In this document: piece by piece, positions 1-64,000 of the stretch | How positions within the stretch are numbered: the stretch's first letter is position 1 | How the letters are laid out: every line of letters begins with the position of its first letter | DNA from: a virus | Lineage: Duplodnaviria > Caudoviricetes | DNA: 64,000 nucleotides | Virus record (IMG/VR): IMGVR_UViG_3300036833_000232 | Location: 34,662 to 98,661 of that record | Strand: one strand, 5' to 3' | Notes under the pieces: generated by a model | Database searches by the model: none | Told to the model about the DNA's origin: nothing | Seen by the model: the letters and a program-made list of their open reading frames with translations, nothing else | Program-made: the position numbers and the translations under genes

Positions 1-9
1 TTCATCGAC

Positions 10-1062
10 ATGTACACGCCGATCAAAGACCAGAGTTATCGGGCGAATGACACCGTGGTGCAGGGCATCTACCAGGGTGTGGTGGAGGGCCAGTGGTCGA
101 TCGACCTCAACGCCTACCCCGACATCACTGGGCATGTGTTGCGCGGGATCATCGGCCCGGACACCGTCACCCCGGGGGTGTCCACGACGTTCGCCGCGTC
201 TTCCGTGGCCGGGGCGACGTCGGTCTCGGCGACCGCCACGGTCCCGACCGGGTCAACGGTCCAGTTGCAGGACACCGGCGGGGCGAACACCGAGTATGTG
301 GTGACCGGCGCGCCGACCGGATCGGGGCCGTACACGATCCCGATCGTGACCCCGGCGACCGGGACACGGTTCGCGCACACGATCACCACATCGACGATCA
401 TCGCGGCCTCGTCGCATTCGTTCAAACAAAATCCGGCCGCCGCCCGACCGACGTACAGCTTGCTGGTGTGGGACACCGTCAACTGGTCCTCCTACAGCTA
501 CGCCTCATTTTCGGACGTGTCCATCAAAATCGATCCGAAGGCCGCGGTCACCCTGTCCACCAAACTGGTGTCCTTCGCGGGTGTTCCGGCGACCACCCAG
601 TCCCCGACCTTCACCGGGACCCAGCCGGTGCTGGGGTGGGAATGGGCCCAAACCAACGCCGGTGGGGCTTCCACCCGTGGTTTGACGTTGGATTACTCGA
701 TCAAACGTGCCACCGAGGCCGTTCACAGCAGCGACGGTATTCAGGGTCCGCGTGAGGTGTTCTCCGGTGCGATCGAGGCTGACGGCACCCTCAAGGCGGT
801 CTTCGAGAACACCACGGATATGGCGCTGTACACCGGGAACACTCAACTGCCAGCCGTGGCCACTCTGACCCAGCCGGTGACTCTCGGCGGATCTGGATCG
901 GTGTTGACGTTGACGATGTCGCAGTCGGGGTGGACCACCGGCAAGCGGGACTTCTCGCCCGCATACGTACAGGCCGATTTCTCCCTGTCCGGGATCTACA
1001 ACGCCACCGACGGGGGCGCGATCTCCGCGACCCTCACCAACTTCGTGTCCAGCGCCTACTAG
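10..1062 (+). CDS. Major tail (tube) protein; true start may lie upstream of the window
   Basis: Thr/Ser/Gly-rich beta protein upstream of the tail chaperone and tape measure; typical siphovirus order. Confidence 0.75.
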   Translation: MYTPIKDQSYRANDTVVQGIYQGVVEGQWSIDLNAYPDITGHVLRGIIGPDTVTPGVSTTFAASSVAGATSVSATATVPTGSTVQLQDTGGANTEYVVTGAPTGSGPYTIPIVTPATGTRFAHTITTSTIIAASSHSFKQNPAAARPTYSLLVWDTVNWSSYSYASFSDVSIKIDPKAAVTLSTKLVSFAGVPATTQSPTFTGTQPVLGWEWAQTNAGGASTRGLTLDYSIKRATEAVHSSDGIQGPREVFSGAIEADGTLKAVFENTTDMALYTGNTQLPAVATLTQPVTLGGSGSVLTLTMSQSGWTTGKRDFSPAYVQADFSLSGIYNATDGGAISATLTNFVSSAY

Positions 1063-1271
1063 CCACCAGGGGCTAGATCGTGTCCGGTTGGACGTCGATC
1101 ATCGTGCTGGCCGTCACCCAGTGGCTCTACCTGGGTTTGTGTCTGCTATTTCCACGCACCTGCGGTTCCTGGCCGGATGTGCGTCATCACATGTGCCCGT
1201 GTTGCGGGCGTCCCCGATTTCACACACCCCCGCAGCGGGGTGTGCCCTGCTGCGGCTGCATGGAGGTGTCC

Positions 1272-1652
1272 ATGGCCGGTTACGCCGACCGGATACGACT
1301 GTTGAAATTCCCCGAACTCACGGAGGCCGGCGAGACCCAGGTGATGGTGGCGTTGCGCAACCCGCGGCGGGTGCCACCGACGGACCTGGTGCCGCCCAAC
1401 GTGGTGCTCGACGACGCTGGCCGGCCGGTGGACACGGTCGCGGCGAACGCCGCCGCGAACGAGGTCATCGCCCGGCTGGTCGTGGCGTGGCACGTGTTCG
1501 ACGCCACCGACTTCCGAGTCGGCGAGGACCTGGAACCGTTGGACCAGACGTTGCTGCCGCTGCCAGCCACCCCGGAACTGGTGGCGAAGTTGCCGGTGGA
1601 GATCTTTCGGGCGATCAACAACGAAATCATGGAGGCCGTAAACCCTCAGTAG
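1272..1652 (+). CDS. Tail assembly chaperone (gpG-like)
   Basis: GGAGG RBS before ATG 1272; lies between tail tube and TMP; ends at a slippery site. Confidence 0.75.
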   Translation: MAGYADRIRLLKFPELTEAGETQVMVALRNPRRVPPTDLVPPNVVLDDAGRPVDTVAANAAANEVIARLVVAWHVFDATDFRVGEDLEPLDQTLLPLPATPELVAKLPVEIFRAINNEIMEAVNPQ

Positions 1653-1906
1653 CGCTCGGGTCGCCCTATGTCGAGGACGTGCTGATCGTCGCCGAGTCGA
1701 TCTACGACGGCACGTGGGCGTCCGGGCCACCACCAGCCGAAGTCGTCGACTTCGAACTGTGCCTGGCGATGCACTGGAGCTGGCAGGAATTGCAGGTCAC
1801 GCCGCTGTATGTGCGGCGGGCGTGGTGGGACCTGCTGCAAACCCGGCGCCGGTGCGAACGGGCGCAACATGAGCGGGAAATGGAGCGTGCCCGCCGTGGC
1901 TGGTGA
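1272..1906 (+). CDS. Tail assembly chaperone, -1 frameshifted form (gpGT-like, ~211 aa)
   Basis: A-AAC-CCT (X XXY YYZ) at 1640-1646 just before TAG; the -1 frame continues KPSVALGSPY...LAMHWSWQELQVTP...RRGW. Confidence 0.7.
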
Positions 1907-2357
1907 ACTCGCCGCCGGCTCGGTCGCGGCGGTGTTCACCCGGCTGGCCAGCGAGGTGCAGTTACGCACCCCGGTCGCGTTGACGACCGTGGCCGCGCGG
2001 ATCGCCCGGCAGGCGCAGGTCAACGCGTCGACTGGGCGGCACTCCTACGGCACCCCCACTCCGGCGTGGCCCGGCACCGGGCCGGCAATCATCTCGCAGA
2101 CGTTGGTGAATTCGGTGACGTTCACCACTCCCATACCGGTGGGGGCTGGGTGGACCGCGCGGGTCGGGCCGCGGGTCGGGATGTATCCCGCCTACGCGGG
2201 GCGCCGGTCGGGGACGCCGTCGTCGCGGTACGGCTACTACCTCGAAACCGGGTTGCGGAACGGTGCCGTGTATCCGTGGTTGCGGCCGGCGTTGCGGATC
2301 TCGCATGTGGTGGTGCCGGTGACGTTCGCGGCCGTGTTCGCCGGAATGCGCGTCTAA
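1896..2357 (+). CDS. HK97 gp10-like tail completion/neck protein
   Basis: Motifs 'TLVNSV', 'YGYYLETG...YPWLRPAL' resemble the gp10 family. Confidence 0.6.
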   Translation: MAGELAAGSVAAVFTRLASEVQLRTPVALTTVAARIARQAQVNASTGRHSYGTPTPAWPGTGPAIISQTLVNSVTFTTPIPVGAGWTARVGPRVGMYPAYAGRRSGTPSSRYGYYLETGLRNGAVYPWLRPALRISHVVVPVTFAAVFAGMRV

Positions 2358-2407
2358 CCCCCGACTCCCCCCGTCTGTGCGTGCGTGCGGGCCGGGGGTG
2401 AGCCCCG

Positions 2408-5400
2408 GTGGCCAGCGAATCCGAGATCTCCGACCTGTACATCACCCTGCGCACGGTCACCGCCCCCATGCTGGAGGGCTTCACCCAGGCCAGTGCGGCT
2501 GGTGAGGAGATGGTCGCCGCGCTGACCGCTGGCCTGGGCAAGTTGGACGCGGCGATCGCGCGGACCGCCGAGCAGTTGGCGGGGTTGCGTACCGAGATGG
2601 CGTCCGCCGCGTCCGGCACCGCCACTGCCGGTGCCGCCGCGGGGGGTGAGACCGCCGCTACGGGGGCTGCTGCGTCCGCTGCCGCAGCCGGGTCGGGGGC
2701 AGGTGCCGCAGCGGATGCAGACGCGGCAGCAACGGAAGCCGCGAGTGCGAAGCAGGTCGCCGCGTGGGACCGGGTCCTCGCCGAGATGGCCAAGGTGTCG
2801 GCCGAGTCGGCGACGACCGCAGCATCGTGGGACGCGGACATGACCGCGATGGTCGCCGCGTCGACGCGGGCGTCCGAAGGCATGATCGCCGCCCAGTCGA
2901 AGGTGGAAGCGTCCAACGCCCAGTACGCGGAATCCGCAGCCGCCTACGACGCGGCCAACGCGCCTCTGAGCAACCTCGCCGGGAACCTGCTGAAGGTCGG
3001 TGCCGCAGGTGTGATCGCCGGTGGGGCAACGGTGAAAATGGCCGCCGATTTCCAGTCGTCTACCACCCGTCTGGTGACGTCCGGCGGCGAGTTGCAGTCC
3101 AACCTTGCCACCGACCAGCAGGGCATTTTGAACCTGGCTGGACAGGTCGGGTATTCGGCTGGTGCCCTGTCGTCCGCCATGTACAAGATCACGTCGTCGG
3201 GTCAGCAGGCAGGGCAGGCCTTGGACACGTTGAAGGCTGCGGCGCAGGGCGCGAAGACCGAGAACGCTGATCTGACGACGGTCGCGGACGCCGTATCCAC
3301 CGTGATGATCGACTATCACGGGAAGGTCGGGTCAGCCGCTGACGTGACCTCGAAACTGGTGGCCGCGACCAGCCAAGGCAAAACGAACTTCCAGGACCTG
3401 GCCAGCAGCCTCTCAGCCATCCTGCCGAAAGCATCCGGCGCGCACATCAGCCTAGACGAGATCCTCGGCGACCTGGCATCCATGACCCAGCACGGCATGA
3501 GCGCCCAGCAGGCCGCGCAGAACCTGGCCAACGCGGTTGGTCACTTGCAGTCCCCCACGATGGCAATGTCCAAAGAGATGGCGGCGCTCGGTATCAACTC
3601 CACGGAGCTGGCCGCGAACCTCGGCAAGGCTGGGCTGTCGGGGTCGATCCAGGTGATCTCGCAGGCGATCCAGAAAGACATGGGTCCGGGCACGTCCGCG
3701 GTGATCCTGCAAATGCAGTCCGCGTTGAAGGGTCTCCCGCCGGCGGTGCAGCAGGTGTCGCAGGAAGTGTTGGACGGCACCACGTCGTGGGCCGAGTGGA
3801 ACGCCGCGACGAAAACCCTGCCGGTTACCCAACGAGCCCAGGCCCAATCGTTCGCGACGCTGGTCAACTCGATGCACACCATCGGCACCGAGCAACTGTC
3901 CGGGTCGCAGGTGATGCAAACCTACGCAGGTGCCATGAACAAAGCGATGGGCACCACGGACGGCCTCAACGTCGCTTTGATGTTGACCGGGCAGAACACC
4001 GACAACACCAACCGGGCGATCGCCGCGGTCAGTAAGGCTACCGCCGACGCGCAGGGCAATGTGCAGGGCTGGTCGAATATCCAGGGCACGTTCAACCAGC
4101 AACTGTCCGAAGCCAAGGACGGGCTGGACGCTGCGGCGATCGCCGTCGGCGAGAAGTTGCTGCCGCCAGCCACGGCGCTTGTGGGTGTGCTGGCTGGGGT
4201 CGCGACCTGGTTGGCCCACAACACCGTCGCCGCCGATGCCCTCGCTGTCGTAATCGGGATACTGCTGGCCGGTGGGGTTGTCGGGCTCACCATGAAACTC
4301 GGCCAGTTCGCGCTCGCCATGGCGAAGAACGTGATAGCGCCGATCACTGGGGCGGTCGGGTTCACCAGAAACCTGATCGGCGGGTTCCAAGGCGCGGAAG
4401 CTGCCGCTGGCACGTTCGGCGGGAAAGTCGCGTCGGCGTTGCAGATGGTGGGGTCATGGGCGTCCTCGACGGCGTCGGCGGTCGCGTCGTTCGTGTCGAA
4501 CCTGGCTGGCGCGGTCGCGTCCGGTGCCCAGTGGGTGGCGTCCACTGTGGCGCAGTGGGCGACGGTGGCCGCGTCGGCGGTGGTGAACGCGGCGAAGTCG
4601 ACCGCCGCGTGGCTGGCATCAACTGCGAAAATGATTGCCCAGGGGGTGGCGCAGGCCGCGACGTGGGCGGCGTCGATAGCAGCGAAGTTCGTGGCCGTGG
4701 CGACCTCGGCGGTGGTCAACGCCGCAGCGACCTCGGCGGCGTGGCTGGCGGCGTCCGCGCGGATGGTGGCCCAGGGAATAGCGCAGGCCGCAGTGTGGGT
4801 AGCGGGGATGCTCGTCAAGTTCGCGGTGGTGGCCGCGTCGGCGGTCGTATCGGCTGCGGCGACCGCGGCGGCGTGGATCGCCGCGAACGCCGCGATGATC
4901 GTCGCCACGGGCGGGATCATCCTGTTGATCGGCCTGCTGGTCGCGGCCGGTATCTGGGTGGTGACCCACTGGACCGAGGTGAAAACCTTCTTCGTCGGGT
5001 TGTGGCACGACATCGAGCACATTTTCAGCGAAACGGTCAACTGGGTAGTGGAGATCGTCAAGGGCTGGTATCCGCTGATCCTGGGCGTGTTGTCCGGCGG
5101 GATACTCCTCATCCCCGCGTTGATTTTCAAGTACTGGCATCAGATCGTGGGGTTCTTCAGCGACGCTGGCCAGTGGCTATGGAACGCCGGCAAAGCAATC
5201 CTCGACGGTCTCCTGAACGGACTGAAGTCCGCATGGAACAGTGTCACCAGTTTCATCGGGGGAATCGGCAGTTGGATCGCCGCCCATAAAGGGCCGATCG
5301 ACTACGACCGTAGCCTGTTGACGCCACACGGTAACGCCATCATGGATGGGTTGCTGGTCGGGTTGCAGGCCGGCGGGCAGAAAGTCGGCTCGTATCTGAC

Positions 5401-5671
5401 GCAGTTCACGCAGGGAATCCGGGACACGGCGATCGGCGATGTGACCGGGTCGATCAGTGTCGCTGGAGTTGGTGGCGCATCCGCTGGCGCGACTCCCATG
5501 GTGTCCCCCGCGGGGGCAGCTTCTGGGTCTGGTGTGACGGTGGTGAACATGCCGATCACGGTCAACGGGTCGGTGCTGACCGACACCGATTTGGCGCGGT
5601 ATTTGCAGCGGGCGTTTCTGCAATTGCAGGCCCGGAACGGGTCGTTCTCCACCACCGTCGCGTTCTCCTAA
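2408..5671 (+). CDS. Tail tape measure protein
   Basis: 1087 aa, Ala-rich helical, TP901-like core, ~40-aa Trp-spaced repeats, hydrophobic C-terminal segments. Confidence 0.93.
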   Translation: MASESEISDLYITLRTVTAPMLEGFTQASAAGEEMVAALTAGLGKLDAAIARTAEQLAGLRTEMASAASGTATAGAAAGGETAATGAAASAAAAGSGAGAAADADAAATEAASAKQVAAWDRVLAEMAKVSAESATTAASWDADMTAMVAASTRASEGMIAAQSKVEASNAQYAESAAAYDAANAPLSNLAGNLLKVGAAGVIAGGATVKMAADFQSSTTRLVTSGGELQSNLATDQQGILNLAGQVGYSAGALSSAMYKITSSGQQAGQALDTLKAAAQGAKTENADLTTVADAVSTVMIDYHGKVGSAADVTSKLVAATSQGKTNFQDLASSLSAILPKASGAHISLDEILGDLASMTQHGMSAQQAAQNLANAVGHLQSPTMAMSKEMAALGINSTELAANLGKAGLSGSIQVISQAIQKDMGPGTSAVILQMQSALKGLPPAVQQVSQEVLDGTTSWAEWNAATKTLPVTQRAQAQSFATLVNSMHTIGTEQLSGSQVMQTYAGAMNKAMGTTDGLNVALMLTGQNTDNTNRAIAAVSKATADAQGNVQGWSNIQGTFNQQLSEAKDGLDAAAIAVGEKLLPPATALVGVLAGVATWLAHNTVAADALAVVIGILLAGGVVGLTMKLGQFALAMAKNVIAPITGAVGFTRNLIGGFQGAEAAAGTFGGKVASALQMVGSWASSTASAVASFVSNLAGAVASGAQWVASTVAQWATVAASAVVNAAKSTAAWLASTAKMIAQGVAQAATWAASIAAKFVAVATSAVVNAAATSAAWLAASARMVAQGIAQAAVWVAGMLVKFAVVAASAVVSAAATAAAWIAANAAMIVATGGIILLIGLLVAAGIWVVTHWTEVKTFFVGLWHDIEHIFSETVNWVVEIVKGWYPLILGVLSGGILLIPALIFKYWHQIVGFFSDAGQWLWNAGKAILDGLLNGLKSAWNSVTSFIGGIGSWIAAHKGPIDYDRSLLTPHGNAIMDGLLVGLQAGGQKVGSYLTQFTQGIRDTAIGDVTGSISVAGVGGASAGATPMVSPAGAASGSGVTVVNMPITVNGSVLTDTDLARYLQRAFLQLQARNGSFSTTVAFS

Positions 5672-5703
5672 ACCGCAGGCCCGCTCCACGGTGAGGGGGT
5701 CGT

Positions 5704-6249
5704 ATGGCCCTGTCCACGATCACCGTTACCGGGACGTGGGTGACGCCCGCGAATGTGGCCCCGGCGTCGGGGTCGGTGATGTTCCAACCGGTGCAGGAGG
5801 TGGCCGGCGGCGGGTTCATCGTCGCGGACTCCCCGGTCACCGCCACCCTGAACGGTGCTGGCGCAATCTCGATCGTGCTGGTCAACAACACACAGGCCAC
5901 CAGCTTGCAGTACCAGGTGACGGAGCAGATCGCGGGTGCCCCAACGGTCACCTATGTGATCTCCCCGACGGGGAGCAGCGTGGACCTGTCCACGGTGTTC
6001 CGGGGGTCGGCGACGCCTCTGCCGGCGTTGGGGGCCGGGCGGGTCACCGGTTCGTTCACCGGCACCGGGTCGGCGACCACGTTCGCGGTGACCCACAACC
6101 TGGGCAATTCGGCGCCGGTGTGGTCGATGTATTCCGGTGTTCAGCAGTTTTGGCCGGAGTTTCAGCCGTCGTCGGCGAATGCCGGGAGTTTCGTGTTCAC
6201 GTCGGCTCCCGCGTTGGGTGTCGTGTTCCTCTACACGCTGGTGGGGTGA
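5704..6249 (+). CDS. Minor tail protein; N-terminal ~98 aa paralogous to the N-terminus of 8047-10842
   Basis: Follows TMP; 'VTHNLG' beta domain. Confidence 0.7.
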   Translation: MALSTITVTGTWVTPANVAPASGSVMFQPVQEVAGGGFIVADSPVTATLNGAGAISIVLVNNTQATSLQYQVTEQIAGAPTVTYVISPTGSSVDLSTVFRGSATPLPALGAGRVTGSFTGTGSATTFAVTHNLGNSAPVWSMYSGVQQFWPEFQPSSANAGSFVFTSAPALGVVFLYTLVG

Positions 6250-6252
6250 GGG

Positions 6253-6951
6253 ATGGCGCAGGATTTCCCGAATGGGATCGATTTGACGTCGACCGGCCGC
6301 GTGAGCCACGTTCTTGACCCGGCGGTGTCGACTGACGGGTCGACCAAGAATTATACGGATACGACCACGTCGGCGATCTATTACGGCGGGTGGGGTGACG
6401 CCGACTCCGATGTGTATGGCGATCTGCTGTCCACGTTTCCCCGGAACTACTTTATGTTGCTCGGTGCGGCGACCGGTGGGACAGCGACCACCAACGTCCA
6501 ATCCATCAGCAGCGGTAATCAGAACGCGTACCTGTGGTACAACCGGCGGGCCTTCACCTCGACTGGGTTTCGGTATGTGACTGGGTCGTCGTCCGCGACG
6601 TCGGGGAACACGGTCACGGCGACGATCTACACCGGCACGAGCCTGGCGGCGATGGTGTTGCAAACGACCGTCGCGGCGCCGTTCACGACCACGTCCACGT
6701 TCACCCAGGTCGGGTGGGGTAGTTCGGTGTCGGTACCGGTCGGGTGGGTCGCGGTCGTATTCACCTGCACCGCGGGGGCAACCCCCAAGTTCGCGGCTGT
6801 GTTCGCGCAACCGTACGGGGGTACGTTCACGAATCCGTCGGGAACGGCGGCGGTGTCGATCGCGCGGACCAGCGCCAGCCTGCCCTCCACTCTCGATTTC
6901 ACCAGCGGCTGGTCGGCGAACACGATCCAGCCGTGGTTGGCGATGTATTGA
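6253..6951 (+). CDS. Minor tail/fiber protein
   Basis: 'DPAVSTDGSTKNYTD' fiber-type motif; Thr/Ser/Gly-rich. Confidence 0.7.
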   Translation: MAQDFPNGIDLTSTGRVSHVLDPAVSTDGSTKNYTDTTTSAIYYGGWGDADSDVYGDLLSTFPRNYFMLLGAATGGTATTNVQSISSGNQNAYLWYNRRAFTSTGFRYVTGSSSATSGNTVTATIYTGTSLAAMVLQTTVAAPFTTTSTFTQVGWGSSVSVPVGWVAVVFTCTAGATPKFAAVFAQPYGGTFTNPSGTAAVSIARTSASLPSTLDFTSGWSANTIQPWLAMY

Positions 6952-8025
6952 AGTGCTGGGGACACCGGGGGTTCCCAAACGCTCGCCGCGAACTCCGGGT
7001 CGAACTTTTACCGTATTCCCGCGGTGGTGGTGTCGAACGCGGGGACGGTGGTGGCGTCGTGGGATCGGCGTAACGGGTCGAACGCTGACCTGCCGAACAA
7101 TATTGATGTGCTGACGTCGCGGTCCACGGACGGTGGCCGCACCTGGTCCGCGCAGGCGGTGCTCGCCGCCCACGATGGGGGGAGCACGTCGACGACGGCG
7201 AATGGGCGCGGGGATTGCTGCCTGACCGTGAACCGGGTCACCGGCCGGATTTTCGCGCACTATATTCGGTCGCCGGCCACGATCGGGATCAGCAACTCGG
7301 ACAACACCACCAGCAACACCAGCACCACCACCATCGGGTGCGCCTACCGCTATTCCGATGACGACGGGGTCACCTGGTCCGCCGAGACGATCTACACGGC
7401 CACCGTGAAAACGACGGCGATGTACGGCACGTCCGCGTCGAGCGGGCACGGGTTCTGCGACGTCGGCGGCACGGTGTATGTCCCGTACTGCTTCACCGAC
7501 AGCACCGGCGGCCGGAACGACTTCGTCATGTACTCGGCGAACAACGGCACCACCTGGGCGCGGTCCACGGTGGTCGGCCCGGGGGTGGACGAGCACCACA
7601 TCGCGCTCCGCTCGGACGGCTACTACCTGTCGAACGCGCGTCCCACCGGCACCACCAAAACACGGCTGCTGTCGCTGACCAACAACCTCACCACCGCGTG
7701 GTCCGGGCCGTTCGCGATCGCGACGCTACCGGACCCGCAGTGCAACGGGGACCTCCTGCGGGTGGACCCGTCGGACAGCAGCCCGATGGCGACCTGGTTG
7801 CTGGCCTCCGGGTGCGCGTCCACCGGCACCCGGCAGAACCTGACGGTGTGGATGTCCAAAGATGGTGGCACCACCTGGCCGTATGCGTGGACCGTGTACC
7901 GGGGCGGCGCGGCCTACTCCAGCATGGTGCGCCTGGGCGTCGGCCAGTACGGGATCTTCTGGGAAGACACCGACACCGCATCGCTGCTGTTCACCACGTT
8001 CACCCTGACCAACCTCGCCTACTGA
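6952..8025 (+). CDS. GH33-like sialidase (BNR/Asp-box propeller), in frame with the upstream tail gene after one TGA
   Basis: FYRIP motif (7006-7020), Asp boxes STDGGRTW, SDDDGVTW, SANNGTTW, SKDGGTTW, and AYSS; no ATG/GTG/TTG between the TGA and RIP. Confidence 0.85.
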   Translation, partial: SAGDTGGSQTLAANSGSNFYRIPAVVVSNAGTVVASWDRRNGSNADLPNNIDVLTSRSTDGGRTWSAQAVLAAHDGGSTSTTANGRGDCCLTVNRVTGRIFAHYIRSPATIGISNSDNTTSNTSTTTIGCAYRYSDDDGVTWSAETIYTATVKTTAMYGTSASSGHGFCDVGGTVYVPYCFTDSTGGRNDFVMYSANNGTTWARSTVVGPGVDEHHIALRSDGYYLSNARPTGTTKTRLLSLTNNLTTAWSGPFAIATLPDPQCNGDLLRVDPSDSSPMATWLLASGCASTGTRQNLTVWMSKDGGTTWPYAWTVYRGGAAYSSMVRLGVGQYGIFWEDTDTASLLFTTFTLTNLAY

Positions 8026-8046
8026 CGGCGCGCCGAGGGGGTCGCG

Positions 8047-10842
8047 GTGGCCCTGTCCACAGTTGTGATCACCGGGTCGTGGGTGACACCACTCAACACA
8101 CCCGCCACCGGGCAAGTCGTCATCACCCCGGTGGCCCCCGCGACCGGCGGCGGCTACATCGTCGCCGACTCCCCGATCGTGGTACCCCTCACTGCCGGCG
8201 CGATCTCCCAGACGGTGGTCAACAACACTCAGGTCGCCACGCTGCTCTACCAGATCGTCGAGCAGATCACCGGTGCCCCCGCGGTCACTTACGTGATCGC
8301 GCCGACCGGGTCGACGATCGACCTGTCCACCGTGACCCGCCTGCCGGCCACGGTGGTGGCGCCGAACCCGAACCGGCCCCTGCTGACGGTCAACGTTGAT
8401 TTCACCCAAGGACCCCCGCATCTGCCCGGCGCGTCCGCGCAGTCGATCAACAATCAGGCCAACCGGAACGTGGTCCGCAAAGTCACCATCTCCCGGGGGC
8501 GGCAGTACGAACTCGACCAGGTCCAGGCCGGCACCTGCACCCTGGAGGTCACCGACCCGCTGGAGATGCTGCACCCCGCCAACACCGCGTCCCCGTTCAA
8601 CTCGGCGGGCAGCACCATCACCAGCTACCGGTGCGCCCAGGTCGCCGCGTGGTGGAACCCGGCCACCCAGAACCTGGCCGGGAACCTCCTCAACACCGCC
8701 AACGTCGGCCCCGGTGGGGCCACCCCCTACGACCCCAGTTTCGAGAGCACGGTCGGCTGGCTCGGCCTGTTCGGCACTGCCGCCACGATCGCCCAGTCCA
8801 CCACTCACGCCTACGACGGCACCCACTCCTGCGCGGTCACGCTCACCGGGACGGGTGATGTCGCCGGCGGCGGGATCTGGACCGCGCCGGGCCTCACCTA
8901 CACGCTGTCCGCCTACGTGTGGGTCCCGGCCGGCGAGTCGGTGACGTTGACGTTCGGCCAGTTCACACCCGCCGTGACGGTGTATGGGTCGGCGACGTCG
9001 ACAGTGACCGGCGGCTGGCAACGCCTGTTCGTGACCGCCCCCGCGACGAACGCGGTCTCCTACTTCACGGTGCGCGGCGGCACCGGCGCCACCTATCCGT
9101 TCACGTTCTGGGTCGACGCCGTCCAGTTGGAGTTCGCGGTCACCCCAACGACGTTCACCGCGGCAGGGCCGACGATGTTTTCGCTGTACACGGGGTATGT
9201 GGAGCGGTTCCCGCTGCAATGGGACATGCAGGGCACCCGCGGGATCCGGCCGTTGACGATGGTGGATGCCCTGTCGGTGCTGTCCCGCACCGAAATCACC
9301 CAGGCCTATTCGACCACGATCCTGGCCGACAACCCGTACGTCTACATCCCCTACAACGACCAGTCCCTTCCGCAGCAGGTGCGGTTGCCGCAGGGCGGCC
9401 AAATCACCACGGGCTACAGCAACCTCGGCACCAACGGCCAGGTCAACTTTCAGGGCGACACGTTCCTGGACGGCACCGCCGCAGTGTCGGTCACGCAGCA
9501 GAACGCGACCCCGCCGACGTCCGGCAACCCGGTGTACATCACCTACCTGGGCACGCATAACGGCAGCGTGAGCCTGAACCCGCAGGCGTTCACCCTGGAG
9601 TTGTGGTTCCGGTGGACCAGCGGAACCATCTACATCGGGGTCGGTGACGTCCAGCCCGGCGAAAACGTCAACACCGAATCCCTCGGCCCCACCTACCAAC
9701 TCGGGGTCCAAACCCTCGGCGGGAAACTCCTCACCGCCTATCAGGACCCGAACGGTTCATCCGCCGGGAACTTCGGGTTCCCCGGCATCACCGGATACCC
9801 CGACGGGCAATGGCACTACCTGGTGTTGCGGTTGACCGGGTCCAGCCAAATCCAGTTGGCGGCCGACGCGACGATCGGCGGACACGGGAACTTCGGGTTC
9901 ACCCCCAGCCAAGCAATAAGCATCAACAACTTTTATGTCAACGCCGGCACCTACTTCGGTGACCCGGTCACCACCGTCGCGGTCGCGAACCTCGCGGCCT
10001 ACCCGGTGGCGTTGACCAACACGCAGGTGTTGGCCCACTACAACCGGGGTGCCGGCTATATCGGCGAGGTGTCCGGTGCGCGGGTGTCACGGCTGCTGAC
10101 CCAGTACTGGGCTGGCCCGGTCGCGGTGGCCGCGGGGAAACGGCAGATGGCCCCCGACTTCGACTACGCCACCCGCTTCGTTCTGGACGTGTTGCAGGAA
10201 ATCCAGGAAACCGAACGTGGGTTGGTGTATGCCGACCGGGCGGGCACGGTGGTGTTCGAGGACTCCGCCAGCCGGTACGTGAACAATCCGACGTCGAAAG
10301 CGGTCCTCGGGGAGAACCCCGCTGGTGTGTCGCCGGTCGAATATCCGTATTCGGCGCTGGTGCAGGATTACGACCCGACCTACACGTTCTCCCAGGCGAA
10401 CTTGACGCGGCCGGGGAACTCCACGTTCGCGCCGCTGCCGAGCCCGTTGCCGGTGAACCCGCCGTACGGGCAGCGGATCCTGTCGCAACAGGTACAGGTC
10501 AACACCGATTTTGACCTGACCCAGGCCAGCACGTTCTACCTGAAACGCTACGGCGCGCCGGTGCTTCGGGTGGAGACGTTGACGCTGAACCCGGCGGCGC
10601 AGCCCGCCCTGTGGGGTGTCGTGTTGGGGTTGGAGATCAGCCAGCGGATCACGGTGAAACGCCGCACCACCGCCGGGTTGGTCACCATCGGCGACTACTA
10701 CATCGAGCAGATCAACCACACGATCGACGACACCAGTTGGACCGTTGACCTGCAATGTTCCCCGGTGTTCAACGCGAACGCGTGGGTGCTCGGTAATCCC
10801 GCCTACGGGATTCTGGGGTCCACCACCATCCCCGTCTACTAA
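8047..10842 (+). CDS. Large minor tail/baseplate protein with CBM-like and LamG-like domains
   Basis: 'DPSFES...YTLSAYVW...WQRL...VDAVQLE' (CBM-like) and 'FTLELWF...DGQWHYLV...AYPVALTNTQVLAHY' (LamG-like). Confidence 0.8.
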   Translation: MALSTVVITGSWVTPLNTPATGQVVITPVAPATGGGYIVADSPIVVPLTAGAISQTVVNNTQVATLLYQIVEQITGAPAVTYVIAPTGSTIDLSTVTRLPATVVAPNPNRPLLTVNVDFTQGPPHLPGASAQSINNQANRNVVRKVTISRGRQYELDQVQAGTCTLEVTDPLEMLHPANTASPFNSAGSTITSYRCAQVAAWWNPATQNLAGNLLNTANVGPGGATPYDPSFESTVGWLGLFGTAATIAQSTTHAYDGTHSCAVTLTGTGDVAGGGIWTAPGLTYTLSAYVWVPAGESVTLTFGQFTPAVTVYGSATSTVTGGWQRLFVTAPATNAVSYFTVRGGTGATYPFTFWVDAVQLEFAVTPTTFTAAGPTMFSLYTGYVERFPLQWDMQGTRGIRPLTMVDALSVLSRTEITQAYSTTILADNPYVYIPYNDQSLPQQVRLPQGGQITTGYSNLGTNGQVNFQGDTFLDGTAAVSVTQQNATPPTSGNPVYITYLGTHNGSVSLNPQAFTLELWFRWTSGTIYIGVGDVQPGENVNTESLGPTYQLGVQTLGGKLLTAYQDPNGSSAGNFGFPGITGYPDGQWHYLVLRLTGSSQIQLAADATIGGHGNFGFTPSQAISINNFYVNAGTYFGDPVTTVAVANLAAYPVALTNTQVLAHYNRGAGYIGEVSGARVSRLLTQYWAGPVAVAAGKRQMAPDFDYATRFVLDVLQEIQETERGLVYADRAGTVVFEDSASRYVNNPTSKAVLGENPAGVSPVEYPYSALVQDYDPTYTFSQANLTRPGNSTFAPLPSPLPVNPPYGQRILSQQVQVNTDFDLTQASTFYLKRYGAPVLRVETLTLNPAAQPALWGVVLGLEISQRITVKRRTTAGLVTIGDYYIEQINHTIDDTSWTVDLQCSPVFNANAWVLGNPAYGILGSTTIPVY

Positions 10843-10887
10843 CCCGCCCGTCCCTCTGGGGTTCACGACCGGGTAGGGGGTGGCCGG

Positions 10888-11463
10888 TTGGGTATCCCGT
10901 CACCCACCATTCCCTCGTTTACGGATGGGACGGTGGTGCACCAGGCCGACCTGAACGCCCTGGCCACGAACCTGACGAACCTGTACGCCTACAACCAGGG
11001 CGGGTTTTTCACCCAGAAGCCCACAGTGATCTGCCAGCAAACCACCGGGCAGGCCGTCGCCAACTCCACCGACACGCTGGTGTCATTCGGATCGGCCCCG
11101 ATCAACACCAACAACATGTGGGTCGCGTCGCAACCCACCCAGATCACCATCCAAACCGCCGGGATCTACTTCGTATTCGGCCTGGTTCCGTTTCCGCTGC
11201 TCGGGTCCCCCACGCTGGCGACGGTGTGCACCGCGAACCTGTGGGTCAACGGCACCTCCCCGAGCAACGCGGTCAACGGCACCGACCTCCCGTTCGTGTC
11301 CCAGGGTGCGGGGTCCGCGCCGCAGGCCAGCTACCTGGGGAACTTCGCGGTCGGCGCCACCCTCTACCTGGATGCGTGGCACACCGCCGGGTCGACGCAA
11401 ACGCTGCGGGTGTCGCCGTATGGGGCGATCCTCGTCGCGATCTACCTCACCCCCTCCACATAG
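10888..11463 (+). CDS. Minor tail protein
   Basis: N-terminal 'FTDGTVVHQADLNAL' then 'ITIQTAGIYFV' jelly-roll-like domain. Confidence 0.7.
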   Translation: MGIPSPTIPSFTDGTVVHQADLNALATNLTNLYAYNQGGFFTQKPTVICQQTTGQAVANSTDTLVSFGSAPINTNNMWVASQPTQITIQTAGIYFVFGLVPFPLLGSPTLATVCTANLWVNGTSPSNAVNGTDLPFVSQGAGSAPQASYLGNFAVGATLYLDAWHTAGSTQTLRVSPYGAILVAIYLTPST

Positions 11464-11477
11464 AAAGGGGGTCCGGT

Positions 11478-12029
11478 ATGGGTATGACCACCACGTTCAC
11501 GCTCCGGTTCGAGGGTCCCCCGTCGTGCGCAGACTGCCAGCGGGCCGGGATCGTGGTCTGTGACCACATCGGGTTCAACGACGAGGCGTGGGCGGGGATC
11601 GTGGGCCGCCAGGTCACCGCCCCCGGCCTGGACTTGTCCCCCGGTTATGTGCATGTGCTGCGCGCGTTCGACATCGTCGATCACCGGAAAACGGTGGTGC
11701 TGACCGTGGACACCGACCGGCCCCGGTTCCATGACCTCGCCCGGCACCTGTCCATCCACGGGGACCATCGGGCCAAGGCGTCAGTGCGGGCTGTTCATCA
11801 CGACACCGGGGAGGTGCTGGAGGAAGGCGACTACGACGCGCCTTTGCGGGAGGGACAGCAGGTGTGCATCAACCGGGACGTCTACCAGGTGCACCGGGTG
11901 GAACACCCGAACCGCAACGCGGCAGGTATCGCCGCGGGGGTGGATGTGCAGGTAGCGCATCTGGTTCCGGTGCCGACCGAGCCGGTGGGTGTTGTCCCGG
12001 TGGAAGGGGTGCCCGGTGGCGCTGGCTGA
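11478..12029 (+). CDS. Hypothetical protein
   Basis: GAAAGGGG RBS before ATG 11478; overlaps the next gene. Confidence 0.6.
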
Positions 12030-12543
12030 CCTGACCTACGTGGACCGGCACAAGCGGGGTGGGTTCCCGCCCGGCTACCCGGCCACGATCCGGACCCTGT
12101 ACTCGCCGGTCGATGACGTGCACGGCGCGATGCTGGACCTGCTGTCATCGGCCACCACCTCGCTGGTGGTCGCGATGTATGGGTTCGACGACCCGGAGCT
12201 GGCGACGGTGCTGCACACCAAACTCGCTGATCAACACTGTTTCGTGCAGCTCACTCTCGATTCGAGTCAGGCAGGTGGGGCGCATGAGAAAGCGCTGCTC
12301 GCCGAGGCGGCGTTCCCGGCGGCGTCTATCGCTGTCGGCCGCTCCGAAAAAGGCGCTATCATGCACCTTAAGTTGGTTGTCGTGGACGGACTGGACACCA
12401 TCACCGGATCCACCAACTGGTCGGCCGGCGGGGAAACCCGCCAGGACAACCAGATGACGATCGTCCGGGACCCGCTGGTCGCCGCCGAAGCCCGCGCCCG
12501 GGTGGACGCGATCCACACCCACATCCTCACCACCAACCGGTGA
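12016..12543 (+). CDS. Phospholipase D/Nuc-family single-HKD enzyme
   Basis: HxKxxxxD...GSxN motif: [21 protein letters not shown]. Confidence 0.88.
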
Positions 12544-12556
12544 CCGGGAGGCGGGC

Positions 12557-13003
12557 GTGCGGAAACCCCAAGTGGCGCTGTGGCGCCTCAACGAGCCCCG
12601 CGCGCACATGACCCTCATGATGGGCGTGTTCTGGGCGATCGGCCTGACCCTGTGGTTCCAGCCCGGCCGCTACGCCAACACCCCGAGCTACGCGGACCTG
12701 CTGGCGATCCTCCCTCAGCACGGCTGGTCCGCGTTCTACCTCGCCGCAGGCACGTTGAAAGCCGCGTCGATCTGGCGGTATGAGCAACGCTGGCTGGTGG
12801 TGGTCACCCACACCGTGGCGATCGCGCTGGTCGGGTCCTGGTTGTTGGCGTTCGTGGTGCGCTGGCTGACGGATCCGGGTACCACGATCGTCAACGTCGC
12901 CTCGTGGTCGACGTACCTGTATCTGGTGATCAGGTCCGCCCTGATGCTCGATGACCACGTCACTCCTCCGCTGCCGCCGGGTTCGGGTGCTGGTGGTGGC
13001 TGA
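12557..13003 (+). CDS. Four-TM membrane protein, holin candidate
   Basis: Four hydrophobic segments; end of the late operon. Confidence 0.55.
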   Translation: MRKPQVALWRLNEPRAHMTLMMGVFWAIGLTLWFQPGRYANTPSYADLLAILPQHGWSAFYLAAGTLKAASIWRYEQRWLVVVTHTVAIALVGSWLLAFVVRWLTDPGTTIVNVASWSTYLYLVIRSALMLDDHVTPPLPPGSGAGGG

Positions 13004-13336
13004 ATGGACGTTGTCACCCTCACCTCGGTCATCGTCGCGGTCGTGACCGTCCTCACCAGCGTCCTGGTGCCGTTGTATCTGCACCATCGCCGCAAAATCA
13101 AAGAACTTGGGGCCGGTGAGGTACTCAATTGGGAGGCGCTGAACCGCAGCATCGTCGCGGAGCGGGATGCGCTCCGGCGGCGCCTTGACGAGATCGACGA
13201 CCACTACATCGCCCGGATCAAGGAGTTGCGGGAGGACTGGGAGTCGCAGATACAGGCCACCCGCGCCCGGATCCGGGATTTGGAGTCCGAGGTGGGGGCG
13301 CTGCGGCGGGCACTACGCGGCCCGGTGGACGGATGA
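13004..13336 (+). CDS. Membrane-anchored coiled-coil protein (lysis-cassette type)
   Basis: N-terminal TM followed by a charged heptad helix. Confidence 0.6.
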   Translation: MDVVTLTSVIVAVVTVLTSVLVPLYLHHRRKIKELGAGEVLNWEALNRSIVAERDALRRRLDEIDDHYIARIKELREDWESQIQATRARIRDLESEVGALRRALRGPVDG

Positions 13337-13818
13337 TGGACGAAACGATCCTGTCCGCCCTGTTCCTCGCCGTGTCGACACTGTCGTTGGTGATCCAGGC
13401 GTTGGCGTTGCGCCGGCTGTGGCGGTGGCCGGACGTGCGCAGCCACACCCAGAACCTCGTCTACCGGGGCTTGTTGCGCACCTCCGGTTGTCGTGTGGTG
13501 GCCGCGGGGATGTATGTGGTGATGGGTGCGGTCACGCTGGTCGCACAGCAAACCCTGCCGGTGCTGGCCCTGTCGGTGTTTACGGCGGTGCAGGTTCTGT
13601 GGCAGGCCAACGCGGCGGCGGATGTGCGGTTGCGGCGGTCGATCGCCGCGCAGGTCACCACGCCGGGTGCGTTGTCGGCGGATGAGGCCGAGTTGCTGGC
13701 CGCGGTGCGGACACTGCCGGCGGGGCGGGTGAACGCCGGTGCGTTGTCGACCGCGTTGGGTCCGGTCGCGGCGTCGGCGGTGTTGGCGGTGCTGTACAAG
13801 TCCGCTGGCCAGCAGTGA
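13333..13818 (+). CDS. Membrane protein (3 TM)
   Basis: Hydrophobic segments; overlaps the previous stop. Confidence 0.55.
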   Translation: MMDETILSALFLAVSTLSLVIQALALRRLWRWPDVRSHTQNLVYRGLLRTSGCRVVAAGMYVVMGAVTLVAQQTLPVLALSVFTAVQVLWQANAAADVRLRRSIAAQVTTPGALSADEAELLAAVRTLPAGRVNAGALSTALGPVAASAVLAVLYKSAGQQ

Positions 13819-13899
13819 CAGAGTTCCGTTCGTTTAGTGTTGCTCTGTTTGGTTTACTGAGGTGAGGGTCGTCAACTCCCCCAGACGGCGGCCCACCGT

Positions 13900-13958
13900 G
13901 GGGCCCTCCGCGTTCCCTGGGACATTTCTCCCGGGTTGAGCGCGGAGGGCCCCTTTTT
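13900..13958 (+). terminator. Intrinsic terminator of the late operon
   Basis: 13-bp perfect stem GGGGCCCTCCGCG/CGCGGAGGGCCCC followed by TTTTT. Confidence 0.75.
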
Positions 13959-13990
13959 GCGTCTCTGCATCTGCTTTACTTGCGGGCACG

Positions 13991-14854
13991 GTGTGTGTCT
14001 ACGTGTGGCATGAGGGTGTGGTGGGGTTGGAGTTGTGGTCCACGACGAGGATCGCCGCGGCGGCGCGGGTCTCCACCGGGCAACTCGCCGCGGCGAGCCT
14101 TGACTTGCCGGGGTTGCAGCCGGTGGCGAGGGTCGGCGCCAGTACCGGGTGGCGACCCGAGCATGCTCCGCTGCTCGCGGCGTGGGTCGCCGGCCAGCCG
14201 GTCACGGTCCCAGTCCTGGACGAGCCGCTGGTGGTGTATTTGTCGATTGGTGAGGTCGCCGACCTGATGGGCATCCCCTACCAGACGCTGCGGGCCTCGG
14301 TGTATCGGCACCACCGGCGCGGCACGAAATCCAACTGCCCTGTCCCCGCGCCGGATGTGTGGATCCAGGGGGCTGATGGCCACATGGTCGCCGGGTGGCT
14401 GCCCGCGCGCCGCGCCGAACTGCAACGGTGGGCGGCACCCGTCGAACCGCCACCGTCCGATGCAGTGGACACGCTGGACCTGGTCGGAATCCCAGAGATC
14501 GCCCACCGGGTGGGGGTGCAACCCCGGGAGGTCCGCGATTGGTACAACACCCACTCACTGGCCGACGGGGCCGACCAGTTCCCGGCGCCGGACGCACGCA
14601 CCACCATCACCCGCGGCGGACACACCGTTGTCGAGCCCGGATGGGCACCGGAGCGGGTCGAGGTGGTGGTGGCGTGGTGTCGCGCGTTGCGGGAGCACCG
14701 CCGCCGGGAGAACCCGCGCCGCACATCGCAGGACATTCAACGGTGGCGCGCCGGGGGCCTGTCGTGGCGGCAGATCGCCGAACGAACCGGCCTGTCCACC
14801 CGCGGAGCGCGGATGCTGCATGACAAGACCAGCGGGGAGGAATCTGGGGAATGA
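13991..14854 (+). CDS. DNA-binding protein with repeated MerR/Xis-like wHTH units and a C-terminal HTH
   Basis: Two units (IGEVADLMGI...PAPD...GW; IPEIAHRVGV...PAPD...GW) plus 'GLSWRQIAERTGLS'. Confidence 0.6.
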   Translation: MCVYVWHEGVVGLELWSTTRIAAAARVSTGQLAAASLDLPGLQPVARVGASTGWRPEHAPLLAAWVAGQPVTVPVLDEPLVVYLSIGEVADLMGIPYQTLRASVYRHHRRGTKSNCPVPAPDVWIQGADGHMVAGWLPARRAELQRWAAPVEPPPSDAVDTLDLVGIPEIAHRVGVQPREVRDWYNTHSLADGADQFPAPDARTTITRGGHTVVEPGWAPERVEVVVAWCRALREHRRRENPRRTSQDIQRWRAGGLSWRQIAERTGLSTRGARMLHDKTSGEESGE

Positions 14855-14855
14855 G

Positions 14856-14889
14856 GTGGCCCCCGGACCCTGAGGTCAACGGGGGCCAC
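14856..14889. terminator. Hairpin between convergent transcription units
   Basis: GTGGCCCCCG...CGGGGGCCAC inverted repeat. Confidence 0.5.
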
Positions 14890-15220
14890 AACCTTTCCAC
14901 CACAGAAAGGACACCCGGAGCGCCATGGTAGGTGCTGAGGTGCTCTGTCAGCATACGGCACACCCTGAGGTGGATCTACCAGGCGGTGATCACACCGGAA
15001 ACCCTGTGTCCGCATAGACCCACCGGCCATCCGGGTGGTAATAGACCAGCGGCCACACCGGGTCTCCCACGCTGGCGATGGTGAGGTTCCCGGCCAGGCC
15101 GGCGTCGATTTCGGCGTCCTGCCGCGACGGACAAGCCCGCACGGTGCCGTCCGGGCTGGCCACCCCCCCACACCAGCAACTCCTGGTCGAGGCTGCTGAA
15201 GTGGATCGCCGGCCGGGCCA

Positions 15221-15568
15221 TCACGCCGCCTCGCGGTGTTGGTTCCGTAGACGGCTGCGTTGCCCGCCAGTCATGCCGGCGGCGACACCCGGCCGGGGCA
15301 TCTCCGGCATGGTGGTTTCCCACCGCAGCACATCACCCTGACACTGCCGCCGCACCGGGCAGCCCGCGCACACCTGTTGGGCTTCGGCGTTGCGCCTCCG
15401 CGACCCGGAGAAGAACAGTTCGTGGCCGGCGGTGCGGCAGGCGGCGGCGTCGAACCAGGCGGGCGGGTCGCCGCCGGTTTCTGGCCACAGCGTCAACGCC
15501 AACGCCAGCCAGCCCTCACCGGCGTCGCCGATGGCCGCGATCAGCGGATCGGTTTCTGGGTGTCCCAC
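15221..15568 (-). CDS. whiB: WhiB-family transcription factor (copy 1)
   Basis: W..AAC...ELFF...AQQVCAGCPVRRQC...GVAAG...R. Confidence 0.85.
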   Translation of the reverse strand: MGHPETDPLIAAIGDAGEGWLALALTLWPETGGDPPAWFDAAACRTAGHELFFSGSRRRNAEAQQVCAGCPVRRQCQGDVLRWETTMPEMPRPGVAAGMTGGQRSRLRNQHREAA

Positions 15569-15576
15569 GGGGGTTC

Positions 15577-15849
15577 TCACCCGTCCTGGCAGGGATGCCG
15601 TGGATCGAAGATGACGGTGTTGAAGTCGGGGCCGTCGTTGTTGGCGGGGCTGGTGGGGTCGTAGCCCCACTGGTCCCCGTTCGGGCAGGCCCCGCACACC
15701 CAGCCCGGGTTACAGGCGGGGTTGCTGTTTGCGGCCGGGGGTGTGGGGACACCCTGCTCGGGGGTGGTGGTGATCGGCGCACACGCGGCACCGGTGAGTA
15801 CCCCGGCGAGCACCGTGGCGACAGCCAGGACAGTTCGCGCAGAGGTCAT
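15577..15849 (-). CDS. Small Cys-containing lipoprotein
   Basis: Signal peptide ending LTGAAC; strong RBS. Confidence 0.6.
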   Translation of the reverse strand: MTSARTVLAVATVLAGVLTGAACAPITTTPEQGVPTPPAANSNPACNPGWVCGACPNGDQWGYDPTSPANNDGPDFNTVIFDPRHPCQDG

Positions 15850-15896
15850 GGTGTTCTCCCTTTCTGTGGTGGTGGTTTGGGTGGCTAGTTCTGGGG

Positions 15897-16268
15897 TTAC
15901 ACGTTCCAGACTTTGTTCGGGTCGACGTGGTCAAGCAGCCGAGTCATGTAGTCAGGGATTGCGGCTCGCTGTTCGTCGGGCATCGGCGACACCAGCAATT
16001 CGGCGGCACCGATCTGTGCCGCCCGCTCGGCGACCCATGCCAACAATGCCGTCTCGTCGTTGAATTGTGGGCATTGTGGGATCTCCCGCAGTCGCGGGTG
16101 TTGCTCGAACAACCACTGGGCACATGCGGCGTCCACGCCGAGACTGTGCGACGGGCCGGGAACGGGCGCGCCGCTGATGAATTCCAGGATCTCCTGGTAG
16201 TCGTTGAAGGATGAGGGCAGGTGGTGGGTGACGGCGAGAACAACGTCAAGCCGGAAGGTGCGCGTCAT
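15897..16268 (-). CDS. Hypothetical phage protein
   Basis: AAGGA RBS; globular composition. Confidence 0.6.
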   Translation of the reverse strand: MTRTFRLDVVLAVTHHLPSSFNDYQEILEFISGAPVPGPSHSLGVDAACAQWLFEQHPRLREIPQCPQFNDETALLAWVAERAAQIGAAELLVSPMPDEQRAAIPDYMTRLLDHVDPNKVWNV

Positions 16269-16384
16269 CGGAACTTGGTCCTTTCGTTTCAGGGGGCTGC
16301 CAGTCAATTGTTGGGGACGCGCTGCGTCCCGGTCGGGGTTGCCACCTGTCATTGCTGGTTTCCTCGCGCCTTCTTTGTCGGTAG

Positions 16385-16867
16385 CTACCACCGGTGGCGG
16401 TGCCGGAAGCCGGTGCAGTATGGGCACAGCAGGTCGTCATCGTCGGTGTTGCGCCAGCCGTGTCCGGCCAGCCGGGAGAACTCGGCGATGATCCGGTCGG
16501 CGGGGATGGCGGCCCGCTCCCCGCAGTTCGGGGTGTGGCAGACGAGATGCAGGACCTTCAGGTCCTGTCCGTGGCTGTGCAGGTAGCAGGTGTTGATGCG
16601 GCCGTCGGTGGTGCCGCCCCAGCCGTGCTCGCGCATCACTCGTACGTCGCGCTGGGCGGTGAACCGGGCGATAGACGCGATCGGTGCCGGGGATGGTTGG
16701 TGGTCGAGTGATTCGCAGTGCACGGTGATGGTGTCGAGGTAGCGCTGCCCGGGCCGGTCCCGGCTGTCCCTGTTTGGCTGGTCGCGATTACGCCGCCAGC
16801 GGCCGTGCCATTCTCCGGCCCCGATCCCCAGCGCGAGGGTGGCCAGGTATCCCCACACGTCGCTCAT
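16385..16867 (-). CDS. Hypothetical protein (N-terminal hydrophobic segment, CxxxxC/CxxC)
   Basis: GGAGAGG RBS. Confidence 0.5.
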   Translation of the reverse strand: MSDVWGYLATLALGIGAGEWHGRWRRNRDQPNRDSRDRPGQRYLDTITVHCESLDHQPSPAPIASIARFTAQRDVRVMREHGWGGTTDGRINTCYLHSHGQDLKVLHLVCHTPNCGERAAIPADRIIAEFSRLAGHGWRNTDDDDLLCPYCTGFRHRHRW

Positions 16868-16981
16868 ACCCTCTCCGTTCACCTTGATCGCAGTTCTTGC
16901 TCTATCCAGGGGGCGCGGGCGAATAGCGCACCGGGTGAGGCCACTGTGCGATTATCGCCAATTTTTGCTTTCCTTTCTGGG

Positions 16982-17593
16982 TTAGTATCCGACGTATTTC
17001 CTGCCCGCGTGCACGGCGATCACCCCGGGCACGTTGTCGAGTGAGCCGTAGGTGGCCTCGGCGTAGCGTGTCCCGGCGATGATGTTGGACACCGGGTCGT
17101 CGATGTTGGTGTCGTAGCCCGGGCGCAGGGCGTAGGTGGCGAACACGCTGGGGATGGTCTGCATCAAGCCCTGGGAGGGGTGGCCGGCGGCGGCGTTGGA
17201 GTCCCATGTGTTGATCGTGTTCGGGTTCCCGCCGGATTCGCCTTGGATGATGATGATCAGGTCGGCGGTGTCGCTTGGCGTGAACGCGGGGTGGCCGTGG
17301 GTGGCCATGATCTGTTCGGCCTGGGCGATCCACTGCTGGACTTGAGCGGATGTTGCTGGCGTGCCGGTGGCCTGCCCGCTCCCGCCGACGGCCGCGGCGA
17401 TCCCCACCGTGCCGCCGATGGCGGTGACAGTGACGCCGATCAGTAGGGCGAGCAGTCCCCGCTTCCGGCTGTCCCCGGGGTGGGGAGCGCGGGGAGTGCA
17501 GTGGGGACCGTGGTGGGGAGTGGGTGCCCGGCCGGGTCGGGGCCGGGTGGGGAGTTGCGGGGATGTGCGGATGACGAGTGGGGACCGGGCCAT
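16982..17593 (-). CDS. Membrane-anchored lytic transglycosylase (SLT/GH23)
   Basis: ESGGNP..IN.WDSNAAAGHPSQGLMQTI...DPVSNIIAGTRY..ATYG; TM; AGGAG RBS at ATG 17593. Confidence 0.9.
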   Translation of the reverse strand: MARSPLVIRTSPQLPTRPRPGRAPTPHHGPHCTPRAPHPGDSRKRGLLALLIGVTVTAIGGTVGIAAAVGGSGQATGTPATSAQVQQWIAQAEQIMATHGHPAFTPSDTADLIIIIQGESGGNPNTINTWDSNAAAGHPSQGLMQTIPSVFATYALRPGYDTNIDDPVSNIIAGTRYAEATYGSLDNVPGVIAVHAGRKYVGY

Positions 17594-17633
17594 GGTGGGT
17601 GCTCCTAGCTGGCGGGGACTGTGGTGGGGAGTG
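17482..17633 (+). repeat. Array of GGGGAGTG 8-mers (clt/TRS-like, left array)
   Basis: Exact copies at 17491, 17515, 17626; variants at 17482, 17503, 17549, 17580, 17614. Confidence 0.65.
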
Positions 17634-18245
17634 AGATCGGCGCGTGGGCGCGTTGATGGACCTGCGGGTAGGGTCCGCCAACGCTGCACCGGGTGGGGCG
17701 TGTGGGTTGCGGTGCGTGAGTGGTGCCTGCGCCGAAGCTGCTGCGGTGCGGGATGGCACCACAGTTGACGTTGATCACTGGAGGCGATAGCTGGCCTGGG
17801 CGCGGTGGCTGCCCCTCTCCCCCGTGTTGACCCGGTGGAGGGGTGGTTGGCCTGCGATGACCACGCTTGATCGTCACGTGTGGTGACGGTGATCCCGGTG
17901 GTGTTAGACTCGGTCTCGCGGGCATGCGCGCATGCGCGCGTAGGGTGTCCTCGGGGCGGGAGAGCGTGGGAAGTTACCATGGGAAGTTCCCACCCGCCGG
18001 TCACCTTCCGTGACGAGTGGATGTGGGTCCTGCGGGCCGCTTGAACTACCGTGCACTCTCTCGCCGAAACCGGGCGAATCGGACACGGTGCACCCAGGCT
18101 GGGGTGTCGCGGCGAACCGCCCGCAGGGTCACGCATTGCACCGCCGAGTAAGGGTGTCCTAACCTGACCGAGAGTAGGGTTGGCGGCGTGAGCGCTCCGC
18201 CGATATGTCCGGCGGACCAGCTGGGCACCACTGCGGATCCCCACC

Positions 18246-18411
18246 CACTCCCCACCGCTGGCGGTCAGGGCCGGACCAGGCGATCCCCGCCCACACTCCC
18301 CGGAGACACCCACTCCCCACCTGCACTCCCCACCATTCCCCGGCCTGCATTCTCCACCCGGGGACCGCGCGAGCGGGGGGAGGGGAGTGGCGGATTCCCC
18401 ACCCGCTCCCC
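18246..18411 (-). repeat. Array of the same 8-mer in opposite orientation just downstream of traB (putative clt)
   Basis: CACTCCCC at 18246, 18294, 18311, 18324; variants at 18334, 18348, 18393, 18404; one inverted copy at 18382. Confidence 0.75.
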
Positions 18412-18414
18412 GCC

Positions 18415-20490
18415 TCATGCCGCCCCCACCCGGGTGGGGATCGACTCCCACTTCCCGTGCCCGCAGTCGCGGACCTCCTCATTGCCGGCCGCACGACGCA
18501 GCGCCTGTGACACCACGGACAGCTCGAATCCCAGGGCGGCGGCCAGTTCCCCGGTGGTGGACCGTCCCCGCCGGGCCAGCTCCGTCACGATCGCGGCCTT
18601 CTTCGTGACCGAGGCGTCTTCGGGCTCTTCGACCGCGATCGTCAGCGGCAGCGGCACCAGTTCCGCGACCCGATCGGTCAAATCCGCCCACGGGTTGGCC
18701 GCCCGGGCCAGTACAGCCGCAGGGGTGCCGCTGGGCAGGCCGAGGCGTCGGGTCTGCTTGTAGGTCTCCAACGCGATCCGGGCGTCGGCCATCGACTGCT
18801 CCGGGCTGCGGTGCGCCTCGGCGATGTAGGCACCCAGCGCCAGCTCACCGACCTCGTCATCACCCCACGGCTCGTTCGGCAGCGCCCGCGCCCACGGCGA
18901 CATGTCCTGCGTGAAATCGGTGCGCAGCATCGCGGCCCGGTTGCTGCCAGCCGCCCGCAAATACGCCCAGCCGCCGTCGGTGGGCAACGTGTAGGGTGCC
19001 ATCGTCGGACCGTTGATCAGATTGTGGGCGTATTTCGAGCTGGTGTAGAAACACACCACATTGCGGGACGTCAGAATATCTCGCAGGGTGGAATTACCGG
19101 CGAAATCCAGATTCAAATCCAGGCCCTGGGTGGCACACCACACCGCCACGCCTTTTTTCCGGCCGAGTCGGACGACAATTTCCAGTTCTTTCGCGAAGTC
19201 TTGGTCGGCCTTCAACAGTAGGTGCAGTTCGTCAATGATCCACAGGAGGCCTTTGCGGGCGGGGGAGGGGTTGACTCCGCGCACGTCCTCCGGCAGTGCG
19301 GCGTTCTCGATACCGCGGCCGGTCATGTACTCCTTGACCGCTGCCAGCTGCGCCCAGGCCCCCGTCAGGCCGTAGTCGGAGGCGGTCATGTAGTTGCTCA
19401 GGATCGGGGAGGAGTCGTTGTCGATGGAGCCGTCGTTGTAGAGCACCTTCCACCGGCGGCTGTGCAGCGCGGACATGCCCAGGTTCTCCAGGAACACGGA
19501 CTTGCCGGAGCCGGGGTCGCCGGTCACCAACCCGTTGATGACGGTGGCGACGTGGTCGGTCAGTTGCACCGACCCCCAGCCATCGCCATCGGCGTAGGGG
19601 CCGGACGCGACGTAGCCGTTGTCGTAGCGGGGCCCGGTGTAGGCCACCCCGTCTTTGAGGGGGTTGGTGGTCAGAAACGAGATCAGTCCGCGGGAGTAGT
19701 CGCCGTCGGGGTGCAGTTCGATCACGATGTCGGCGGGGGCCAGGCCCATCACGCCAGCGATTTTGGGACGGGCGGGGACCAGGTCATCGAAGGTGTTGTG
19801 GTCAGGGTCGAGAACGATCTCGAACGCCCACCCAGTCGCGAGTTCCCGCTCACCCGCGAGTATCGAGTGGGCGAATTTTTTGCCCTTCGCGGACAAGAAT
19901 GTTTCCCAGCGTTCCACAATCCGGTCGGCGCCAGTGATCGGCGCGGCCAGCACCTCGTCCTCAGTGTCTTCATCCTCGTCCGCGGCGGGCAGTTGCGACG
20001 GAACCGGGCCGGCGACGATGCGGTGGTCCTGCCACCAGCGGCCAGCGAGGGTGACGGTGGTGCCGGCGAGCGCGCCGGTAAGCAGCCAGCCGGGGGTGGT
20101 ACCGGTGTCGAGGACCGCAGCGAGGGTGGACCAGAGGGTGGCGGTGGTGCCGGCGAGCCAGAACCGCAGACTCCACCGGTGGGTGAACACCGTGCGCAAT
20201 GCCCCGTAGCGGGTGAGGTACATCGCGCCGGTGGCCAGGGCGGCGGTGGAGGCACCGACCGCGAGGGGCTGGTGCGCGGCCATTTCGATCAGGTGAGCGC
20301 ATTCGCCGTAGGCCCAGGTGCCCGCGCCGGCGAGGTGGGGGGCGACCATGGCGCGCTGCCAGCGGGACACGCGGAACGCTCGGTCGGCGGCCGCGTACTG
20401 CGCGAGCGCGTCTTCGTGGGAGACCGGCACGACTTCAGCACCAACAGGCGTGGTGGTTTCCTGTGGTGGTGCGATGGCTTCGGTGCCCAC
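18415..20490 (-). CDS. traB: FtsK/SpoIIIE-family conjugative DNA translocase (actinomycete TraB type)
   Basis: N-terminal TMs, Walker A GDPGSGKS, Walker B WIIDE, RLGRKKGV..ATQ, C-terminal winged helix (STTGELAAALG...VSQALRR). Confidence 0.88.
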   Translation of the reverse strand: MGTEAIAPPQETTTPVGAEVVPVSHEDALAQYAAADRAFRVSRWQRAMVAPHLAGAGTWAYGECAHLIEMAAHQPLAVGASTAALATGAMYLTRYGALRTVFTHRWSLRFWLAGTTATLWSTLAAVLDTGTTPGWLLTGALAGTTVTLAGRWWQDHRIVAGPVPSQLPAADEDEDTEDEVLAAPITGADRIVERWETFLSAKGKKFAHSILAGERELATGWAFEIVLDPDHNTFDDLVPARPKIAGVMGLAPADIVIELHPDGDYSRGLISFLTTNPLKDGVAYTGPRYDNGYVASGPYADGDGWGSVQLTDHVATVINGLVTGDPGSGKSVFLENLGMSALHSRRWKVLYNDGSIDNDSSPILSNYMTASDYGLTGAWAQLAAVKEYMTGRGIENAALPEDVRGVNPSPARKGLLWIIDELHLLLKADQDFAKELEIVVRLGRKKGVAVWCATQGLDLNLDFAGNSTLRDILTSRNVVCFYTSSKYAHNLINGPTMAPYTLPTDGGWAYLRAAGSNRAAMLRTDFTQDMSPWARALPNEPWGDDEVGELALGAYIAEAHRSPEQSMADARIALETYKQTRRLGLPSGTPAAVLARAANPWADLTDRVAELVPLPLTIAVEEPEDASVTKKAAIVTELARRGRSTTGELAAALGFELSVVSQALRRAAGNEEVRDCGHGKWESIPTRVGAA

Positions 20491-20579
20491 GATGGTCCTC
20501 CCTCCGTGACTGTGGCAATGCGGGTGCGGTGCCTGGCCCCCCGTTCAGCGTCTGCTGGCGCGGGAGGCCAGGCGGTGGG

Positions 20580-20894
20580 TCAGCCCAGGTAGTTGTTGTT
20601 GGTGCCCGCGCCGGAGGCCTTGACGTGCTCCTGCGCGGCCTGGTGCGCCTCGTAGTGGGCTTTCATCTGCTCGGCCAGGCCCTTGGCCGCGGAGAGGTGG
20701 TTGAGTATTTCCGTGGTGGTAGAGACCTGGGACTGGTCGATGTTCGCGCCGGCGGTCCCGACCGAAGCGATGTTCGCCTGGACGCGGGACTCGGCAGCGG
20801 CGAACACCTCGATCAGGCCGCTGGTGAACGTGATCCCGCGCTCGGGGTTGGTGACCTCGCCGCTGGCCAGGGTGAGGCTGCCGGAATCGGCCAT
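20580..20894 (-). CDS. Small helical transfer-region protein
   Basis: GAAGGAG RBS; directly upstream of traB. Confidence 0.65.
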   Translation of the reverse strand: MADSGSLTLASGEVTNPERGITFTSGLIEVFAAAESRVQANIASVGTAGANIDQSQVSTTTEILNHLSAAKGLAEQMKAHYEAHQAAQEHVKASGAGTNNNYLG

Positions 20895-20963
20895 GGTGTG
20901 TGCTCCTTCGGGTGGGTTGCGCACGCCGCCTCCATGGTTGGGGGCGGACAACTTGGGGGTGGG

Positions 20964-21542
20964 TTATTCGGTGGTGGTGATCTCGATCGGGGCGGCCTCG
21001 ATTGCCTTCGGCTGATCCGCGCGGATCGCCGGCACCCGGATCAGCGGCCGGGCGGGGGCTGCGGTCTCGGTGTCGACCCGCAGGCTGTCGTTGTCGGTGG
21101 TGACGACGCGGGGGCGGCTGGCGAACCGGCGGGCGGCCCGCGAGACGATCTGGTGCCGCTTGTGGGCCCACCACTGGCGGGCGTTGCGCCACGCGAGCCG
21201 CCACACACCGGGGGTGCGGCCGCGGCGGACGTCGTCGTCTTCCCGCTCGATGCGGACCTCGTCCGCGCGGGTGGCGCGGCGGCCGGCGTTGGCGACCCAT
21301 TCGGCGATGCGGCGCTGTAACGCCTGCCGGATCATGCCGCCCTGGGCGCGTTGCTCCCGCAGCGCGGCGTGGCGGGCCATCCACTTCTCATGGCCGTGCC
21401 GCATCCGCTGCATGCGTTCCTCGTGCCGGTTGTTCGACCGGTGCGGGGTGTTGCCGCGGGCGGAGGCGACACCGTCGATGCCGTCGGAGACGAGAAAACC
21501 GATCGTCAGGCACAGCAGGAAAACGAACGTGAACGGGTCCAC
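20964..21542 (-). CDS. Membrane-anchored basic protein (transfer region)
   Basis: N-terminal TM, Arg-rich; tightly packed in the operon. Confidence 0.6.
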   Translation of the reverse strand: MDPFTFVFLLCLTIGFLVSDGIDGVASARGNTPHRSNNRHEERMQRMRHGHEKWMARHAALREQRAQGGMIRQALQRRIAEWVANAGRRATRADEVRIEREDDDVRRGRTPGVWRLAWRNARQWWAHKRHQIVSRAARRFASRPRVVTTDNDSLRVDTETAAPARPLIRVPAIRADQPKAIEAAPIEITTTE

Positions 21543-21545
21543 GGC

Positions 21546-21956
21546 TTAGGCTCCGATGAGGCTGAACAGCGGCGGGAACAGTCCGAGCGCGGCGGGCGCG
21601 AGGAACGCGACCCACGGGGTGTAGCGGCGGATCCCGCTGCCCCACTTCGGCGCCATATGGAAGATCGTGATGGCCACGAGTGCCAGGCCGATGCACCACG
21701 GCAGCGCGGTGGTCGCCGCGTGCGCCCCGGTGAGCAGCCAGCCGGGGCCGTGGGCGTGGGTGGCCAGGTCGGTGAGTTTGGCCAGGCCGTAGTGCAGGGC
21801 CTGGGCGATCAGGGCGGCGAACCCGATACCGGCCAGCAGCATCAGGAACGCGTGCACCCATTCCCAGTTCACGCGCTGGATGTTCGGATGGTGCTTGAGC
21901 ACCACCCAGGCCAGTACCGCGAACACCAGCCCGGTGGCGGCGGATCCCCAGATCAT
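21546..21956 (-). CDS. Four-TM membrane protein, Spd-like
   Basis: Highly hydrophobic; GAAAGGA RBS. Confidence 0.65.
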   Translation of the reverse strand: MIWGSAATGLVFAVLAWVVLKHHPNIQRVNWEWVHAFLMLLAGIGFAALIAQALHYGLAKLTDLATHAHGPGWLLTGAHAATTALPWCIGLALVAITIFHMAPKWGSGIRRYTPWVAFLAPAALGLFPPLFSLIGA

Positions 21957-21981
21957 GATGGTTCCTTTCTGTGAGTGTCGA

Positions 21982-22554
21982 TCACCAGGCGGTGATGTTG
22001 AGGAGAGTTGGAATCAGGCCGCCCAGGACGGGGACCTGTGCGATACCGGTGCCGATCAGCAGCGCGGCGGCGGTGACGGTGCACAGCCGGGTGAACCGCT
22101 GCGTCACCCATTTGGTGGTGTCGCCGACCACGGCGAACGCAGTGACGACCGCGGCCCACCCGGTCGCGGCGTAGCGCTGGACCGGGTGTGCCGAGATGCC
22201 CCACTCGGAGGTGCGGATCCGCGCCCACAACTCACCCGGGGTGCGGGGATGGTTGATGGCCTGCCCAAGCCCAACGGTGGGGCAGGCCACCCATTTTGCG
22301 GTGTCGACCGCGACACTGATGGTGATCGCCCCGACCGCCCACAGGCACGCGAAGACCCGTTTCGGTCCGCCGGTCGCGGTGGTCCATTCGCCGCGGCGGG
22401 CGTGATCCCAGATCTCGGCGGGAGTGTGCGGCACGGTGACCGCCTCAGGCAGGGTGATCGCGTCGACCGCTTCGTGGGCCAGCGTCACCAGGAGGGATCC
22501 CCGTGGCTGCTCGCCCTGCCTGGTCGGGGGAGCGTCGTTGTCGGTGGTGGTCAC
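21982..22554 (-). CDS. Membrane protein with an internal duplication, Spd-like
   Basis: Two units P.TP.E.W...R..EW...W......V.DT.KWV. Confidence 0.6.
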   Translation of the reverse strand: MTTTDNDAPPTRQGEQPRGSLLVTLAHEAVDAITLPEAVTVPHTPAEIWDHARRGEWTTATGGPKRVFACLWAVGAITISVAVDTAKWVACPTVGLGQAINHPRTPGELWARIRTSEWGISAHPVQRYAATGWAAVVTAFAVVGDTTKWVTQRFTRLCTVTAAALLIGTGIAQVPVLGGLIPTLLNITAW

Positions 22555-22823
22555 CGGGTTTCCTTCCGTTTCGTGCCGGACAACAGGGCGTCGGCCTCGG
22601 CGCGCAGCGTCTTGGCCAGGTCCCGGATGGCGTGGTTGAGGCGCGAACTGTCGCCGCGGTGGCGGCGAACCGCGCCGCGGAAGTAGTCGTAGGCGGCACC
22701 CAGTTCGTCCAGGGCGGTTTTCGCGCCGCGGGTTTCGGTGACAAGTTGTTTACGGCGGTTGACCGCCCGGGCCGCGATCTGCCGGGCCGGGGCTTTACCG
22801 CGGGAGCGGGGTTGTCCGGCCAT
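22551..22823 (-). CDS. Small basic helical protein
   Basis: Overlaps both neighbours. Confidence 0.6.
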   Translation of the reverse strand: MAGQPRSRGKAPARQIAARAVNRRKQLVTETRGAKTALDELGAAYDYFRGAVRRHRGDSSRLNHAIRDLAKTLRAEADALLSGTKRKETR

Positions 22824-24055
22824 CAGCCGACCCCCTTCGCCTGGCCACGGTCCTGCTGGCGCGGGTCGCCGAAGTCGCGGAAGTAGCGGCTGATCGCGTT
22901 CTTCGCGGTGCCGGTGTAGCTGCCGGACATGGCCACGTCGACCGCCCGGTACGACAGGGGGTTGTCGGGGTTGGCCTGGTAGCTGGCGAGCCAGCGGGCG
23001 ACCGCTTCGGCGGACTTCTCGCCGTACTTACGGACCAGAGTCAAATCCAGCACGGGCCGGGGAGTGCCCTCCAGGTTGATTTCCGCTGTCTGCTCCGAGG
23101 CGCGCGCCGCCGCGGCGGCCGGAGCGGCCGCGGGTGGGGTGGCCAGCGGGGCGGGGGCCGGCTTCGGTTTCGCCGTCGGGGCCACCACTTTGGCCTGTTT
23201 GGTGGCCACCGCGTACGGCGAGGGCTGCCGGATCGACGCCAGATCCTGGGCGTGCTGGATGACGCCGATGTGGTTGACCAGCCGGATCATCAGCGTGTCG
23301 TCGTCGGCGACACCCGCTTTGATCACCGCGCGTTCCAGGCGGGACTGCCGGAACGGGGTCCGTTTGCTGGCGGTGGCCAGCCGGGCGGCCTGCATCAGCG
23401 CCCGGTCCCGGGTGCGGGCGGCCGCGTCGCGGGCATCGTCGGCCAGGCCGATCCGCGACAGTGCCCGCTCGCGCATCTCGTCCGCGACCCGCGCCCAGGT
23501 GGACTTTTTCTTGCTGCGGCCGTGCCGGTTGTGGATTTCGATACCGAGGGCCTGGTGCAACATGACCATCGCGAACACCGGCCCAGCCAGGACCCGGGCG
23601 AGGCCTTCGACCGGGCCGGCCTCGACCAGGGCGGCGTAGGCGGCGAACCCGCACAGCGCCCACGCGATCATCCGGGCCGTGCCGGGGGAGGCCGGCTCAC
23701 CTTCCGGGGTCTTGCGCCGGACGTTGGTGCGCATCCCGTAGGCGCACGCCAGCAGTCCGACCTCGATCAGCGCGAACATGCCGACCCGTTCGATGCCGAC
23801 GATGTGCAGCTTGTCCCCGAAAAACCGGAACGAGGTGTCGGCCGACAGGGCGATCCCGAGTGCCCCGGAGAAGTAGTAGCCGAGGTTGGCGCGGGAGGCG
23901 CGTTGTTCGTCGGTGACCGGGGCGGTGTGCCGCCCGGCCCGGGTCCTTTTCGCGGCGAGCACCATCAGCAGGACCGCCACCGCTGCTGCGATGCTCAGCA
24001 GTAGAACACGGTGGGCGACGACCCAGCCGAGCACGAGCGTCGTCACGCTGGTCAT
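22823..24055 (-). CDS. SpdB-like multi-TM plasmid spreading protein
   Basis: ~5 TMs (SADTSFRF...ERVGMFALIEVGLLACA...RVLAGPVFA), Arg-rich middle, Pro/Ala linker, C-terminal helical domain. Confidence 0.6.
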   Translation of the reverse strand: MTSVTTLVLGWVVAHRVLLLSIAAAVAVLLMVLAAKRTRAGRHTAPVTDEQRASRANLGYYFSGALGIALSADTSFRFFGDKLHIVGIERVGMFALIEVGLLACAYGMRTNVRRKTPEGEPASPGTARMIAWALCGFAAYAALVEAGPVEGLARVLAGPVFAMVMLHQALGIEIHNRHGRSKKKSTWARVADEMRERALSRIGLADDARDAAARTRDRALMQAARLATASKRTPFRQSRLERAVIKAGVADDDTLMIRLVNHIGVIQHAQDLASIRQPSPYAVATKQAKVVAPTAKPKPAPAPLATPPAAAPAAAAARASEQTAEINLEGTPRPVLDLTLVRKYGEKSAEAVARWLASYQANPDNPLSYRAVDVAMSGSYTGTAKNAISRYFRDFGDPRQQDRGQAKGVG

Positions 24056-24179
24056 GCGGTGGCCTCCTGGCGGGTGGTTGTGGTGGTCATGCGCGCATCT
24101 TTAACCGATGGGGTGTACGAGCCGGGCAGTGACACGGCTGGGATGTAGACCCGACCGGACACTGTCCGCAGTGTCCGGT

Positions 24180-24572
24180 TCAGTCGTCGGGTTTGTGGGC
24201 GATCCCCGACGCGGATCCGACCAGGCTCCCCATCCCGTTAACGATCTCGGCTGCGGAACGCAGGCAGTGAGAACCGCCGAGCTCGGTGACAGTGCAGTGG
24301 ACACTGTTGTGGACGATGATCCGGAATTTGATGCCCATCTTCTGGCCCCGCACGGCGATGTCCTCGGCCGTTTGGATGGCGTGCGGGTAGTCAAAAATCC
24401 CCGCCCGGGCATCCACGACCAGCCGGATCAGCTGGCCGTGCTCGATGGTGTCGAAATAGGGTTTCCTGTCGACTTTGGCCGACGATTCCCGGGACGTCAG
24501 TTCGGCGTGGACCTTCTGCAACAGGCCCATCTCGTGCTGCACGGTGCTGTTCACTTCGGCACTCCGTTTCAC
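24180..24572 (-). CDS. Truncated, degenerate TraB/FtsK ATPase-core homolog
   Basis: Aligns by eye to TraB: LVVDA vs WIIDE, VRGQKMGI vs RLGRKKGV, LGGSHCLRS vs FAGNSTLRD; no Walker A. Confidence 0.5.
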   Translation of the reverse strand: MKRSAEVNSTVQHEMGLLQKVHAELTSRESSAKVDRKPYFDTIEHGQLIRLVVDARAGIFDYPHAIQTAEDIAVRGQKMGIKFRIIVHNSVHCTVTELGGSHCLRSAAEIVNGMGSLVGSASGIAHKPDD

Positions 24573-24588
24573 GTAGTGGAGAACTGGA

Positions 24589-25152
24589 TCAACGAGCCCA
24601 GCGCTTCGAGGCGTCCCGATCCCGGCGTTCCTCGTCCCGGTCGTCGGCCCAGTCGATGACGGTGCGGTAGAACTCCGCAGCCGGTCCTCCGAGCGCCCAC
24701 GGAACGAAGATCAGCAAAGCGAAGACGCCGAGCAACGCCGGCGGCCAGACAAAGACCAACCAGACCCAGGTCCCGAACATGACCGGTGTCCCCACGAGCA
24801 CGCCATAGAGCAACTTCCGCCTAGTGCTCACCCGCGGTGGGGGTGGCAACACCACCGGTGGCGCGGCTGGCCACCGGGTTTCCAGCGCCGGCGCCGAGGT
24901 CGGCGATTGCAGGGCAACAGGCACGTCACCCGAGTTCGGCTTGCTGGTGGACTTCATGTGCCCGCATCCTCTTTCCGTGTCTTTTTCACCAAACGGCGTT
25001 CCCGTTCGGACATTCCTCCCCAGATGCCAAAGCGCTCGTCGTGCGCGAGCGCGTATTCCAGGCACTCGGAAGAACTCCTCGTACTCGGCGTCGTCCATAT
25101 CCTCGCCGGTCATTCCCGCGGCGGAGGAGGGGGCGCTGAACTGGTCGCGCAT
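24589..25152 (-). CDS. Membrane protein (2 TM)
   Basis: C-terminal hydrophobic hairpin; start uncertain. Confidence 0.5.
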   Translation of the reverse strand: MRDQFSAPSSAAGMTGEDMDDAEYEEFFRVPGIRARARRALWHLGRNVRTGTPFGEKDTERGCGHMKSTSKPNSGDVPVALQSPTSAPALETRWPAAPPVVLPPPPRVSTRRKLLYGVLVGTPVMFGTWVWLVFVWPPALLGVFALLIFVPWALGGPAAEFYRTVIDWADDRDEERRDRDASKRWAR

Positions 25153-25457
25153 CACATCCCCCCGGTGAGTTGGTGGTAGACGTAGTTGACGATCACTTCG
25201 GCGGAGTGGGAGCAGTCGATGAGGATCCCGGACTCCTGGATTCGGCGGGCGACGGTGCCGAGCAGGTCGTGGGCGGCGATGGCGGTGTTGACGTGGTCGA
25301 TGAGGTCGGCGGGGACCGGGTCGGCGAGGTTGAACACCCGCCCGATACGGTCGATCAACTCGTCCTGGCGGGGGATCGGCTGGGGCGGGTAGCTGGCGTA
25401 GAGGTGGGCCGGCATGTCGCCGCCGGGGCCGACACCGTGGGGGGTTGTCACAGCCAT
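25152..25457 (-). CDS. Hypothetical protein
   Basis: Coupled start/stop overlaps. Confidence 0.55.
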   Translation of the reverse strand: MAVTTPHGVGPGGDMPAHLYASYPPQPIPRQDELIDRIGRVFNLADPVPADLIDHVNTAIAAHDLLGTVARRIQESGILIDCSHSAEVIVNYVYHQLTGGM

Positions 25458-25669
25458 GCCACCCCTTCCGGGGTGAACCGGTCACGGAAAGTGGACGTCG
25501 GCGACTGGCCGGCACCGGTGCATGCCGGTCGTTCGGTGGCGTAACCAACCGTCGGGCCGGGGGCGACGGGGTGCGCGGGGATACGGCCGTCGGTGACGGG
25601 GTAGTCGCCGGCGCAGTCGGGGCAGACGCCGCGGAGGCGGTCGTCCGCGAGGAGGGTTCCGGTGGCCAT
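25448..25669 (-). CDS. Small Zn-finger-like protein
   Basis: CPDC...H...C. Confidence 0.55.
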   Translation of the reverse strand: MATGTLLADDRLRGVCPDCAGDYPVTDGRIPAHPVAPGPTVGYATERPACTGAGQSPTSTFRDRFTPEGVAWL

Positions 25670-25914
25670 CACACCCACCCCTTGTCGGCGAGGTGCCAGC
25701 GCCCGGCGGGGGTGATCTCGCCCGTGGCGGTGACCAACGCATCCTGCTTGAGTTCGCGGTCCACGATCTGGCCGTTGCGGGCGAACAAGTCCGGGTTGTA
25801 GGTGCCCTCTGCGGCGTCGGCCAGGTGTTCCAGGTGCAACGCGGTCAGGTAACGGCCGGACAGGGTCGAGTAGCCGAATTCGGGGTGCCTACTGGGCTGT
25901 GGGTTGGTGGCCAT
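25669..25914 (-). CDS. Small winged-helix-like protein, tandem paralog 3
   Basis: Ends ITPAGRWHLADKGWV. Confidence 0.65.
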   Translation of the reverse strand: MATNPQPSRHPEFGYSTLSGRYLTALHLEHLADAAEGTYNPDLFARNGQIVDRELKQDALVTATGEITPAGRWHLADKGWV

Positions 25915-26174
25915 CACGGGCACCATCCCGCCATCGTCAGGGCTTCCCGGCCGAGGTCGGTGATCTGCCAGTTACTGTCCAGTAGCCCGTCGCGCTGCAA
26001 GGCGTCCATCAGGGCGCGGTCGGCGGGGTCGGTGGTGGTGTAGGCGCGGCGGGTGAGGTCGGTGATCAGGTTCGCCTCGTCCACCACGTCCAGGTGCTCA
26101 TCGGTCAGGACCAGGCCACCGGGGGCGAAGACGTAGGCGACACCGTTGATCGTTTCGCAGTGCAACTCGCCCAT
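25914..26174 (-). CDS. Small winged-helix-like protein, tandem paralog 2
   Basis: Ends ITDLGREALTMAGWCP. Confidence 0.6.
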   Translation of the reverse strand: MGELHCETINGVAYVFAPGGLVLTDEHLDVVDEANLITDLTRRAYTTTDPADRALMDALQRDGLLDSNWQITDLGREALTMAGWCP

Positions 26175-26458
26175 CAGATCCACCCCCGATCGGACAGGTG
26201 CCACAGGCCGTCGCTCGTGATCACGTACTGGTCGGTGTCTGCGATACGGACCAGCAGGCCAGCGGAGGCGCATTCCTCGGCTGCGACAGTGTCGAACTCG
26301 TCGGTGAAGTCCACCTGGTAGGTGTCGTTCACGGACCGGGCTGCCTGATGCAATCGAGTCAGGTGATGCACGGCCAGGTAGAACCCCGCGAGAGTGGGGT
26401 AGCCGAACTGGTGGTCTCGGATCGAGGTCTTGGTGATATAGGCCGGAGTAGTGATCAT
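26174..26458 (-). CDS. Small winged-helix-like protein, tandem paralog 1
   Basis: Ends ITSDGLWHLSDRGWI; shares FGY.TL.G.YL with paralog 3. Confidence 0.65.
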   Translation of the reverse strand: MITTPAYITKTSIRDHQFGYPTLAGFYLAVHHLTRLHQAARSVNDTYQVDFTDEFDTVAAEECASAGLLVRIADTDQYVITSDGLWHLSDRGWI

Positions 26459-26850
26459 CACGCCACCTCCCGGCTCTCGCCAGTGGCGGGTTCCCACTGC
26501 TGAACGCGGGCCACTAGCAGCGCGGCGTACACACCGCGGCCGACGGCGAGGATCTCGGTGGCGGCTTTGTCCGCGTCAGCCGCCGGGACGTGCCGCAGCA
26601 TCGCGCGGATCGAGTCGAACACCGCCCGCACCGTTTCGGCGGGGGATTCGGCGGCGGCGACCCGCACATCGAGCGCGGCGAACCGGCGGATCAACTGCCG
26701 CACCGACCGTGGCTGGACCGGTTCGGTCGCGGCGGCGGCGAGCGCGTCACACAGGTCCGGGTCCGGTTGGGTGGGGTCGAGTTGCTGGTACAGGTCGTGG
26801 ATGGCGGCGGCCTGTACCAGGGTGGTGGGTTTCTCGGTGCGGACGTCCAT
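26458..26850 (-). CDS. Hypothetical helical protein
   Basis: TGATG coupling on both sides. Confidence 0.6.
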   Translation of the reverse strand: MDVRTEKPTTLVQAAAIHDLYQQLDPTQPDPDLCDALAAAATEPVQPRSVRQLIRRFAALDVRVAAAESPAETVRAVFDSIRAMLRHVPAADADKAATEILAVGRGVYAALLVARVQQWEPATGESREVA

Positions 26851-27083
26851 CACGCGGCACTCCAGACGCCCTGTGTGTAGTCGGTGGTGTTCGGGTCGGT
26901 GACCGGGAAGTGGAGGGTCGTCACGGTCACCGACCCGAAGTTGTTGAGGCGCGATGCGAACCGGGCGCGTTCCCGGTTCAGCCGGTCGGCGGTACCTCGC
27001 CGGCCCTTGTACTGCCGGGCGCGCATCTCGGCCTGGGCCAGACGCTGCTCGGGGGTGAGGGCCTGGCGGCGGCGGTTTCGCAT
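26850..27083 (-). CDS. Small basic protein, first gene of the leftward operon
   Basis: GAAAGGGAG RBS. Confidence 0.6.
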   Translation of the reverse strand: MRNRRRQALTPEQRLAQAEMRARQYKGRRGTADRLNRERARFASRLNNFGSVTVTTLHFPVTDPNTTDYTQGVWSAA

Positions 27084-27153
27084 CGCGCCTCTCCCTTTCT
27101 GTGGCGGGGGTGTTCCTTTTGTGGTGGGGTCTTTGGTATGGAGCTTGTTGACT

Positions 27154-27208
27154 TGGTACGTACCATAGACCGGGATGGCAGAGTACGCAACCTTTGGTAC
27201 GGTCCAAA
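27154..27208 (-). promoter_or_regulatory. Leftward promoter overlapped by GntR-type operators
   Basis: -35 TTGCGT (27185-27190), 17 bp, -10 TATGGT (27162-27167); palindromes TGGTACGTACCA (27154-27165) and TTTGGTACGGTCCAAA (27193-27208). Confidence 0.7.
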
Positions 27209-27235
27209 CCACAGCAGTCAAGCGAAGGGAGACAC

Positions 27236-28057
27236 GTGGCGGCCACTGCGCGATGGCAGGTCGTATATGACCACCTGCTCACCGGCATTGATCAGGGCGA
27301 ATACCCGCCTGATCACCAACTGCCGACCGAACGAGAACTCATGCGCCAATTCGGCTACGCACGCGACACCGTTCGACGCGCCTACGCCCAGTTGGAGCAG
27401 AAAGGCCTCGTCGTCGTTGGTGGCCCCACCGGTCGACGGGTACGCCAACCGGTCGAGTTGTACTTCGACGCGTCCAAATTCGAACGGATCTACACCGACG
27501 ACCCCGACCTCAACCGCGATCAGTGGAGCCAGGACGTCGCCGCGCAGGGCTGGGAGCACGACCAGACCCCAGTGGTGAACCACCTGCCCGCCACGCGGTG
27601 CGTTGCCCGCTGGCTGGACGTTGACCTGAAAACGCCGCTCATCCGACGCCGACGGCTCCGGCGCGTCCGACAGACACCAGCACAACCATGGAAGACGGTC
27701 GTTATCGCCGACTCCTGGTTTCCGCTGGACATTGCCCACCGCCAGGTCGACGGGTTGGCACCACTGCTGATGCAGCAGAACATCACGATGCGTGGCGGCA
27801 TCATCCGCTCGCTGGGGATCCGCCAGGAGATGTTCGTGGACGAGATCCGGGCCAGGATGCCGCACGACGACGAGACCGAACTGCTGGACTTGCTGCCGTA
27901 CACCCCGGTTCTGGAGTTCGCGCGAGTGGGAATCGACGATGCCGGCCGACGCATCCGGGTGATCGTCAACGTGTTGTCTTCCGACTCCCAGTACCTGAAA
28001 TACATCCTTGACGTGCCCCAACCGCAGGAACCCTCACCCGCCACGGAGGACATGTGA
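27236..28057 (+). CDS. GntR (HutC/UTRA) repressor, KorA/TraR-like
   Basis: YPPDHQLPTERELMRQFGYARDTVRRAY wHTH plus UTRA domain; divergent from the traB operon. Confidence 0.9.
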   Translation: MAATARWQVVYDHLLTGIDQGEYPPDHQLPTERELMRQFGYARDTVRRAYAQLEQKGLVVVGGPTGRRVRQPVELYFDASKFERIYTDDPDLNRDQWSQDVAAQGWEHDQTPVVNHLPATRCVARWLDVDLKTPLIRRRRLRRVRQTPAQPWKTVVIADSWFPLDIAHRQVDGLAPLLMQQNITMRGGIIRSLGIRQEMFVDEIRARMPHDDETELLDLLPYTPVLEFARVGIDDAGRRIRVIVNVLSSDSQYLKYILDVPQPQEPSPATEDM

Positions 28058-28848
28058 TCGACCCCATACCGCAGTACCGCATCCGCTACGCCACCAATCA
28101 GGATGTGTCCGCCGTCATCGGCCTGCGCGCACACGCCGAAATGTGGCTACACGCCGCCGGTATCGACCAATGGACGGTGCGGTCGACCGGGGAACGCAAC
28201 ATCCGGGACTCGATTGCGGCCGGTACCACCTACGTGGTCACCACCGGCGCCGGGGATGTCATTGGCAGCCTCGCTATGGATGCGGCTGACCTGGACTTTT
28301 GGACCCCGGCGGAGGCGGCGCAGCCCGCGATGTACCTGTACAAGTTCATGATCGGATCTGATCGGCGTGGCAGCGGGCTGGGCGAGGTCCTCCTTGACTG
28401 GTGTTGCGCTCGGGCGGAACTCCTCGGCGCACGCTGGCTGCGGTTGGACTGCTGGCGCACCAACGCCGCGCTGCACCGCTACTACCTGCGTCGCGGATTT
28501 CGACATGTCGCTACTCGGCAGGCACCGGGCCGTCAGTCGGGGGCACTGTTCGAGCGGCCGGTGGATACGCGCACGGCAGCGAACCCCCCGAAAGTGAACT
28601 TGATCGATGAGACGGTGCCGCTGTTCGAGCGGCCGAAGCCGGTCGGGACGGACCGGTATGACCCGATCGGTGAGGCGGCGATCTGGCAGGAGGCATCCAA
28701 CGTGGTTGAGGGGATGCGTCACCAGCCGTTGCCGAGCCCGGATTGGTCTGCGGCTCTCGATCAGGCGGCCCGGACGTTGGACTGCCGGGCGCGGGCGATC
28801 CGGCAGGCGCAGGGCATGTATTACCGGGTCATCGACGGACAGCGTTGA
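28054..28848 (+). CDS. GNAT acetyltransferase
   Basis: RRGSGLGEVLL...LRLDCWRTNAALHRYY...GF. Confidence 0.85.
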   Translation: MIDPIPQYRIRYATNQDVSAVIGLRAHAEMWLHAAGIDQWTVRSTGERNIRDSIAAGTTYVVTTGAGDVIGSLAMDAADLDFWTPAEAAQPAMYLYKFMIGSDRRGSGLGEVLLDWCCARAELLGARWLRLDCWRTNAALHRYYLRRGFRHVATRQAPGRQSGALFERPVDTRTAANPPKVNLIDETVPLFERPKPVGTDRYDPIGEAAIWQEASNVVEGMRHQPLPSPDWSAALDQAARTLDCRARAIRQAQGMYYRVIDGQR

Positions 28849-28857
28849 GAGGGACAC

Positions 28858-29802
28858 ATGCCAACGATCAACGCGTACACCCAGGCTGGTGACGGCCAGT
28901 CCGCCAACGAGGACTGGTACTGCGCAACGGAGGACCTCGTCATCGTCCTTGACGGCGCAACCATCCGCACGGGCACCGGCTGCATCCACGGCCTTCCCTG
29001 GTATGTGCGCAACCTCGGGGCAGCCATCATGTCCGGGGCACAGGACTACGACCGGGCGGGAGTTGGCCGGGATCTGCGCTGGGTCCTGGCCGAGGCCATC
29101 GGCGCGGTCGCAGCAATGCACTCCGACACATGCGACCTGACTCACCCCGGCACACCATCAGCGGCGGCCGGCATCGTCCGAATCGGCATCGACGCGGCGG
29201 AATGGCTGGTCCTGGGCGACATCACCGTCCTACTCGACACCCCGGACGGGTTAATCGAGGTCGTCGATGACCGGGTCAGCCAGACCGCGTACACGGAGCG
29301 CCGCGAGTGCGACCAGTACGCGATCGGGACGCCGGAGAAGATGGCTGCGATTCTGAAAATGAAGGCGATCGAACTGGCCAGCCGGAACACGAAGGGCGGG
29401 TATTGGATCGCGGCGACCGACCCGGACGCTGTCTTGCATGCCCACACCGGCAGCATTCCGCGTGACCGGGTGCGGCGGTTCGCGGTGTGCAGCGACGGTG
29501 TCATGCGGGCGGTGACGCTGACCCCGGTGACGTCGGCCGGTGTGATGGCCACGATGCGCGGTGCGGGGCCGAGAACGGTGGTGGACCAGGTTCGCCAGGT
29601 CGAGCGCAACGACCCGGTGGGGCAGCGTTGGCCGCGGAACAAGGCGACCGATGATGCGACGGCCGTGTATGTGGACATGGGCGTGCCGCCGGAAGCGCGG
29701 TGGATATCCGAAGGTGCCCGGCAGGCGCTGATCGGCAGCATCACGGACACCACCAGGGGCTTGTTCGGCGCAGTGCCGACCGTTACCGGAAAGTTACTTT
29801 GA
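28858..29802 (+). CDS. PP2C-like phosphatase domain protein
   Basis: NED...VLDGAT...LGD...SDG...DDATAV. Confidence 0.8.
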   Translation: MPTINAYTQAGDGQSANEDWYCATEDLVIVLDGATIRTGTGCIHGLPWYVRNLGAAIMSGAQDYDRAGVGRDLRWVLAEAIGAVAAMHSDTCDLTHPGTPSAAAGIVRIGIDAAEWLVLGDITVLLDTPDGLIEVVDDRVSQTAYTERRECDQYAIGTPEKMAAILKMKAIELASRNTKGGYWIAATDPDAVLHAHTGSIPRDRVRRFAVCSDGVMRAVTLTPVTSAGVMATMRGAGPRTVVDQVRQVERNDPVGQRWPRNKATDDATAVYVDMGVPPEARWISEGARQALIGSITDTTRGLFGAVPTVTGKLL

Positions 29803-30071
29803 CCGGTAACGCCACTCACTTGGCCGACCAGCCGTACGGATGTCACCCAGATGGATGAGCGACACGCCCACCAAATGGTTGTGGAGAGGAGTGCGCGCCA
29901 CCAAAGTGGCTTGAGAGACAGTTCGGCCCGGGTGCTGTCCACACCCGGGCCGTGAGTTCCAACGCTGCGCAGCCAACACATTTGCACACGACAACACATC
30001 CGCGTCGTCGTTGAGTGTACCCGGTATGCACCTGGGAGCACCATCAGACGGCGCGTGTCGAAGGGAAACAC

Positions 30072-30362
30072 GTGACCGCCGTTACAACCCTCACCGTCCA
30101 CCTCGATGACCGGTGGGACGAGTGCTACTCACCCGAACCTGACTGCGCGGCCTGGCCGCCGGACGGATTCGTCGCCGACCTGATCGAAACCGGCACCCTC
30201 GACGCCTACACCGAGGCCATCGCCTGCATCCTCGCCGCCCTCGCCGCGACCGGTGCCCGGGAGATCCCCGCACACGAGGTGTTCCCCGCCGGATCAACCC
30301 CCACCATGGCAGCGCTGCGCAAGCTGGCCCGCCACGGCTACATCACCCTGGCGGGGGAGTGA
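30072..30362 (+). CDS. Small protein, tandem paralog A
   Basis: VHLDDRW.EC...P.DG...LA..GYITL.G shared with the next gene. Confidence 0.65.
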   Translation: MTAVTTLTVHLDDRWDECYSPEPDCAAWPPDGFVADLIETGTLDAYTEAIACILAALAATGAREIPAHEVFPAGSTPTMAALRKLARHGYITLAGE

Positions 30363-30682
30363 ACACCATGAACATTCCCCCCCTCGCCGACCTGGTCGTG
30401 CACCTCGACGACCGGTGGACCGAATGCGCCATCCCCGGCGCCACCGCCGGGGAGTTCCCGGCCGACGGCCTCATCCAAACGATCCGGGTCGACCCGGGGA
30501 TCTCCGCAGTCGGGATGGCGGTCGCGTTCATCCTGGCTGTCTACGCCGGGGACGGCGAGCACGAGATCGCCGGGCCGCGGTTGGACGTCGGGTCGTGGGC
30601 CACGCGGCTGCTCGAGCAGGGCCTGCACGAACTGGCCGACCGCGGGTACATCACCCTCACTGGCGGTGATGGCGATGCCTGA
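30359..30682 (+). CDS. Small protein, tandem paralog B
   Basis: Same motif set as paralog A. Confidence 0.65.
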   Translation: MNTMNIPPLADLVVHLDDRWTECAIPGATAGEFPADGLIQTIRVDPGISAVGMAVAFILAVYAGDGEHEIAGPRLDVGSWATRLLEQGLHELADRGYITLTGGDGDA

Positions 30683-31808
30683 GAACAACGGCCATCGTGA
30701 GCCTGAGCCGCAACTTGGCCTGGTTGGCGAACAGCGGCCGTCAAGCTGGACCAATCACATGCTCGACTGGATCGCGCTCGCTGACCCCAAGATCCTCCCG
30801 GACCCGTCGGTGCGCCTGTACTGGCTTCTCAAGTCGTTCATCATTGACGACAAGGGCCAGGACGGCAGTCGGGTGGTGCAGATCGTTCAGGAGGATTTGG
30901 CCCGGATGTTGCACCGGTCGGTGGACAGCATCCAGCGTGCCCTGAAGCCCTTGTACGCGCTGGGTCTCGTTGAGGACCGCGAGCGGCGCAAGGTTTCGGT
31001 GCAGGAGTCGGGGCAGAAGAAGCCGACTGTGACCACCTTGCTGATCATGCAGATCAACGAGGCGGAGCCGCCTCCCGGGTACGCGGGGTGGGTCAGACCA
31101 TTCGATGCGCGCAAGGACGTCCGGGCAGCTAGGGACGCCACCAAGGATGCGCGTATCGCTCCTGGTCAGAGTGACACCGCATCCGTGCGGCGTCAGTCCG
31201 ACCAGGAGATTGTGGATAACTCAGCATCCGGCCATGCGCCGCCAGGAAGCGTACCCGCCAGTAACACGGCCGATGATCTCCAAGGGGATGTTTCCGCAGG
31301 TCAATGTGACACCGCAAATCTGCCTGAATCTGGAGCAAATTTGCGCCAGAACGGAGCAGATTTGCGGTGTATAGGAAGCAAGTCTTTTGGAAGCAACCTC
31401 CTAGAAGAACTACAAGACACCCTCGGTCCGCCGCCGCTGTTCGCGGTGCCTCCCGACAACTCCGGTTCCGCCGCCGAGCCTGACGGCCCGGTGTCTGCTC
31501 ACATCGATGCGCTGTTCGAGGACTTCTACGACGCCTACCCGCGGCGGGTCGGCCGGAAGGAAGCCCGGCGGCGCTTCGAGGCCGCACTCAAGGACGGTGC
31601 CCAGGCCCGCGAGCTGATCGACGGGGCACGGACCTACGCCAAGGCCATGGTGGGGACGGCCGCCCGGTATGTGGCGCACCCGTCGACGTGGCTGCACCAG
31701 CGCCGCTGGACCGATGAACATCCCGCACCCGAATCCCAGCCGGTCGCCGTCAACGGGTGGCGGCCGTACCAGAACCCTGACCCGGCTGCCTACCACGAGG
31801 ACTACTAG
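30675..31808 (+). CDS. Replication initiator protein
   Basis: N-terminal HTH (QEDLARMLHRSVDSIQRAL), C-terminal FEDFYDAYPRRVGRKEA...HPSTWLHQRRW; upstream of a DnaC-like gene. Confidence 0.8.
   Translation: MPENNGHREPEPQLGLVGEQRPSSWTNHMLDWIALADPKILPDPSVRLYWLLKSFIIDDKGQDGSRVVQIVQEDLARMLHRSVDSIQRALKPLYALGLVEDRERRKVSVQESGQKKPTVTTLLIMQINEAEPPPGYAGWVRPFDARKDVRAARDATKDARIAPGQSDTASVRRQSDQEIVDNSASGHAPPGSVPASNTADDLQGDVSAGQCDTANLPESGANLRQNGADLRCIGSKSFGSNLLEELQDTLGPPPLFAVPPDNSGSAAEPDGPVSAHIDALFEDFYDAYPRRVGRKEARRRFEAALKDGAQARELIDGARTYAKAMVGTAARYVAHPSTWLHQRRWTDEHPAPESQPVAVNGWRPYQNPDPAAYHEDY
31172..31420. other. Putative replication origin inside the initiator gene
   Basis: DnaA box TGTGGATAA (31211-31219); GCARATYTGC x3 at 21-bp spacing (31314, 31335, 31356); A-rich tract after 31370. 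Confidence 0.65.
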
Positions 31809-32467
31809 TGACCAGCGAAAACACCCCACCTGTGATCAGTGTGGATGATTTTGTGACCTGTGACAGTGAGCGGTGGACCGAGTGGGTGGCGGCGAACCGG
31901 GAGCGGGGCGGGCAGCGGGTGGCGGCGATCCCGGCCCGGTTCGTGGAGGCGACGGTGACGCACCCGGCGGTGCGGTCGTGGCTGGCCGAGCTGGTGGGGC
32001 TGGCCTGCAAGGCTGGTGCCGGCCGTAACCCGTCGATCACGTCGGGGCCGTCGTTGCGGCTGCTCGGCGGAACGGGGACCGGGAAGACGCATCAGGCGTT
32101 CGGGGTGTTGCGGGCGGTGTCCGAGTCGGGGGCGGCGTGCCGGTGGGTGGCGACGACCGCGACGGACGTGTACGCGCGGATGCGGCCCCGGCATGGGGTG
32201 GATTCGGAGGCCGAGTTTGAGCGGTTCGCTGGGATGGATTTGCTGGTGTTGGACGATGTGGGTGCGGCGCGGCCGACGGAGTGGATCGAGGAGGTGAACT
32301 ACCGGTTGATCAACCGGCGGTATGAGGAGGACCGGCCGACGCTGTTCACGTCGAACCTGACGCCGGCCCAGTTGTCGGCGGTGTTGGGTGAGCGGGTGAT
32401 GTCCCGGTTGGTGGGGATGTCCACGCAGGTCGTGTTGGAGGGGCCGGATCGGCGGAGGCCCCGGTGA
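31808..32467 (+). CDS. DnaC/IstB-like AAA+ helicase loader
   Basis: GGTGTGKTH, LLVLDDVGA, LINRRY..PTLFTSNL, GERVMSRL. Confidence 0.9.
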   Translation: MTSENTPPVISVDDFVTCDSERWTEWVAANRERGGQRVAAIPARFVEATVTHPAVRSWLAELVGLACKAGAGRNPSITSGPSLRLLGGTGTGKTHQAFGVLRAVSESGAACRWVATTATDVYARMRPRHGVDSEAEFERFAGMDLLVLDDVGAARPTEWIEEVNYRLINRRYEEDRPTLFTSNLTPAQLSAVLGERVMSRLVGMSTQVVLEGPDRRRPR

Positions 32468-32808
32468 CCGACCTGGTGGTGCCGGATATGGCCCCGTGTG
32501 ACTACCTGGGTGTCTACCTCGGTGAGCACGGCGTGACCCAGAAAGCGTTCGCCGGGGCGATCGAGTTGACGGAGAAGCACTTGTCGGCGTTCATGGCGGG
32601 CGGGGTGCGGGTCACCCCCGATGTCGCGTTGCGGCTGGAAGCCGCCCTGAGCGTCCCGGCGGCCACGTGGGGGGCAATGGACGTCCAACACCGTGTTCGG
32701 GCGTTGCTGGCCGATTCAGGGGCACGGAGCCGGTACCGGAGGATCACCAGGGCAGCCGCTAACTTGATGGCCATGGGCGGGCACCAGCAGCCGGGCAGCG
32801 GCCAGTGA
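32464..32808 (+). CDS. HigA-like XRE HTH protein
   Basis: TQKAFA...HLS.....VTPDVALRLEAAL..PA..W. Confidence 0.75.
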   Translation: MTDLVVPDMAPCDYLGVYLGEHGVTQKAFAGAIELTEKHLSAFMAGGVRVTPDVALRLEAALSVPAATWGAMDVQHRVRALLADSGARSRYRRITRAAANLMAMGGHQQPGSGQ

Positions 32809-33476
32809 GCGAGATCGAATATCTCGACGTGTGGACAGCAGCACTGGCCCACCAGCGGGAACACGAGGTGAACAGGCTGACCCCTGACATGCTCACGGCA
32901 GGAGCCGATGTCAGGAAGTTGTTGGTGCCGAAACCTAACCGGCTGTGCACAGCGTGCGCCATCGAGCACCAGTCTGACCAGGGCTTCTTCGACGATGTGC
33001 ACCACTACGCGTGGGCAGTCCCAACCGAGAGTGCCCTTGCGGAGATCCGTGCGTATTCACCGCGAGGGATAGTGGAGATCGGTGCTGGGGGCGGGTACTG
33101 GGCGATGCTGCTGCGTGAGCGCGGCGTGGACGTGGTGGCCTACGATCCGGACCCTGCCGGGCCGAACACATGGCATGACGGCCGCTGCTGGTCAGCGGTG
33201 CTCGCGGGGGATCACACTGCGGTGGTGGAGCATCCGGAACGGACCTTGATGCTGTGCTGGCCGGAGCAGCACGCCAAGTGGTCCGCTGAGGCAGTGGAAC
33301 TGTACGCGGGAGCCACGGTGGTGTATGTCGGTGAAGACGCTGACGGGATCACCGGGTGCGCTCGGATGCATGACCTGTTGGAGTCGAAGTTCACCGAGGT
33401 GTCGGCGGTTGCGTTGCCTCAGTGGGTGGGCACATTTGATCAACTGTCTGTGCATGTGCGTACGAGGTGGGAGTGA
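32805..33476 (+). CDS. SAM-dependent methyltransferase-like protein
   Basis: IVEIGAGGGYWA...VVAYD...LMLCWP. Confidence 0.7.
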   Translation: MSEIEYLDVWTAALAHQREHEVNRLTPDMLTAGADVRKLLVPKPNRLCTACAIEHQSDQGFFDDVHHYAWAVPTESALAEIRAYSPRGIVEIGAGGGYWAMLLRERGVDVVAYDPDPAGPNTWHDGRCWSAVLAGDHTAVVEHPERTLMLCWPEQHAKWSAEAVELYAGATVVYVGEDADGITGCARMHDLLESKFTEVSAVALPQWVGTFDQLSVHVRTRWE

Positions 33477-34009
33477 CGGTAGCGGGCGTGACTGGCGGGC
33501 CTTTGGTGGGCGGGTGGACGCGGGGCACCACGTCGATGCGGGCTGGCCGGATCTACCCGTCTGGGCACTACGCCGTCATCACCACCGCTGGGATGGCACC
33601 GGCCCCGAACCGGATCGCCGCCCTGTTCGACCTGTCGGCCGGTACGGAGATGATCCGGCGGCAGCGGGTCACCCACGACGCGACACATACCCCGTTGTCG
33701 TGGTCGGAGTCGTGGTTCCCAGCGGCACTGGCTGCGGCGTGTCCGGTGTTGCTTCAACGGGAGCGGATCGTGGAGGGCACTCTGCGGCGTATCGCGGCTG
33801 TCGGCCCGGAATGGGTCGCATCCCGCGGTGTCGACGAGGTCACGGTGGCTGCGGCGGACGCGGGAATGGCGTACACGCTGCATGTGCCGGTCGGGTCCCC
33901 GGTGCTGGTGACCTGTACCCAGTGGGTGACTGCGGCGGGGCGGGTGGTTGAGGTGGGTGGGTCCACCGCGGTGCAGGGTGTGTGCGCTGCCTATCCCTAC
34001 GAGTTGTGA
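33467..34009 (+). CDS. Stand-alone UTRA domain (GntR lacking its HTH)
   Basis: GRIYP...IRRQRVT...SWFP...GSPVL...GRVVE; no wHTH. Confidence 0.65.
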   Translation: MGVTVAGVTGGPLVGGWTRGTTSMRAGRIYPSGHYAVITTAGMAPAPNRIAALFDLSAGTEMIRRQRVTHDATHTPLSWSESWFPAALAAACPVLLQRERIVEGTLRRIAAVGPEWVASRGVDEVTVAAADAGMAYTLHVPVGSPVLVTCTQWVTAAGRVVEVGGSTAVQGVCAAYPYEL

Positions 34010-34060
34010 GCGACACTACTGACGGGTTCTTGCGGTGACAGTCGAATCGGAGGAGCGATC

Positions 34061-34375
34061 GTGACAGCATCTACGGGCCCAGCTTTGGCGGAGTCGGTGA
34101 GCCTGCTACTGGACCGCTACTTTCCCGGGGACTTGGTTGAAGCTGTCATGGGGGACGACACCGAGGGGTATGACCGGCTGGTGGCGGTGTGTGCGACGGC
34201 GTGTGCGGTGTTCTCTGGCGGCGACACGGCGGCGATCAGCGTGCTGTTTGCGGAGGTGTCCGAACGGCTCACCGACACTATGGTGGACCGGATCCTGGAC
34301 AGCCCAGATGGTCCCGCGGCGACTCTTGCGGTGGTGTTTCATCAGCACATCGAAACAGCCTGGCGGCGGTTCTAG
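34061..34375 (+). CDS. Hypothetical protein
   Basis: GGAGGAG RBS. Confidence 0.55.
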   Translation: MTASTGPALAESVSLLLDRYFPGDLVEAVMGDDTEGYDRLVAVCATACAVFSGGDTAAISVLFAEVSERLTDTMVDRILDSPDGPAATLAVVFHQHIETAWRRF

Positions 34376-34378
34376 CGG

Positions 34379-34585
34379 TTATCGGCGGAGGATGCGGGCT
34401 AGGATCCGCAGTTTCTTGCCGCTGCCTTTGCATGCGGGGCAGGCTCGCCATGCGTTGATCCCGGTCGGGGAGAAGCGTTTCCCGCTGCGGCAGTCGCGGG
34501 CTTTGCAGGTGGTGTAGGGCCAGATCAGGTCGTGGGCGACCCACAGCACGATGATGCCGGTGATGATCAGGGTGGTGGTGCCCAT
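34379..34585 (-). CDS. Small TM plus DnaJ-type Zn-finger protein
   Basis: N-terminal TM; C....C..G and CPACKGSG. Confidence 0.6.
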   Translation of the reverse strand: MGTTTLIITGIIVLWVAHDLIWPYTTCKARDCRSGKRFSPTGINAWRACPACKGSGKKLRILARILRR

Positions 34586-34701
34586 GGTGGTTTCCCGGGG
34601 GAGTGGCGTGAGATTGGCGACGGTATCGGGTGTCGGTGGGGGTCGTCACCCGATTGGGAGGGTTACCAGCAAACGGTCTTACATAAGTTTTGTATGATCG
34701 G

Positions 34702-35445
34702 GTGGTGGCCCGCCCCCGAACCCACCCCACCCCCACCGTCGACCTGCCCGCCGCCACCGCCGCGGCCCACACGATCCGCCGCCACCGGCTCCGACTCGGC
34801 GACCCCCACGTCGACACCCTGCCCACCGACACCTACCTCGACGACGACGACCTCACCGCCGTCCTGGCCCACTGCGACACCCACCCCACCGTCCACGGCC
34901 ACATCCCACCAGGGGAAGTCACCGCCCGGGCGACCCTGTGGGCCTACCTCGACCAGCAGGCCACCCGGGCCGCGGAACGCCGACAGCGGGTCCTGCTGGG
35001 CATCCTCCAAACCGGGCACACCTCCACCGAACCGGCTGGCCGCTACGGGCGCCCACTGGGGTTGTCCCCGCAGAACGCCTACAACACCCGGATCGTGTTG
35101 GAACGCCGCTACCCGGCCCGGCCGCCCGCCGAGACCGCAGGGTCGGGGTGGCTGGCCGCACACCGCGACGAGGTCGCCGAACTCGGCGAGACCCTGGTCG
35201 ACCAGCGCCCGGACGTCCTGGCCACCATCCCCGACTCGACCGCCCGCCGCCACCTGGCCGGCCTGGTCGACGCGGTCGGGACTGCGCTCGGTCCGCTGCC
35301 CACCGACCGGTTCGCCACCGCGGTCCTCGCCGCACTGGACGCATGGATCACCACCGGCCCGGCGGTGTCCGCCGATCCGGTGCTGCGAGATCTGGCCGCC
35401 CGCGGCCGACACCTCCTGGCCACCACGGGCACACCGCCCGGCTAG
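34702..35445 (+). CDS. Hypothetical protein (possibly leaderless)
   Basis: Long ORF; TATGAT -10-like hexamer just upstream. Confidence 0.55.
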   Translation: MVARPRTHPTPTVDLPAATAAAHTIRRHRLRLGDPHVDTLPTDTYLDDDDLTAVLAHCDTHPTVHGHIPPGEVTARATLWAYLDQQATRAAERRQRVLLGILQTGHTSTEPAGRYGRPLGLSPQNAYNTRIVLERRYPARPPAETAGSGWLAAHRDEVAELGETLVDQRPDVLATIPDSTARRHLAGLVDAVGTALGPLPTDRFATAVLAALDAWITTGPAVSADPVLRDLAARGRHLLATTGTPPG

Positions 35446-36704
35446 TCGCCGCTACGTCGCCGCCGTGGGCTGTAGGGCAGTGGCATCGCCTTGGTGGTGT
35501 CGTGGTGCGGGATCGTGCCGACTTTTTTGCCGGTTGCGTGCGCCGCCCAGCACTTCAACAGCACCAGCAGCAGTGTCTCGCGGCGGTGCAGAATCGTTCG
35601 TGGTGGGGTGCGCGCGGCCCAGTTCCGCAGTGTCAATGCCGGGTCCCCCGCGCGGAGGTTTTCCCCGGTGCGCAACTGCTCACAGAACTCGTCGAGCGAT
35701 TCTTGACCGTCGGGCCATGCTTCCAGTGTGAGGTGCCGGAATGCGGCGATCGACGCGCCGATCATGTGGGTTTTCGTGCCGGTGTTGGTGCCGACTCGGA
35801 CGTGGTCGGGCATGTCGGGCCAGCGGGCGGCGCATTCGACGACGATCTGGTTAGTGAGTTTGATCTTGCTCCAGCTTGGCCACGTCGGCCAGTCGGAGGT
35901 GTCCCGCCACATCGTGTAGTGGTAGACCAGCTTCAACGCGGACACCAGCATGAGCGCCGATTCGTGACCGACCATGCCAACCACGTCGGGTGCGGACCGG
36001 TTCTTGCCAGTATTCAAGATCACGAACACATCGGCTGGCACGTTGTAGGTGACCCGCATCGTCACTGTGCGGCCGGTTTCGCTGCTGGCGATCGCTTCGA
36101 GGCGGTGCTGCCCGTCCAGGATCGACCCGTCGGTACACACCGACAGACCCTCGGGGGTTTCCAGCCAGTCGCCGCGGTCGATGATCCCACGCAGCCACGC
36201 GATGTGGTTGGTGTCGCGGCGCCGTTGCCGCAAGGGTGCCCCATCGCTGGTGGTCGCGGTGAACGGCCGGTCGGCCAGCTCTCGGGCCCGTTCGGGGCTG
36301 ATCTGTTCGGTGCGGGTGTGCATGCCGCGGTAACCGGCGGGACGGGCGACGTCGTCGCTGGCGAGTGAGGCGTGCACCGCGGCAGCGCCGTTGGCGTCGG
36401 CGGGTGCCGCGAGTTTCTGTTGCGCGGACACTCGTGCCGTGTTCAGCGCGGATCGTCGTCGGCTGGTGTTCTGCTTGTCCAGGGTGGCGAGGTCGGCGGC
36501 GAACCCGATCAAGTTGAGGTCGGCGATGGTGTTGTTCAGGCCGCGGGTGTCGGATCCGCCGGAGGTGTGCAGACCAGCGGTTCCCCCGTGAGGGTTGCGG
36601 ATGATGTAGCCGGATTTGGTGGGGACGACGGTCCAGCCGAGGGGTTCGAGACGGCGTGCCTGGGCGACCAGCAGCGCCATCTCACTTCGTCGGGCGGTGG
36701 CCAT
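35442..36704 (-). CDS. ParB/Srx-like domain protein with a HicA-like N-terminal domain
   Basis: DGSILDGQHRLEAI; N-terminal GWTV...SGY...HTS..SD.R...N..ADL. Confidence 0.7.
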   Translation of the reverse strand: MATARRSEMALLVAQARRLEPLGWTVVPTKSGYIIRNPHGGTAGLHTSGGSDTRGLNNTIADLNLIGFAADLATLDKQNTSRRRSALNTARVSAQQKLAAPADANGAAAVHASLASDDVARPAGYRGMHTRTEQISPERARELADRPFTATTSDGAPLRQRRRDTNHIAWLRGIIDRGDWLETPEGLSVCTDGSILDGQHRLEAIASSETGRTVTMRVTYNVPADVFVILNTGKNRSAPDVVGMVGHESALMLVSALKLVYHYTMWRDTSDWPTWPSWSKIKLTNQIVVECAARWPDMPDHVRVGTNTGTKTHMIGASIAAFRHLTLEAWPDGQESLDEFCEQLRTGENLRAGDPALTLRNWAARTPPRTILHRRETLLLVLLKCWAAHATGKKVGTIPHHDTTKAMPLPYSPRRRRSGD

Positions 36705-36742
36705 GGATGTGGTCCTTCCGGTCGTGCGGGTGGATCTTCCGC

Positions 36743-37108
36743 TCAGTGTGCGGGAGGGCGTTGCCGGTTGCGGGTCTGTTCCCGGACGGTGCGGCTGGAC
36801 TGGGTGGGCCGCCCGGTCAACCCGAGGATGTCGGCCAGTTCGCCGAACGCTTCCCGTCGGTCGCCGCTGGTGGTGTCGGGGATGGTGGTGTGGACCCAGC
36901 GGGCCACGAACCGGGCGGCGAGCACCGCTTCCCACCCGCCCCGGTCGAGGCGGTGGCCGACGGCGACTTCCCCCAGCGCCGTACATAGAGGTACCCCGGC
37001 GGCGATGTGGCGGTCCACTTCGGCGGCCAGTTCGGTGTAGTCGGGGCGGCGCCGCCCGGATCCGGAGACGCCGACGGTGTGCCCGCGGTCGTGCAAATCG
37101 GACGACAC
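36743..37108 (-). CDS. Hypothetical protein
   Basis: Fits operon packing. Confidence 0.45.
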   Translation of the reverse strand: MSSDLHDRGHTVGVSGSGRRRPDYTELAAEVDRHIAAGVPLCTALGEVAVGHRLDRGGWEAVLAARFVARWVHTTIPDTTSGDRREAFGELADILGLTGRPTQSSRTVREQTRNRQRPPAH

Positions 37109-37112
37109 CCGG

Positions 37113-37517
37113 TCACCTGCCGATCCCGGGTTGGATCCCGGCGGCGGCCAGCAGCACGGCGGGCGGGATGGCTGCGGCGGCGGCGTCCGCGACCGCCCAG
37201 TAGGTGGCGTCCGTGCCTCGCTCGGGGGCGAACACGGCGGCGGGGACCAGGATCGCCGCATAGCCGCGTAGCGCCCACTCGTAGACCAGCTCGGGGGCGA
37301 TCAAGACTGATGCGGCGCGGTCGAGGCGGCCACGGTGGGCGGTGATGGTGGTGGCGTCCAGGGCGGTCAGGCAGGTTTGGGTGGACACCCACCAGGCCCA
37401 TTCGGCGCAGTCGGTGACCTGCTGCAACACCGGCGGCGGTACGGCGGCGGCGCGGCGGGCGCGGGGGTCGGTGTGCCGCCCGATCCGGGGTAGCCCTGTG
37501 TCGGCGGTGATGGTCAT
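37113..37517 (-). CDS. Hypothetical protein
   Basis: ATGA coupling to an upstream small ORF. Confidence 0.5.
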   Translation of the reverse strand: MTITADTGLPRIGRHTDPRARRAAAVPPPVLQQVTDCAEWAWWVSTQTCLTALDATTITAHRGRLDRAASVLIAPELVYEWALRGYAAILVPAAVFAPERGTDATYWAVADAAAAAIPPAVLLAAAGIQPGIGR

Positions 37518-37690
37518 GGCCACGCCACCCACACCCACACCGCCGCGAGTGCCAGCAGCAGGACGGCGCATTCGGCGCGGCAGGACCGCAGTTGCAGCAG
37601 CAGGACCGCCCGGCGGTAGCGGTGGGAGTGGCGGTAGGCGCGGGCGCGGTGCCGGCCGCACGGGTAGGCGGCCATCACGGTTGCCTCTGG

Positions 37691-37936
37691 TCAGCGGTAG
37701 GACAGTTGTTCGGCGTCGGTTTCGGCGTCGGTGATCCGCACGTCGTGGGGGTGGTCGAGGCGGACCGGGCCGCGGCGGGGAACGAGGCGTTGGCAGTGCT
37801 GGCCGATGCCGGCGTGGCAGTGGCGGCAGGCGACGCGTAGCGCGGAGGACCCGACCAGGCGTGGCCCGGTCGGGGTCCATGCCAGGGTGCAGCCGTGTCC
37901 TGGGGTGGGCACGGTGCAGGTGCGCGACGCCCGCAT
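37691..37936 (-). CDS. Small Zn-finger protein
   Basis: VACRHCHA..G..C...H..R. Confidence 0.5.
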   Translation of the reverse strand: MRASRTCTVPTPGHGCTLAWTPTGPRLVGSSALRVACRHCHAGIGQHCQRLVPRRGPVRLDHPHDVRITDAETDAEQLSYR

Positions 37937-38548
37937 GTGATCAAGTATGCGCCGGTACCCCCGGGGGGTGTGGGGGGTTTTCCGGGGTCCCAGCGGGCTG
38001 GCCTGCTGCGACGCGCTACACGGAGATCACGGTTGGTCACGACTTGACCGGAAACGGCTGTCACCAGTGCGTTTGGGGGCACAATGCACCGCACACCCGG
38101 ATCCCTTCGTCAGTGGGGGATTAGGGCCGTAGTGCTCGGCCGGTGTTCACAGCACCGGCCGAGCATGCTTCGGAAAGGGCTCACGGACCTCCCTGTTGAT
38201 ACTCCGCGGTAGGTACCAATCGAGGCACCCGGAAAATCACCGGAAGGCGACTCTCTGTTACGGAAGTACCACGGTGGGCACCGTGTCAAGCGCGTGTTCA
38301 CCTACCGGAATGTCCCGCACCCGGGGACCAGGAGTGCGACAAAACTACTGGTAGGACTGCCGGATAGTACGACCGTACCAGCGAGTAATGGTCCAAGTGG
38401 AGGACACGGTTTTGTCACGGCCACCTGACCATGCGTGCCCACGACAACGCACCGTAAACACCAACATGCACCCATTTGGGTGACAAAATCCCCGTATCGT
38501 ATGGCGACTACCCACACGCCCCGCTACCCACGGTAGAAAACGTTAACT

Positions 38549-39895
38549 TCACCCCTGCGCCAGGTCAGCGAACCGGCTGTAATGCAACTGGTGAGCCACC
38601 GTGATCGTCGACGTCGGCCCCGACCGATGCTTCGCCAAGATCAAATCAGCTTCGCCCGCCCGCGGATCATCCCGATCCCACGCATCCGGACGATTGATCA
38701 GGATCACCATGTCCGCATCCTGCTCCAACGAGCCCGACTCACGCAGATCCGACAACATCGGCCGCTTATCCGTGCGCTGCTCCGGCCCCCGATTCAACTG
38801 CGAAATCGCAATCACCGGCACCTCAAGCTCCTTGGCCAGCAACTTCAACTGCCGGGAAAACTCCGACACCTCCTGTTGCCGGGACTCCACCCGCTTGCCG
38901 GAGGTCATGAGCTGGAGATAGTCGACCACGATCAGCTTCAGGTCGTTGCGCTGCTTGAGCCGCCTTGCCTTGGCCCGGATCTCCATCATGGTCATGTTCG
39001 GCGAGTCGTCCACGAACAGCGGGGCCTCGCTGATCTCGCTCATCCGCCGGGCCAGCCGGGTCCAGTCGTCATCGGTCATCCGGCCACCGCGCATGTCCGC
39101 CAGCCGGATCTTCGCCTCGGCCGACAACAGGCGCGTGGTGATCTCCGTGCGAGACATCTCCAACGAGAAGATCACGCTGGTCAGACCGTGTTTCAGTGAG
39201 CACGACCGCGCGATGTCCAAACCGAGGCAGCTTTTTCCAATTCCAGGCCTGGCGGCCAAAATCACCATCTGGCCGGGGTGCAGACCGTTGGTCACGTGGT
39301 CCAGGTCCGCGAACCCGGTCGGCACGCCCATCGCCGACCCGCCCCGTGACGCGATCGAGTCGATCTCGTCCATTGTGGGTTGCAGCAAGTCCTCCAGCAC
39401 GGCGTAGTCCTCGGACATCCGCCGCTCCGTCACCTCATACACCGCCGCCTGCGCCCGGTCGACCACCTCGTCGATCTCGGCGCCCTCCGCGCCGTTGTAG
39501 CCGAGCTGCACGATCCTGGTGCCGGCCTCGACCAGCCGGCGCAGCACCGACTTCTCCGCCACGATTTCCGCGTAGTAGCCGGCATTCGCGGCCGTCGGCA
39601 CGGTGGCGATCAGGGTGTGCAGGTAGGGCGCGCCGCCCACCCGGCCCAGTTCGCCGCGGCGCTCCAACTCGGCCGACACGGTGATCGGGTCGGCCGGTTC
39701 ACCGCGGCTGTAGAGATCCAGCACGCAGTCGTACACGGCCTGGTGCGCGGGACGACAGAAGTCGCCGGGGGACAGCACTTCCACCACATCGGCGATGGCG
39801 TCCTTGGACAACATCATTCCGCCGAGCACCGACTGCTCCGCGGCCAGGTCCTGCGGTGGCATCCGTTCGTAGGCCACCTCCGTGGCCGCCGTCAT
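38549..39895 (-). CDS. dnaB: Replicative DNA helicase
   Basis: Full length: PPQDLAAEQSVLG, AARPGIGKS, FSLEMS, VVDYLQLM, SQLNRGPEQR, DLRESGSLEQDAD. Confidence 0.97.
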   Translation of the reverse strand: MTAATEVAYERMPPQDLAAEQSVLGGMMLSKDAIADVVEVLSPGDFCRPAHQAVYDCVLDLYSRGEPADPITVSAELERRGELGRVGGAPYLHTLIATVPTAANAGYYAEIVAEKSVLRRLVEAGTRIVQLGYNGAEGAEIDEVVDRAQAAVYEVTERRMSEDYAVLEDLLQPTMDEIDSIASRGGSAMGVPTGFADLDHVTNGLHPGQMVILAARPGIGKSCLGLDIARSCSLKHGLTSVIFSLEMSRTEITTRLLSAEAKIRLADMRGGRMTDDDWTRLARRMSEISEAPLFVDDSPNMTMMEIRAKARRLKQRNDLKLIVVDYLQLMTSGKRVESRQQEVSEFSRQLKLLAKELEVPVIAISQLNRGPEQRTDKRPMLSDLRESGSLEQDADMVILINRPDAWDRDDPRAGEADLILAKHRSGPTSTITVAHQLHYSRFADLAQG

Positions 39896-40111
39896 GACCC
39901 GTCCCCGGACGGCAGAGTCGCGGCGATCTGCTGGGCCAACTCGATGGCGTTTTCGACGCCAGCGACGATCTGATCGGAGGTGAACTCCCGGGCGGTCGAC
40001 ATCAGCGGTACTCCCTGGTGGTCGCGGGTGGTCCTGTCCTGTGGTGGAGGTGAAGCACCTTCTGGTGCCGCCGGGTCGGGCACGGCACCAGAAGGGTCAA
40101 ACACGATCGAG

Positions 40112-40822
40112 TTAGGAGAGGTCGAGGGTGGCCAGTGTGGTCGTCGACAGCGACTCGGCGTAGGTCTCCGCCTGGGTGTTGGCGGTGACCCGATGCCACT
40201 GGCCCACCGCTCGCCGCCCGAACGCCAGCACCCGTGTCGAGTTCTCCAGGTCGGGGATGATCGACGCGAGTGCGTATCCCACCCACTCGCCGGGTTCCTG
40301 CGCCTCTACCAGCGTCGCGGGTTCGGTCGTGTAGCTGGCCTGCTCCGCGCGGGCCAGGCACGCCGACAGCACCTCCCGCAACGCGACGACACCCATACAG
40401 GTCGTCAACAGCGGTGCCGGCCGGAGACGAGACCGGTAGGGGATGCCCGCGTTCCAACCGCGGTCGGTGCCTTGCGCGACCAGCCATGCCGCCCCCACCA
40501 CCTGCCCGGCCCACGACCAGCACTGCCGCACCGACGCCCCCGCGGTCCCGAGCGTGGTGTGGGCGATGTTGGTGATCCCCATCGAGCACGGCGGGCACAA
40601 CAGGTCACCGTGATCGGTGTGGGTGCAAACCCGGTCGTTGAGCATCCGCCCGAACGCAGCCAACGTCCGCGACACCCCCGCCGGCCACGACGTGATCGGA
40701 TACTCGCCCTGTTCCCAACTGATCCGTTCCCACCCGCACATCAGGGGCGGAACCCCCTTGTCGGGTTGGGTGTGGGATCCGCGGGCCAAACGGGGCACCA
40801 GCACCTCATCGATATCGGTCAC
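40112..40822 (-). CDS. Hypothetical phage protein
   Basis: GAAAGGA RBS; Cys motifs. Confidence 0.6.
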   Translation of the reverse strand: MTDIDEVLVPRLARGSHTQPDKGVPPLMCGWERISWEQGEYPITSWPAGVSRTLAAFGRMLNDRVCTHTDHGDLLCPPCSMGITNIAHTTLGTAGASVRQCWSWAGQVVGAAWLVAQGTDRGWNAGIPYRSRLRPAPLLTTCMGVVALREVLSACLARAEQASYTTEPATLVEAQEPGEWVGYALASIIPDLENSTRVLAFGRRAVGQWHRVTANTQAETYAESLSTTTLATLDLS

Positions 40823-41036
40823 GGCCGGTCCTTTCCATCTCCGCCACCCCGCTGGGTGTGTCACGTACCGTCTCCCTGGGTTCTAGCTGTGACACCTGGC
40901 CAGGTGGTTGCGACACGCCCGAGAGTGGACCTCTACGTCGCCCAGCGTTGCGCTCGGGGTATCGTCCGTACGCCAATCAAGGTGAACCCCGGTGCCTGCC
41001 CCCCGTGCGCAGCACCGGGGTTTTGCGTCCCCCGGG

Positions 41037-41324
41037 TTATGCCGCGGTCGCGGCGGGGGCGTGAGCCACGTCGAACACTGTCCAGTCCGGTGGCACATCC
41101 GCCTGACACGCGCCCGTGGCCCTCCCCGCATCGACACCGTCGATGGTGAACCGGTACAGCGTCACCCCGCACAACCCGATGTACTGGGCAGTCGCCCGCA
41201 CCCACGTCCCGTCCGGGCAGCGATGCCGATACCGTTCCAGGGACACCCGGGGCAACGGGGATGCCGGGCGGGTGTCGATGTCCCCGGTGACCGCGTCCGG
41301 CCTGTTCGGCCACCAGCCGCTCAC
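41037..41324 (-). CDS. Hypothetical protein
   Basis: GTGA overlap with the upstream gene. Confidence 0.45.
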   Translation of the reverse strand: MSGWWPNRPDAVTGDIDTRPASPLPRVSLERYRHRCPDGTWVRATAQYIGLCGVTLYRFTIDGVDAGRATGACQADVPPDWTVFDVAHAPAATAA

Positions 41325-42574
41325 GCCGTCGCCTCGGCCGATTTGCTGGTACGCAACTTGTTGCCGTAGTCGGCCTGCTCCGCCAGCAACACCTCGCCGT
41401 TGTCCATGACGGCCATCCCCTCGGCTTCCTTGGCCAAGTCCTCCTTATCGGCGTCGGAGAGGGTGCGCAGGTCGTCCACGACGCGGTCGAGGATCCCGGA
41501 CGCCAAGTCCAGGCGTGCCGGGCCTTTGGCGAAGGTCGCGCCGTCCAGTGCCCGCCGCCACCGGTCCATCGCGGTGGCATTACGGGCCCGCCCGGCATCC
41601 GGTTTCCCCCGGGTCGGTGGTGTCCCGGCCGACGGCACCGTGGCCGGTTGCGCGGCGGGGGTGGCGACCACTTCCGCGTCGACGATGTCCGGTGCCGCGG
41701 GCGGGGTGTCGGTGACCGTGGCCTCCACCGGCTCCGAATCGCCACCCGCCGGGCTCGGCGTGGATGCCGTGGCCGCTTTCCCCAATGCGATGATCAGGTC
41801 ACCGATGGTGGTGTCATTCCCGTCACCATCGGTGGTGGCCTCCGTTCCCGTCAACCCGGCCTTCTTGGCCTGGACCCACAGCGCGGTCAACTCATCGCGG
41901 GTGGTCGCGGCCAGCGCCTGGTCCCGCAGCCCGGTGACCACCACATGCGGCACGTCGGCGAAGGTCTGCACCCGCTCGGCGCGGGCCTGGATGATCTCGC
42001 CGTCCTCGTCGACGTCGGCCCCCAACTCTTCGGGGGTGTAGTGCAGCCCGAACAGGGCTTCCTCGCAGGCGTCGCGGGCGACCTCGGTGACCGCACGGTG
42101 CTTGGTCATGTTGATCGGGTACTTCTCCCACGACGTGGGCCGGTTCTTGTCGTCCCGCGCGTACGGCTGGCCGTCCTTGTCGAGGGTGCATAGACCGGCT
42201 TTGACGGCGCGCTGGTAGCTCCACTCGGCGCGGAAGGTGTAGTCGGGGTCGTCGGCCCGTACGATCTCTGCCCACCCGGTGCGGGTTTTCGGGTCGTAGC
42301 CGACCCGCAGCCGGTGGCCGGCACGGCGGACGAGGGCACCGATCAGGCCGGCGCTGGCGGTGGGTTTGCCTTTGATGACGTGGATACCGGTGATGGCTGC
42401 CATCGCGCCGAGGCCGAGCATGGCGCCGTATTCGATGGCGTAGAAGACGTTCGCGGGCTGCTTTTTGTAGGCGTCGGGTAGCAGCATTGATGCGGCGAGG
42501 TGGTCGGCGTAGGAGATGCGGTCCGACAGGGTTGCCAGCGGCAACGGTCGGGCCAGGGGGACCAGTTCGGTCAT
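41321..42574 (-). CDS. RecT/Red-beta-like single-strand annealing protein
   Basis: LLPDAY..PAN...G..LGL....I.VI.GKP...W..YP..M...RA....R.....GL.YTPEELG. Confidence 0.75.
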   Translation of the reverse strand: MTELVPLARPLPLATLSDRISYADHLAASMLLPDAYKKQPANVFYAIEYGAMLGLGAMAAITGIHVIKGKPTASAGLIGALVRRAGHRLRVGYDPKTRTGWAEIVRADDPDYTFRAEWSYQRAVKAGLCTLDKDGQPYARDDKNRPTSWEKYPINMTKHRAVTEVARDACEEALFGLHYTPEELGADVDEDGEIIQARAERVQTFADVPHVVVTGLRDQALAATTRDELTALWVQAKKAGLTGTEATTDGDGNDTTIGDLIIALGKAATASTPSPAGGDSEPVEATVTDTPPAAPDIVDAEVVATPAAQPATVPSAGTPPTRGKPDAGRARNATAMDRWRRALDGATFAKGPARLDLASGILDRVVDDLRTLSDADKEDLAKEAEGMAVMDNGEVLLAEQADYGNKLRTSKSAEATA

Positions 42575-42790
42575 GGGTGGTGCTCCTAGCGGTGATCCTT
42601 CTGTGGTGTGCCACAAGTACACACCAACCGCACGTGGAAGTCAACCGCCGAAAGACCCTATCTGACCAGCAAAAACAAGCCCAAAACCGGTCGCGTGAAC
42701 ACCGCTCACGCGACCGGCAACACACTGCCCGCCGCCCGCCGTTGACCCTATGATCCGCGCCCGCCCCGACAACCCCCGGGCACCGCGCGG

Positions 42791-43123
42791 CTACGTCCTC
42801 CGGGCCGGTCCGGAGGACTCCGCCCCGGTCTTCATGGCTTCCGCCCGCCGCGCCACCAGCCACTCGTAATAGGCGTCGATGTTGCCACCTTGCGGGTTGC
42901 GTCGCCGACGACCAGCGGCGACCTCATCGGGGGTGCGCTCCCACATTCGGAGCGCGTCCCGGCTCGCCCCGATCTCGTAGGCGGCGACCGTGAGGTTCCG
43001 GTCGGTAGCCTCCCGCCACCGGCGGGCGTCACCGGAGTCAACCCAGTCCCGGATCGCCATCCCTCGGGCATGGCGGCGGGTGGGGGATGGTTCGGCGGCA
43101 TCAGCGGGCGGGGTGGTCTTCAT
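42791..43123 (-). CDS. XRE-like HTH regulator (candidate repressor, leaderless)
   Basis: RRWRE...LTVAAYEIGASRDALRMWER; TAGGAT 7 nt before the ATG; divergent from the early operon. Confidence 0.65.
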   Translation of the reverse strand: MKTTPPADAAEPSPTRRHARGMAIRDWVDSGDARRWREATDRNLTVAAYEIGASRDALRMWERTPDEVAAGRRRRNPQGGNIDAYYEWLVARRAEAMKTGAESSGPARRT

Positions 43124-43175
43124 GACGCGCATCCTACAACAATCCGCTGTGTCCGCTACCCAACACCGCCCACCG

Positions 43176-43223
43176 GATAATGCAGTAAACGCGCTTGAGG
43201 ATGATGCACACGGCGGGTAGTGT
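43176..43223 (+). promoter_or_regulatory. Early rightward promoter
   Basis: TTGAGG-17-TAGTGT; near-duplicate at 47871. Confidence 0.65.
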
Positions 43224-43267
43224 GGGACATCCACCACAGAAAACCGGACCACCCGAAGGACACCGCC

Positions 43268-43693
43268 ATGGACTGGCACCGCGCGGCCTGCCGCGACGAA
43301 GGCCCCGAACTGTTCTTCCCCGTCGGCCGCCCGGGCATGGCCGCGAACGTGGAGCAGATCGCCGAAGCCAAAGCCGTGTGCCGCCGCTGCCCCATCGCCG
43401 CGGCCTGCCTGACCTGGGCGCTCGAAACCCGCACCGACACCGGCGTGTTCGGCGGCATGGACGAGACCGAACGCCGCGCCCTGCGCCTCCGACACCTCGC
43501 CGAACACCCGCCCACCCCCACCCAGCCGGACACCAACGGCCGGCCCGGACCCCGCGCGGTCATCGACCTCGCCGAGGTCGAGCACCTCCGCGCCGGCGGC
43601 ATGTCCACCGCGTTGATCGCCGACCATTTCGGGGTCACCGAGGACGCGCTGGAACGGCACCGCTGGGCACGCACCACCCAGAAGGCGTCGTGA
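43268..43693 (+). CDS. whiB: WhiB-family transcription factor (copy 2) with C-terminal HTH
   Basis: MDWHRAACRDEGPELFFPVG...AKAVCRRCPI...CL.WAL...GVFGG..E.ERR. Confidence 0.92.
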   Translation: MDWHRAACRDEGPELFFPVGRPGMAANVEQIAEAKAVCRRCPIAAACLTWALETRTDTGVFGGMDETERRALRLRHLAEHPPTPTQPDTNGRPGPRAVIDLAEVEHLRAGGMSTALIADHFGVTEDALERHRWARTTQKAS

Positions 43694-43956
43694 AGCGGAC
43701 GGCTGTCGACATCAACCGGCCGTTGATCGCTCTGGAAGGTGGACCCAAAAGCAACCAGTGGTTTTGGCTGGCCGACTGGCACATCAAATGCCAGTCGGTT
43801 CGGGCGCAGAATTTCCCGCCTGCCCATCCGGCGTATGCGGCGTTGTGGTACCGGCCGACCGGTCGCTACATCGACAACCCGGACCGCCACTATCCGCAGG
43901 GCGAGGTGTGGACCTACACCCCACCCGCCGCGGCCGGCCGCCAGGTGACACCGTGA
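43690..43956 (+). CDS. Hypothetical protein
   Basis: GTGA coupling. Confidence 0.55.
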   Translation: MKRTAVDINRPLIALEGGPKSNQWFWLADWHIKCQSVRAQNFPPAHPAYAALWYRPTGRYIDNPDRHYPQGEVWTYTPPAAAGRQVTP

Positions 43957-44408
43957 AACAAACCCCCCTGCAACGGCACACACCGCTCACCCGCGGCACC
44001 CCGCTCACGCGGAGCACACCACTCGCCACCCAGGCTCCCCGTAAACCCGGCGAAGCCGCCGCCGAGAAAAACGCCCGCAAAGTGGTCTACGGCCGGTCCG
44101 GTGGCTCGTGCGAACTCCGCATTCCCGGCGTCTGCCTCGGTCGCGGCACCGTCTTCTCCCACCGCCTCCCCGAAGGCCAAGGCGGCCTGTGGATCCCGGC
44201 CAACGGGGTCCACGCCTGCGGGTGGGGCAACTTCGGGCCGGGCTGTCACCCCTGGATCGAGCAGCACCGCACCGAGTCCTACGCCAACGGCCGCCTGTTG
44301 GTCGACGGCCAGGACCCGTTGACCACACCTATCCTCCTCGCCGTCGGCCTGGTGCTACTGGACAACAAGGGCGGCATGTCGCCCGTTGACGAAGGGAACG
44401 CGGCGTGA
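43953..44408 (+). CDS. HNH-like nuclease
   Basis: RSGG.CE....C....HR...GG....N....C......CH...E.H. Confidence 0.7.
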   Translation: MKQTPLQRHTPLTRGTPLTRSTPLATQAPRKPGEAAAEKNARKVVYGRSGGSCELRIPGVCLGRGTVFSHRLPEGQGGLWIPANGVHACGWGNFGPGCHPWIEQHRTESYANGRLLVDGQDPLTTPILLAVGLVLLDNKGGMSPVDEGNAA

Positions 44409-45412
44409 ACGAGCCAACGATCCGCGTCCTATCGCTCGGCGCGGGTGTCCAATCAACCACCCTTGCCTTGTTGGCCTGCTCGGGTGAACTACCCAAACCG
44501 GATGCGGCGATCTTCGCTGACACCGGGTGGGAACCGAAAGCGGTGTGCGAACACCTCGACCGGCTCGCTGTCGAACTGGACCAGGCCGGAATCCCACTGC
44601 ACAAGGTCGGACGTGGAGGCAGCATCCGGGATGATGTATTGGACCGGCATGTGTTCGCCACCATCCCCGTGCAGGTGCTAAAGCCTGACGGTACCGCAGG
44701 GAAAGCGCTACGCCAGTGCACTGGAAAATATAAAGTCGAGCCGGTCGAACGAAAGATCCGCGAACTGCTAGGAGCGCGGGTCCGAGAGGTTAAATGCCGC
44801 TTCTGCGAAGGCAGCGGAACCCGCATTGCTCCTTGGGATATTGATGCGGGACCTGGCCAGTGCAGCGTGTGCCGAGGTGGCGGCATACGTCGCCTAGTCG
44901 GGGGTGTACCGAAAGGTGCGACGGTAGACCAATGGATCGGGTTCTCGACCGACGAGGTCCAGAGGGTGTCCAGCAATGGGTTTCCGCCATACGCAACGCC
45001 GCGATATCCACTCATCGAGTTGGACATGTCCCGCACGGATTGCAATAGGTGGCTGAAGCAACGCGGCTGGACAGTCGCGAAGTCCGCGTGTATCGGTTGC
45101 CCTTACCATGGTAATCGCCACTGGCGCGAAATGCGGGACAGTCAACCGTCCGAGTGGGCAGACGCCGTAGACTTCGATCGTGAGATTCGCCATGCGCCAG
45201 GTATGGCCGGTCAGAAATTTCTTCACTCCAGCCTCAAACCTTTGGACAAAGCGCCCATTGACCGGGTATCTCGGACTGAATGGGCGGACCGGCAAACCAA
45301 CCTATTCGACGCCATTGCTGACATCGAGGCGGGGGTTGACGAGGACGGCGACCCGGATGGTTGTTCGCCGTATGGCTGCCGGTCGGGATCATCCGAGGAC
45401 GGCCCGGCGTGA
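44405..45412 (+). CDS. PAPS-reductase-like adenine nucleotide alpha hydrolase
   Basis: LSLGAGVQST, FADTGWE, IGFSTDE..R, YPL, KSAC..CPYH. Confidence 0.75.
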   Translation: MNEPTIRVLSLGAGVQSTTLALLACSGELPKPDAAIFADTGWEPKAVCEHLDRLAVELDQAGIPLHKVGRGGSIRDDVLDRHVFATIPVQVLKPDGTAGKALRQCTGKYKVEPVERKIRELLGARVREVKCRFCEGSGTRIAPWDIDAGPGQCSVCRGGGIRRLVGGVPKGATVDQWIGFSTDEVQRVSSNGFPPYATPRYPLIELDMSRTDCNRWLKQRGWTVAKSACIGCPYHGNRHWREMRDSQPSEWADAVDFDREIRHAPGMAGQKFLHSSLKPLDKAPIDRVSRTEWADRQTNLFDAIADIEAGVDEDGDPDGCSPYGCRSGSSEDGPA

Positions 45413-46776
45413 TCATCGACGGGCGCGCTGGGCCAGGCGGATGGGACATCGGGACCCGCATCGCCGGATATGCCGGGCAGTTGGTGGGGGTCGAGTGGGA
45501 CATGGCCGCCTGCCGTACCGCCGTCGCCGCCGGCCACGCCCGGGTCCGCGCCGACGTGGCCACATTCCCCCTCGAACACCTCGCCGGCCGCGTCGACGGC
45601 GTGATCTTCAGTCCCCCGTGCACCACGTTCTCCGGTGCCGGGCAGGGCGCGGGCCGGCTACTCACCGAGGTGCTGTGCACCGCGATGACCCGCACCGCCC
45701 GGGGCAGGAAGGTACTGGCCGCGACCCGCCGCGACTGCACCCGCATCCTCCAATCCCACGCCGCAGCCGACCCGAAAATGTCGCGGTGGCCGCGCGCGAA
45801 ACGGTCCACGTGGGCGCGGGAACACGCGGTCACCTCCGTCCTGGTGCTGCAACCCCTGCGGTACGTGCTGGCACTGCGTCCACGGTGGGTCGCGCTGGAG
45901 CAGGTCCCAGCGGTGCTGCCGCTGTGGCGTCACCTGGCTGTTGTGCTGCGTGAACTGGGCTACCGCGTATGGGCGGGTGTCCTGAACTCGGAGGAGTACG
46001 GGGTCCCGCAAACCCGGAAGCGCGCGATCCTCACCGCCCGCCGCGACGGACGACCAGCGGGTCCACCGGCACCGACTCACCAGCCGTACCGGAAAGGTGT
46101 AGCGCCGGTCACCGAGCCGGATCTGTTCGGTGACCCGCTTCCGCCGCCGGTGTCGATGGCCGACGCGCTCGGCTGGGGACTGCCGGAGCGCCCGGCGTGG
46201 ACCGTGACGGCGGGAGGAACCGCCACCGGTGGCGCGGAAGTGTTCGGTAACGCCACCAATCGGCGTCACCTGGCGGATGTTGTCGCACAGGCCCGTAACT
46301 CTGGGCCGGGGGCGGTACGGGAACCCCGCGAGGTCACGTCCCCGTCGTACACGATCCGCGCGAACGGGTCCGGTTCCCACCCCTCCGGCACCGAATGGGT
46401 GATGCGCAACGGGGCGCAGGGCAACGCCACCGACCGGGAACTCCACGAACCAGCGGCCACGATCTACACCCAGCGCACCGGGAACCTGAACTGGGTGATG
46501 CGCAACGGCAACCAACCCAACGCCTGCGCCCGCGCCCTGGATGAGCCTGCCGGGACCCTGTTCTTCGGTCAACGCACCAACGCCGTCGACTGGCGAAACA
46601 ACCAAGGCCAATCCACCCGGGTCACCGTCGAGGAAGCGGGGGTGTTGCAAAGTTTCCCGGCGGACTATCCGTGGCAGGGTACGGAATCGCAGCGATACCA
46701 GCAGGTAGGCAACGCGATTCCCGTGCTGCTGGCGGCGGCGATCCTGCGGCCCCTACTCGACCGGGGCCGACGGTGA
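45409..46776 (+). CDS. C5 cytosine DNA methyltransferase
   Basis: AGPGGW, SPPC..FS, EQV, YGVPQTRKR, QSFP..Y, Q.GNA.P. Confidence 0.9.
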   Translation: MIIDGRAGPGGWDIGTRIAGYAGQLVGVEWDMAACRTAVAAGHARVRADVATFPLEHLAGRVDGVIFSPPCTTFSGAGQGAGRLLTEVLCTAMTRTARGRKVLAATRRDCTRILQSHAAADPKMSRWPRAKRSTWAREHAVTSVLVLQPLRYVLALRPRWVALEQVPAVLPLWRHLAVVLRELGYRVWAGVLNSEEYGVPQTRKRAILTARRDGRPAGPPAPTHQPYRKGVAPVTEPDLFGDPLPPPVSMADALGWGLPERPAWTVTAGGTATGGAEVFGNATNRRHLADVVAQARNSGPGAVREPREVTSPSYTIRANGSGSHPSGTEWVMRNGAQGNATDRELHEPAATIYTQRTGNLNWVMRNGNQPNACARALDEPAGTLFFGQRTNAVDWRNNQGQSTRVTVEEAGVLQSFPADYPWQGTESQRYQQVGNAIPVLLAAAILRPLLDRGRR

Positions 46777-47084
46777 AGGGCAACCCGGCTCGGCAACGTC
46801 ACCTGGACATGCTCTCCGGCTACGGCGTCCCCGACGAACACAAGGCCGCGGTCGCTGAGCGGGCTGTTGACGACGCGGTGACGTTGGCGGTGGACTTGCG
46901 GGACCAGGACCCGGCGGAGGTGTGGCGCCGCCTGGCCCGCTGGTGGGGTGAGGACCCGAACCGGGTGATCGCCGCAGCGTTCGCGGCGGCGGCGATGGTC
47001 CCGGTGGATGACGCGTCGGCCCGTGAACTGCTGGCGTGGATTGACCGGCCGCTACCGGGGTTGCGGCACCCCCGGTCGGCGTGA
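46773..47084 (+). CDS. Hypothetical protein
   Basis: GTGA coupling. Confidence 0.55.
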   Translation: MKGNPARQRHLDMLSGYGVPDEHKAAVAERAVDDAVTLAVDLRDQDPAEVWRRLARWWGEDPNRVIAAAFAAAAMVPVDDASARELLAWIDRPLPGLRHPRSA

Positions 47085-47124
47085 CCTGTTCCCATCCGGG
47101 CGGCGCGCCACCAGACTGCCGCCC

Positions 47125-47670
47125 ATGACTGATGTGGTCGACACGCCGGCACCTGCGGTGGAGCGTGCACCGGTGCAGGTGCAGGCCGAACTCCTGTTCG
47201 CTTTGGCCCGGCATTTGCAGCAACACCCGGATGCGGGGTTGCTCACTGTGGATGTGCGGTACGAGTCCTACGATCCGGGGATTGAGGGGGAGTGTCACAT
47301 TTCTCCGCCGCCGTTGTTGCCGGGGTCGGCGTTGGCGGCGTGGGCGGGGACGCTCCGCGGTGAGGGCGACAACCCGCCAGTGGTGGAGGCTATGGCGACT
47401 GCGGCGCATAGTTTGGATGCGACGGTGGAGGTCACTGGGCTGGTGGAGGGTGGGCACCGGATCCGGGTGTGGGTGGATGTCCCCGGTTTGGCGGATGCGT
47501 TGGGGTTGCCGGATCCGCATGATCCGCACCGCCGGGTCCCGGTCACGGTCGAGCAGTTGTATGGGTTTGATGCTGGTCGGCGGCCTGTGGTGGTGTCGGG
47601 TGTGTTGGATGACCTGGACGGTCTGGATGGTCTGGCTGGTGTCGACGGCTTGCCGGGTGTGGATCTCTGA
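47125..47670 (+). CDS. Hypothetical protein
   Basis: Long ORF, plausible composition. Confidence 0.5.
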   Translation: MTDVVDTPAPAVERAPVQVQAELLFALARHLQQHPDAGLLTVDVRYESYDPGIEGECHISPPPLLPGSALAAWAGTLRGEGDNPPVVEAMATAAHSLDATVEVTGLVEGGHRIRVWVDVPGLADALGLPDPHDPHRRVPVTVEQLYGFDAGRRPVVVSGVLDDLDGLDGLAGVDGLPGVDL

Positions 47671-47844
47671 TTCTGGGTGTTGCGCGTGGTGGTTGTGTCA
47701 CACCTATGGTGTGCGGTGATCCACCTGGGAGGCAGCCGCGTGGGTGGGTCACGTGGGGTGCTGGCCCCGCTCTCGGGGGATGTCGGGGGCGGGGCCAGCG
47801 TCATTACCTGGATCGGTGATAGCCGCGCCTGGCGGCTGATCTGA

Positions 47845-47899
47845 TGCATTATCTAGTGCAACAGATACGCTTGAGGACCATGCATCGGGCGGGTATGCT
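47845..47899 (+). promoter_or_regulatory. Promoter, paralog of the one at 43195
   Basis: TTGAGG (47871)-17-TATGCT (47894); GTG start 6 nt later. Confidence 0.65.
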
Positions 47900-47905
47900 G
47901 GGCAC

Positions 47906-48244
47906 GTGACCACCACACCGAAACCGGCACCCGAAGCGGAGCCTGAACAACTCGTATCTGTGAGCGTCATGGCGTACGAAGTCAACGCGTCCGACCCGGC
48001 CAACTGGCCTGGCGAACCAGAGATGGCCAGCCACTTCGCCATCCGCGTCGAGCGGCGCGGCGACCAGTGGGCGGTCACCCGGGGCGGTGGCCGATACCTC
48101 AACGAACCGGGCGGCTGGATCTACACGCGCTCCGTCCCCACATTCTCCCTGGACGTGGCCTTGGAGCTGGCGAAGCAGGCCGCTCCGCACGTCACGGTGA
48201 ACGGCTGGACCGTCACCGGGGAACGGAAGGCGACGCAGCGATGA
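47906..48244 (+). CDS. Hypothetical phage protein
   Basis: Leaderless position; coupled to the next gene. Confidence 0.6.
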   Translation: MTTTPKPAPEAEPEQLVSVSVMAYEVNASDPANWPGEPEMASHFAIRVERRGDQWAVTRGGGRYLNEPGGWIYTRSVPTFSLDVALELAKQAAPHVTVNGWTVTGERKATQR

Positions 48245-48645
48245 CCCCGCAGGAACTACGCGACTACGCCGAGGCCTTGATCCTCGACCACGCTCAGGAC
48301 GTCGAGTACCTGTCCGTCCACGAGATGGCCCCGCAGTGCATCGGGCACGACATCGACGGCGTCGACGCCAGGGCGGTGCACGACATGATCGGGAAGGCGA
48401 CCGTTATGGTTTCGTGGCCGGACGAGGCGCACGTGATCGACCTGCGCGACGACGGCTGGGTGATCAAGCATCCGCTGTCGTGTCGCCCGAACCTGTTCAA
48501 TTGTCCGGTCAATCGCGCCACGGGGGTGCCGACGGGTTCGTCGATGCCCACGTCGGGCCAGTGGGAATGCGGCGTCGACGCCCGCGGCGCGCTGACCATC
48601 GGCCGGAAAATCGACGAGAGTACCGCCGAGGAGTCGCAGCAATGA
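48241..48645 (+). CDS. Hypothetical protein
   Basis: ATGA coupling. Confidence 0.55.
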   Translation: MTPQELRDYAEALILDHAQDVEYLSVHEMAPQCIGHDIDGVDARAVHDMIGKATVMVSWPDEAHVIDLRDDGWVIKHPLSCRPNLFNCPVNRATGVPTGSSMPTSGQWECGVDARGALTIGRKIDESTAEESQQ

Positions 48646-49682
48646 CCGCCACCCACCAACCATGCGGCCAGCCCAACGCGCAGGCGGCTACCGACCCGGT
48701 GACGGTCACGATCTGCGGCAGCATGCGGTTCCGGGACCTGATGCTGCACGTCGCCGAGCAGGAAACCGCCAGCGGCCGGATGGTGCTGATGCCGTTCGCC
48801 GTGGTCAACCAGTCCGATCAGGGTGGCGAGTTTAAGGCGATGCTCGACGAGTTGCATCGGGCGAAGATCAGGGCCGCGAACGTTGTGCTCGTGGTGTCGG
48901 ACGGTACGGGCTACTACGGCGAATCGACCAGCCGGGAGATTGAGTACGCCCGTGACCTGGGGTTGCCGGTCGAGTTCAGGCTTGTGTCCTCTCCCGTGCC
49001 GATTGGCATCGCCCCGAGGCTAGGTCAGCCCATCAACTACATCCACGACCTCACCCAACGACTCAACGAGGCATGCCCCGGATTGGAACCCGACCTGCTG
49101 CGGCTCTACGTACTCCTGGCCCTCGCGAAGGGACCGCACACCACGCTGGAGGACGTGCACGACGCCTGGTCGATTTGGCGTGACCAGACGCGACCGGATC
49201 ACCCGTCGCTGGTGCCGTTCAATGAGCTGGCCGTCGAAGTGCAAGAGTTGGATCGGCCGTACCGCGACGCGATCGCCACCGTCGCCCCTCCCGTGTCGGC
49301 CACAGCCACACGGGACCAACTCGCCGATGACCTCGTGGAGTGGTGGCACACCTACGGCACCGCTGCACCGTGGGAGGCAACGGGTGAGCCGATCTCGGGC
49401 GACCTGCTGGAGGCTGCACAGGCGTACGTCACGCACGCTACTGGCCTGCTCCGCGCCGACCCGGCAGACGACGAAGCTGACCGGCTCTACAGGGTTCTCG
49501 CCGCGATCCACCGCCAACTCGACCGCTTGGACGAGACCGGCAAGGAACTCGACACGGACACGATCCGGGCCACGCTATTCGCAAACGGCATTGAGCGACC
49601 CCGGCTGCCCGCTGCCGAGCACGAAGACGACCACTTGGCCGAGCAAGCCGCCCACGCCGACAACTGGGAGCCGCAGGAATGA
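48642..49682 (+). CDS. Multidomain hypothetical protein (N-terminal nucleoside deoxyribosyltransferase-like fold)
   Basis: TICGSMRF...LH..KI.....LVV....YYGEST..EI.YA...G..V. Confidence 0.6.
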   Translation: MTATHQPCGQPNAQAATDPVTVTICGSMRFRDLMLHVAEQETASGRMVLMPFAVVNQSDQGGEFKAMLDELHRAKIRAANVVLVVSDGTGYYGESTSREIEYARDLGLPVEFRLVSSPVPIGIAPRLGQPINYIHDLTQRLNEACPGLEPDLLRLYVLLALAKGPHTTLEDVHDAWSIWRDQTRPDHPSLVPFNELAVEVQELDRPYRDAIATVAPPVSATATRDQLADDLVEWWHTYGTAAPWEATGEPISGDLLEAAQAYVTHATGLLRADPADDEADRLYRVLAAIHRQLDRLDETGKELDTDTIRATLFANGIERPRLPAAEHEDDHLAEQAAHADNWEPQE

Positions 49683-51001
49683 CCGCCGACGAAACCCGCG
49701 AGGCCATCGAACAGGCACTCCGGTACGCGACCCTCCCTGGTGATGTGAACCGGCTCTCCGTACGCGAGGCAGAGTTCTACGCTGACGCCGTCCTGCCGGT
49801 CCTGGCCGAAGCCTCGCAACTCATGGTGTTCGAACTGGACGGGGCGCTTCAGCGGTTCGAACGGCACCGGATTGCCCTCGCTGACGCCGTGGGTGCGCCG
49901 CACACGAAGACCGCCGACGAGCTGATCAATTGGGTCCGCGATCTGTACGTCGAGTGGGGCAAGGTACTCGAAGACCGCGGCGCGGTCCGCGCCGAACTGT
50001 CTCGGTGGCGTGAGGCGTACGGGGATGACGCCTTCCGCGCCGGGGGGCTACTCAACGCCGCCGAGGAGATCGAGCGGCTGCGCGCCGAACTGGCCGAGAC
50101 CAAGCGCGAGGTCGAGCGATGGCGTACGAGCGCGTTCGGTGCCGAGAAACACGGCTACACCACGCCGGACACCGAACCATCCGAGTCCGCGCTGCATCAT
50201 CGGTTTGTGGTGCGCCTGCACGAACAAGGCTGCGCCTGCGGCGAATGGGACTCGCACAGTGACGAGCAGATCACCCGCTATGAGCAGATCGCCAAGGGCC
50301 TGGTCGCCGATGTGCGTATGTGGACGCAACACGAACTGGCAGCGGCCCGCGCCGAGTTGGCCGAGTTGCGCGCCACCAGCGTGCGGCTGCCGGAGGACTG
50401 GCGGCAGATTTTGGCCGATGGCGACTATCCGGAGCAGGTCATCGACCTGATCGAGTCGTGGCGTCCGGCTGGCGACGAGCCCCAGGGCGGCGCCCCAACG
50501 GAAGTTGCACCGTCGACCCCACGTGCCAACGAACAGGCCCGTTCTGTTGGAAGTTGCCCGACGCCTTGCGACTCGGACTGCGAAGCGTCCTGTCACGAGA
50601 CGCACCAGGTTCGGTGGAAGCGTGGTCACCAACCGTGGGCGTGCCCGTCGTACCTCAACACCAAGCCGATCAATGGCCCGAGTGAGCCAGCGTACTTCTG
50701 TCTTTCGGACCACGATCCCGCCGCCGAGCCGTCCGTGGACGAGAAGCCACGAGAGCGCGTATGGAACCCCTACGGCAAAGACAACCCCCCGACCCCCAGC
50801 GAAGACGAGATCGGCCTCCGGGTCCGCGACCGGCGCGGTCACGTCTGGCTGCACGAACGCTGGACCAGCACATCGGGATGGTGGTGCTCTGCCAGTGCGG
50901 AGATCCCCGAGGACGGCTCGCTTCCTGGCGGTATGCGGTTCGGCGGGCTACTCGCGAACTACGGGCCGCTATCCGAGATACCGGAGGCCACCGATGACTG
51001 A
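49679..51001 (+). CDS. Mosaic coiled-coil hypothetical protein
   Basis: EIERLRAEL-type coiled coil; coupled. Confidence 0.6.
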   Translation: MTADETREAIEQALRYATLPGDVNRLSVREAEFYADAVLPVLAEASQLMVFELDGALQRFERHRIALADAVGAPHTKTADELINWVRDLYVEWGKVLEDRGAVRAELSRWREAYGDDAFRAGGLLNAAEEIERLRAELAETKREVERWRTSAFGAEKHGYTTPDTEPSESALHHRFVVRLHEQGCACGEWDSHSDEQITRYEQIAKGLVADVRMWTQHELAAARAELAELRATSVRLPEDWRQILADGDYPEQVIDLIESWRPAGDEPQGGAPTEVAPSTPRANEQARSVGSCPTPCDSDCEASCHETHQVRWKRGHQPWACPSYLNTKPINGPSEPAYFCLSDHDPAAEPSVDEKPRERVWNPYGKDNPPTPSEDEIGLRVRDRRGHVWLHERWTSTSGWWCSASAEIPEDGSLPGGMRFGGLLANYGPLSEIPEATDD

Positions 51002-51284
51002 GCCGATCGACCGCTGCACCGACCCCGAGCACAAAGGGCACTCCTATCACATCGGCGGCGGAATCATGGACGGCAAGGCGAGCCACCACCTCTACGCCAC
51101 GCCGAGTGACTTCCCCATGCACAAGAGCACCGCGCTCACGCGCGGTGGCCGGTCCTGGTACGAGATCGACTATGAGATGAGCGACGGCACCGATGTCGTC
51201 TACCGGTTCGTTGGCAATGGCCGGGAATTTCCGCAACGAACACTGCCGGGGGTGCTGCCGGGGCAGAACGGAGACGACCAGTGA
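50994..51284 (+). CDS. Hypothetical protein
   Basis: GGAGG RBS. Confidence 0.5.
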   Translation: MTEPIDRCTDPEHKGHSYHIGGGIMDGKASHHLYATPSDFPMHKSTALTRGGRSWYEIDYEMSDGTDVVYRFVGNGREFPQRTLPGVLPGQNGDDQ

Positions 51285-51538
51285 GCACCTCCACCCCGCC
51301 GCAGCGGGAACCCGGCTACCACCCGGCCCAACCCAAACCCGCCTCGCCCGCCCGCCCGGCGCGCACCCCGATCACCACCAACTCGCCCGTGATGATGACT
51401 GCCCTGTTCGCGTCGGAGTTGGTGCCGATCCTCGCCACCGTGATCCGCACCCCCACACTCGGCGGGATCATCGGGATCGCCGCGATGCTCGGACTCACCG
51501 CGCTGACCTGGCGTATGAGGCGAGGTGCCCGCCGGTGA
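51281..51538 (+). CDS. Small membrane protein
   Basis: Two hydrophobic segments. Confidence 0.5.
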   Translation: MSTSTPPQREPGYHPAQPKPASPARPARTPITTNSPVMMTALFASELVPILATVIRTPTLGGIIGIAAMLGLTALTWRMRRGARR

Positions 51539-52419
51539 CCCGCCATCCCGTCTCAGCCCAGATCCGCGCGCTATTGGATCTACACGCCGTTGAACTCTAC
51601 GAGGCCACCCAGTACGAGAAGACCCCGTGGCCGGACCCAGATGGCGGCACCCTGCGGTTCATGGGTGTGATCGAGGCAGTGCTGGACGTGTGCGACACCC
51701 TCGACCCGACCACCGCCGAACGGGTACGCACGGCGATCGCCGATCGACTGGAAATCACCACTTCGCAAACCTCACCACCTGCGGAGACACCGATTCCTGA
51801 ACGAATCCAACGTCAACGCACCGCCGGCTGGCGGATGCCCCCGAACACCGTGTACGTCGGCCGCCCTAGCAAGTGGGGCAACCCATTTGTGGTCGGTGAG
51901 ACGCACGGCAACTTCGGGCGCATCCGTAGCGCCGAGCGGGCCGTCGACCTGTTCGAACTGCACATCGGCCCGATGGGCAACTACGAGTACGACGACGGGA
52001 CCCACAACCTGGAGGAGCTCCGCGGGAAGAACCTCGCCTGCTGGTGCCCGCTTGATCAGCCGTGCCACGCCGACTGGGTGCGGTCGCTATGCGACCAGTG
52101 CCAGGCCGCGGGCGTCGCCTTTTTCCTGAAGCAATGGGGGGAGTGGGGACCGGCCCCGTGGCGCGTCGACCGCGAACCCGGCGAATCTGTCGCCGACTAC
52201 AAAGCCCGTGCCGAAGCGACCTGCGCCACACACGCCTACCAGAGTTGGGCACACAACTACGGCCACGACCTGTACGAGGCACCGCACAAGCCGTGGAGTG
52301 CCGAACGAACCGAACTGCCGCCCTCGGCCGCCGGGATGCGTCGCTGGGGCAAAAAGGCCGCCGGCCGCGAGTTGGACGGCCGTGTCCATGACGACTACCC
52401 GACCCTGACACAGGTATAG
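51535..52419 (+). CDS. DUF4326 domain fused to the C-terminus of a DUF5131 (gp37/gp68) protein
   Basis: VYVGRPSKWGNPF...LRGKNLACWC...CHAD then WVRSL.DQC..AGV.FF.KQWGEW...GKKAAGRELDGR. Confidence 0.75.
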   Translation: MTRHPVSAQIRALLDLHAVELYEATQYEKTPWPDPDGGTLRFMGVIEAVLDVCDTLDPTTAERVRTAIADRLEITTSQTSPPAETPIPERIQRQRTAGWRMPPNTVYVGRPSKWGNPFVVGETHGNFGRIRSAERAVDLFELHIGPMGNYEYDDGTHNLEELRGKNLACWCPLDQPCHADWVRSLCDQCQAAGVAFFLKQWGEWGPAPWRVDREPGESVADYKARAEATCATHAYQSWAHNYGHDLYEAPHKPWSAERTELPPSAAGMRRWGKKAAGRELDGRVHDDYPTLTQV

Positions 52420-52487
52420 CTACCACCACGTACACCCATCACCGCGTCCACCGCGCGGTCTATACCACCACAGAACGGAGAACCAGA

Positions 52488-52952
52488 ATGAACACCTCCG
52501 AACCGGTCGGTTACGGCCCGCCGGAGTCGTGCTACCCGGAATGCCCGTCCATCCCCAGTGGGGACTGGGAGGACTGCACCTGCCTGGCGGCCGGCTCCGA
52601 CGAGGGCACCGAGCACACCCTCGATTCGTTCGAAACCAGCAACGGCAAGTGGCCAGCACGCTGCTCCTGCGGCTGGTACATGAGCATCAGCCTGCCGGAC
52701 GAGCAGGCAGCCACGGAGTTCGTGCAGCAGAAGCACCTCGACCGTGTCGACTACGTCCAAGCAGCGTGCGCGGTGAGCATGTACGCCCTTGGCAAGACGC
52801 TCGTGTTCACATCGGGGAACCGCTACCGGATCACCGCCGTGGAGGACGGCCAGGTCACGTTTTGTCACCCGTCCGACCCGGAGGACTCGACCACCGAGAC
52901 GATCGAGGACCTGGACGCCGTAGACGTGCGCGTACTGGGAGTTGCGTGGTGA
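52488..52952 (+). CDS. Cys-rich acidic hypothetical protein
   Basis: GGAG RBS; CSCGW motif. Confidence 0.55.
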   Translation: MNTSEPVGYGPPESCYPECPSIPSGDWEDCTCLAAGSDEGTEHTLDSFETSNGKWPARCSCGWYMSISLPDEQAATEFVQQKHLDRVDYVQAACAVSMYALGKTLVFTSGNRYRITAVEDGQVTFCHPSDPEDSTTETIEDLDAVDVRVLGVAW

Positions 52953-53221
52953 GCGACCTGACGATCACCGACGCGGCGTACTACGCGGCCGAGATAGCGC
53001 ACATCCGGACTGGTGGTGACCTTGACGCCACACTCCGTGCTGCCGCGCCGATGATCGTGGCGGCAGCACTGCGGCGGCTGGCTGACGAAATCATGGCGCA
53101 GGAGGTCGTAGACAACGACCCGAACGGAGATGACTACAGCGAGGACTATCTCGATGGCGTCGAGGCTGTGGTCACCGCGATCCGCAATCGGGCCGTCAAG
53201 TTGGAGCGGGGTGCCCGATGA
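52949..53221 (+). CDS. Hypothetical protein
   Basis: Coupled. Confidence 0.5.
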   Translation: MSDLTITDAAYYAAEIAHIRTGGDLDATLRAAAPMIVAAALRRLADEIMAQEVVDNDPNGDDYSEDYLDGVEAVVTAIRNRAVKLERGAR

Positions 53222-53451
53222 GCATGCACGACGCGATCCAGGCCGACACGCCGCCCGTGTTCAAGCCCGGTGCCCGGGTCCAATGGCTGCGCTACTCCGA
53301 CGAGGACATCACGGACACCGGCACCGTCGTCGAACGTGACACCCAGCAGTGGCCCGGCCACGTACCTGTGCTGCCGGACTACTACCGCGAGGGTCCTCAC
53401 CCGCTGACTCACCCGGTGTACATCGAACCGAAACACCTGACCGCCCAGTGA
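53218..53451 (+). CDS. Small SH3-like protein
   Basis: FKPGARV...GTVV. Confidence 0.5.
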   Translation: MSMHDAIQADTPPVFKPGARVQWLRYSDEDITDTGTVVERDTQQWPGHVPVLPDYYREGPHPLTHPVYIEPKHLTAQ

Positions 53452-53996
53452 CCACTACCAGCCTGCTGGTCCAGCGCGGCGGCGACCTGTACACCCGCAG
53501 CGTCGCCGTGCTGGACACCACCGGCACCTACCGCTACCTCCTGCGCCACCAGTGGGATCCGTCCCGACGGGTGGTGGTGTGGGTGATGCTGAACCCGTCC
53601 ACCGCGGACGCGTTCACCCCGGATCCCACCATCACCCGCTGCATGGGGTTCGCCCGCGCCCGTGCTTGGGGGTTCGGCGGTATTTGCGTGGTGAACTTGT
53701 TCGCGGTGCGTTCCACCGATCCGGCACTACTCGCCACCCACCCTGACCCGGTCGGCCCGTGCAACGACGCGTTCCTACTCGGACACACCACCCCGCACAG
53801 GATGGTGATCGCCGCGTGGGGAGCCACACCCGCCGCACGGGAACGCGCCGAACACGTCCAGCAACTCCTGACCGACCGCGGCGTCACCCTGCACTGCCTC
53901 GGCACCAACGCGGACAGTTCCCCGAAACACCCCCTGTATCTCCCGAAAAACTCTGCCCCGGTCACGTGGCCGGGCACCACGACAGGAGACCAATGA
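53448..53996 (+). CDS. DUF1643 family protein
   Basis: YRY.L...W...VMLNPSTAD...DPTI.RC...NLFA.RSTDP...AAWG...PKHPLY. Confidence 0.88.
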   Translation: MTTTSLLVQRGGDLYTRSVAVLDTTGTYRYLLRHQWDPSRRVVVWVMLNPSTADAFTPDPTITRCMGFARARAWGFGGICVVNLFAVRSTDPALLATHPDPVGPCNDAFLLGHTTPHRMVIAAWGATPAARERAEHVQQLLTDRGVTLHCLGTNADSSPKHPLYLPKNSAPVTWPGTTTGDQ

Positions 53997-54652
53997 TGGC
54001 CGCCCATCAACGCATCACCCGCGACAATGACGGCAACACCACGGTCGACAATTCCGCCGAGGACATCAACGGGCCTGTAGCGCAAGTCGCCGGCGTGAAA
54101 GGACCATCACCATCCGACCCGGCGCGACCGGTGTGGTGCAGGCTGGCGAGGTCGGCGACATTGCGATCGGCTAACCGCGCGCACCGCACCGCGATCCGCC
54201 AGTGGGTAACGCACCACTATCCGATCATCGGTGTCGTGGTTGCTGCGGGCGCGGCGGTGACGATGCTGGTTCACGTCTGGGCTGTCAGCGTCGCGTTCGA
54301 CGCGGTGAGCGTGGCGGGGTTCATGCTGTTGCTGTTGTGGGGTGTCGACCACGAGTACGGGTGCCGATGGTGCATCGCTTGGCGTCTCCGCGGGCACGTA
54401 CACGCGAAACGCCACCGCCGGATGCTCCGCGTGAACCACGCCTGCCAGCACGCCAGCACCCAACTTGCCGCCGCTGCCGTGCTGGTAGCAGCGGCTGGGT
54501 TGCTAACCTGGTCCGGATACCCAGCCGGGATCACCATCCTGTTCTGGTTGGCGATCGCTGCCCGCACCCGGATCGCGATGGTGCACTACATGCTGCGCTC
54601 CTGGTGCCCAGTGTGTGGTTACCAGGCCGACCGGCGGTTGGTCGAGCGGTGA
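53993..54652 (+). CDS. Membrane protein with His/Cys motifs
   Basis: 4 TMs, H..GC..C, H.....WCP.C; similar to 63078-63626. Confidence 0.55.
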   Translation: MMAAHQRITRDNDGNTTVDNSAEDINGPVAQVAGVKGPSPSDPARPVWCRLARSATLRSANRAHRTAIRQWVTHHYPIIGVVVAAGAAVTMLVHVWAVSVAFDAVSVAGFMLLLLWGVDHEYGCRWCIAWRLRGHVHAKRHRRMLRVNHACQHASTQLAAAAVLVAAAGLLTWSGYPAGITILFWLAIAARTRIAMVHYMLRSWCPVCGYQADRRLVER

Positions 54653-55074
54653 TTGACCCACTGCCCGACGTGATCCGGCGGGTACTCGGCACCGGGTCCC
54701 GTACCTGGCTGGACACCCGCATCATCCGCGACACTCTGACTGTGGTGTGGCGACCGGGGGCGGTGCTGGTGACCGGGGCTTGCCCAGACGGTGCCGACGC
54801 ACTGATGGAGCAGTGCTGGACACATTGGGGTGGCCTGGTCGAACGTCACCCCGCCGCATGGACCGATTCCTGCCGACCAGAGTGCACGCCGAACCACCGT
54901 CGTGCTCGCCGGGACGGCATCCTCTACTGCCCGACCGCTGGCCTGTACCGCAACCAGGACATGGTCGACCTCGGAGCTGATGTCGCGGTCGCGTTCATCC
55001 GCAACCACTCACCCGGCGCGTCGCACTGCGCGACGGCGATCCGCGCTGCTGGGATACCTCTCATCCCCCGGTGA
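54649..55074 (+). CDS. SLOG/YspA-like (DUF2493) protein
   Basis: RVL.TGSR.W...GAC..GAD...ERHPA.W...AG..RN..MV..GAD..VAF. Confidence 0.8.
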   Translation: MIDPLPDVIRRVLGTGSRTWLDTRIIRDTLTVVWRPGAVLVTGACPDGADALMEQCWTHWGGLVERHPAAWTDSCRPECTPNHRRARRDGILYCPTAGLYRNQDMVDLGADVAVAFIRNHSPGASHCATAIRAAGIPLIPR

Positions 55075-55168
55075 TCAACCACGATGAACACCAGTAGTCG
55101 TAACCCGATCGGGGGAGCACCAGTAGAACACCCCGATCGGGGTTGGTGCCGCCGCTATCCTCCTGGCG

Positions 55169-55606
55169 ATGAACTACGACCTGCCCACCCAGGCGGACAC
55201 CGCCGTCGAGGTCGGTGCCCGCATCCACGCAGCCCGCACCGCACGCGGCTACACCCAACGACAACTCGCCGCCATGCTCGGCTACGGCCAAACCACGATC
55301 TCCCACTGGGAATGCGGCCAGGTACCGGGAATGACCGTTGCGGACCTGATTGCCGTCGCCGGGGCGCTGAAGGTTCCGACCGCGGTGTTGATGCCCGCCG
55401 GCCCGGCACCCACCACTGCGGTCACTGGATACGATCCGTGCTGCGGCACCGGCTGGGTATGTGAGGGTCACCGCGCGCACCCAGCGGTCGGCCCGCACGC
55501 CTGCCTCGACGGCCCCGGCCAGCCCTGCCCGGCGTGCACACCACACGGCGGACACCCAACTTCGCCTGGCGCGGTGGTTCTCGCGGACATCCTGGGCATG
55601 CGGTGA
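55169..55606 (+). CDS. XRE HTH regulator with C-terminal Cys cluster
   Basis: GARI..AR...G.TQ.QLA...Q.TIS.WE.G. Confidence 0.8.
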   Translation: MNYDLPTQADTAVEVGARIHAARTARGYTQRQLAAMLGYGQTTISHWECGQVPGMTVADLIAVAGALKVPTAVLMPAGPAPTTAVTGYDPCCGTGWVCEGHRAHPAVGPHACLDGPGQPCPACTPHGGHPTSPGAVVLADILGMR

Positions 55607-55941
55607 CCGCGGTCTGGGAAAGCGTCGCCCTCGGTGGCCTGGTGCTCGTGGCCTACGTTCTCGGTGCGACGATGTCCCGCATCCTGTCCCACTGGCCGCG
55701 GCCCCCACGGTTCCAGGCTGGCACCAGCCACCCGCACACCACCCGGTGGCGTACCGGCCGACACGTCGGTCGCACCCTCTACACGGTCACCCCCGCTCAC
55801 CCTGACGGTCTGCTGATCGGGGTGATGGACACTCCCGCCGACGCCGAACTGGTGGTTGCCGCGGTCAACACCTACAACATGCACCGACCCCACCGGCGTG
55901 ACATCGATGACCCACCGCAGGACGCGAACACGCCAACATGA
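55603..55941 (+). CDS. Hypothetical protein with N-terminal TM
   Basis: WRTGR.VGRTLY...IG.MDT..AE.VV.AVN. Confidence 0.55.
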   Translation: MTAVWESVALGGLVLVAYVLGATMSRILSHWPRPPRFQAGTSHPHTTRWRTGRHVGRTLYTVTPAHPDGLLIGVMDTPADAELVVAAVNTYNMHRPHRRDIDDPPQDANTPT

Positions 55942-56534
55942 CCACAAGTGAGTGGGCACCAGCCGCAACCCACACCCTGACAGGCCCACTGGGTGTTGCC
56001 GCGAACATCCTGATCGACGTGGAACAGGTTCACCACACCGCCGGGTGGGACAACACCCCACCCACCCTGTACCGCGTATGCCACATCCCCGGCACCATCA
56101 CTGGATACTCGGTGCTGCCCTACCGGCTGGGACTCCTCCCCGACGTGCATCCCCGGGATGAGCTCGCCGCGTTCGCCGCCGGGATGGAAACCCCTGCCGG
56201 GGTCGCGACCGTGCTGTCCGGCTACCCCGGGCGCCCGTTCATCCACCTGCTGGTGATGGAGGCGTGGGGCCGGCAATTCTCCGGGCCTGCCGAGCGGGCA
56301 GCCGAAACCCGCATGTTCGCCGACATCCCGGGCAGCGTCGAACTCCGCACCGGGATCGCTATCCACGGTGACACCAGAGTGTCGTTGACCCGCCGACGCG
56401 GCACTGATCCGGTGCTCACGGTGTTACCGGACGCCGTCGATGGTGGCGGTATGCCGTCGTCGCTGTGCCGGATCCACCACCGCGTCACGGAGGCGTACGC
56501 GGCCCGCATGTTCAGGAAGGACCCGTCGACATGA
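55938..56534 (+). CDS. Hypothetical protein
   Basis: Coupled. Confidence 0.55.
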   Translation: MTTSEWAPAATHTLTGPLGVAANILIDVEQVHHTAGWDNTPPTLYRVCHIPGTITGYSVLPYRLGLLPDVHPRDELAAFAAGMETPAGVATVLSGYPGRPFIHLLVMEAWGRQFSGPAERAAETRMFADIPGSVELRTGIAIHGDTRVSLTRRRGTDPVLTVLPDAVDGGGMPSSLCRIHHRVTEAYAARMFRKDPST

Positions 56535-56893
56535 CCGACCACACCGGTGGCCAGGGGTCCCGCACCTCGCGGGCGTTGGACATCCTGTGCAAGTGGCGGG
56601 TGTTGCTCACCGGCTGGCAGGTAGGGACCCGCGACAAAACGGATCCCGAGGCGGCGGCGATCCGGGATCACCGTGAGGTGACGCTGCTGTTGCGGGCCGA
56701 ACTGTCCGCCCTCGTCGGGGTGTTGGTTCAGGTGGGTGTCCTCGATCAAACCCAGTGGTCGCGTGCCCTGGAGAAGGAGGCCAACCTTCTGTCGGAGGAC
56801 CTGTCCCGCCGGTTCCCGGGGGTTACCGCCGACGAGCACGGTTTGACCATTCGACCGGAAACTGCCGAGTGGATGTCGACATGGAAGCCGTGA
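56531..56893 (+). CDS. Hypothetical protein
   Basis: Coupled. Confidence 0.55.
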   Translation: MTDHTGGQGSRTSRALDILCKWRVLLTGWQVGTRDKTDPEAAAIRDHREVTLLLRAELSALVGVLVQVGVLDQTQWSRALEKEANLLSEDLSRRFPGVTADEHGLTIRPETAEWMSTWKP

Positions 56894-57663
56894 CATCGAT
56901 GTCAGACGGGTGGGACCACACCGACGGCCCGCTGGCCACACCAACCCGGATCGCGTTCGCCGGAGACTGGCACGCCAACACCCACTACGCCACTGCCGCC
57001 ATCGACTGGGCCGCCGTACACGGTGCCCAGGTCATTCTCCACACCGGTGACTTCGGCTACGGCCTCTCCGGCCTGTTCCTCGCCCGCCTCCCCAACGCCC
57101 TACTGGCCCGCCACATGCGACTCCTGTTCGTTGACGGCAACCACGAGCACCACGACGCCCTCAACCGGATGCCTCTCGACGACCACGGCCTGCGCCCGGT
57201 CGCACCCCTGATCTGGCACCTTCCGCGCGGCTACCGCTGGACCTGGGCGGGTGTCCGGTTCCTCGCGCTGGGTGGCGCCCACTCCGTTGACCGCCGACAC
57301 CGGGTACCGGGTGTGTCGTGGTGGCCGCAGGAAACCCTCACCACCACCGACGCGGCCACCGCTGTGGCTGGTGGCCGGGCGGATGTGATGGTCTGCCACG
57401 ACGCCCCCGCCGGCGTCGACATCCCCGGCCTGAACCCCCGCATGTGGCCAGAGGGGGAGGTCCGCGCCGCGAACAACCACCGTGAACTCCTCGCCACCGT
57501 GGTGTCCGCAGTGCAACCCCGCTGGCTGTGGCACGGCCACTACCACCGCCGCTACACCGCGAAAGGCCCCCCACCTGTGGACTGCCGGGTGGAGGGCCTC
57601 GACTGCGACGGTGTTGACCTGAACGACAACATCCAGGTCGTCGACCTCGCCGATCTACGCTGA
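56890..57663 (+). CDS. Calcineurin-like metallophosphoesterase
   Basis: GDWH, GDFG, DGNHE, HD.P, HGHYH. Confidence 0.9.
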   Translation: MTSMSDGWDHTDGPLATPTRIAFAGDWHANTHYATAAIDWAAVHGAQVILHTGDFGYGLSGLFLARLPNALLARHMRLLFVDGNHEHHDALNRMPLDDHGLRPVAPLIWHLPRGYRWTWAGVRFLALGGAHSVDRRHRVPGVSWWPQETLTTTDAATAVAGGRADVMVCHDAPAGVDIPGLNPRMWPEGEVRAANNHRELLATVVSAVQPRWLWHGHYHRRYTAKGPPPVDCRVEGLDCDGVDLNDNIQVVDLADLR

Positions 57664-57960
57664 CCGATCAAACTGTCGGGCCAAATCGTCGAGGTCCACG
57701 CCCCAAACAGCCTCGCGGATGAGGCTGGCGGCGGCGTACGCCGGATACGGGCCGTAGAACTCGCGACCGTGCAGGCTGATACCGGTGCCATTCAGCGCGG
57801 TGTTGATCGCCTCGACGTAGGCATGGGTCAGGCCGTCAGTGTCGAAGTCGGCGATGAACTCGCCGCAGTAGTTGCCGATGACGTCAGATGGCGCGTCAGC
57901 GGAACCGAATCCGAAGTCGCCGAACCCGCCGAGTTGAGTGGTGGCGTTGGTGTCGTTCAT
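57655..57960 (-). CDS. Small acidic protein
   Basis: AGGA RBS. Confidence 0.6.
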   Translation of the reverse strand: MNDTNATTQLGGFGDFGFGSADAPSDVIGNYCGEFIADFDTDGLTHAYVEAINTALNGTGISLHGREFYGPYPAYAAASLIREAVWGVDLDDLARQFDRSA

Positions 57961-58025
57961 GGTGCACGTCCTGCCCTGTGGTGGTGGGTGCGCTACGCCT
58001 CCCGGCGATGCGCGGGGGTCGGGGT

Positions 58026-58235
58026 CTACTCGCTGTACAGGGCGCGGACGGCGGCGATGTTCTCGGCCGGGCCGGTGCAGGTGTACGAGATGCCGTCGGT
58101 CGTGGCGTTCACCCCGACGCGCACCTGGTACTCGGCCTTGAGGTAGGTGACGTTGTCGGTGATGGTGCAGCCGGGGAGGTTGACGAAGTCGGCGTGGGGG
58201 GCGACCGGGGTGGTGTAGGTGTCGGTGGTGGTCAT
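58026..58235 (-). CDS. Small hypothetical protein
   Basis: GGGAG RBS downstream of a clear promoter. Confidence 0.6.
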   Translation of the reverse strand: MTTTDTYTTPVAPHADFVNLPGCTITDNVTYLKAEYQVRVGVNATTDGISYTCTGPAENIAAVRALYSE

Positions 58236-58248
58236 TTCACTCTCCCTC

Positions 58249-58292
58249 TGTGGCGGTAACTCTAGTATGCCATACGCAGGAGGGGGATGCAA
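58249..58292 (-). promoter_or_regulatory. Leftward promoter
   Basis: TTGCAT-17-CATACT; 27-nt core shared with the promoter at 59539. Confidence 0.6.
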
Positions 58293-58308
58293 GTCAGGAA
58301 AGTGCGAA

Positions 58309-58632
58309 CTACCGCCCCAAACCCAACCGCAACATCAACTGAGACCCACACGCCCGCGCCGACACCGACCCCCACTCCCCATGCGACAGGCACTTATGAC
58401 ACGTCACCACCGCCACCACCGGCACCAACCGCATCCAATCCCACCCACCCACCGGCGTATTACACGCCAACCCCGGCACCCGCACATCCAACAACCGCGC
58501 CGCCCGCATCGCATGCACCACATCCGACTCCGGCACCCGCACGTTATGCCCCGCAAACCGCTCCAACTGCCGCACCGCCTCCGCCACCAAAAACGGCGAC
58601 AACGCTAACGACGGGGCACCCTCCGCGTCCAT
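58309..58632 (-). CDS. Hypothetical protein (H, C, CxxC)
   Basis: Plausible Zn ligands. Confidence 0.45.
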   Translation of the reverse strand: MDAEGAPSLALSPFLVAEAVRQLERFAGHNVRVPESDVVHAMRAARLLDVRVPGLACNTPVGGWDWMRLVPVVAVVTCHKCLSHGEWGSVSARACGSQLMLRLGLGR

Positions 58633-58675
58633 GCCGCTACGGTAACCCGCAACCGCGACACCAGGGAGACACGCG

Positions 58676-58891
58676 ATGGCATGGGCCACCAAAGGCACCC
58701 CGCCGGGGCACCACTGCGACACCCCACCCGGCCTCACCCCCCAACCCGACGGGTCAGCTCAAACCGACGAGGGGGACACGGTGTGGAACGGCGCGATCTG
58801 GGGCTGCCCAGGATGCCTGACCCACTGGCAGTTCGTCGGCTTCTCGGAGTCCGGCGCCGCGGCTTGGCGCGAAGACACCACCTTCAGGTGA
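58676..58891 (+). CDS. Small hypothetical protein
   Basis: GGGAG RBS; W.CP.C...W. Confidence 0.5.
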   Translation: MAWATKGTPPGHHCDTPPGLTPQPDGSAQTDEGDTVWNGAIWGCPGCLTHWQFVGFSESGAAAWREDTTFR

Positions 58892-58894
58892 GGG

Positions 58895-59449
58895 TTACTC
58901 CTGCTCGGGCGGAACCTGCGCACGGCCCTCCCGGATCTCCCGCAACAACCCAAACAGAATGTCCAAATCCCCCGCATCCAGCCACCCACGCCGCTCCAAC
59001 ACCGCACCCACCAGAGTGTCCGACTCACTGGCCTCCGCCGCCGTCAACCACGCCCGCCCCATCTCCCGCGCCTCACCCGGCGACAGGGTCTCCTCCGCCT
59101 GGCCGCGGTGAAACTCGTTCCGCCGCGCCAACGCCACCATCCCCACATGGAGGGTGCTCGAACCGACCGGCAACAGGAACACCGTGCCCGGAGACCCGAA
59201 ATAGCGGGGCTGCCGACCGGTGAGCATCGCCGTGGTCAACTGCCCGATCATGCGTTTATCCAGCCCGATCCGCAGCAGTTCGCCGATCATCTCAGCGTAG
59301 GCGGCGCACGTGAACAGGTCCTCCGCGGTGGCCCGCACCTCACCGATCGGCGCGTACTTTTCGACGGCACCCCACCGCAGCAGACACGCGACCCCCATCT
59401 CGTGCCGGTCACGGGTCGACTCGATCTCAATTACCGCGTCACCAGACAC
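58895..59449 (-). CDS. Hypothetical protein
   Basis: GGAG RBS; globular composition. Confidence 0.55.
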   Translation of the reverse strand: MSGDAVIEIESTRDRHEMGVACLLRWGAVEKYAPIGEVRATAEDLFTCAAYAEMIGELLRIGLDKRMIGQLTTAMLTGRQPRYFGSPGTVFLLPVGSSTLHVGMVALARRNEFHRGQAEETLSPGEAREMGRAWLTAAEASESDTLVGAVLERRGWLDAGDLDILFGLLREIREGRAQVPPEQE

Positions 59450-59538
59450 GCCACTCCAAGTAGGTCGGGGGGTATGTGGCTGGAGGCTAGTGGTGTCCTG
59501 GCCGCGTTCGTTTGCGCGACACGCCCCTGTTCGTCGCG

Positions 59539-59583
59539 TTGACCGCCACCGCATGCTATGGCACACTGGAGTTACCACCACGG
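59539..59583 (+). promoter_or_regulatory. Rightward promoter
   Basis: TTGACC-17-CACACT. Confidence 0.6.
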
Positions 59584-59615
59584 GTGGCTGATCACACCAT
59601 CACAGGAGACGCGCC

Positions 59616-60080
59616 ATGGCCGACCCACCCGAAACCATGACCTCCGCCCAGGTCGCCGACTACCTCGGCTACACCGGCACCTGGCGGGCCTCCAGCGCCA
59701 ACCACACCCTCCGCCACAACGGCATCACACCGGTCAACCCCCACGCCCACATCCTCGAATGGGACGCCGCCACGGTTTACGCCACACTCGCACCCGAAAA
59801 CCGCCCCGGCCTCGGGGCCCCCGGCCGCCCCCGCCCCTACAACCGCGGCGAAAACAACCCCAACGCCAAAGTCACCCCCACGCTCGCCACCGAAATCCGT
59901 GCCCGCCACGCCGCCGGCCTCGCCGCCGCCGAACGCGCCCACAAAACCGGGGGAGACCGAGCCGCCCGCCGTGCCCTCACCGAAGCCCGCGCCACCCCCA
60001 CCACCCTCGCCGAGGACTACAACCTGTCCCGTCTCACCATCCGCCGCATCATCAACCAACCCACCACAGAAGGAACCTGA
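59616..60080 (+). CDS. DNA-binding protein (Xis-like N-terminus, NUMOD/HTH C-terminus)
   Basis: MTSAQVADYLG; RGENNPNAKVT...LAEDYNLSRLTIRRII. Confidence 0.65.
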   Translation: MADPPETMTSAQVADYLGYTGTWRASSANHTLRHNGITPVNPHAHILEWDAATVYATLAPENRPGLGAPGRPRPYNRGENNPNAKVTPTLATEIRARHAAGLAAAERAHKTGGDRAARRALTEARATPTTLAEDYNLSRLTIRRIINQPTTEGT

Positions 60081-60081
60081 C

Positions 60082-60429
60082 ATGCCGACCGACACCGTCC
60101 ACGCCGCGACCGGCCCACTGACACCCCTCGACATCCCTCGTGTCTGCTTCGACGCCGTCCACGCCGCTGACGTCGACTGGCTCAAGGAAGCATGGGTGCA
60201 GTGGCTGGAAGTCGCCGACGAGCAGGGCTTCAACATCGAAACCCTGCTGCTCTCCGCCGGAGACCCGGCCCGCTCCATCGCTGCCCGGGTGCAACACTCC
60301 GGCGTCACCTATGACCTGCGTGTCGGTCGCCTCGGCAACGGGCAGTTCACCGTGCGCGCGGTCGTGCCCCCCTGCCCGGAGTATGGGATCGGTGACCACG
60401 ACTGCGTCGAACACGAGTCTTCCCGGTGA
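60082..60429 (+). CDS. Hypothetical protein
   Basis: GAAGGA RBS. Confidence 0.55.
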   Translation: MPTDTVHAATGPLTPLDIPRVCFDAVHAADVDWLKEAWVQWLEVADEQGFNIETLLLSAGDPARSIAARVQHSGVTYDLRVGRLGNGQFTVRAVVPPCPEYGIGDHDCVEHESSR

Positions 60430-60806
60430 ACGCTGCGCCCCTCACCGCCCACGCCCCCGGCCTGTGGGTCACCACCACCAACGGCGGTGCTCTCCGCGCC
60501 GACCAAATTATCCACATCGATGTCATCCACGACACCGGAACACCACCCCCACCCGGCATCCTGGCCGGGGTCTTCGGCCGCCATCCCCGCCACTGGTGGC
60601 ACCTCACCGCGACCACCCCAACCACCCACCACGAGCCCTACCACATCGCCCACGGCACCAACCCCCACCAAGGCAAATACGCCCTCCGCCTGCTCCACGC
60701 CAACCTGGAGCAATACAGCCACTACGACGGGCACCTCACCTACCGCCGCGGCCCCGGAACCTGGCGATTCACCCCCAACCGCATCATCCGCGGAGTCCCC
60801 CGGTGA
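60426..60806 (+). CDS. Hypothetical protein
   Basis: Coupled. Confidence 0.5.
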   Translation: MNAAPLTAHAPGLWVTTTNGGALRADQIIHIDVIHDTGTPPPPGILAGVFGRHPRHWWHLTATTPTTHHEPYHIAHGTNPHQGKYALRLLHANLEQYSHYDGHLTYRRGPGTWRFTPNRIIRGVPR

Positions 60807-61234
60807 CCCACTTCTACGACGCAATCTTCACCGACGGCATCACCACCTACACCGTCCCCGGATTCACCACCCCCAACGAAGCAGACCAGTTCGGCACTGA
60901 CCACCACTGCGACCAACTCGACTACACCGGGCACGCCGAGCGAAGAACACCCCGCGACTTGGAACGCCTCATCGCCACCATGCAATTAACCCACGCTGCT
61001 CACACTGACACCCGCCGCTGGATCGGCGTCATCACCCGCTGGGACTTGGGTGCCCGCTGGGGATTCATCACCGGCGCCGACGGCAGCACCTGGTCCGCGA
61101 TGACCGTCAACCTCCCCACCGGCCACGACCGCCTGGATGTGGACACCAAAGTCACCTTCGCCGGCAACCCCCACCCCGCGCCCGGCCGAAAATACCCGTG
61201 CGCCTACACCATCCGACCCTGCGAGGAACCGTGA
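60803..61234 (+). CDS. Protein with C-terminal cold-shock (OB) domain
   Basis: G.ITRWD....WGFI...DG.......L......L....KV.F. Confidence 0.6.
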   Translation: MTHFYDAIFTDGITTYTVPGFTTPNEADQFGTDHHCDQLDYTGHAERRTPRDLERLIATMQLTHAAHTDTRRWIGVITRWDLGARWGFITGADGSTWSAMTVNLPTGHDRLDVDTKVTFAGNPHPAPGRKYPCAYTIRPCEEP

Positions 61235-61656
61235 ACGACATCGCCGAGGCCATCGCCCACCTCATCACAGACTGGGGCTGGCTCATCATCCTCGGCCTGG
61301 TCATGGGCGGGGGAGACGCACTCGGCCGGGTACTCGACGGCCGCCGGAAGACCGCAGTCCTGAAAGCCAAACTCGCCGCCGCCGACACAGAGAACGGGCG
61401 CCTGGAAAACCTCCTCACATCCGCGACCCAAACCCTCGGCGGCAGCAGCGCGGAGGGCGCGGAGATCGCCGGCCTCGTCGCGCAGGCTCGCACCGCGGTG
61501 GATGACCGGGCGGAGCTGATGGACCTGCTGAGTCAGGTGGAGGCCACCGACACGGCGGTGCCGCAACTACCGCAGAAACTCTCCGACGCGATCACTGACG
61601 TCCTCGGCCGCTACCGCAGCCGTCTTGCCAACCGGCAACGCGAAGTCCCCCGGTAG
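61231..61656 (+). CDS. Membrane-anchored coiled-coil protein
   Basis: N-terminal TM; GAGGA RBS. Confidence 0.55.
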   Translation: MNDIAEAIAHLITDWGWLIILGLVMGGGDALGRVLDGRRKTAVLKAKLAAADTENGRLENLLTSATQTLGGSSAEGAEIAGLVAQARTAVDDRAELMDLLSQVEATDTAVPQLPQKLSDAITDVLGRYRSRLANRQREVPR

Positions 61657-61659
61657 TGT

Positions 61660-61689
61660 TTGACACTACGGGAAAAAAGGGAGTAGTGT
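61660..61689 (+). promoter_or_regulatory. Sigma70-type promoter
   Basis: TTGACA-18-TAGTGT. Confidence 0.6.
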
Positions 61690-61725
61690 GTTACACATCA
61701 AGGCAAGGCCACCACGGAGGACACC

Positions 61726-62121
61726 ATGCAGCACCGCGACCCCACCCACCGCAAAGGCACCGGACTCCCCACGATCGTCCAACTCAACGAAGACGCCGAA
61801 ATCGCCTGGCAAGTATGGGATGCCATCCGCGCCGACCACTACAACGACGAAACCACCGTTAACCACGACGAGGTCAAGGCGGTTATCGCTGACCAGAGCA
61901 ACCCCAAGCTGGCCGACCTGGTGCGCATCGCCCAGGATGACGCCCAGTCGCGCCCCCTGGCTGGCATCTACCAGGAACAGGCCAATGCGTGGGCGATTCT
62001 CCAGGCCCTGGCCGCCAAGCAGGCCGAACTGTGGCCCCTGGCCCCGATCGTGGCGGACAGCAGCACCGAATGCCGCCACGGCGTCCCATTCACCGATGAC
62101 TGCGCCGACTGCGGGGTATGA
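61726..62121 (+). CDS. Hypothetical protein
   Basis: GGAGG RBS; C-terminal C.H......C..C. Confidence 0.6.
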   Translation: MQHRDPTHRKGTGLPTIVQLNEDAEIAWQVWDAIRADHYNDETTVNHDEVKAVIADQSNPKLADLVRIAQDDAQSRPLAGIYQEQANAWAILQALAAKQAELWPLAPIVADSSTECRHGVPFTDDCADCGV

Positions 62122-62124
62122 CCG

Positions 62125-62295
62125 ATGCCCCGCCCCGGCCCCCGCCGCGAGTACGTCGCGGTCCGACTCAAGCCCGAGGCCCTCGCCGCCGTCCAGGAAC
62201 TCGCCCAGGCAGAGACCGGCGACAACCTGTCCGAGATGATCCGCAAACTGCTGGCCGAGGCCATGGAAGCCCGGCGAGCCCGCTCAACCACCTGA
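62125..62295 (+). CDS. Ribbon-helix-helix (CopG-like) protein, 56 aa, absent from the ORF track
   Basis: Manual translation MPRPGPRREYVAVRLKPEALAAVQELAQAETGDNLSEMIRKLLAEAMEARRARSTT. Confidence 0.75.
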   Translation: MPRPGPRREYVAVRLKPEALAAVQELAQAETGDNLSEMIRKLLAEAMEARRARSTT

Positions 62296-62524
62296 TCTGC
62301 ACCCCACCGCGAGGCCCCGCGCAGCCTGAGCGAGGTGGCTCACGGACACCAGGATCCGGTTGGCACACCGTAAACCCGGAAACGATAACCAGCAAGCAGT
62401 TACCCTCCGGTACTGGTGCGACAAAACCGCAGGTCACACCAAAAACCCGCCAGTAACCACCCCACGAAAACACGCCGCCAACCCACGATGTGCGCCAACC
62501 ACACCAGAATAAGGAGAGACGTCT

Positions 62525-62653
62525 GTGCCGATCACATGCGAGGGCTGCCGTGACCACGGCGGCAACTGGGACTGCATGGGGGAGAACGACCCCGAGGACT
62601 GCAACTGCGAAAATTGCACCGGCAGCGACCTGTGCCCAGAGTGCGGCGAGTAG
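62525..62653 (+). CDS. 42-aa, 8-Cys microprotein, absent from the ORF track
   Basis: TAAGGAG RBS; MPITCEGCRDHGGNWDCMGENDPEDCNCENCTGSDLCPECGE. Confidence 0.65.
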   Translation: MPITCEGCRDHGGNWDCMGENDPEDCNCENCTGSDLCPECGE

Positions 62654-62687
62654 GCGAGTAGCAGAGCGAAACCGCCGCAGCGTCTGC

Positions 62688-63017
62688 CTATCCGGCGCGC
62701 CGCGGCGCTGGCGTCAACCAGCCCGGCGCATCCGGCCCGCCCGTCTGCACCAACTCCGCCTCCTGGTGCCCCGGTTCGTTCACAGCGAACACCATCCGCC
62801 CGGCCCGGCCGCACTCGACACAGGTCGCCTCGCGTTGCAGCGCGCCGGCCACATCGACGATGGGCAGCACTTGCCAGTCGGGGGCGGCGCACCACGGGCA
62901 CGGCATGTGGGTTTCGACTTCGGCGCCGTAGCCGGTGATGCGGTGGCTTGCCTGGAACCGCTGCTGGTATTCGTCGGCGGTGCGGGGTTCGACCATGCCG
63001 GGAGGGTAGCGGCGCAC
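62688..63017 (-). CDS. Zn-ribbon protein
   Basis: CPWC...CVEC. Confidence 0.55.
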   Translation of the reverse strand: MRRYPPGMVEPRTADEYQQRFQASHRITGYGAEVETHMPCPWCAAPDWQVLPIVDVAGALQREATCVECGRAGRMVFAVNEPGHQEAELVQTGGPDAPGWLTPAPRRAG

Positions 63018-63077
63018 CGTCTCACCACCAGGGCGCTCGGTTCGGTGTCCGCTAGCATCCCGGACGTGCCGGTCTCA

Positions 63078-63626
63078 ATGCCCGCGGACCTTCCCCGTAA
63101 CCGTTTCGCGTTGTGGACCGCCCACCGCGCCACTGGGTGGTGGACCGCCACCCTCGCCGTAGGGGTCGCCGTCACGGTGTTCCCCCACAGCCTGTTGCTC
63201 CTGTTTCTCAGCAGCACCATGCTGACGTCGCTGTTGTGGGTGCGGTGGGCGCAGTGGCGGCACGGTGCGGTGATGTGCCCGCGTTGCGCCGACGAGGTCC
63301 CGGTGAACGCCCCCGAGCGAGCTGCGGCCCGCGCTGGCACGCTGCGCGGATATCACCGCTACTACAGCCGCCGGTTCCGGGTCCTGGACCTGACCATGAT
63401 GCTGGCCTTCATGGGGTTGGCCCTCGGGTTGACTGTCGGCGGGGCCACTCCAGTGCCGTCGTTGTGGTACCTGTGGATGTGCCTGTCCACCGCGGTGGAG
63501 TGTTACTTGGCTGGTGTGCATCGGCCGTTGCAGCCGTGGTGCCCGCAATGCCGATGGGGGAGAGGCGGCGGCCGGGAACCATTACCGGCGCCGGTTCCGC
63601 CGGCGGGGGACACCGTCCAGGCGTGA
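63078..63626 (+). CDS. Membrane protein with His/Cys motifs
   Basis: 4 TMs, H....CPRC, H..LQPWCPQC. Confidence 0.6.
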   Translation: MPADLPRNRFALWTAHRATGWWTATLAVGVAVTVFPHSLLLLFLSSTMLTSLLWVRWAQWRHGAVMCPRCADEVPVNAPERAAARAGTLRGYHRYYSRRFRVLDLTMMLAFMGLALGLTVGGATPVPSLWYLWMCLSTAVECYLAGVHRPLQPWCPQCRWGRGGGREPLPAPVPPAGDTVQA

Positions 63627-63629
63627 ACG

Positions 63630-63664
63630 CGGAATGGCCCCTCCGCACAGAGGGGGCCATTCCG
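63630..63664. terminator. Hairpin between convergent genes
   Basis: CGGAATGGCCCC...GGGGCCATTCCG. Confidence 0.65.
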
Positions 63665-63697
63665 GTGAGATGCTTTGGCGCGAGCTCGACCGGAAGC

Positions 63698-63976
63698 CTA
63701 CTGCTGGTTGGTGTCCAGTCGGTCCCCGACGGGGCTGACCCAGTAGCCGCCCTGGTGCCAGCGCGGGTAGGTGCGGTCCAAGAACTCCTGCGACGTTCCG
63801 GGCAGCACAACGCTGGAGGAGATGGCTTTCCGGCCCGGGTTGGCCAGGTTGTAAGCATTGATCGCGCCGTACACGTTGTTCGTGGCTAGCCAGGCGATCT
63901 CGTCCTTGATGATCGGGTCGTTGTTGAGGTCTGTGCCTTCATCGATGGAACTGATGCCGAACTGTTCCATGTACAT
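63698..63976 (-). CDS. Hypothetical protein
   Basis: GAAAGGG RBS; start uncertain. Confidence 0.5.
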   Translation of the reverse strand: MYMEQFGISSIDEGTDLNNDPIIKDEIAWLATNNVYGAINAYNLANPGRKAISSSVVLPGTSQEFLDRTYPRWHQGGYWVSPVGDRLDTNQQ

Positions 63977-64000
63977 GTGGAGTGCCCTTTCTTGTGGTGG

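What the first reader, a model, noticed from the sequence alone, without database searches (positions are those of the whole stretch)
6253..8025. Sialidase domain reachable only by UGA read-through of a tail gene
Seen: 6253-6951 and the sialidase ORF are in the same frame, separated by one TGA (6949-6951, followed by A). The 24 codons after it are open, encode a linker plus FYRIP, and contain no ATG/GTG/TTG; the first possible start (7024) lies after RIP. A short hairpin GGGGAC-accgggg-GTTCCC begins 6 nt after the stop. Known: the RIP arginine is part of the GH33 catalytic arginine triad, so a protein started at 7024 would lack it; UGA-A is a leaky context, and read-through extends structural proteins in phage Q-beta (A1). 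Inference: virions carry mostly the 232-aa form and a minority 590-aa form with a glycan-cleaving propeller, perhaps for nonulosonic-acid (e.g. Kdn) wall polymers of actinomycetes. A recent nonsense mutation or sequencing error is the alternative.
Basis: partly seen in the sequence, partly recalled or inferred. Interest (0 to 1): 0.8.

Follow-up and report, generated by a model that had tools for sequence, protein, structure and literature searches.

The report
Leaky-stop tail fibre carrying a sialidase
In a soil actinophage and at least ten diverged relatives, a short tail-fibre gene ends in the same UGA stop, followed in frame by a conserved RNA signal and a complete sialidase with no start codon of its own. 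The enzyme can therefore only be made when ribosomes read through the stop, a decoding trick I found no report of for tailed DNA phages in the papers I could search.

Summary
ORF 6253-6951 (232 aa) ends in TGA-A. The same frame continues for 24 codons with no ATG, GTG or TTG, through SAGDTGGS...FYRIP, into a GH33-type sialidase that ends at 8025. The strongest evidence is comparative. Eleven distinct loci (soil phage contigs, a prophage end, an Amycolatopsis chromosome; 44-84% aa identity; synonymous sites otherwise saturated) keep one in-frame TGA at the same position, with no canonical start before the catalytic Arg. All share the motif TAT/TTT-TGA-AGY-GSN-GGG-GAY-NNN-GGN-GGT-TCC-CAA, built from rare codons. 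The twelve strongest windows of excess synonymous conservation in the 590-codon gene all lie within -5 to +9 codons of the stop. A hairpin forms 2-6 nt after the stop in all six loci folded. The invariant RIP arginine uses four different codons, so the region is translated. No fused form with a sense codon was found in 1.8 billion representative proteins. Two independent assemblies carry the TGA. Best explanation: programmed UGA read-through, Q-beta A1-like (Tyr-UGA-A), giving a major 232-aa fibre and a minor 590-aa fibre-sialidase. Selenocysteine, pseudogene, sequencing error and internal start are poorly supported. The amino acid inserted, the efficiency and the substrate were not determined. 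Earlier notes of this scan report candidate UGA read-through on unrelated phage capsid genes; I did not test them.

The parts
2408..5671 (+). Tape measure protein gene (context: places the locus in the tail module)
   Evidence: Pfam PhageMin_Tail 3e-23. tblastn hits to tape measure genes of Arthrobacter and Mycobacterium phages.
5704..6249 (+). 181-aa gene whose first ~100 aa are 62% identical to the N-terminus of the 931-aa gene at 8047-10842; with that gene it brackets the fibre-sialidase gene
   Evidence: BLASTP 3e-34. No Pfam or PHROG hit.
6253..6948 (+). Short form (232 aa): fibre-repeat motif at about residues 15-45, then a C-terminal beta-sandwich tip domain (about residues 45-232) that ends at the natural C-terminus of its family (..PWLAMY)
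   Evidence: Profile search: positions 6-35 recur up to 23 times in giant fibre-like proteins. Positions 41-221 lie at the extreme C-terminus of about 25 distant relatives. AF2 model pLDDT 73, with Foldseek hits to mycobacteriophage Douge central fibre gp20 (8zdp, 9e-6), the Bxb1 tail tip (9d93) and CBM6/32 modules.
6946..6952 (+). Recoding site UAU UGA A (Tyr codon, UGA, +4 A)
   Evidence: TGA-A in 11/11 loci. The preceding codon is TAT in 9 and TTT in 2 of the 11 aligned loci, although TAT makes up only 15% of Tyr codons in this genome. Same Tyr-UGA-A context at the coat stop of the Q-beta record.
6946..6999 (+). Zone of excess synonymous-site conservation (proposed 3' read-through signal): U UGA AGY GSN GGG GAY NNN GGN GGU UCC CAA ...
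   Evidence: After correction for codon usage, the top 12 of 583 nine-codon windows all lie at -5 to +9 codons from the stop. Rare codons AGT, GCT, GGT and CAA are kept. The motif occurs once in the window, with 0.04 matches expected by chance.
6957..6977 (+). Hairpin UGGGGAC-ACCGGGG-GUUCCCA, 5 nt after the UGA
   Evidence: MFE -9.6 kcal/mol here. A hairpin forms at the same place in L103, L004, L173, L177 and L172 (-8.5 to -16.7 kcal/mol), with a different 3' arm in L177 and L172. 97% of cells are paired across 11 loci, but mostly through invariant bases, so there is no significant covariation.
6952..7023 (+). Start-less coding segment after the stop: Gly-rich linker SAGDTGGS, then the first propeller strand and the catalytic FYRIP arginine
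   Evidence: No ATG, GTG or TTG here in any of 11 loci. Residues from Q9 of this segment align to the solved M. viridifaciens sialidase. The invariant Arg is encoded by CGT, CGC, CGG or CGA in different loci.
6952..8025 (+). GH33-type sialidase domain (357 aa plus stop), present only in the 590-aa read-through form
   Evidence: Pfam BNR_2 4e-20. phmmer 4e-37 to 1EUR. R68, D92, E260, R276, R342 and Y370 of M. viridifaciens sialidase are all matched. Foldseek TM 0.84 and rmsd 3.5 A to 1EUS.
8047..10842 (+). 931-aa downstream structural gene sharing its N-terminal ~100 aa with the 181-aa gene (context)
   Evidence: PHROG 5313, unknown function, 2e-83.

Best explanation
This is programmed in-frame read-through of a UGA stop. 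Most ribosomes that translate the tail-fibre gene 6253-6951 terminate at UGA 6949-6951 and release a 232-aa fibre, which consists of an N-terminal fibre-repeat segment and a C-terminal CBM-like beta-sandwich tip. A minority decode the UGA with a near-cognate tRNA. That tRNA is inferred to be tRNA-Trp, by analogy with Q-beta and with UGA-A misreading in E. coli. These ribosomes continue through the linker SAGDTGGS into a catalytically complete GH33-type sialidase, giving a 590-aa fibre-sialidase. The leak is set by the conserved context U-UGA-A after a Tyr or Phe codon. It is probably also set by a conserved element of about 50 nt whose core is a hairpin 5-6 nt downstream. That spacing would place the hairpin at the mRNA entry channel when the UGA is in the A site (inferred). 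Virions would then carry mostly plain fibres and a few fibres tipped with an enzyme that cleaves a sialic-acid-like sugar on the actinobacterial host envelope (inferred). SHOWN: the conserved stop, the lack of any start, protein-level selection on the downstream ORF and on the pre-start segment, nucleotide-level selection around the stop, and intact catalytic residues. INFERRED: that read-through is the event, the amino acid inserted, the efficiency, the role of the hairpin, virion incorporation and the substrate.
For: (1) One in-frame TGA sits at the same codon in 11 distinct loci: window, L002, L003, L004, L103, L104, L171, L173, L175, L177, L178. A twelfth relative (the contig of P0122; no DNA held) has its two genes in the same frame 36 nt apart. 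(2) None of the 11 has ATG, GTG or TTG between the TGA and the RIP Arg. More distant bacterial and phage sialidases all have their own start or signal peptide before RIP. (3) The lineages are old: synonymous identity outside the junction equals the codon-usage expectation for nearly all pairs, and one lineage has GC3 0.42 against about 0.9 in the others. The sialidase ORF nevertheless stays open with 44-84% aa identity. The RIP Arg is invariant but encoded by four different codons, and all six GH33 catalytic residues are kept. (4) The top 12 of 583 windows of excess synonymous conservation all lie at -5 to +9 codons from the stop, built from rare codons TAT, AGT, GGT and CAA. (5) A hairpin starts 2-6 nt after the stop in all six loci folded, including two with altered arms. 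(6) The context matches known leaky stops: the coat stop of the Q-beta record is TAC TGA A, and UGA+A is reported as prone to tRNA-Trp misreading (PMC5289835). (7) TGA is the ordinary stop in this genome (54 of 93 ORFs) and the only tRNA is tRNA-Met, so there is no code reassignment or suppressor. (8) No fused sense-codon form appears among 1.84 billion representatives or in the word-index searches, so the stop itself looks selected. (9) The TGA is present in two assemblies.
Against: There is no direct evidence of a 590-aa product: no proteomics, and no RNA run was listed. The hairpin is short, its energy is not exceptional against shuffles (z -0.6 to -2.2), and covariation is not significant. 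The conserved nucleotides could therefore act as sequence rather than structure, or partly reflect the Gly-rich peptide. To my knowledge, 3' structure-stimulated read-through has not been established in bacteria. One relative (L172) has TAG and a +1 offset instead, which pure read-through does not explain. Another sub-lineage (L174, probably P0014) expresses the sialidase from its own ATG, so covalent fusion is not obligatory for function.
Confidence: 0.75

Rival explanations
1. Another recoding event, not near-cognate decoding, carries ribosomes past the stop. Examples are skipping of the stop triplet or a +1 shift stimulated by the same hairpin. The long form would then read ...Y-SAGD... with no residue for the UGA.
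For: L172 has TAC T AGC GCG..., which is the family sequence minus 2 nt. There the fibre ends in TAG and the sialidase frame is +1. A +1 event at the stop would give the same Y-SAGD junction, and a stronger hairpin (-15.8 kcal/mol) follows 2 nt after the stop. The Atkins review notes that in-frame stop hopping could underlie some presumed read-through cases (PMC5009743).
Against: There is no matching take-off and landing codon around the stop (UAU ... AGU), so classical hopping does not fit. L172 is a single metagenomic contig and may simply carry a 2-nt deletion or an assembly error. The other 11 loci are in frame, which is what read-through needs and frameshifting does not.
Confidence: 0.08
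2. The sialidase is made as a separate protein from a start downstream of the stop (GTG 7024 or a non-canonical codon), either as a non-catalytic glycan-binding propeller or through termination-reinitiation.
For: Gene callers annotate it this way: P0001-P0013 start after RIP. A sub-lineage does have a separate, coupled sialidase gene (L174). The RIP motif is altered to RIA or RGC in L171 and L173.
Against: The 24 codons before the first start are conserved as protein. Y253 and R254 are invariant, Arg uses four synonymous codons, and the segment aligns to structured residues of 1EUR. In L104, L171, L178, L103 and L004 there is no canonical start even directly after RIP. No non-canonical start (CTG, ATT, ATC) is conserved before the Arg. 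The Arg itself is kept in L171 and L173.
Confidence: 0.07
3. The UGA encodes selenocysteine, and the conserved downstream hairpin is a bacterial SECIS bound by host SelB.
For: A UGA followed closely by a conserved hairpin is also the layout of bacterial SECIS elements. Full-length SelB matches (about 2-574 of 581 positions) occur in at least a dozen of 201 sampled Pseudonocardiaceae genomes, the family of the Amycolatopsis locus. None of the genomes I cite for this is among the four flagged as unpublished.
Against: The codon sits at the natural C-terminus of the fibre-tip domain family, where about 25 distant relatives simply terminate, in an interdomain Gly-rich linker and not at a redox site. 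No Cys or other sense-codon homologue exists. The L174/P0014 and L172 variants dispense with the residue altogether. No Rfam SECIS model matches at E <= 10. The hairpin starts only 5-6 nt after the UGA and its loop has no conserved GU (from memory of the E. coli fdhF model; not tested here).
Confidence: 0.04
4. The sialidase is a dead remnant, a nonsense-mutated fusion gene or a sequencing error, and the conserved nucleotides are only a recombination linker between phage modules.
For: Conserved boundary sequences between exchangeable modules are known in phages (general knowledge). The module sits in different genomic neighbourhoods: after the tape measure gene here, and after the lysis genes in L002, L003, L173 and L177.
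Against: The downstream ORF is intact in all 11 loci despite saturated synonymous divergence, and the catalytic residues are invariant. The TGA is confirmed in two assemblies. A recombination linker would not explain the universal loss of a start codon.
Confidence: 0.03

Closest known systems
Q-beta (Qubevirus) coat / A1 read-through protein
   Same: A structural virion gene ends in a leaky UGA with the same immediate context, a Tyr codon before and A after (the Q-beta record reads TAC TGA ACT). The in-frame extension gives a minor longer form that shares the N-terminal structural domain. By inference, tRNA-Trp decodes the UGA.
   Different: Q-beta is an ssRNA phage of E. coli, and its extension is not an enzyme. 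No conserved 3' hairpin signal is part of the classical description (my knowledge). Here the genome is a 98.6-kb dsDNA siphovirus-like actinophage, the extension is a 357-aa glycosidase, and about 50 nt after the stop are under nucleotide-level selection.
Gammaretrovirus (MuLV) gag-pol and alphavirus-type read-through with a 3' RNA structure
   Same: An in-frame stop is followed, after a short conserved spacer (5-8 nt), by a structured element. Synonymous-site conservation is enhanced 3' of the stop (Firth et al. 2011, listed in PMC5009743).
   Different: Those are eukaryotic systems (eRF1, UAG or UGA-C, pseudoknot or long stem). Here the ribosome is bacterial with RF2, the hairpin has only 6-9 bp, and a possible pseudoknot stem is not supported statistically.
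Frameshift-generated long forms of tailed-phage structural proteins (T7 10A/10B, lambda G/GT; PSA, A118 and A500 named in PMC5009743)
   Same: Same logic: a fixed minority of a structural protein gains a C-terminal extension or domain through recoding at the end of the gene.
   Different: Those use -1 or +1 frameshifting at slippery sites. Here the two ORFs are in the same frame in 11 of 11 loci and no slippery site is conserved. The G5 run is absent in 6 loci.
Micromonospora viridifaciens sialidase (GH33; PDB 1EUR, 1EUS, 1EUT)
   Same: Closest solved relative of the extension: 32% identity, TM 0.84, and all catalytic residues matched.
   Different: The bacterial enzyme is a secreted stand-alone protein with its own start and signal sequence, as are the other bacterial relatives. 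The phage version has no start and hangs from a fibre tip. Its substrate is unknown.
Mycobacteriophage tail-tip or central fibre proteins (Douge gp20, 8zdp; Bxb1 tail tip, 9d93)
   Same: The beta-sandwich of the 232-aa form matches a domain of these fibres (Foldseek 9e-6 and 6e-5).
   Different: Only 11-14% identity and partial coverage (TMq 0.47). Those proteins have 600-880 aa, and no read-through or sialidase is reported for them.

Membership tests
Programmed stop-codon read-through (recoding) | An in-frame ORF continues directly after a single stop codon | tested here: met
   The same holds in 10 further loci.
Programmed stop-codon read-through (recoding) | The stop codon is conserved at the same position across diverged homologues, with no sense-codon versions | tested here: met
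   11/11 loci have TGA-A. No fused form. Synonymous sites are saturated elsewhere.
Programmed stop-codon read-through (recoding) | The downstream ORF, including the part before any start codon, evolves under protein-level purifying selection | tested here: met
   Catalytic residues are invariant. The RIP Arg is encoded by CGT, CGC, CGG or CGA. No start before it in any of 11 loci.
Programmed stop-codon read-through (recoding) | A leaky stop context and/or a 3' stimulatory element under nucleotide-level selection | tested here: met
   UGA-A context. The top 12 of 583 windows of synonymous conservation lie at the stop. Whether the element acts as a hairpin is inconclusive.
Programmed stop-codon read-through (recoding) | Two protein products are detected, with a residue inserted at the stop | not testable with these tools
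   No proteomic data are available. Only DNA contigs were found for the locus.
GH33 exo-sialidase | Six-bladed beta-propeller with Asp-box (BNR) repeats | tested here: met
   Pfam BNR_2 4e-20, plus a sub-threshold BNR Asp-box hit (25.4 bits against a cut-off of 27). Foldseek to 1EUS gives TM 0.84.
GH33 exo-sialidase | Catalytic set: Arg triad (including the RIP Arg), acid/base Asp, and the nucleophile Tyr with its Glu | tested here: met
   Alignment to 1EUR matches R68, D92, E260, R276, R342 and Y370. They are invariant in 8 full-length relatives.
GH33 exo-sialidase | Hydrolysis of a sialic or other nonulosonic acid glycoside | not testable with these tools
   This needs an enzyme assay. The substrate (Neu5Ac, Kdn, Pse or Leg) is unknown.
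Bacterial selenoprotein (UGA plus SECIS) | A SECIS hairpin recognised by SelB at the proper distance from the UGA | tested here: inconclusive
   No Rfam match at E <= 10. The hairpin starts 5-6 nt after the UGA. The comparison with the fdhF SECIS is from memory only.
Bacterial selenoprotein (UGA plus SECIS) | Cys-containing homologues at the Sec position, and a position that is functionally important | tested here: not met
   No sense-codon homologues. The position is the natural C-terminus of the domain family. Variants without the codon exist.
Bacterial selenoprotein (UGA plus SECIS) | The host has the Sec machinery (SelB and partners) | tested here: inconclusive
   Full-length SelB occurs in part of the Pseudonocardiaceae. 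The hosts of the phages are unknown.
Phage tail fibre / receptor-binding protein | Located in the tail module, with fibre-type sequence or fold features | tested here: met
   The gene follows the tape measure gene. The N-terminal motif is repeated in giant fibre-like proteins. The fold matches tail-tip fibres of phages Douge and Bxb1. No PHROG or Pfam family covers it.
Phage tail fibre / receptor-binding protein | Presence in the virion and binding to a receptor | not testable with these tools
   The family has no cultured member: it is absent from 50,697 phage records.

The most novel reading that the evidence does not exclude
The ~50-nt element (U-UGA-AGY-GSN + hairpin) is a dedicated, portable bacterial read-through stimulator. 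It would be the first 3' RNA signal known to reprogramme RF2 termination in bacteria. It would work with host factors alone, since it is kept in an Amycolatopsis chromosomal copy, and could also drive a +1 shift (L172). It would set a fixed stoichiometry of enzyme-tipped fibres on tailed phages.
Probability: 0.3. Interest if true: 0.9.

Novelty: new variant of a known kind. Interest (0 to 1): 0.78.

Why it matters
Stop-codon read-through that adds a domain to a virion protein is textbook for the RNA phage Q-beta and for eukaryotic viruses. For tailed dsDNA phages I found no report in the literature I could search. There, frameshifting is the recognised route (PMC5009743). This case has strong comparative support and a defined cis element, so it can be tested directly with a reporter or by mass spectrometry.

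It matters in three practical ways. First, gene callers systematically mis-annotate these sialidases as N-terminally truncated stand-alone proteins that lack the catalytic arginine. Second, it suggests that some soil actinobacteria display sialic-acid-like sugars that phages must cleave. Third, the element could serve as a natural tool for setting protein ratios in high-GC bacteria.

Tried and rejected
- Cultured phages: megablast and tblastn found no relative of the fibre, and only one 28%-identical sialidase hit.
- The first single-sequence scan of viral contigs with the fibre found nothing.
- The profile scan and the DNA-motif scan of viral contigs returned only the L002/L005 contig.
- Rfam: no relevant match.
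- PHROGs: nothing for the fibre or the sialidase.
- Pseudoknot idea (hairpin loop pairing with AAC-NCC-GG about 20 nt downstream): 85% of cells paired and one covarying pair, but not better than shuffles, so it was dropped to a speculation.
- RNAalifold proposed an alternative stem that includes the GA of the UGA, with no compensatory changes.
- The G5 run as a slippage site was rejected, because it is absent in six loci.
- The TTG that overlaps the stop (TAT TGA read as TTG) lies in another frame than the sialidase, so it was rejected as a start.
- Suppressor tRNA: none in the 98.6-kb genome or in the fetched loci.
- The genome that holds L004 is not available, so its Sec machinery could not be checked directly.
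- A search of 401 Pseudonocardiaceae genomes with the fibre profile gave only two distant prophage fibres with ordinary stops followed by holin-like genes.
- Sequencing runs: no RNA holder was listed. Only contigs were available, so minor variants at the TGA could not be examined.
- The search for longer fused forms found none, which is weak evidence.
- DNA of the closest relative (the contig of P0122) could not be fetched.
Full report
**1.

The window is the right 64 kb of a 98.6-kb IMG/VR virus record with 67% GC and an estimated completeness of 95%. ORF 6253-6951 starts at ATG 6253 and ends at TGA 6949-6951, which is followed by A. The same frame then runs without a stop to TGA 8023-8025.

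The first 24 codons after the stop encode SAGDTGGSQTLAANSGSNFYRIPA and contain no ATG, GTG or TTG. The first possible start is GTG 7024. The segment after the stop is a BNR_2 sialidase domain (4e-20). Two Logan assemblies from two soil runs, in two studies, carry the identical sequence at about 21-23x depth. They may include the source sample.

**2. The comparative result decides the case**

The closest called homologues of the sialidase (P0002-P0013, 49-64% identity) nearly all begin after the RIP motif. I fetched their contigs and those of the fibre homologues. Eleven distinct loci show the same layout:

| Locus | Origin |
|---|---|
| window | 98.6-kb soil virus record |
| L002, L003, L173, L177 | phage contigs in which the module follows the lysis genes |
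| L171, L175, L104, L103 | short soil contigs |
| L178 | next to an integrase |
| L004 | Amycolatopsis sp. NPDC004378 chromosome |

In each locus a fibre ORF of about 190-237 aa ends in ..PW-x-x-x-Y/F. One TGA follows, then SAGDxGGS..YRIP in the same frame. A twelfth relative, the contig of P0122 (81% identical fibre), has its two genes in the same frame 36 nt apart, but its DNA could not be fetched.

None of the 11 loci has a canonical start between the TGA and the arginine, and several have none directly after RIP either. More distant sialidases, both bacterial and the phage L007, have ordinary starts or signal peptides ahead of RIP.

**3. The stop is old and under selection**

Outside the junction, the share of identical codons among identical residues equals the codon-usage expectation for nearly all pairs, so synonymous sites are saturated. 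One lineage (L103) has GC3 0.42 against about 0.9 for the rest.

Despite this divergence, the following are kept:

- The downstream ORF stays open with 44-84% aa identity.
- All six catalytic residues of the M. viridifaciens sialidase (R68, D92, E260, R276, R342, Y370) are matched and invariant.
- The RIP arginine, which lies upstream of every possible start, is invariant yet encoded by CGT, CGC, CGG or CGA in different loci.

That segment is therefore translated, and the only ribosomes that can reach it come from the fibre ORF.

No version with a sense codon at this position was found. The searches covered the sialidase (196-625 aa), the fibre and a profile against 1.84 billion representatives. 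In that last search every full-length fibre hit has 207-237 aa.

**4. There is a nucleotide-level signal**

All 11 loci read T(A/T)T TGA AGY GSN GGG GAY NNN GGN GG(T/C) TC(C/T). Eight of them continue with CAA. In this genome TAT, AGT, GCT, GGT and CAA make up only 15, 5, 6, 16 and 21% of their codon families.

I measured codon identity among identical residues and corrected it for each gene's codon usage. The 12 highest of 583 nine-codon windows all lie between -5 and +9 codons of the stop.

A hairpin (UGGGGAC/GUUCCCA here, -9.6 kcal/mol) starts 5 nt after the UGA. A hairpin also forms at that place in the five other loci folded:

- In L177 the 3' arm is GGCUCCAGC and the stem gains two base pairs.
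- In L172 the stem is GCGCGGGAG/CUCCCAGCGC.

Across the 11 aligned loci 97% of cells are paired, but mostly through invariant bases. Shuffles do as well, so the structure is plausible but not proven. A candidate pseudoknot stem did not beat its controls. No Rfam family matches the region.

**5. It is not a change of genetic code**

TGA ends 54 of 93 coding-like ORFs in the genome. The only tRNA is tRNA-Met, and no suppressor tRNA lies in the fetched loci.

**6. What the two parts are**

*The 232-aa form.* It has a short N-terminal motif (..DPAV..TKNYTDTTT..) that recurs up to 23 times in giant fibre-like proteins. It also has a C-terminal beta-sandwich that, in about 25 distant relatives, always ends at the protein's C-terminus (W-x-A-L-Y/L/A, then stop). 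The UGA therefore sits at the natural end of a fibre-tip domain.

The AF2 model (pLDDT 73) matches the mycobacteriophage Douge central fibre gp20, the Bxb1 tail tip and CBM6/32 modules. The gene follows the tape measure gene. It lies between a 181-aa gene and a 931-aa gene that share a 62%-identical N-terminal module of about 100 aa.

*The extension.* Its closest solved relative is the Micromonospora viridifaciens GH33 sialidase, with 32% identity and TM 0.84. From Q9, the start-less segment aligns with structured residues of that enzyme. A protein begun at GTG 7024 would therefore lack a strand as well as the catalytic arginine.

**7. Mechanism**

The simplest reading is leaky termination at UGA. 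The context fits known leaky stops. UGA followed by A is reported as especially prone to misreading by tRNA-Trp in E. coli (PMC5289835). The coat stop of the Q-beta record reads ..GCG TAC TGA ACT, which is Tyr-UGA-A as here.

With the UGA in the A site, a hairpin 5-6 nt downstream would sit at the mRNA entry channel. This is the geometry used by eukaryotic viral read-through and frameshift stimulators (my inference). The result would be a major plain fibre and a minor fibre tipped with a sialidase.

**8. Variants that bear on the rival explanations**

- **L174, and by its N-terminus P0014:** the linker is missing and the sialidase has its own ATG overlapping the fibre stop (TAC TGATG ACT). These are two coupled genes.
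- **L172:** the sequence reads TAC T AGC GCG.., which is the family sequence minus two bases. The fibre ends in TAG and the sialidase frame is +1. This is either a defect or a +1-frameshift version of the site.

Both variants do without any residue at the stop position. The position lies in a linker and no Cys homologue exists. Together these points argue against selenocysteine. Host capacity cannot exclude it, because full-length SelB occurs in part of the Pseudonocardiaceae. No claim here rests on the four genomes flagged as unpublished in that call.

**9. The Amycolatopsis copy (L004)**

This copy lacks the N-terminal fibre segment and has no signal peptide. No phage genes lie within 6 kb, and a tRNA-Leu gene lies 4.4 kb upstream. 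It looks like a phage-derived remnant that still keeps the stop, the element and both open frames. Whether it is expressed is unknown.

**10. Novelty**

The papers I could search describe read-through for Q-beta and for eukaryotic viruses, and frameshifting for tailed-phage structural genes (PMC5009743). I found none that report read-through adding an enzyme to a tail fibre.

Earlier AI notes of this scan report candidate UGA read-through tails on capsid genes of unrelated phages. I did not test them, and they concern other genes. One note on this same genome flagged this site and another flagged the duplicated N-terminal module. I confirmed both.

**Verdict**

This is a well-supported, untested-at-the-bench case of programmed UGA read-through in a family of actinophage fibre genes, with a defined cis element. 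Confidence in the read-through reading is about 0.75.

Noticed in passing
L172:5601-5760 (JGI 3300082524, 30-kb phage contig): A relative in which the fibre ends ..CTT TAC TAG and the SAGD-sialidase frame is +1. This equals the family junction minus 2 nt. A stronger hairpin (-15.8 kcal/mol) starts 2 nt after the stop. It is either a broken copy, an assembly error, or a +1-frameshift version of the same recoding site.
   Followed up: partly
L174:1020-1250, and protein P0014: A sub-lineage without the SAGDxGGS linker. The sialidase has its own ATG overlapping the fibre stop (TAC TGATG ACT), so fibre and enzyme are separate, translationally coupled genes.
   Followed up: partly
window 5704-6249 and 8047-10842: The 181-aa gene before the fibre and the 931-aa gene after the sialidase share a 62%-identical N-terminal module of about 100 aa (BLASTP 3e-34). 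This suggests alternative proteins docking at one site, or a duplication made when the fibre-sialidase cassette was inserted.
   Followed up: partly
L004:5167-6978 (Amycolatopsis sp. NPDC004378, JBSGDR010000015): A chromosomal copy of the module with the TGA and the element intact. It lacks the N-terminal fibre segment and any signal peptide. No phage genes lie within 6 kb, and a tRNA-Leu(CAA) gene lies 4.4 kb upstream. A close relative (L178) lies next to an integrase.
   Followed up: partly
L171:1258-1330 and L173:5658-5730: Two relatives have an altered RIP motif (YRIA and YYRGC). They keep the arginine and the other catalytic residues.
   Followed up: no
proteins P0131-P0143: The fibre's ~30-residue N-terminal motif (..DPAVAQNPATKNYVDTTT..) matches 8-23 repeated stretches in very large proteins (up to 4014 aa). 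These are presumably giant fibre or adhesin proteins. No Pfam or PHROG family covers the fibre that carries this motif.
   Followed up: no
L002:386-3925, L003:570-3928, L173:2071-5660, L177:436-3928: In the ~62-kb relatives the fibre-sialidase module does not follow a tape measure gene. It follows the endolysin (GH25 or Peptidase_M15_4), small genes of 105-218 aa and a 304-362-aa protein. The L002 362-aa protein hits PHROG 2647, annotated 'head decoration'. In L003 the module lies about 1.3 kb upstream of the terminase gene, with one gene in between.
   Followed up: no

Follow-up and report, generated by a model that had tools for sequence, protein, structure and literature searches.

The question raised by this locus is whether a block of genes in a tailed-phage genome is a DNA-transfer module of the kind known from Streptomyces plasmids, as had been proposed from the sequence of the window, a 64,000-nucleotide stretch of a 98.7-kb contig. 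Every element named in the original prediction was found at or near its predicted position. The overall interpretation was partly supported: the phage, the block architecture, the grouping of the ATPase with plasmid Tra proteins and a putative cognate site held up, whereas homology to Spd proteins and the plasmid-prophage inference did not. Our preferred reading, to which we assign a probability of roughly two in three, is that the genes at 15.2-27.2 kb form a module of actinomycete type for the transfer or spreading of double-stranded DNA and constitute a stable accessory region of a temperate-style tailed phage of ~98 kb.

The phage genome and its leftward block

The element carrying the block is a complete tailed phage. 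This is supported by the presence of TerL, portal, head and tape measure genes on the contig and by a 197-bp end repeat, which closes the contig to a genome of ~98.46 kb. The tail and late operon predicted ahead of the block was confirmed (Table 1); its tape measure is 38% identical to that of the Amycolatopsis japonica plasmid pAmyja1, and its terminal holin-like proteins matched no Pfam family. The HTH protein that follows has equally placed homologues in two collinear relatives of ~100 kb, G003 and G002. The predicted DnaB (38549-39895) and a DnaC/IstB-like loader (31808-32467) were both located. The reported absence of an integrase was correct for the window, but contig 4494-5546, outside it, encodes a tyrosine recombinase whose N-terminal domain is SAM-like. 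No ParA, ParB or ParB_N was found on the contig. Given this and the recombinase, the plasmid-prophage state is unproven, its sole hint being that an isolate harbours the related pAmyja1 as a circular plasmid. The source host is a high-GC actinomycete and is likely not Streptomyces because relatives occur in Amycolatopsis, Saccharopolyspora and Pseudonocardia. That the host grows as a mycelium is an assumption.

The 12-kb leftward block is situated between the tail/holin genes on one side and a divergent GntR/UTRA gene on the other. It encodes a 691-aa FtsK-like ATPase, a membrane-anchored SLT transglycosylase, a WhiB protein and five proteins predicted to lie in the membrane. WhiB genes also accompany the ATPase in L006, L008, L062 and pFRP1-1. 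The nine promoter-proximal genes matched no family, but include a paralogue pair (g082/g084), and the first of them probably starts at the ATG at 27084, as judged from the sequence.

Table 1. Features of the block and its surroundings (window positions)
Position	Strand	Feature	Basis
2408..5671	+	Tail tape measure protein, end of virion operon	PHROG tape-measure families, best E 5.3e-66
12557..13818	+	Three small holin-like membrane proteins, end of late operon, left neighbour of block	1-4 predicted TM segments each
14021..14854	+	HTH protein in gap between late operon and block	Weak HTH_23/MerR matches
15221..15568	-	WhiB-type regulator, distal block gene	Pfam Whib E 5e-13
15577..16867	-	Three small genes: 90-aa secreted/lipoprotein-like, DUF7736, 160-aa Cys-rich	Gene calls, TM scan; DUF7736 E 2.6e-6
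16982..17593	-	Membrane-anchored lytic transglycosylase (SLT), 203 aa from ATG at 17593	Pfam SLT E 5.7e-11
17401..17640	.	Distal array, 6 GTGGGGA on + strand, aimed at core	Motif positions; top-ranked 7-mer cluster
17641..18237	.	Gene-free ~600-bp core	No gene call; three-way alignment with L061, L062
18238..18440	.	Proximal array, 5 GTGGGGA on - strand, aimed at core	Motif positions, cluster ranking
18415..20490	-	TraB/Tra-type FtsK-superfamily DNA translocase, 691 aa	Family alignment, AF2 model, hhalign, tree
20580..21542	-	Two same-frame genes split by one stop: 192-aa TM and basic, 104-aa helical	TM scan, comparison with relatives
21546..22823	-	136-aa 4-TM protein, 190-aa ~3-TM protein, basic 90-aa protein	TM scan
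22823..24055	-	410-aa integral membrane protein, cytoplasmic C-terminal domain	At least 3 TM segments (TM scan)
24180..27084	-	Nine small genes near the promoter, one of them encoding 2 TM segments	Gene calls
27085..27235	.	Divergent promoter/operator region	Palindrome, half-sites
27236..28057	+	GntR/HutC-type repressor, UTRA effector domain, TraR/KorA-like position	Pfam GntR E 4.5e-15, UTRA E 5.6e-9
28054..29802	+	GNAT acetyltransferase and PP2C-like protein, in one transcription unit with GntR; backbone genes of the lineage	Pfam Acetyltransf_1

The ATPase and the repeats beside its gene

The AF2 model of the ATPase comprises a helical N-terminus, an alpha-like domain, a single RecA-type motor and a C-terminal winged helix, the last recognized by its secondary structure and topology at residues 624-683 and accompanied by wHTH Pfam matches above threshold in the plasmid homologues. 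Walker A (GDPGSGKS) and Walker B (WIIDELH) are conserved across the family alignment. The translocase was thus found as predicted in its motifs, motor fold and wHTH, while its TM segments are plausible but not firm, as the N-terminus consists of four long helices of only moderate hydrophobicity. The model matched the FtsK alpha+beta motor with Z 18.4 over residues 184-559, the TcpA coupling protein with Z 17.5 and EccC/EssC with Z 15.9; the EccC matches begin only at ~276, whereas FtsK and TcpA cover the alpha domain. By hhalign, the ATPase aligned with the Tra protein of pSLE1 (pZL12-type) at 96.8% probability (E 2.5e-10, over 338 columns that take in the pre-motor domain) and with SCP2 TraA at 95.3% (E 2.1e-8), but with chromosomal FtsK at only 12%. 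The motor alone is about equally similar to EccC (93.9%, E 1.5e-7) and to the Tra proteins. The IQ-TREE motor-domain tree, built on few taxa with long branches, placed the ATPase, SCP2 TraA and pSLE1 Tra in one clade (99/97), with FtsK and three EccC domains outside. At 19.7 bits the protein stayed below the 24-bit threshold that Pfam sets for FtsK_SpoIIIE, and it belongs to a distinct, small subfamily of 18 clusters. These comparisons, which the original prediction had put forward as one of its checks, support a grouping with experimentally defined plasmid Tra proteins, apart from both septal FtsK and EccC.

The repeat locus predicted beside the ATPase gene was recovered as GTGGGGA, 12 of whose 30 contig copies fall within 17401-18434, no more than 1 kb after the ATPase stop codon. 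When local repeat clusters of the contig were ranked by 7-mers, the two arrays took the first two places; the proximal one starts at that stop codon and overlaps it. The distal array and the SLT gene overlap at the 5' end of the latter. In the three-way alignment, islands of the core were conserved with symmetry-preserving changes; they comprise a GTCACG..GTGAC inverted repeat, tandem TGNGAAnTTCNCA palindromes and the alternating palindrome GCGCGCATGCGCGC. The core matched no Rfam family. The motif, its convergent geometry and the core recur in L061 and L062, which have the same wHTH subtype of the ATPase; L006 differs in both subtype and motif array, and no CAACCGC array was found within 22 kb in L008, whose subtype is that of L006. 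The top repeat arrays of G002, G003 and pSLE1 also lie inside their transfer-like blocks, and pAmyja1 has arrays directly 3' of its ATPase-like gene. Published clt sites are located at or after the tra 3' end and are built from direct and inverted repeats of 7-9 bp (PMC3583192). The GTGGGGA arrays are candidate clt sites, or TraB recognition sequences.

Membrane proteins, transglycosylase and regulator

The TM scan predicted membrane proteins at 20964-21542, 21546-21956, 21982-22554, 22823-24055 and 24589-24957. The split pair corresponds to one ~400-aa protein in relatives, where it lies directly upstream of the ATPase. The next three proteins matched no family in Pfam, NCBIfam or PHROG, one of them (g075) is conserved in L006 and L008, and they are candidate spread or channel partners. 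The 410-aa protein is 41% identical to its counterpart in L006, and its C-terminal domain is homologous to the position-equivalents in L062 (E 2e-22) and L061 (E 2e-10). DUF2637 was matched by 4 of its 12 position-equivalents and not by the protein itself. Its position and size are SpdB2-like. Since no block membrane protein showed detectable homology to named Spd proteins, the description of these genes as Spd-like holds for topology and position only.

The predicted membrane anchor of the transglycosylase was recovered in the corrected translation, which gains an N-terminal hydrophobic segment when started from the ATG at 17593. An SLT homologue of 52-55% identity adjoins the ATPase in G003 and G002. 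To our knowledge, the described minimal Streptomyces system includes no SLT enzyme.

The divergent repressor gene and its candidate operators were likewise present: a perfect palindrome, TGGTACGTACCA, lies at 27154-27165 with TTTGGTA half-sites at 27132 and 27193, the whole spanning 27132-27207. The pattern TGGT-N4-ACCA occurs only twice on the contig, and a palindrome of the same type is found in the GntR intergenic region of a Kitasatospora plasmid. For comparison, the TraR site of pSVH1 is TTTGGTACACAACT, and TraR controls spdB3-spd79-spdB2-orf108-traB via a divergent promoter (PMC4447253). pSLE1, the Kitasatospora plasmid, L008 and L062 have divergent GntR genes at their blocks as well; the GntR protein of the present phage has an equally placed homologue (63%) in G002 and none detectable in G003. 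Divergent position and palindrome favor the proposed TraR/KorA role. The gene is, however, co-linear with the GNAT/PP2C operon, which has homologues in G003, G002 and pAmyja1 (the last copy annotated PP2C), and GntR may therefore be a lineage backbone regulator instead of a dedicated TraR.

Proposed function, alternatives and known systems

The architecture of the block is supported as that of the actinomycete TraB/clt/TraR system for double-stranded DNA transfer. We propose that the GntR/UTRA repressor would bind the palindrome and half-sites and silence the long leftward operon until a ligand signal allows its expression. The ATPase would then assemble into a membrane-associated, FtsK-like hexameric pump, whose C-terminal winged helix would read the GTGGGGA repeats just 3' of its own gene in the role of clt/TRS. 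The unprocessed double-stranded element could thereby be driven across the membrane and through a wall opening cut by the anchored transglycosylase, with the polytopic membrane proteins (g073-g075, g077, g079) building a channel or spreading complex like the pSVH1 Spd proteins.

The same machine might have another job, a possible but doubtful reading: carrying the genome of the phage or prophage through septal cross-walls, or distributing it to compartments or spores, within one mycelium and in place of ParAB, with no donor-to-recipient conjugation. In a KOPS-to-dif-like variant, the convergent 8-mers would direct the pump towards the conserved core, and there the Xer-like tyrosine recombinase of the contig would resolve dimers. 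The missing ParA and ParB_N, the arrays converging as KOPS do on dif and the recombinase on the contig are all consistent with this, but the ATPase falls in the plasmid-transfer clade, and one TraB in Streptomyces serves both transfer and spreading, so the reading is not exclusive. As for the variant, the recombinase lies ~45 kb away, G003 yielded no homologue of it, and no Xer site resembling dif was recognized in the core. A function outside DNA transfer is very improbable, whether the ATPase is taken for an EccC-like exporter of proteins (type VII-related) that works with membrane partners, or the SLT and small membrane proteins for a phage lysis cassette. The EccC alignment and Z score given above would suit export, yet the ATPase has one Walker A and one motor against three in EccC, the EccC domains fall outside its clade and leave the alpha domain uncovered, and no WXG100 or other T7SS family was detected. 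Lysis would account for the lack of a classical endolysin beside the holin-like genes and for the Gly/Ala-rich SLT anchor, which recalls signal-anchor-release lysins; against it, a separate holin-like set follows the tail genes, an Rv2525c-like glycoside hydrolase (contig 7368-8366) is an endolysin candidate, and the block lies on the opposite strand under a repressor-controlled promoter. The winged helix and the adjoining putative cognate array argue against both.

There is very little likelihood that the block is foreign to the phage, whether as an AICE or plasmid fragment that integrated separately and has ends of its own or as a phage-plasmid assembly chimera. Such an origin would fit the near absence of PHROG matches among block proteins, the occurrence of the ATPase family without this phage's head and portal genes (a Saccharopolyspora contig, Pseudonocardia plasmids) and the lack of the block in the more distant phage relatives G004, Catenulispora and a Streptosporangiaceae MAG. 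G003 and G002, however, are collinear throughout and carry ATPase and SLT blocks in the same place, between tail genes and GntR/GNAT/PP2C genes, which argues against both a chimera and a private AICE insertion, and in L061, too, the block faces phage genes, for holin and GH25, in convergent orientation. The block itself contains no gene for an integrase, excisionase or Rep, flanking direct repeats were not convincing, and GC content is uniform across the junctions. The chimera or separate AICE, against which the original prediction had itself cautioned, is thus unlikely on these sequence grounds.

The preferred transfer reading can be set against four known systems. With FtsK/KOPS/dif the block shares the alpha/beta motor fold, a winged-helix DNA reader and oriented 8-mers converging on a central site, but the ATPase lies outside the FtsK clade and is encoded on a mobile element under a repressor, and its core has no demonstrated Xer site. 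pAmyja1 (NZ_CP008954) has the same virion module (TerL 69%, portal 67%, head 64%), the GntR and PP2C pair, a tyrosine recombinase and a 737-aa ATPase-like gene followed by short-repeat arrays; that protein, however, is not detectably related beyond the P-loop (hhalign 7.8%), and the 12-kb block genes have no counterparts. The Streptomyces TraB/clt/TraR/Spd systems (pSVH1, pIJ101, SCP2, pWTY27) likewise combine a single FtsK-like motor having an N-terminal membrane part and C-terminal wHTH, 7-9-bp repeats at the tra 3' end, a divergent GntR repressor with a TTTGGTAC-type operator and polytopic membrane proteins upstream, one of ~400 aa, without relaxase or T4SS. The present block differs in being virus-borne, in its ATPase subfamily, in lacking sequence homology to named Spd proteins, in its extra SLT and WhiB genes and in its two convergent array clusters around a conserved 600-bp core.

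The precedent named was pZL12, described as a Streptomyces plasmid-phage whose transfer locus has been mapped (Zhong et al. 2010, J Bacteriol 192:3747), of which pSLE1 of S. leeuwenhoekii (NZ_LN831788) is a homologue. The precedent holds for the combination of transfer and virion genes and not for the phage backbone, which is independent, with no shared structural genes; the ATPases are related at profile level only, the SLT and the convergent arrays around a core right after the ATPase gene belong to the present phage, and its likely host is not Streptomyces. pSLE1 also has ParA/ParB (PMC4487206), and transfer and virion production are experimental for pZL12 and predicted for this phage. In common, both are ~86-98-kb elements with a full tailed-virion module and, directly beside the structural genes, an operon headed by GntR in which many small genes are accompanied by a ~375-410-aa protein and a ~700-775-aa Tra ATPase; the pSLE1 ATPase is homologous and in one clade with this one, and the top repeat array of each element lies inside its transfer block. 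As a complete tailed phage carrying a Streptomyces-plasmid-style DNA-pumping module, this virus may therefore also spread from cell to cell without particles, like pZL12.

Composition of the block and identity of its ATPase

The 22 genes of the block are read leftward, divergently from a gene for a GntR protein with a UTRA domain, and are centred on an FtsK-like ATPase (coordinates are collected in the table). Encoded upstream of the ATPase are a 410-aa protein (g077) with at least three transmembrane (TM) segments, a protein with about three, one with four, and a basic protein with one, followed by a 104-aa helical protein; the last two are represented by one ~400-aa protein in relatives. Downstream lie a gene-free stretch of ~0.8 kb, an SLT-domain lytic transglycosylase, which gains a membrane anchor if started at ATG 17593, three small genes and a WhiB gene. 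Essentially no block protein other than the SLT domain matched PHROG. Neither a relaxase nor type IV secretion was found with Pfam, NCBIfam and PHROG on the block or in the Pfam inventory of the other proteins, within the sensitivity of these libraries. The membrane genes had been predicted to be Spd-like. The 410-aa protein and four smaller TM proteins are in place, but none of them has a family match in Pfam, NCBIfam or PHROG, and DUF2637 matched 4 of the 12 position-equivalents of the 410-aa protein and not g077 itself.

Coordinates of the features discussed. Entries marked contig refer to the whole virus record, and those marked L004 or L008 to these loci
Feature	Coordinates	Strand	Description
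Terminal direct repeat	contig 1-197 and 98465-98661		197 bp; one mismatch (position 127); inside a 92-aa gene
Rv2525c-like glycoside hydrolase	contig 7368-8366		endolysin candidate
Proteins with common N-terminal module	contig 13095-14660; window 5704-6249 and 8047-10842		module of ~100 aa, 57-62% identity; unrelated C-terminal parts
PAPS-reductase-like protein and adjoining gene	contig 19537-21962	-	beside terminase; PHROG E 6e-76
Tape measure	2408-5671		1087 aa; PHROG profiles
BNR/sialidase-like beta-propeller	window 7024-8025	+	among tail-tip genes; BNR_2 E 3.5e-20
Block	27.2 to 15.0 kb	-	22 genes
22-nt repeat	15855 and 27090		rejected as att pair
GTGGGGA clusters	17401-18434		12 of 30 copies
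ATPase	18415-20490	-	691 aa
PGWLLTGA-type segment of ATPase	20055-20095		41-nt DNA repeat with g074, 85% identity
g073, g072	window 20580-21542	-	one frame; single stop at 20964-20966, then ATG
g074	21546-21956	-	four TM segments
g078	24180-24554
g082, g084	window 25669-26461	-	small paralogues, 35% identity; promoter-proximal part of block
GntR+UTRA gene	27236-28057		divergent from block
g090, g091	window 30015-30682	+	small paralogues, 36% identity; after PP2C gene
Stand-alone UTRA domain	window 33473-34009	+	no HTH; Pfam E 6e-11
Gene-free gap downstream of dnaB	37841-38548		~700 bp; perfect 13-bp hairpin at 38133-38165
P-loop protein and CGGGGAC stretch, pAmyja1	L004 1399-4790		737 aa; 1.2 kb gene-free
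Partial motor-core copy	L008 12246-12803		185-aa ORF

Several smaller features were recorded among the block genes. The g073 and g072 equivalents in L006 (the locus of G003, a collinear viral relative) and in the Saccharopolyspora locus L008 are parts of a single protein of ~400 aa encoded immediately upstream of the ATPase, and the interrupted pair could represent a genuine split, a nonsense mutation or read-through. The four-TM protein g074 and the N-terminal helical region of the ATPase share a PGWLLTGA-type segment. A relationship of g078 to the ATPase core as a mini-paralogue was not supported (BLASTP E 8.4).

The transglycosylase could be read as a phage lysin and its surroundings as a lysis cassette. 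However, three holin-like proteins end the late operon and the contig encodes an Rv2525c-like endolysin candidate, so the SLT protein need not be a lysin. It is, moreover, linked to the ATPase also in G003 and in G002, a second collinear viral relative.

The ATPase fell below every curated threshold in Pfam and NCBIfam (19.7 bits for FtsK_SpoIIIE against a cut-off of 24). Its family is small, comprising 18 clusters at 40-57% identity, with GDPGxGKS (Walker A) and WIIDE (Walker B) invariant. In the AlphaFold model (AF2; mean pLDDT 66, core and C-terminus confident), four long N-terminal helices (residues 25-156, a candidate membrane-association segment with Kyte-Doolittle values reaching only ~1.0-1.1) are followed by an alpha-like domain, a RecA-type motor and a C-terminal winged helix. 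The last of these (residues 624-683, pLDDT 83-87) has H-H-H-beta-beta topology; its matches in the PDB profile search were weak, and HTH_24 and MarR_2 were above threshold in plasmid homologues. For the ATPase, this PDB search returned only a HerA-like match (E 4e-4). The structural matches were to the FtsK alpha+beta motor (Z 18.4, residues 184-559, rmsd 9.0, 303 residues aligned), to TcpA, an FtsK-like conjugative coupling protein (Z 17.5), and to EccC/EssC (Z 15.9, motor only, from ~276).

The original prediction of a TraB-type ATPase was favoured by both profile comparison and phylogeny. In hhalign, the strongest match was Tra of pSLE1, a plasmid-phage of the pZL12 type (96.8%, E 2.5e-10, 338 columns including the pre-motor domain), followed by SCP2 TraA, the 'major plasmid transfer protein' (95.3%, E 2.1e-8, 219 columns), EccC (93.9%, E 1.5e-7, 205 columns, motor only) and chromosomal FtsK (12%, E 2.4e-3, 134 columns). 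A maximum likelihood tree of the motor domain was built from 17 rows, leaving out ten family members and the pAmyja1 protein. In it the family grouped at 99/97 with SCP2 TraA, pSLE1 Tra, Kitasatospora and Pseudonocardia plasmid proteins and the G002 phage ATPase, to the exclusion of FtsK, an FtsK paralogue and all three EccC domains. Since sampling is thin and branches are long, this clade is good but not final support for the ATPase as a probable TraB/Tra-type translocase. An assignment to the EccC/EssC type VII ATPases, to which the motor is structurally similar, was rejected, as the protein has one Walker A motif against three in EccC and falls outside the EccC rows of the tree; no type VII partner families were found with Pfam and NCBIfam.

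No homologue of the ATPase was detected by tblastn in 50,697 phage records, even at E = 1, and pSLE1 Tra gave one marginal match only; a single-protein scan of viral contigs with the ATPase likewise gave no match. In L008, a short ORF just downstream of the full ATPase gene is a partial copy of the motor core, 44% identical to residues 283-453 of the window ATPase.

Repeat arrays, conserved core and divergent regulator

A repeat locus beside traB had been predicted, and this was borne out. Of the 30 copies of GTGGGGA in 98.7 kb, 12 lie within 1 kb after the ATPase stop. Five are on the minus strand from the stop codon onward and six on the plus strand ~700 bp further, so arranged that the two clusters face each other across a gene-free core of ~600 bp. 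In an unbiased scan of the contig for short-repeat clusters they ranked first and second at both k=7 and k=8. Two other ATPase-carrying elements, L061 and L062, whose ATPases are 54-56% identical to that of the window and have the same recognition-helix subtype, carry the same motif at the same position in the same convergent geometry. Conserved islands of the core in all three are a GTCACG..GTGAC inverted repeat, tandem TGNGAAnTTCNCA palindromes, in which the differences keep the symmetry, and a GCGCGCATGCGCGC palindrome. The consensus fold of the three sequences does not separate DNA palindromes from RNA structure, and Rfam gave nothing credible on the array/core region.

Arrays were also found beyond this group. 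L006 of G003, which has a different winged-helix (wHTH) subtype, contains ~20 copies of CAACCGC inside the block, and the top repeat array of G002 and of pSLE1 likewise lies inside the transfer-like block. No comparable cluster immediately after the ATPase gene was found in L006, L008, L025, L027 or L001, some of which have arrays elsewhere in the block; L008 is a counter-example, having the wHTH subtype of L006 but no array within 22 kb. In the Amycolatopsis japonica plasmid pAmyja1, the gene for a P-loop protein marginally alignable to the ATPase family is directly followed by a gene-free stretch full of CGGGGAC arrays, an arrangement suggestive of a comparable system of pump and site.

Described clt sites are located at or just after the 3' end of tra and are made up of direct and inverted repeats of 7-9 bp, to which the Tra wHTH binds (PMC3583192). 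Judged from its sequence, the GTGGGGA locus fits a candidate clt; the convergent arrays around a conserved core are a feature beyond the published description.

The predicted GntR/UTRA regulator with operators at the block promoter was likewise recovered. If the first leftward gene starts at ATG 27084, the divergent intergenic region measures 151 bp, within which lie a perfect TGGTACGTACCA palindrome and a pair of TTTGGTA half-sites. The contig has only two instances of TGGT-N4-ACCA, and a Kitasatospora plasmid has one copy in its own GntR intergenic region. The ATPase blocks of pSLE1, the Kitasatospora plasmid, L008 and L062 are likewise preceded by a divergent GntR gene. In pSVH1, TTTGGTACACAACT repeats between the divergent traR and spdB3 are bound by the GntR-type TraR, which is presumed to control spdB3-spd79-spdB2-orf108-traB (PMC4447253). 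The GntR+UTRA protein is a candidate repressor of the TraR/KorA type. It may regulate more than transfer, because its gene is co-transcribed with GNAT and PP2C-like genes of the lineage backbone and no homologue was detectable in G003. A stand-alone UTRA domain with conserved counterparts in G003 and G002 shares 26% identity with the effector half of the GntR protein; it is possibly an anti-repressor or ligand sink for the GntR switch.

The phage genome and the position of the block

The window is the final 64 kb of a 98,661-bp metagenomic virus record on which 146 genes were called (self-trained). As the first 197 bases are repeated at its end, the element closes on itself at ~98.46 kb and is circular or terminally redundant; IMG/VR lists the record as 'linear'. 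The capsid and terminase genes sought on the rest of the contig were found with PHROG profiles upstream of the window (TerL, portal, minor head and major head), and a tape measure and a tail tube homologue are also present. With a CheckV completeness estimate of 95%, the contig is a complete tailed-phage genome. GC is even across the region at ~67%.

A plasmid-prophage state, which had been proposed, is weakly supported. The phage encodes DnaB and a DnaC-like loader, neither of them plasmid-specific, and its relative pAmyja1 is a circular plasmid. However, Pfam models and the Pfam inventory revealed no AAA_31 ParA or ParB_N on the contig, and the contig encodes, outside the window, a tyrosine recombinase whose N-terminal domain is SAM-like and which has homologues in G002, pSLE1 and pAmyja1, so that the prophage may instead be integrated. 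The plasmid-prophage proposal therefore rests only on pAmyja1 being a plasmid. The gap downstream of dnaB contains three GTACCA half-sites besides its hairpin and no clear iterons on inspection; it may be an origin or a regulatory region. Beside the terminase, a PAPS-reductase-like gene adjoins a homologue of a pAmyja1 'ParB N-terminal domain' protein, which the ParB_N Pfam model did not match; the pair looks like a DNA-modification or packaging accessory rather than a partition system. The N-terminal module common to three otherwise unrelated proteins looks like an interchangeable virion-attachment domain.

No close DNA match to the block or tail region was found by megablast in the plasmid and phage collections. 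The virion module is common to the 92.5-kb pAmyja1 (terminase 69%, portal 67%, head 64%, tail tube 52%), and G003 (102.9 kb) and G002 (104 kb) are collinear with the contig throughout (DnaB identity 82%). Catenulispora genomes and one Streptosporangiaceae MAG carry more distantly related head genes, and the ATPase family was not found in these genomes.

It was considered that the block could be an assembly chimera or a separately integrated AICE, but both are unlikely. The ATPase+SLT blocks of G003 and G002 occupy the same site, between the tail genes and GNAT/PP2C, with ATPases 52% and 25% identical to that of the window, and in L061 the block again adjoins phage genes, being convergent with holin and GH25 genes. 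Against an AICE, no integrase, recombinase, excisionase or Rep gene was found within the block, nor were there convincing flanking repeats. A 22-nt repeat was rejected as an att pair because both copies are ribosome-binding leaders, one of them inside the block. The integrity of the module is supported. The module is nevertheless exchangeable: members of the ATPase family are also encoded by Pseudonocardia plasmids and by a Saccharopolyspora contig that lack the head and portal genes of this phage, and more distant phage relatives have no such ATPase.

Comparison with known systems

The observation of a TraB-type module in a tailed phage is confirmed, with the Spd-like proteins and the N-terminal membrane segment of the ATPase as candidates, and its identity as a TraB-type dsDNA-transfer module is supported, with transfer itself a candidate role. 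We hypothesize that a ~100-kb phage lineage of soil actinomycetes (the contig, G003, G002, L061 and probably pAmyja1) stably keeps a TraB-type pump whose cognate 8-mer arrays converge on a conserved core of ~600 bp, as KOPS do on dif. The virus would gain a second, particle-free mode of spread from cell to cell or compartment to compartment, in a class systematically missed by relaxase/MPF screens of phage-plasmids; the probability of this reading is put at roughly one in three. The conserved match between a wHTH subtype and a specific 8-mer, in arrays converging on a conserved core, yields a directly testable model for the choice and orientation of the DNA substrate by TraB-type pumps.

As strategies of transmission, phages and conjugative elements are generally viewed as alternatives. 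To our knowledge, pZL12, one Streptomyces element using both routes, is still almost the only such case. In a large phage-plasmid census, which makes no mention of Streptomyces, conjugation genes were sought with CONJscan, a tool directed at relaxase and MPF genes (PMC7969092). A relaxase-free TraB-type system would escape such a census, and dual-route elements are therefore probably more frequent in actinomycetes than estimated.

In the Streptomyces TraB system, SpdB2 is a protein of ~400 aa with four TM helices; its counterpart in position here has 410 aa, at least three TM segments and no Spd family match. In the papers that cite it, pZL12, the experimental precedent, is described as a plasmid with a mapped transfer locus and as a phage (PMC3583192, PMC4487206). 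Its homologue pSLE1 resembles the present element in the order GntR, small genes, ~375-aa protein and Tra ATPase, immediately beside the terminase, but has no structural genes in common with the lineage of the contig. The pairing of phage and transfer module is now seen on an unrelated phage backbone, with relatives in several non-Streptomyces actinomycete families and at a fixed genomic position, which argues that it has arisen or been exchanged more than once and has been maintained.
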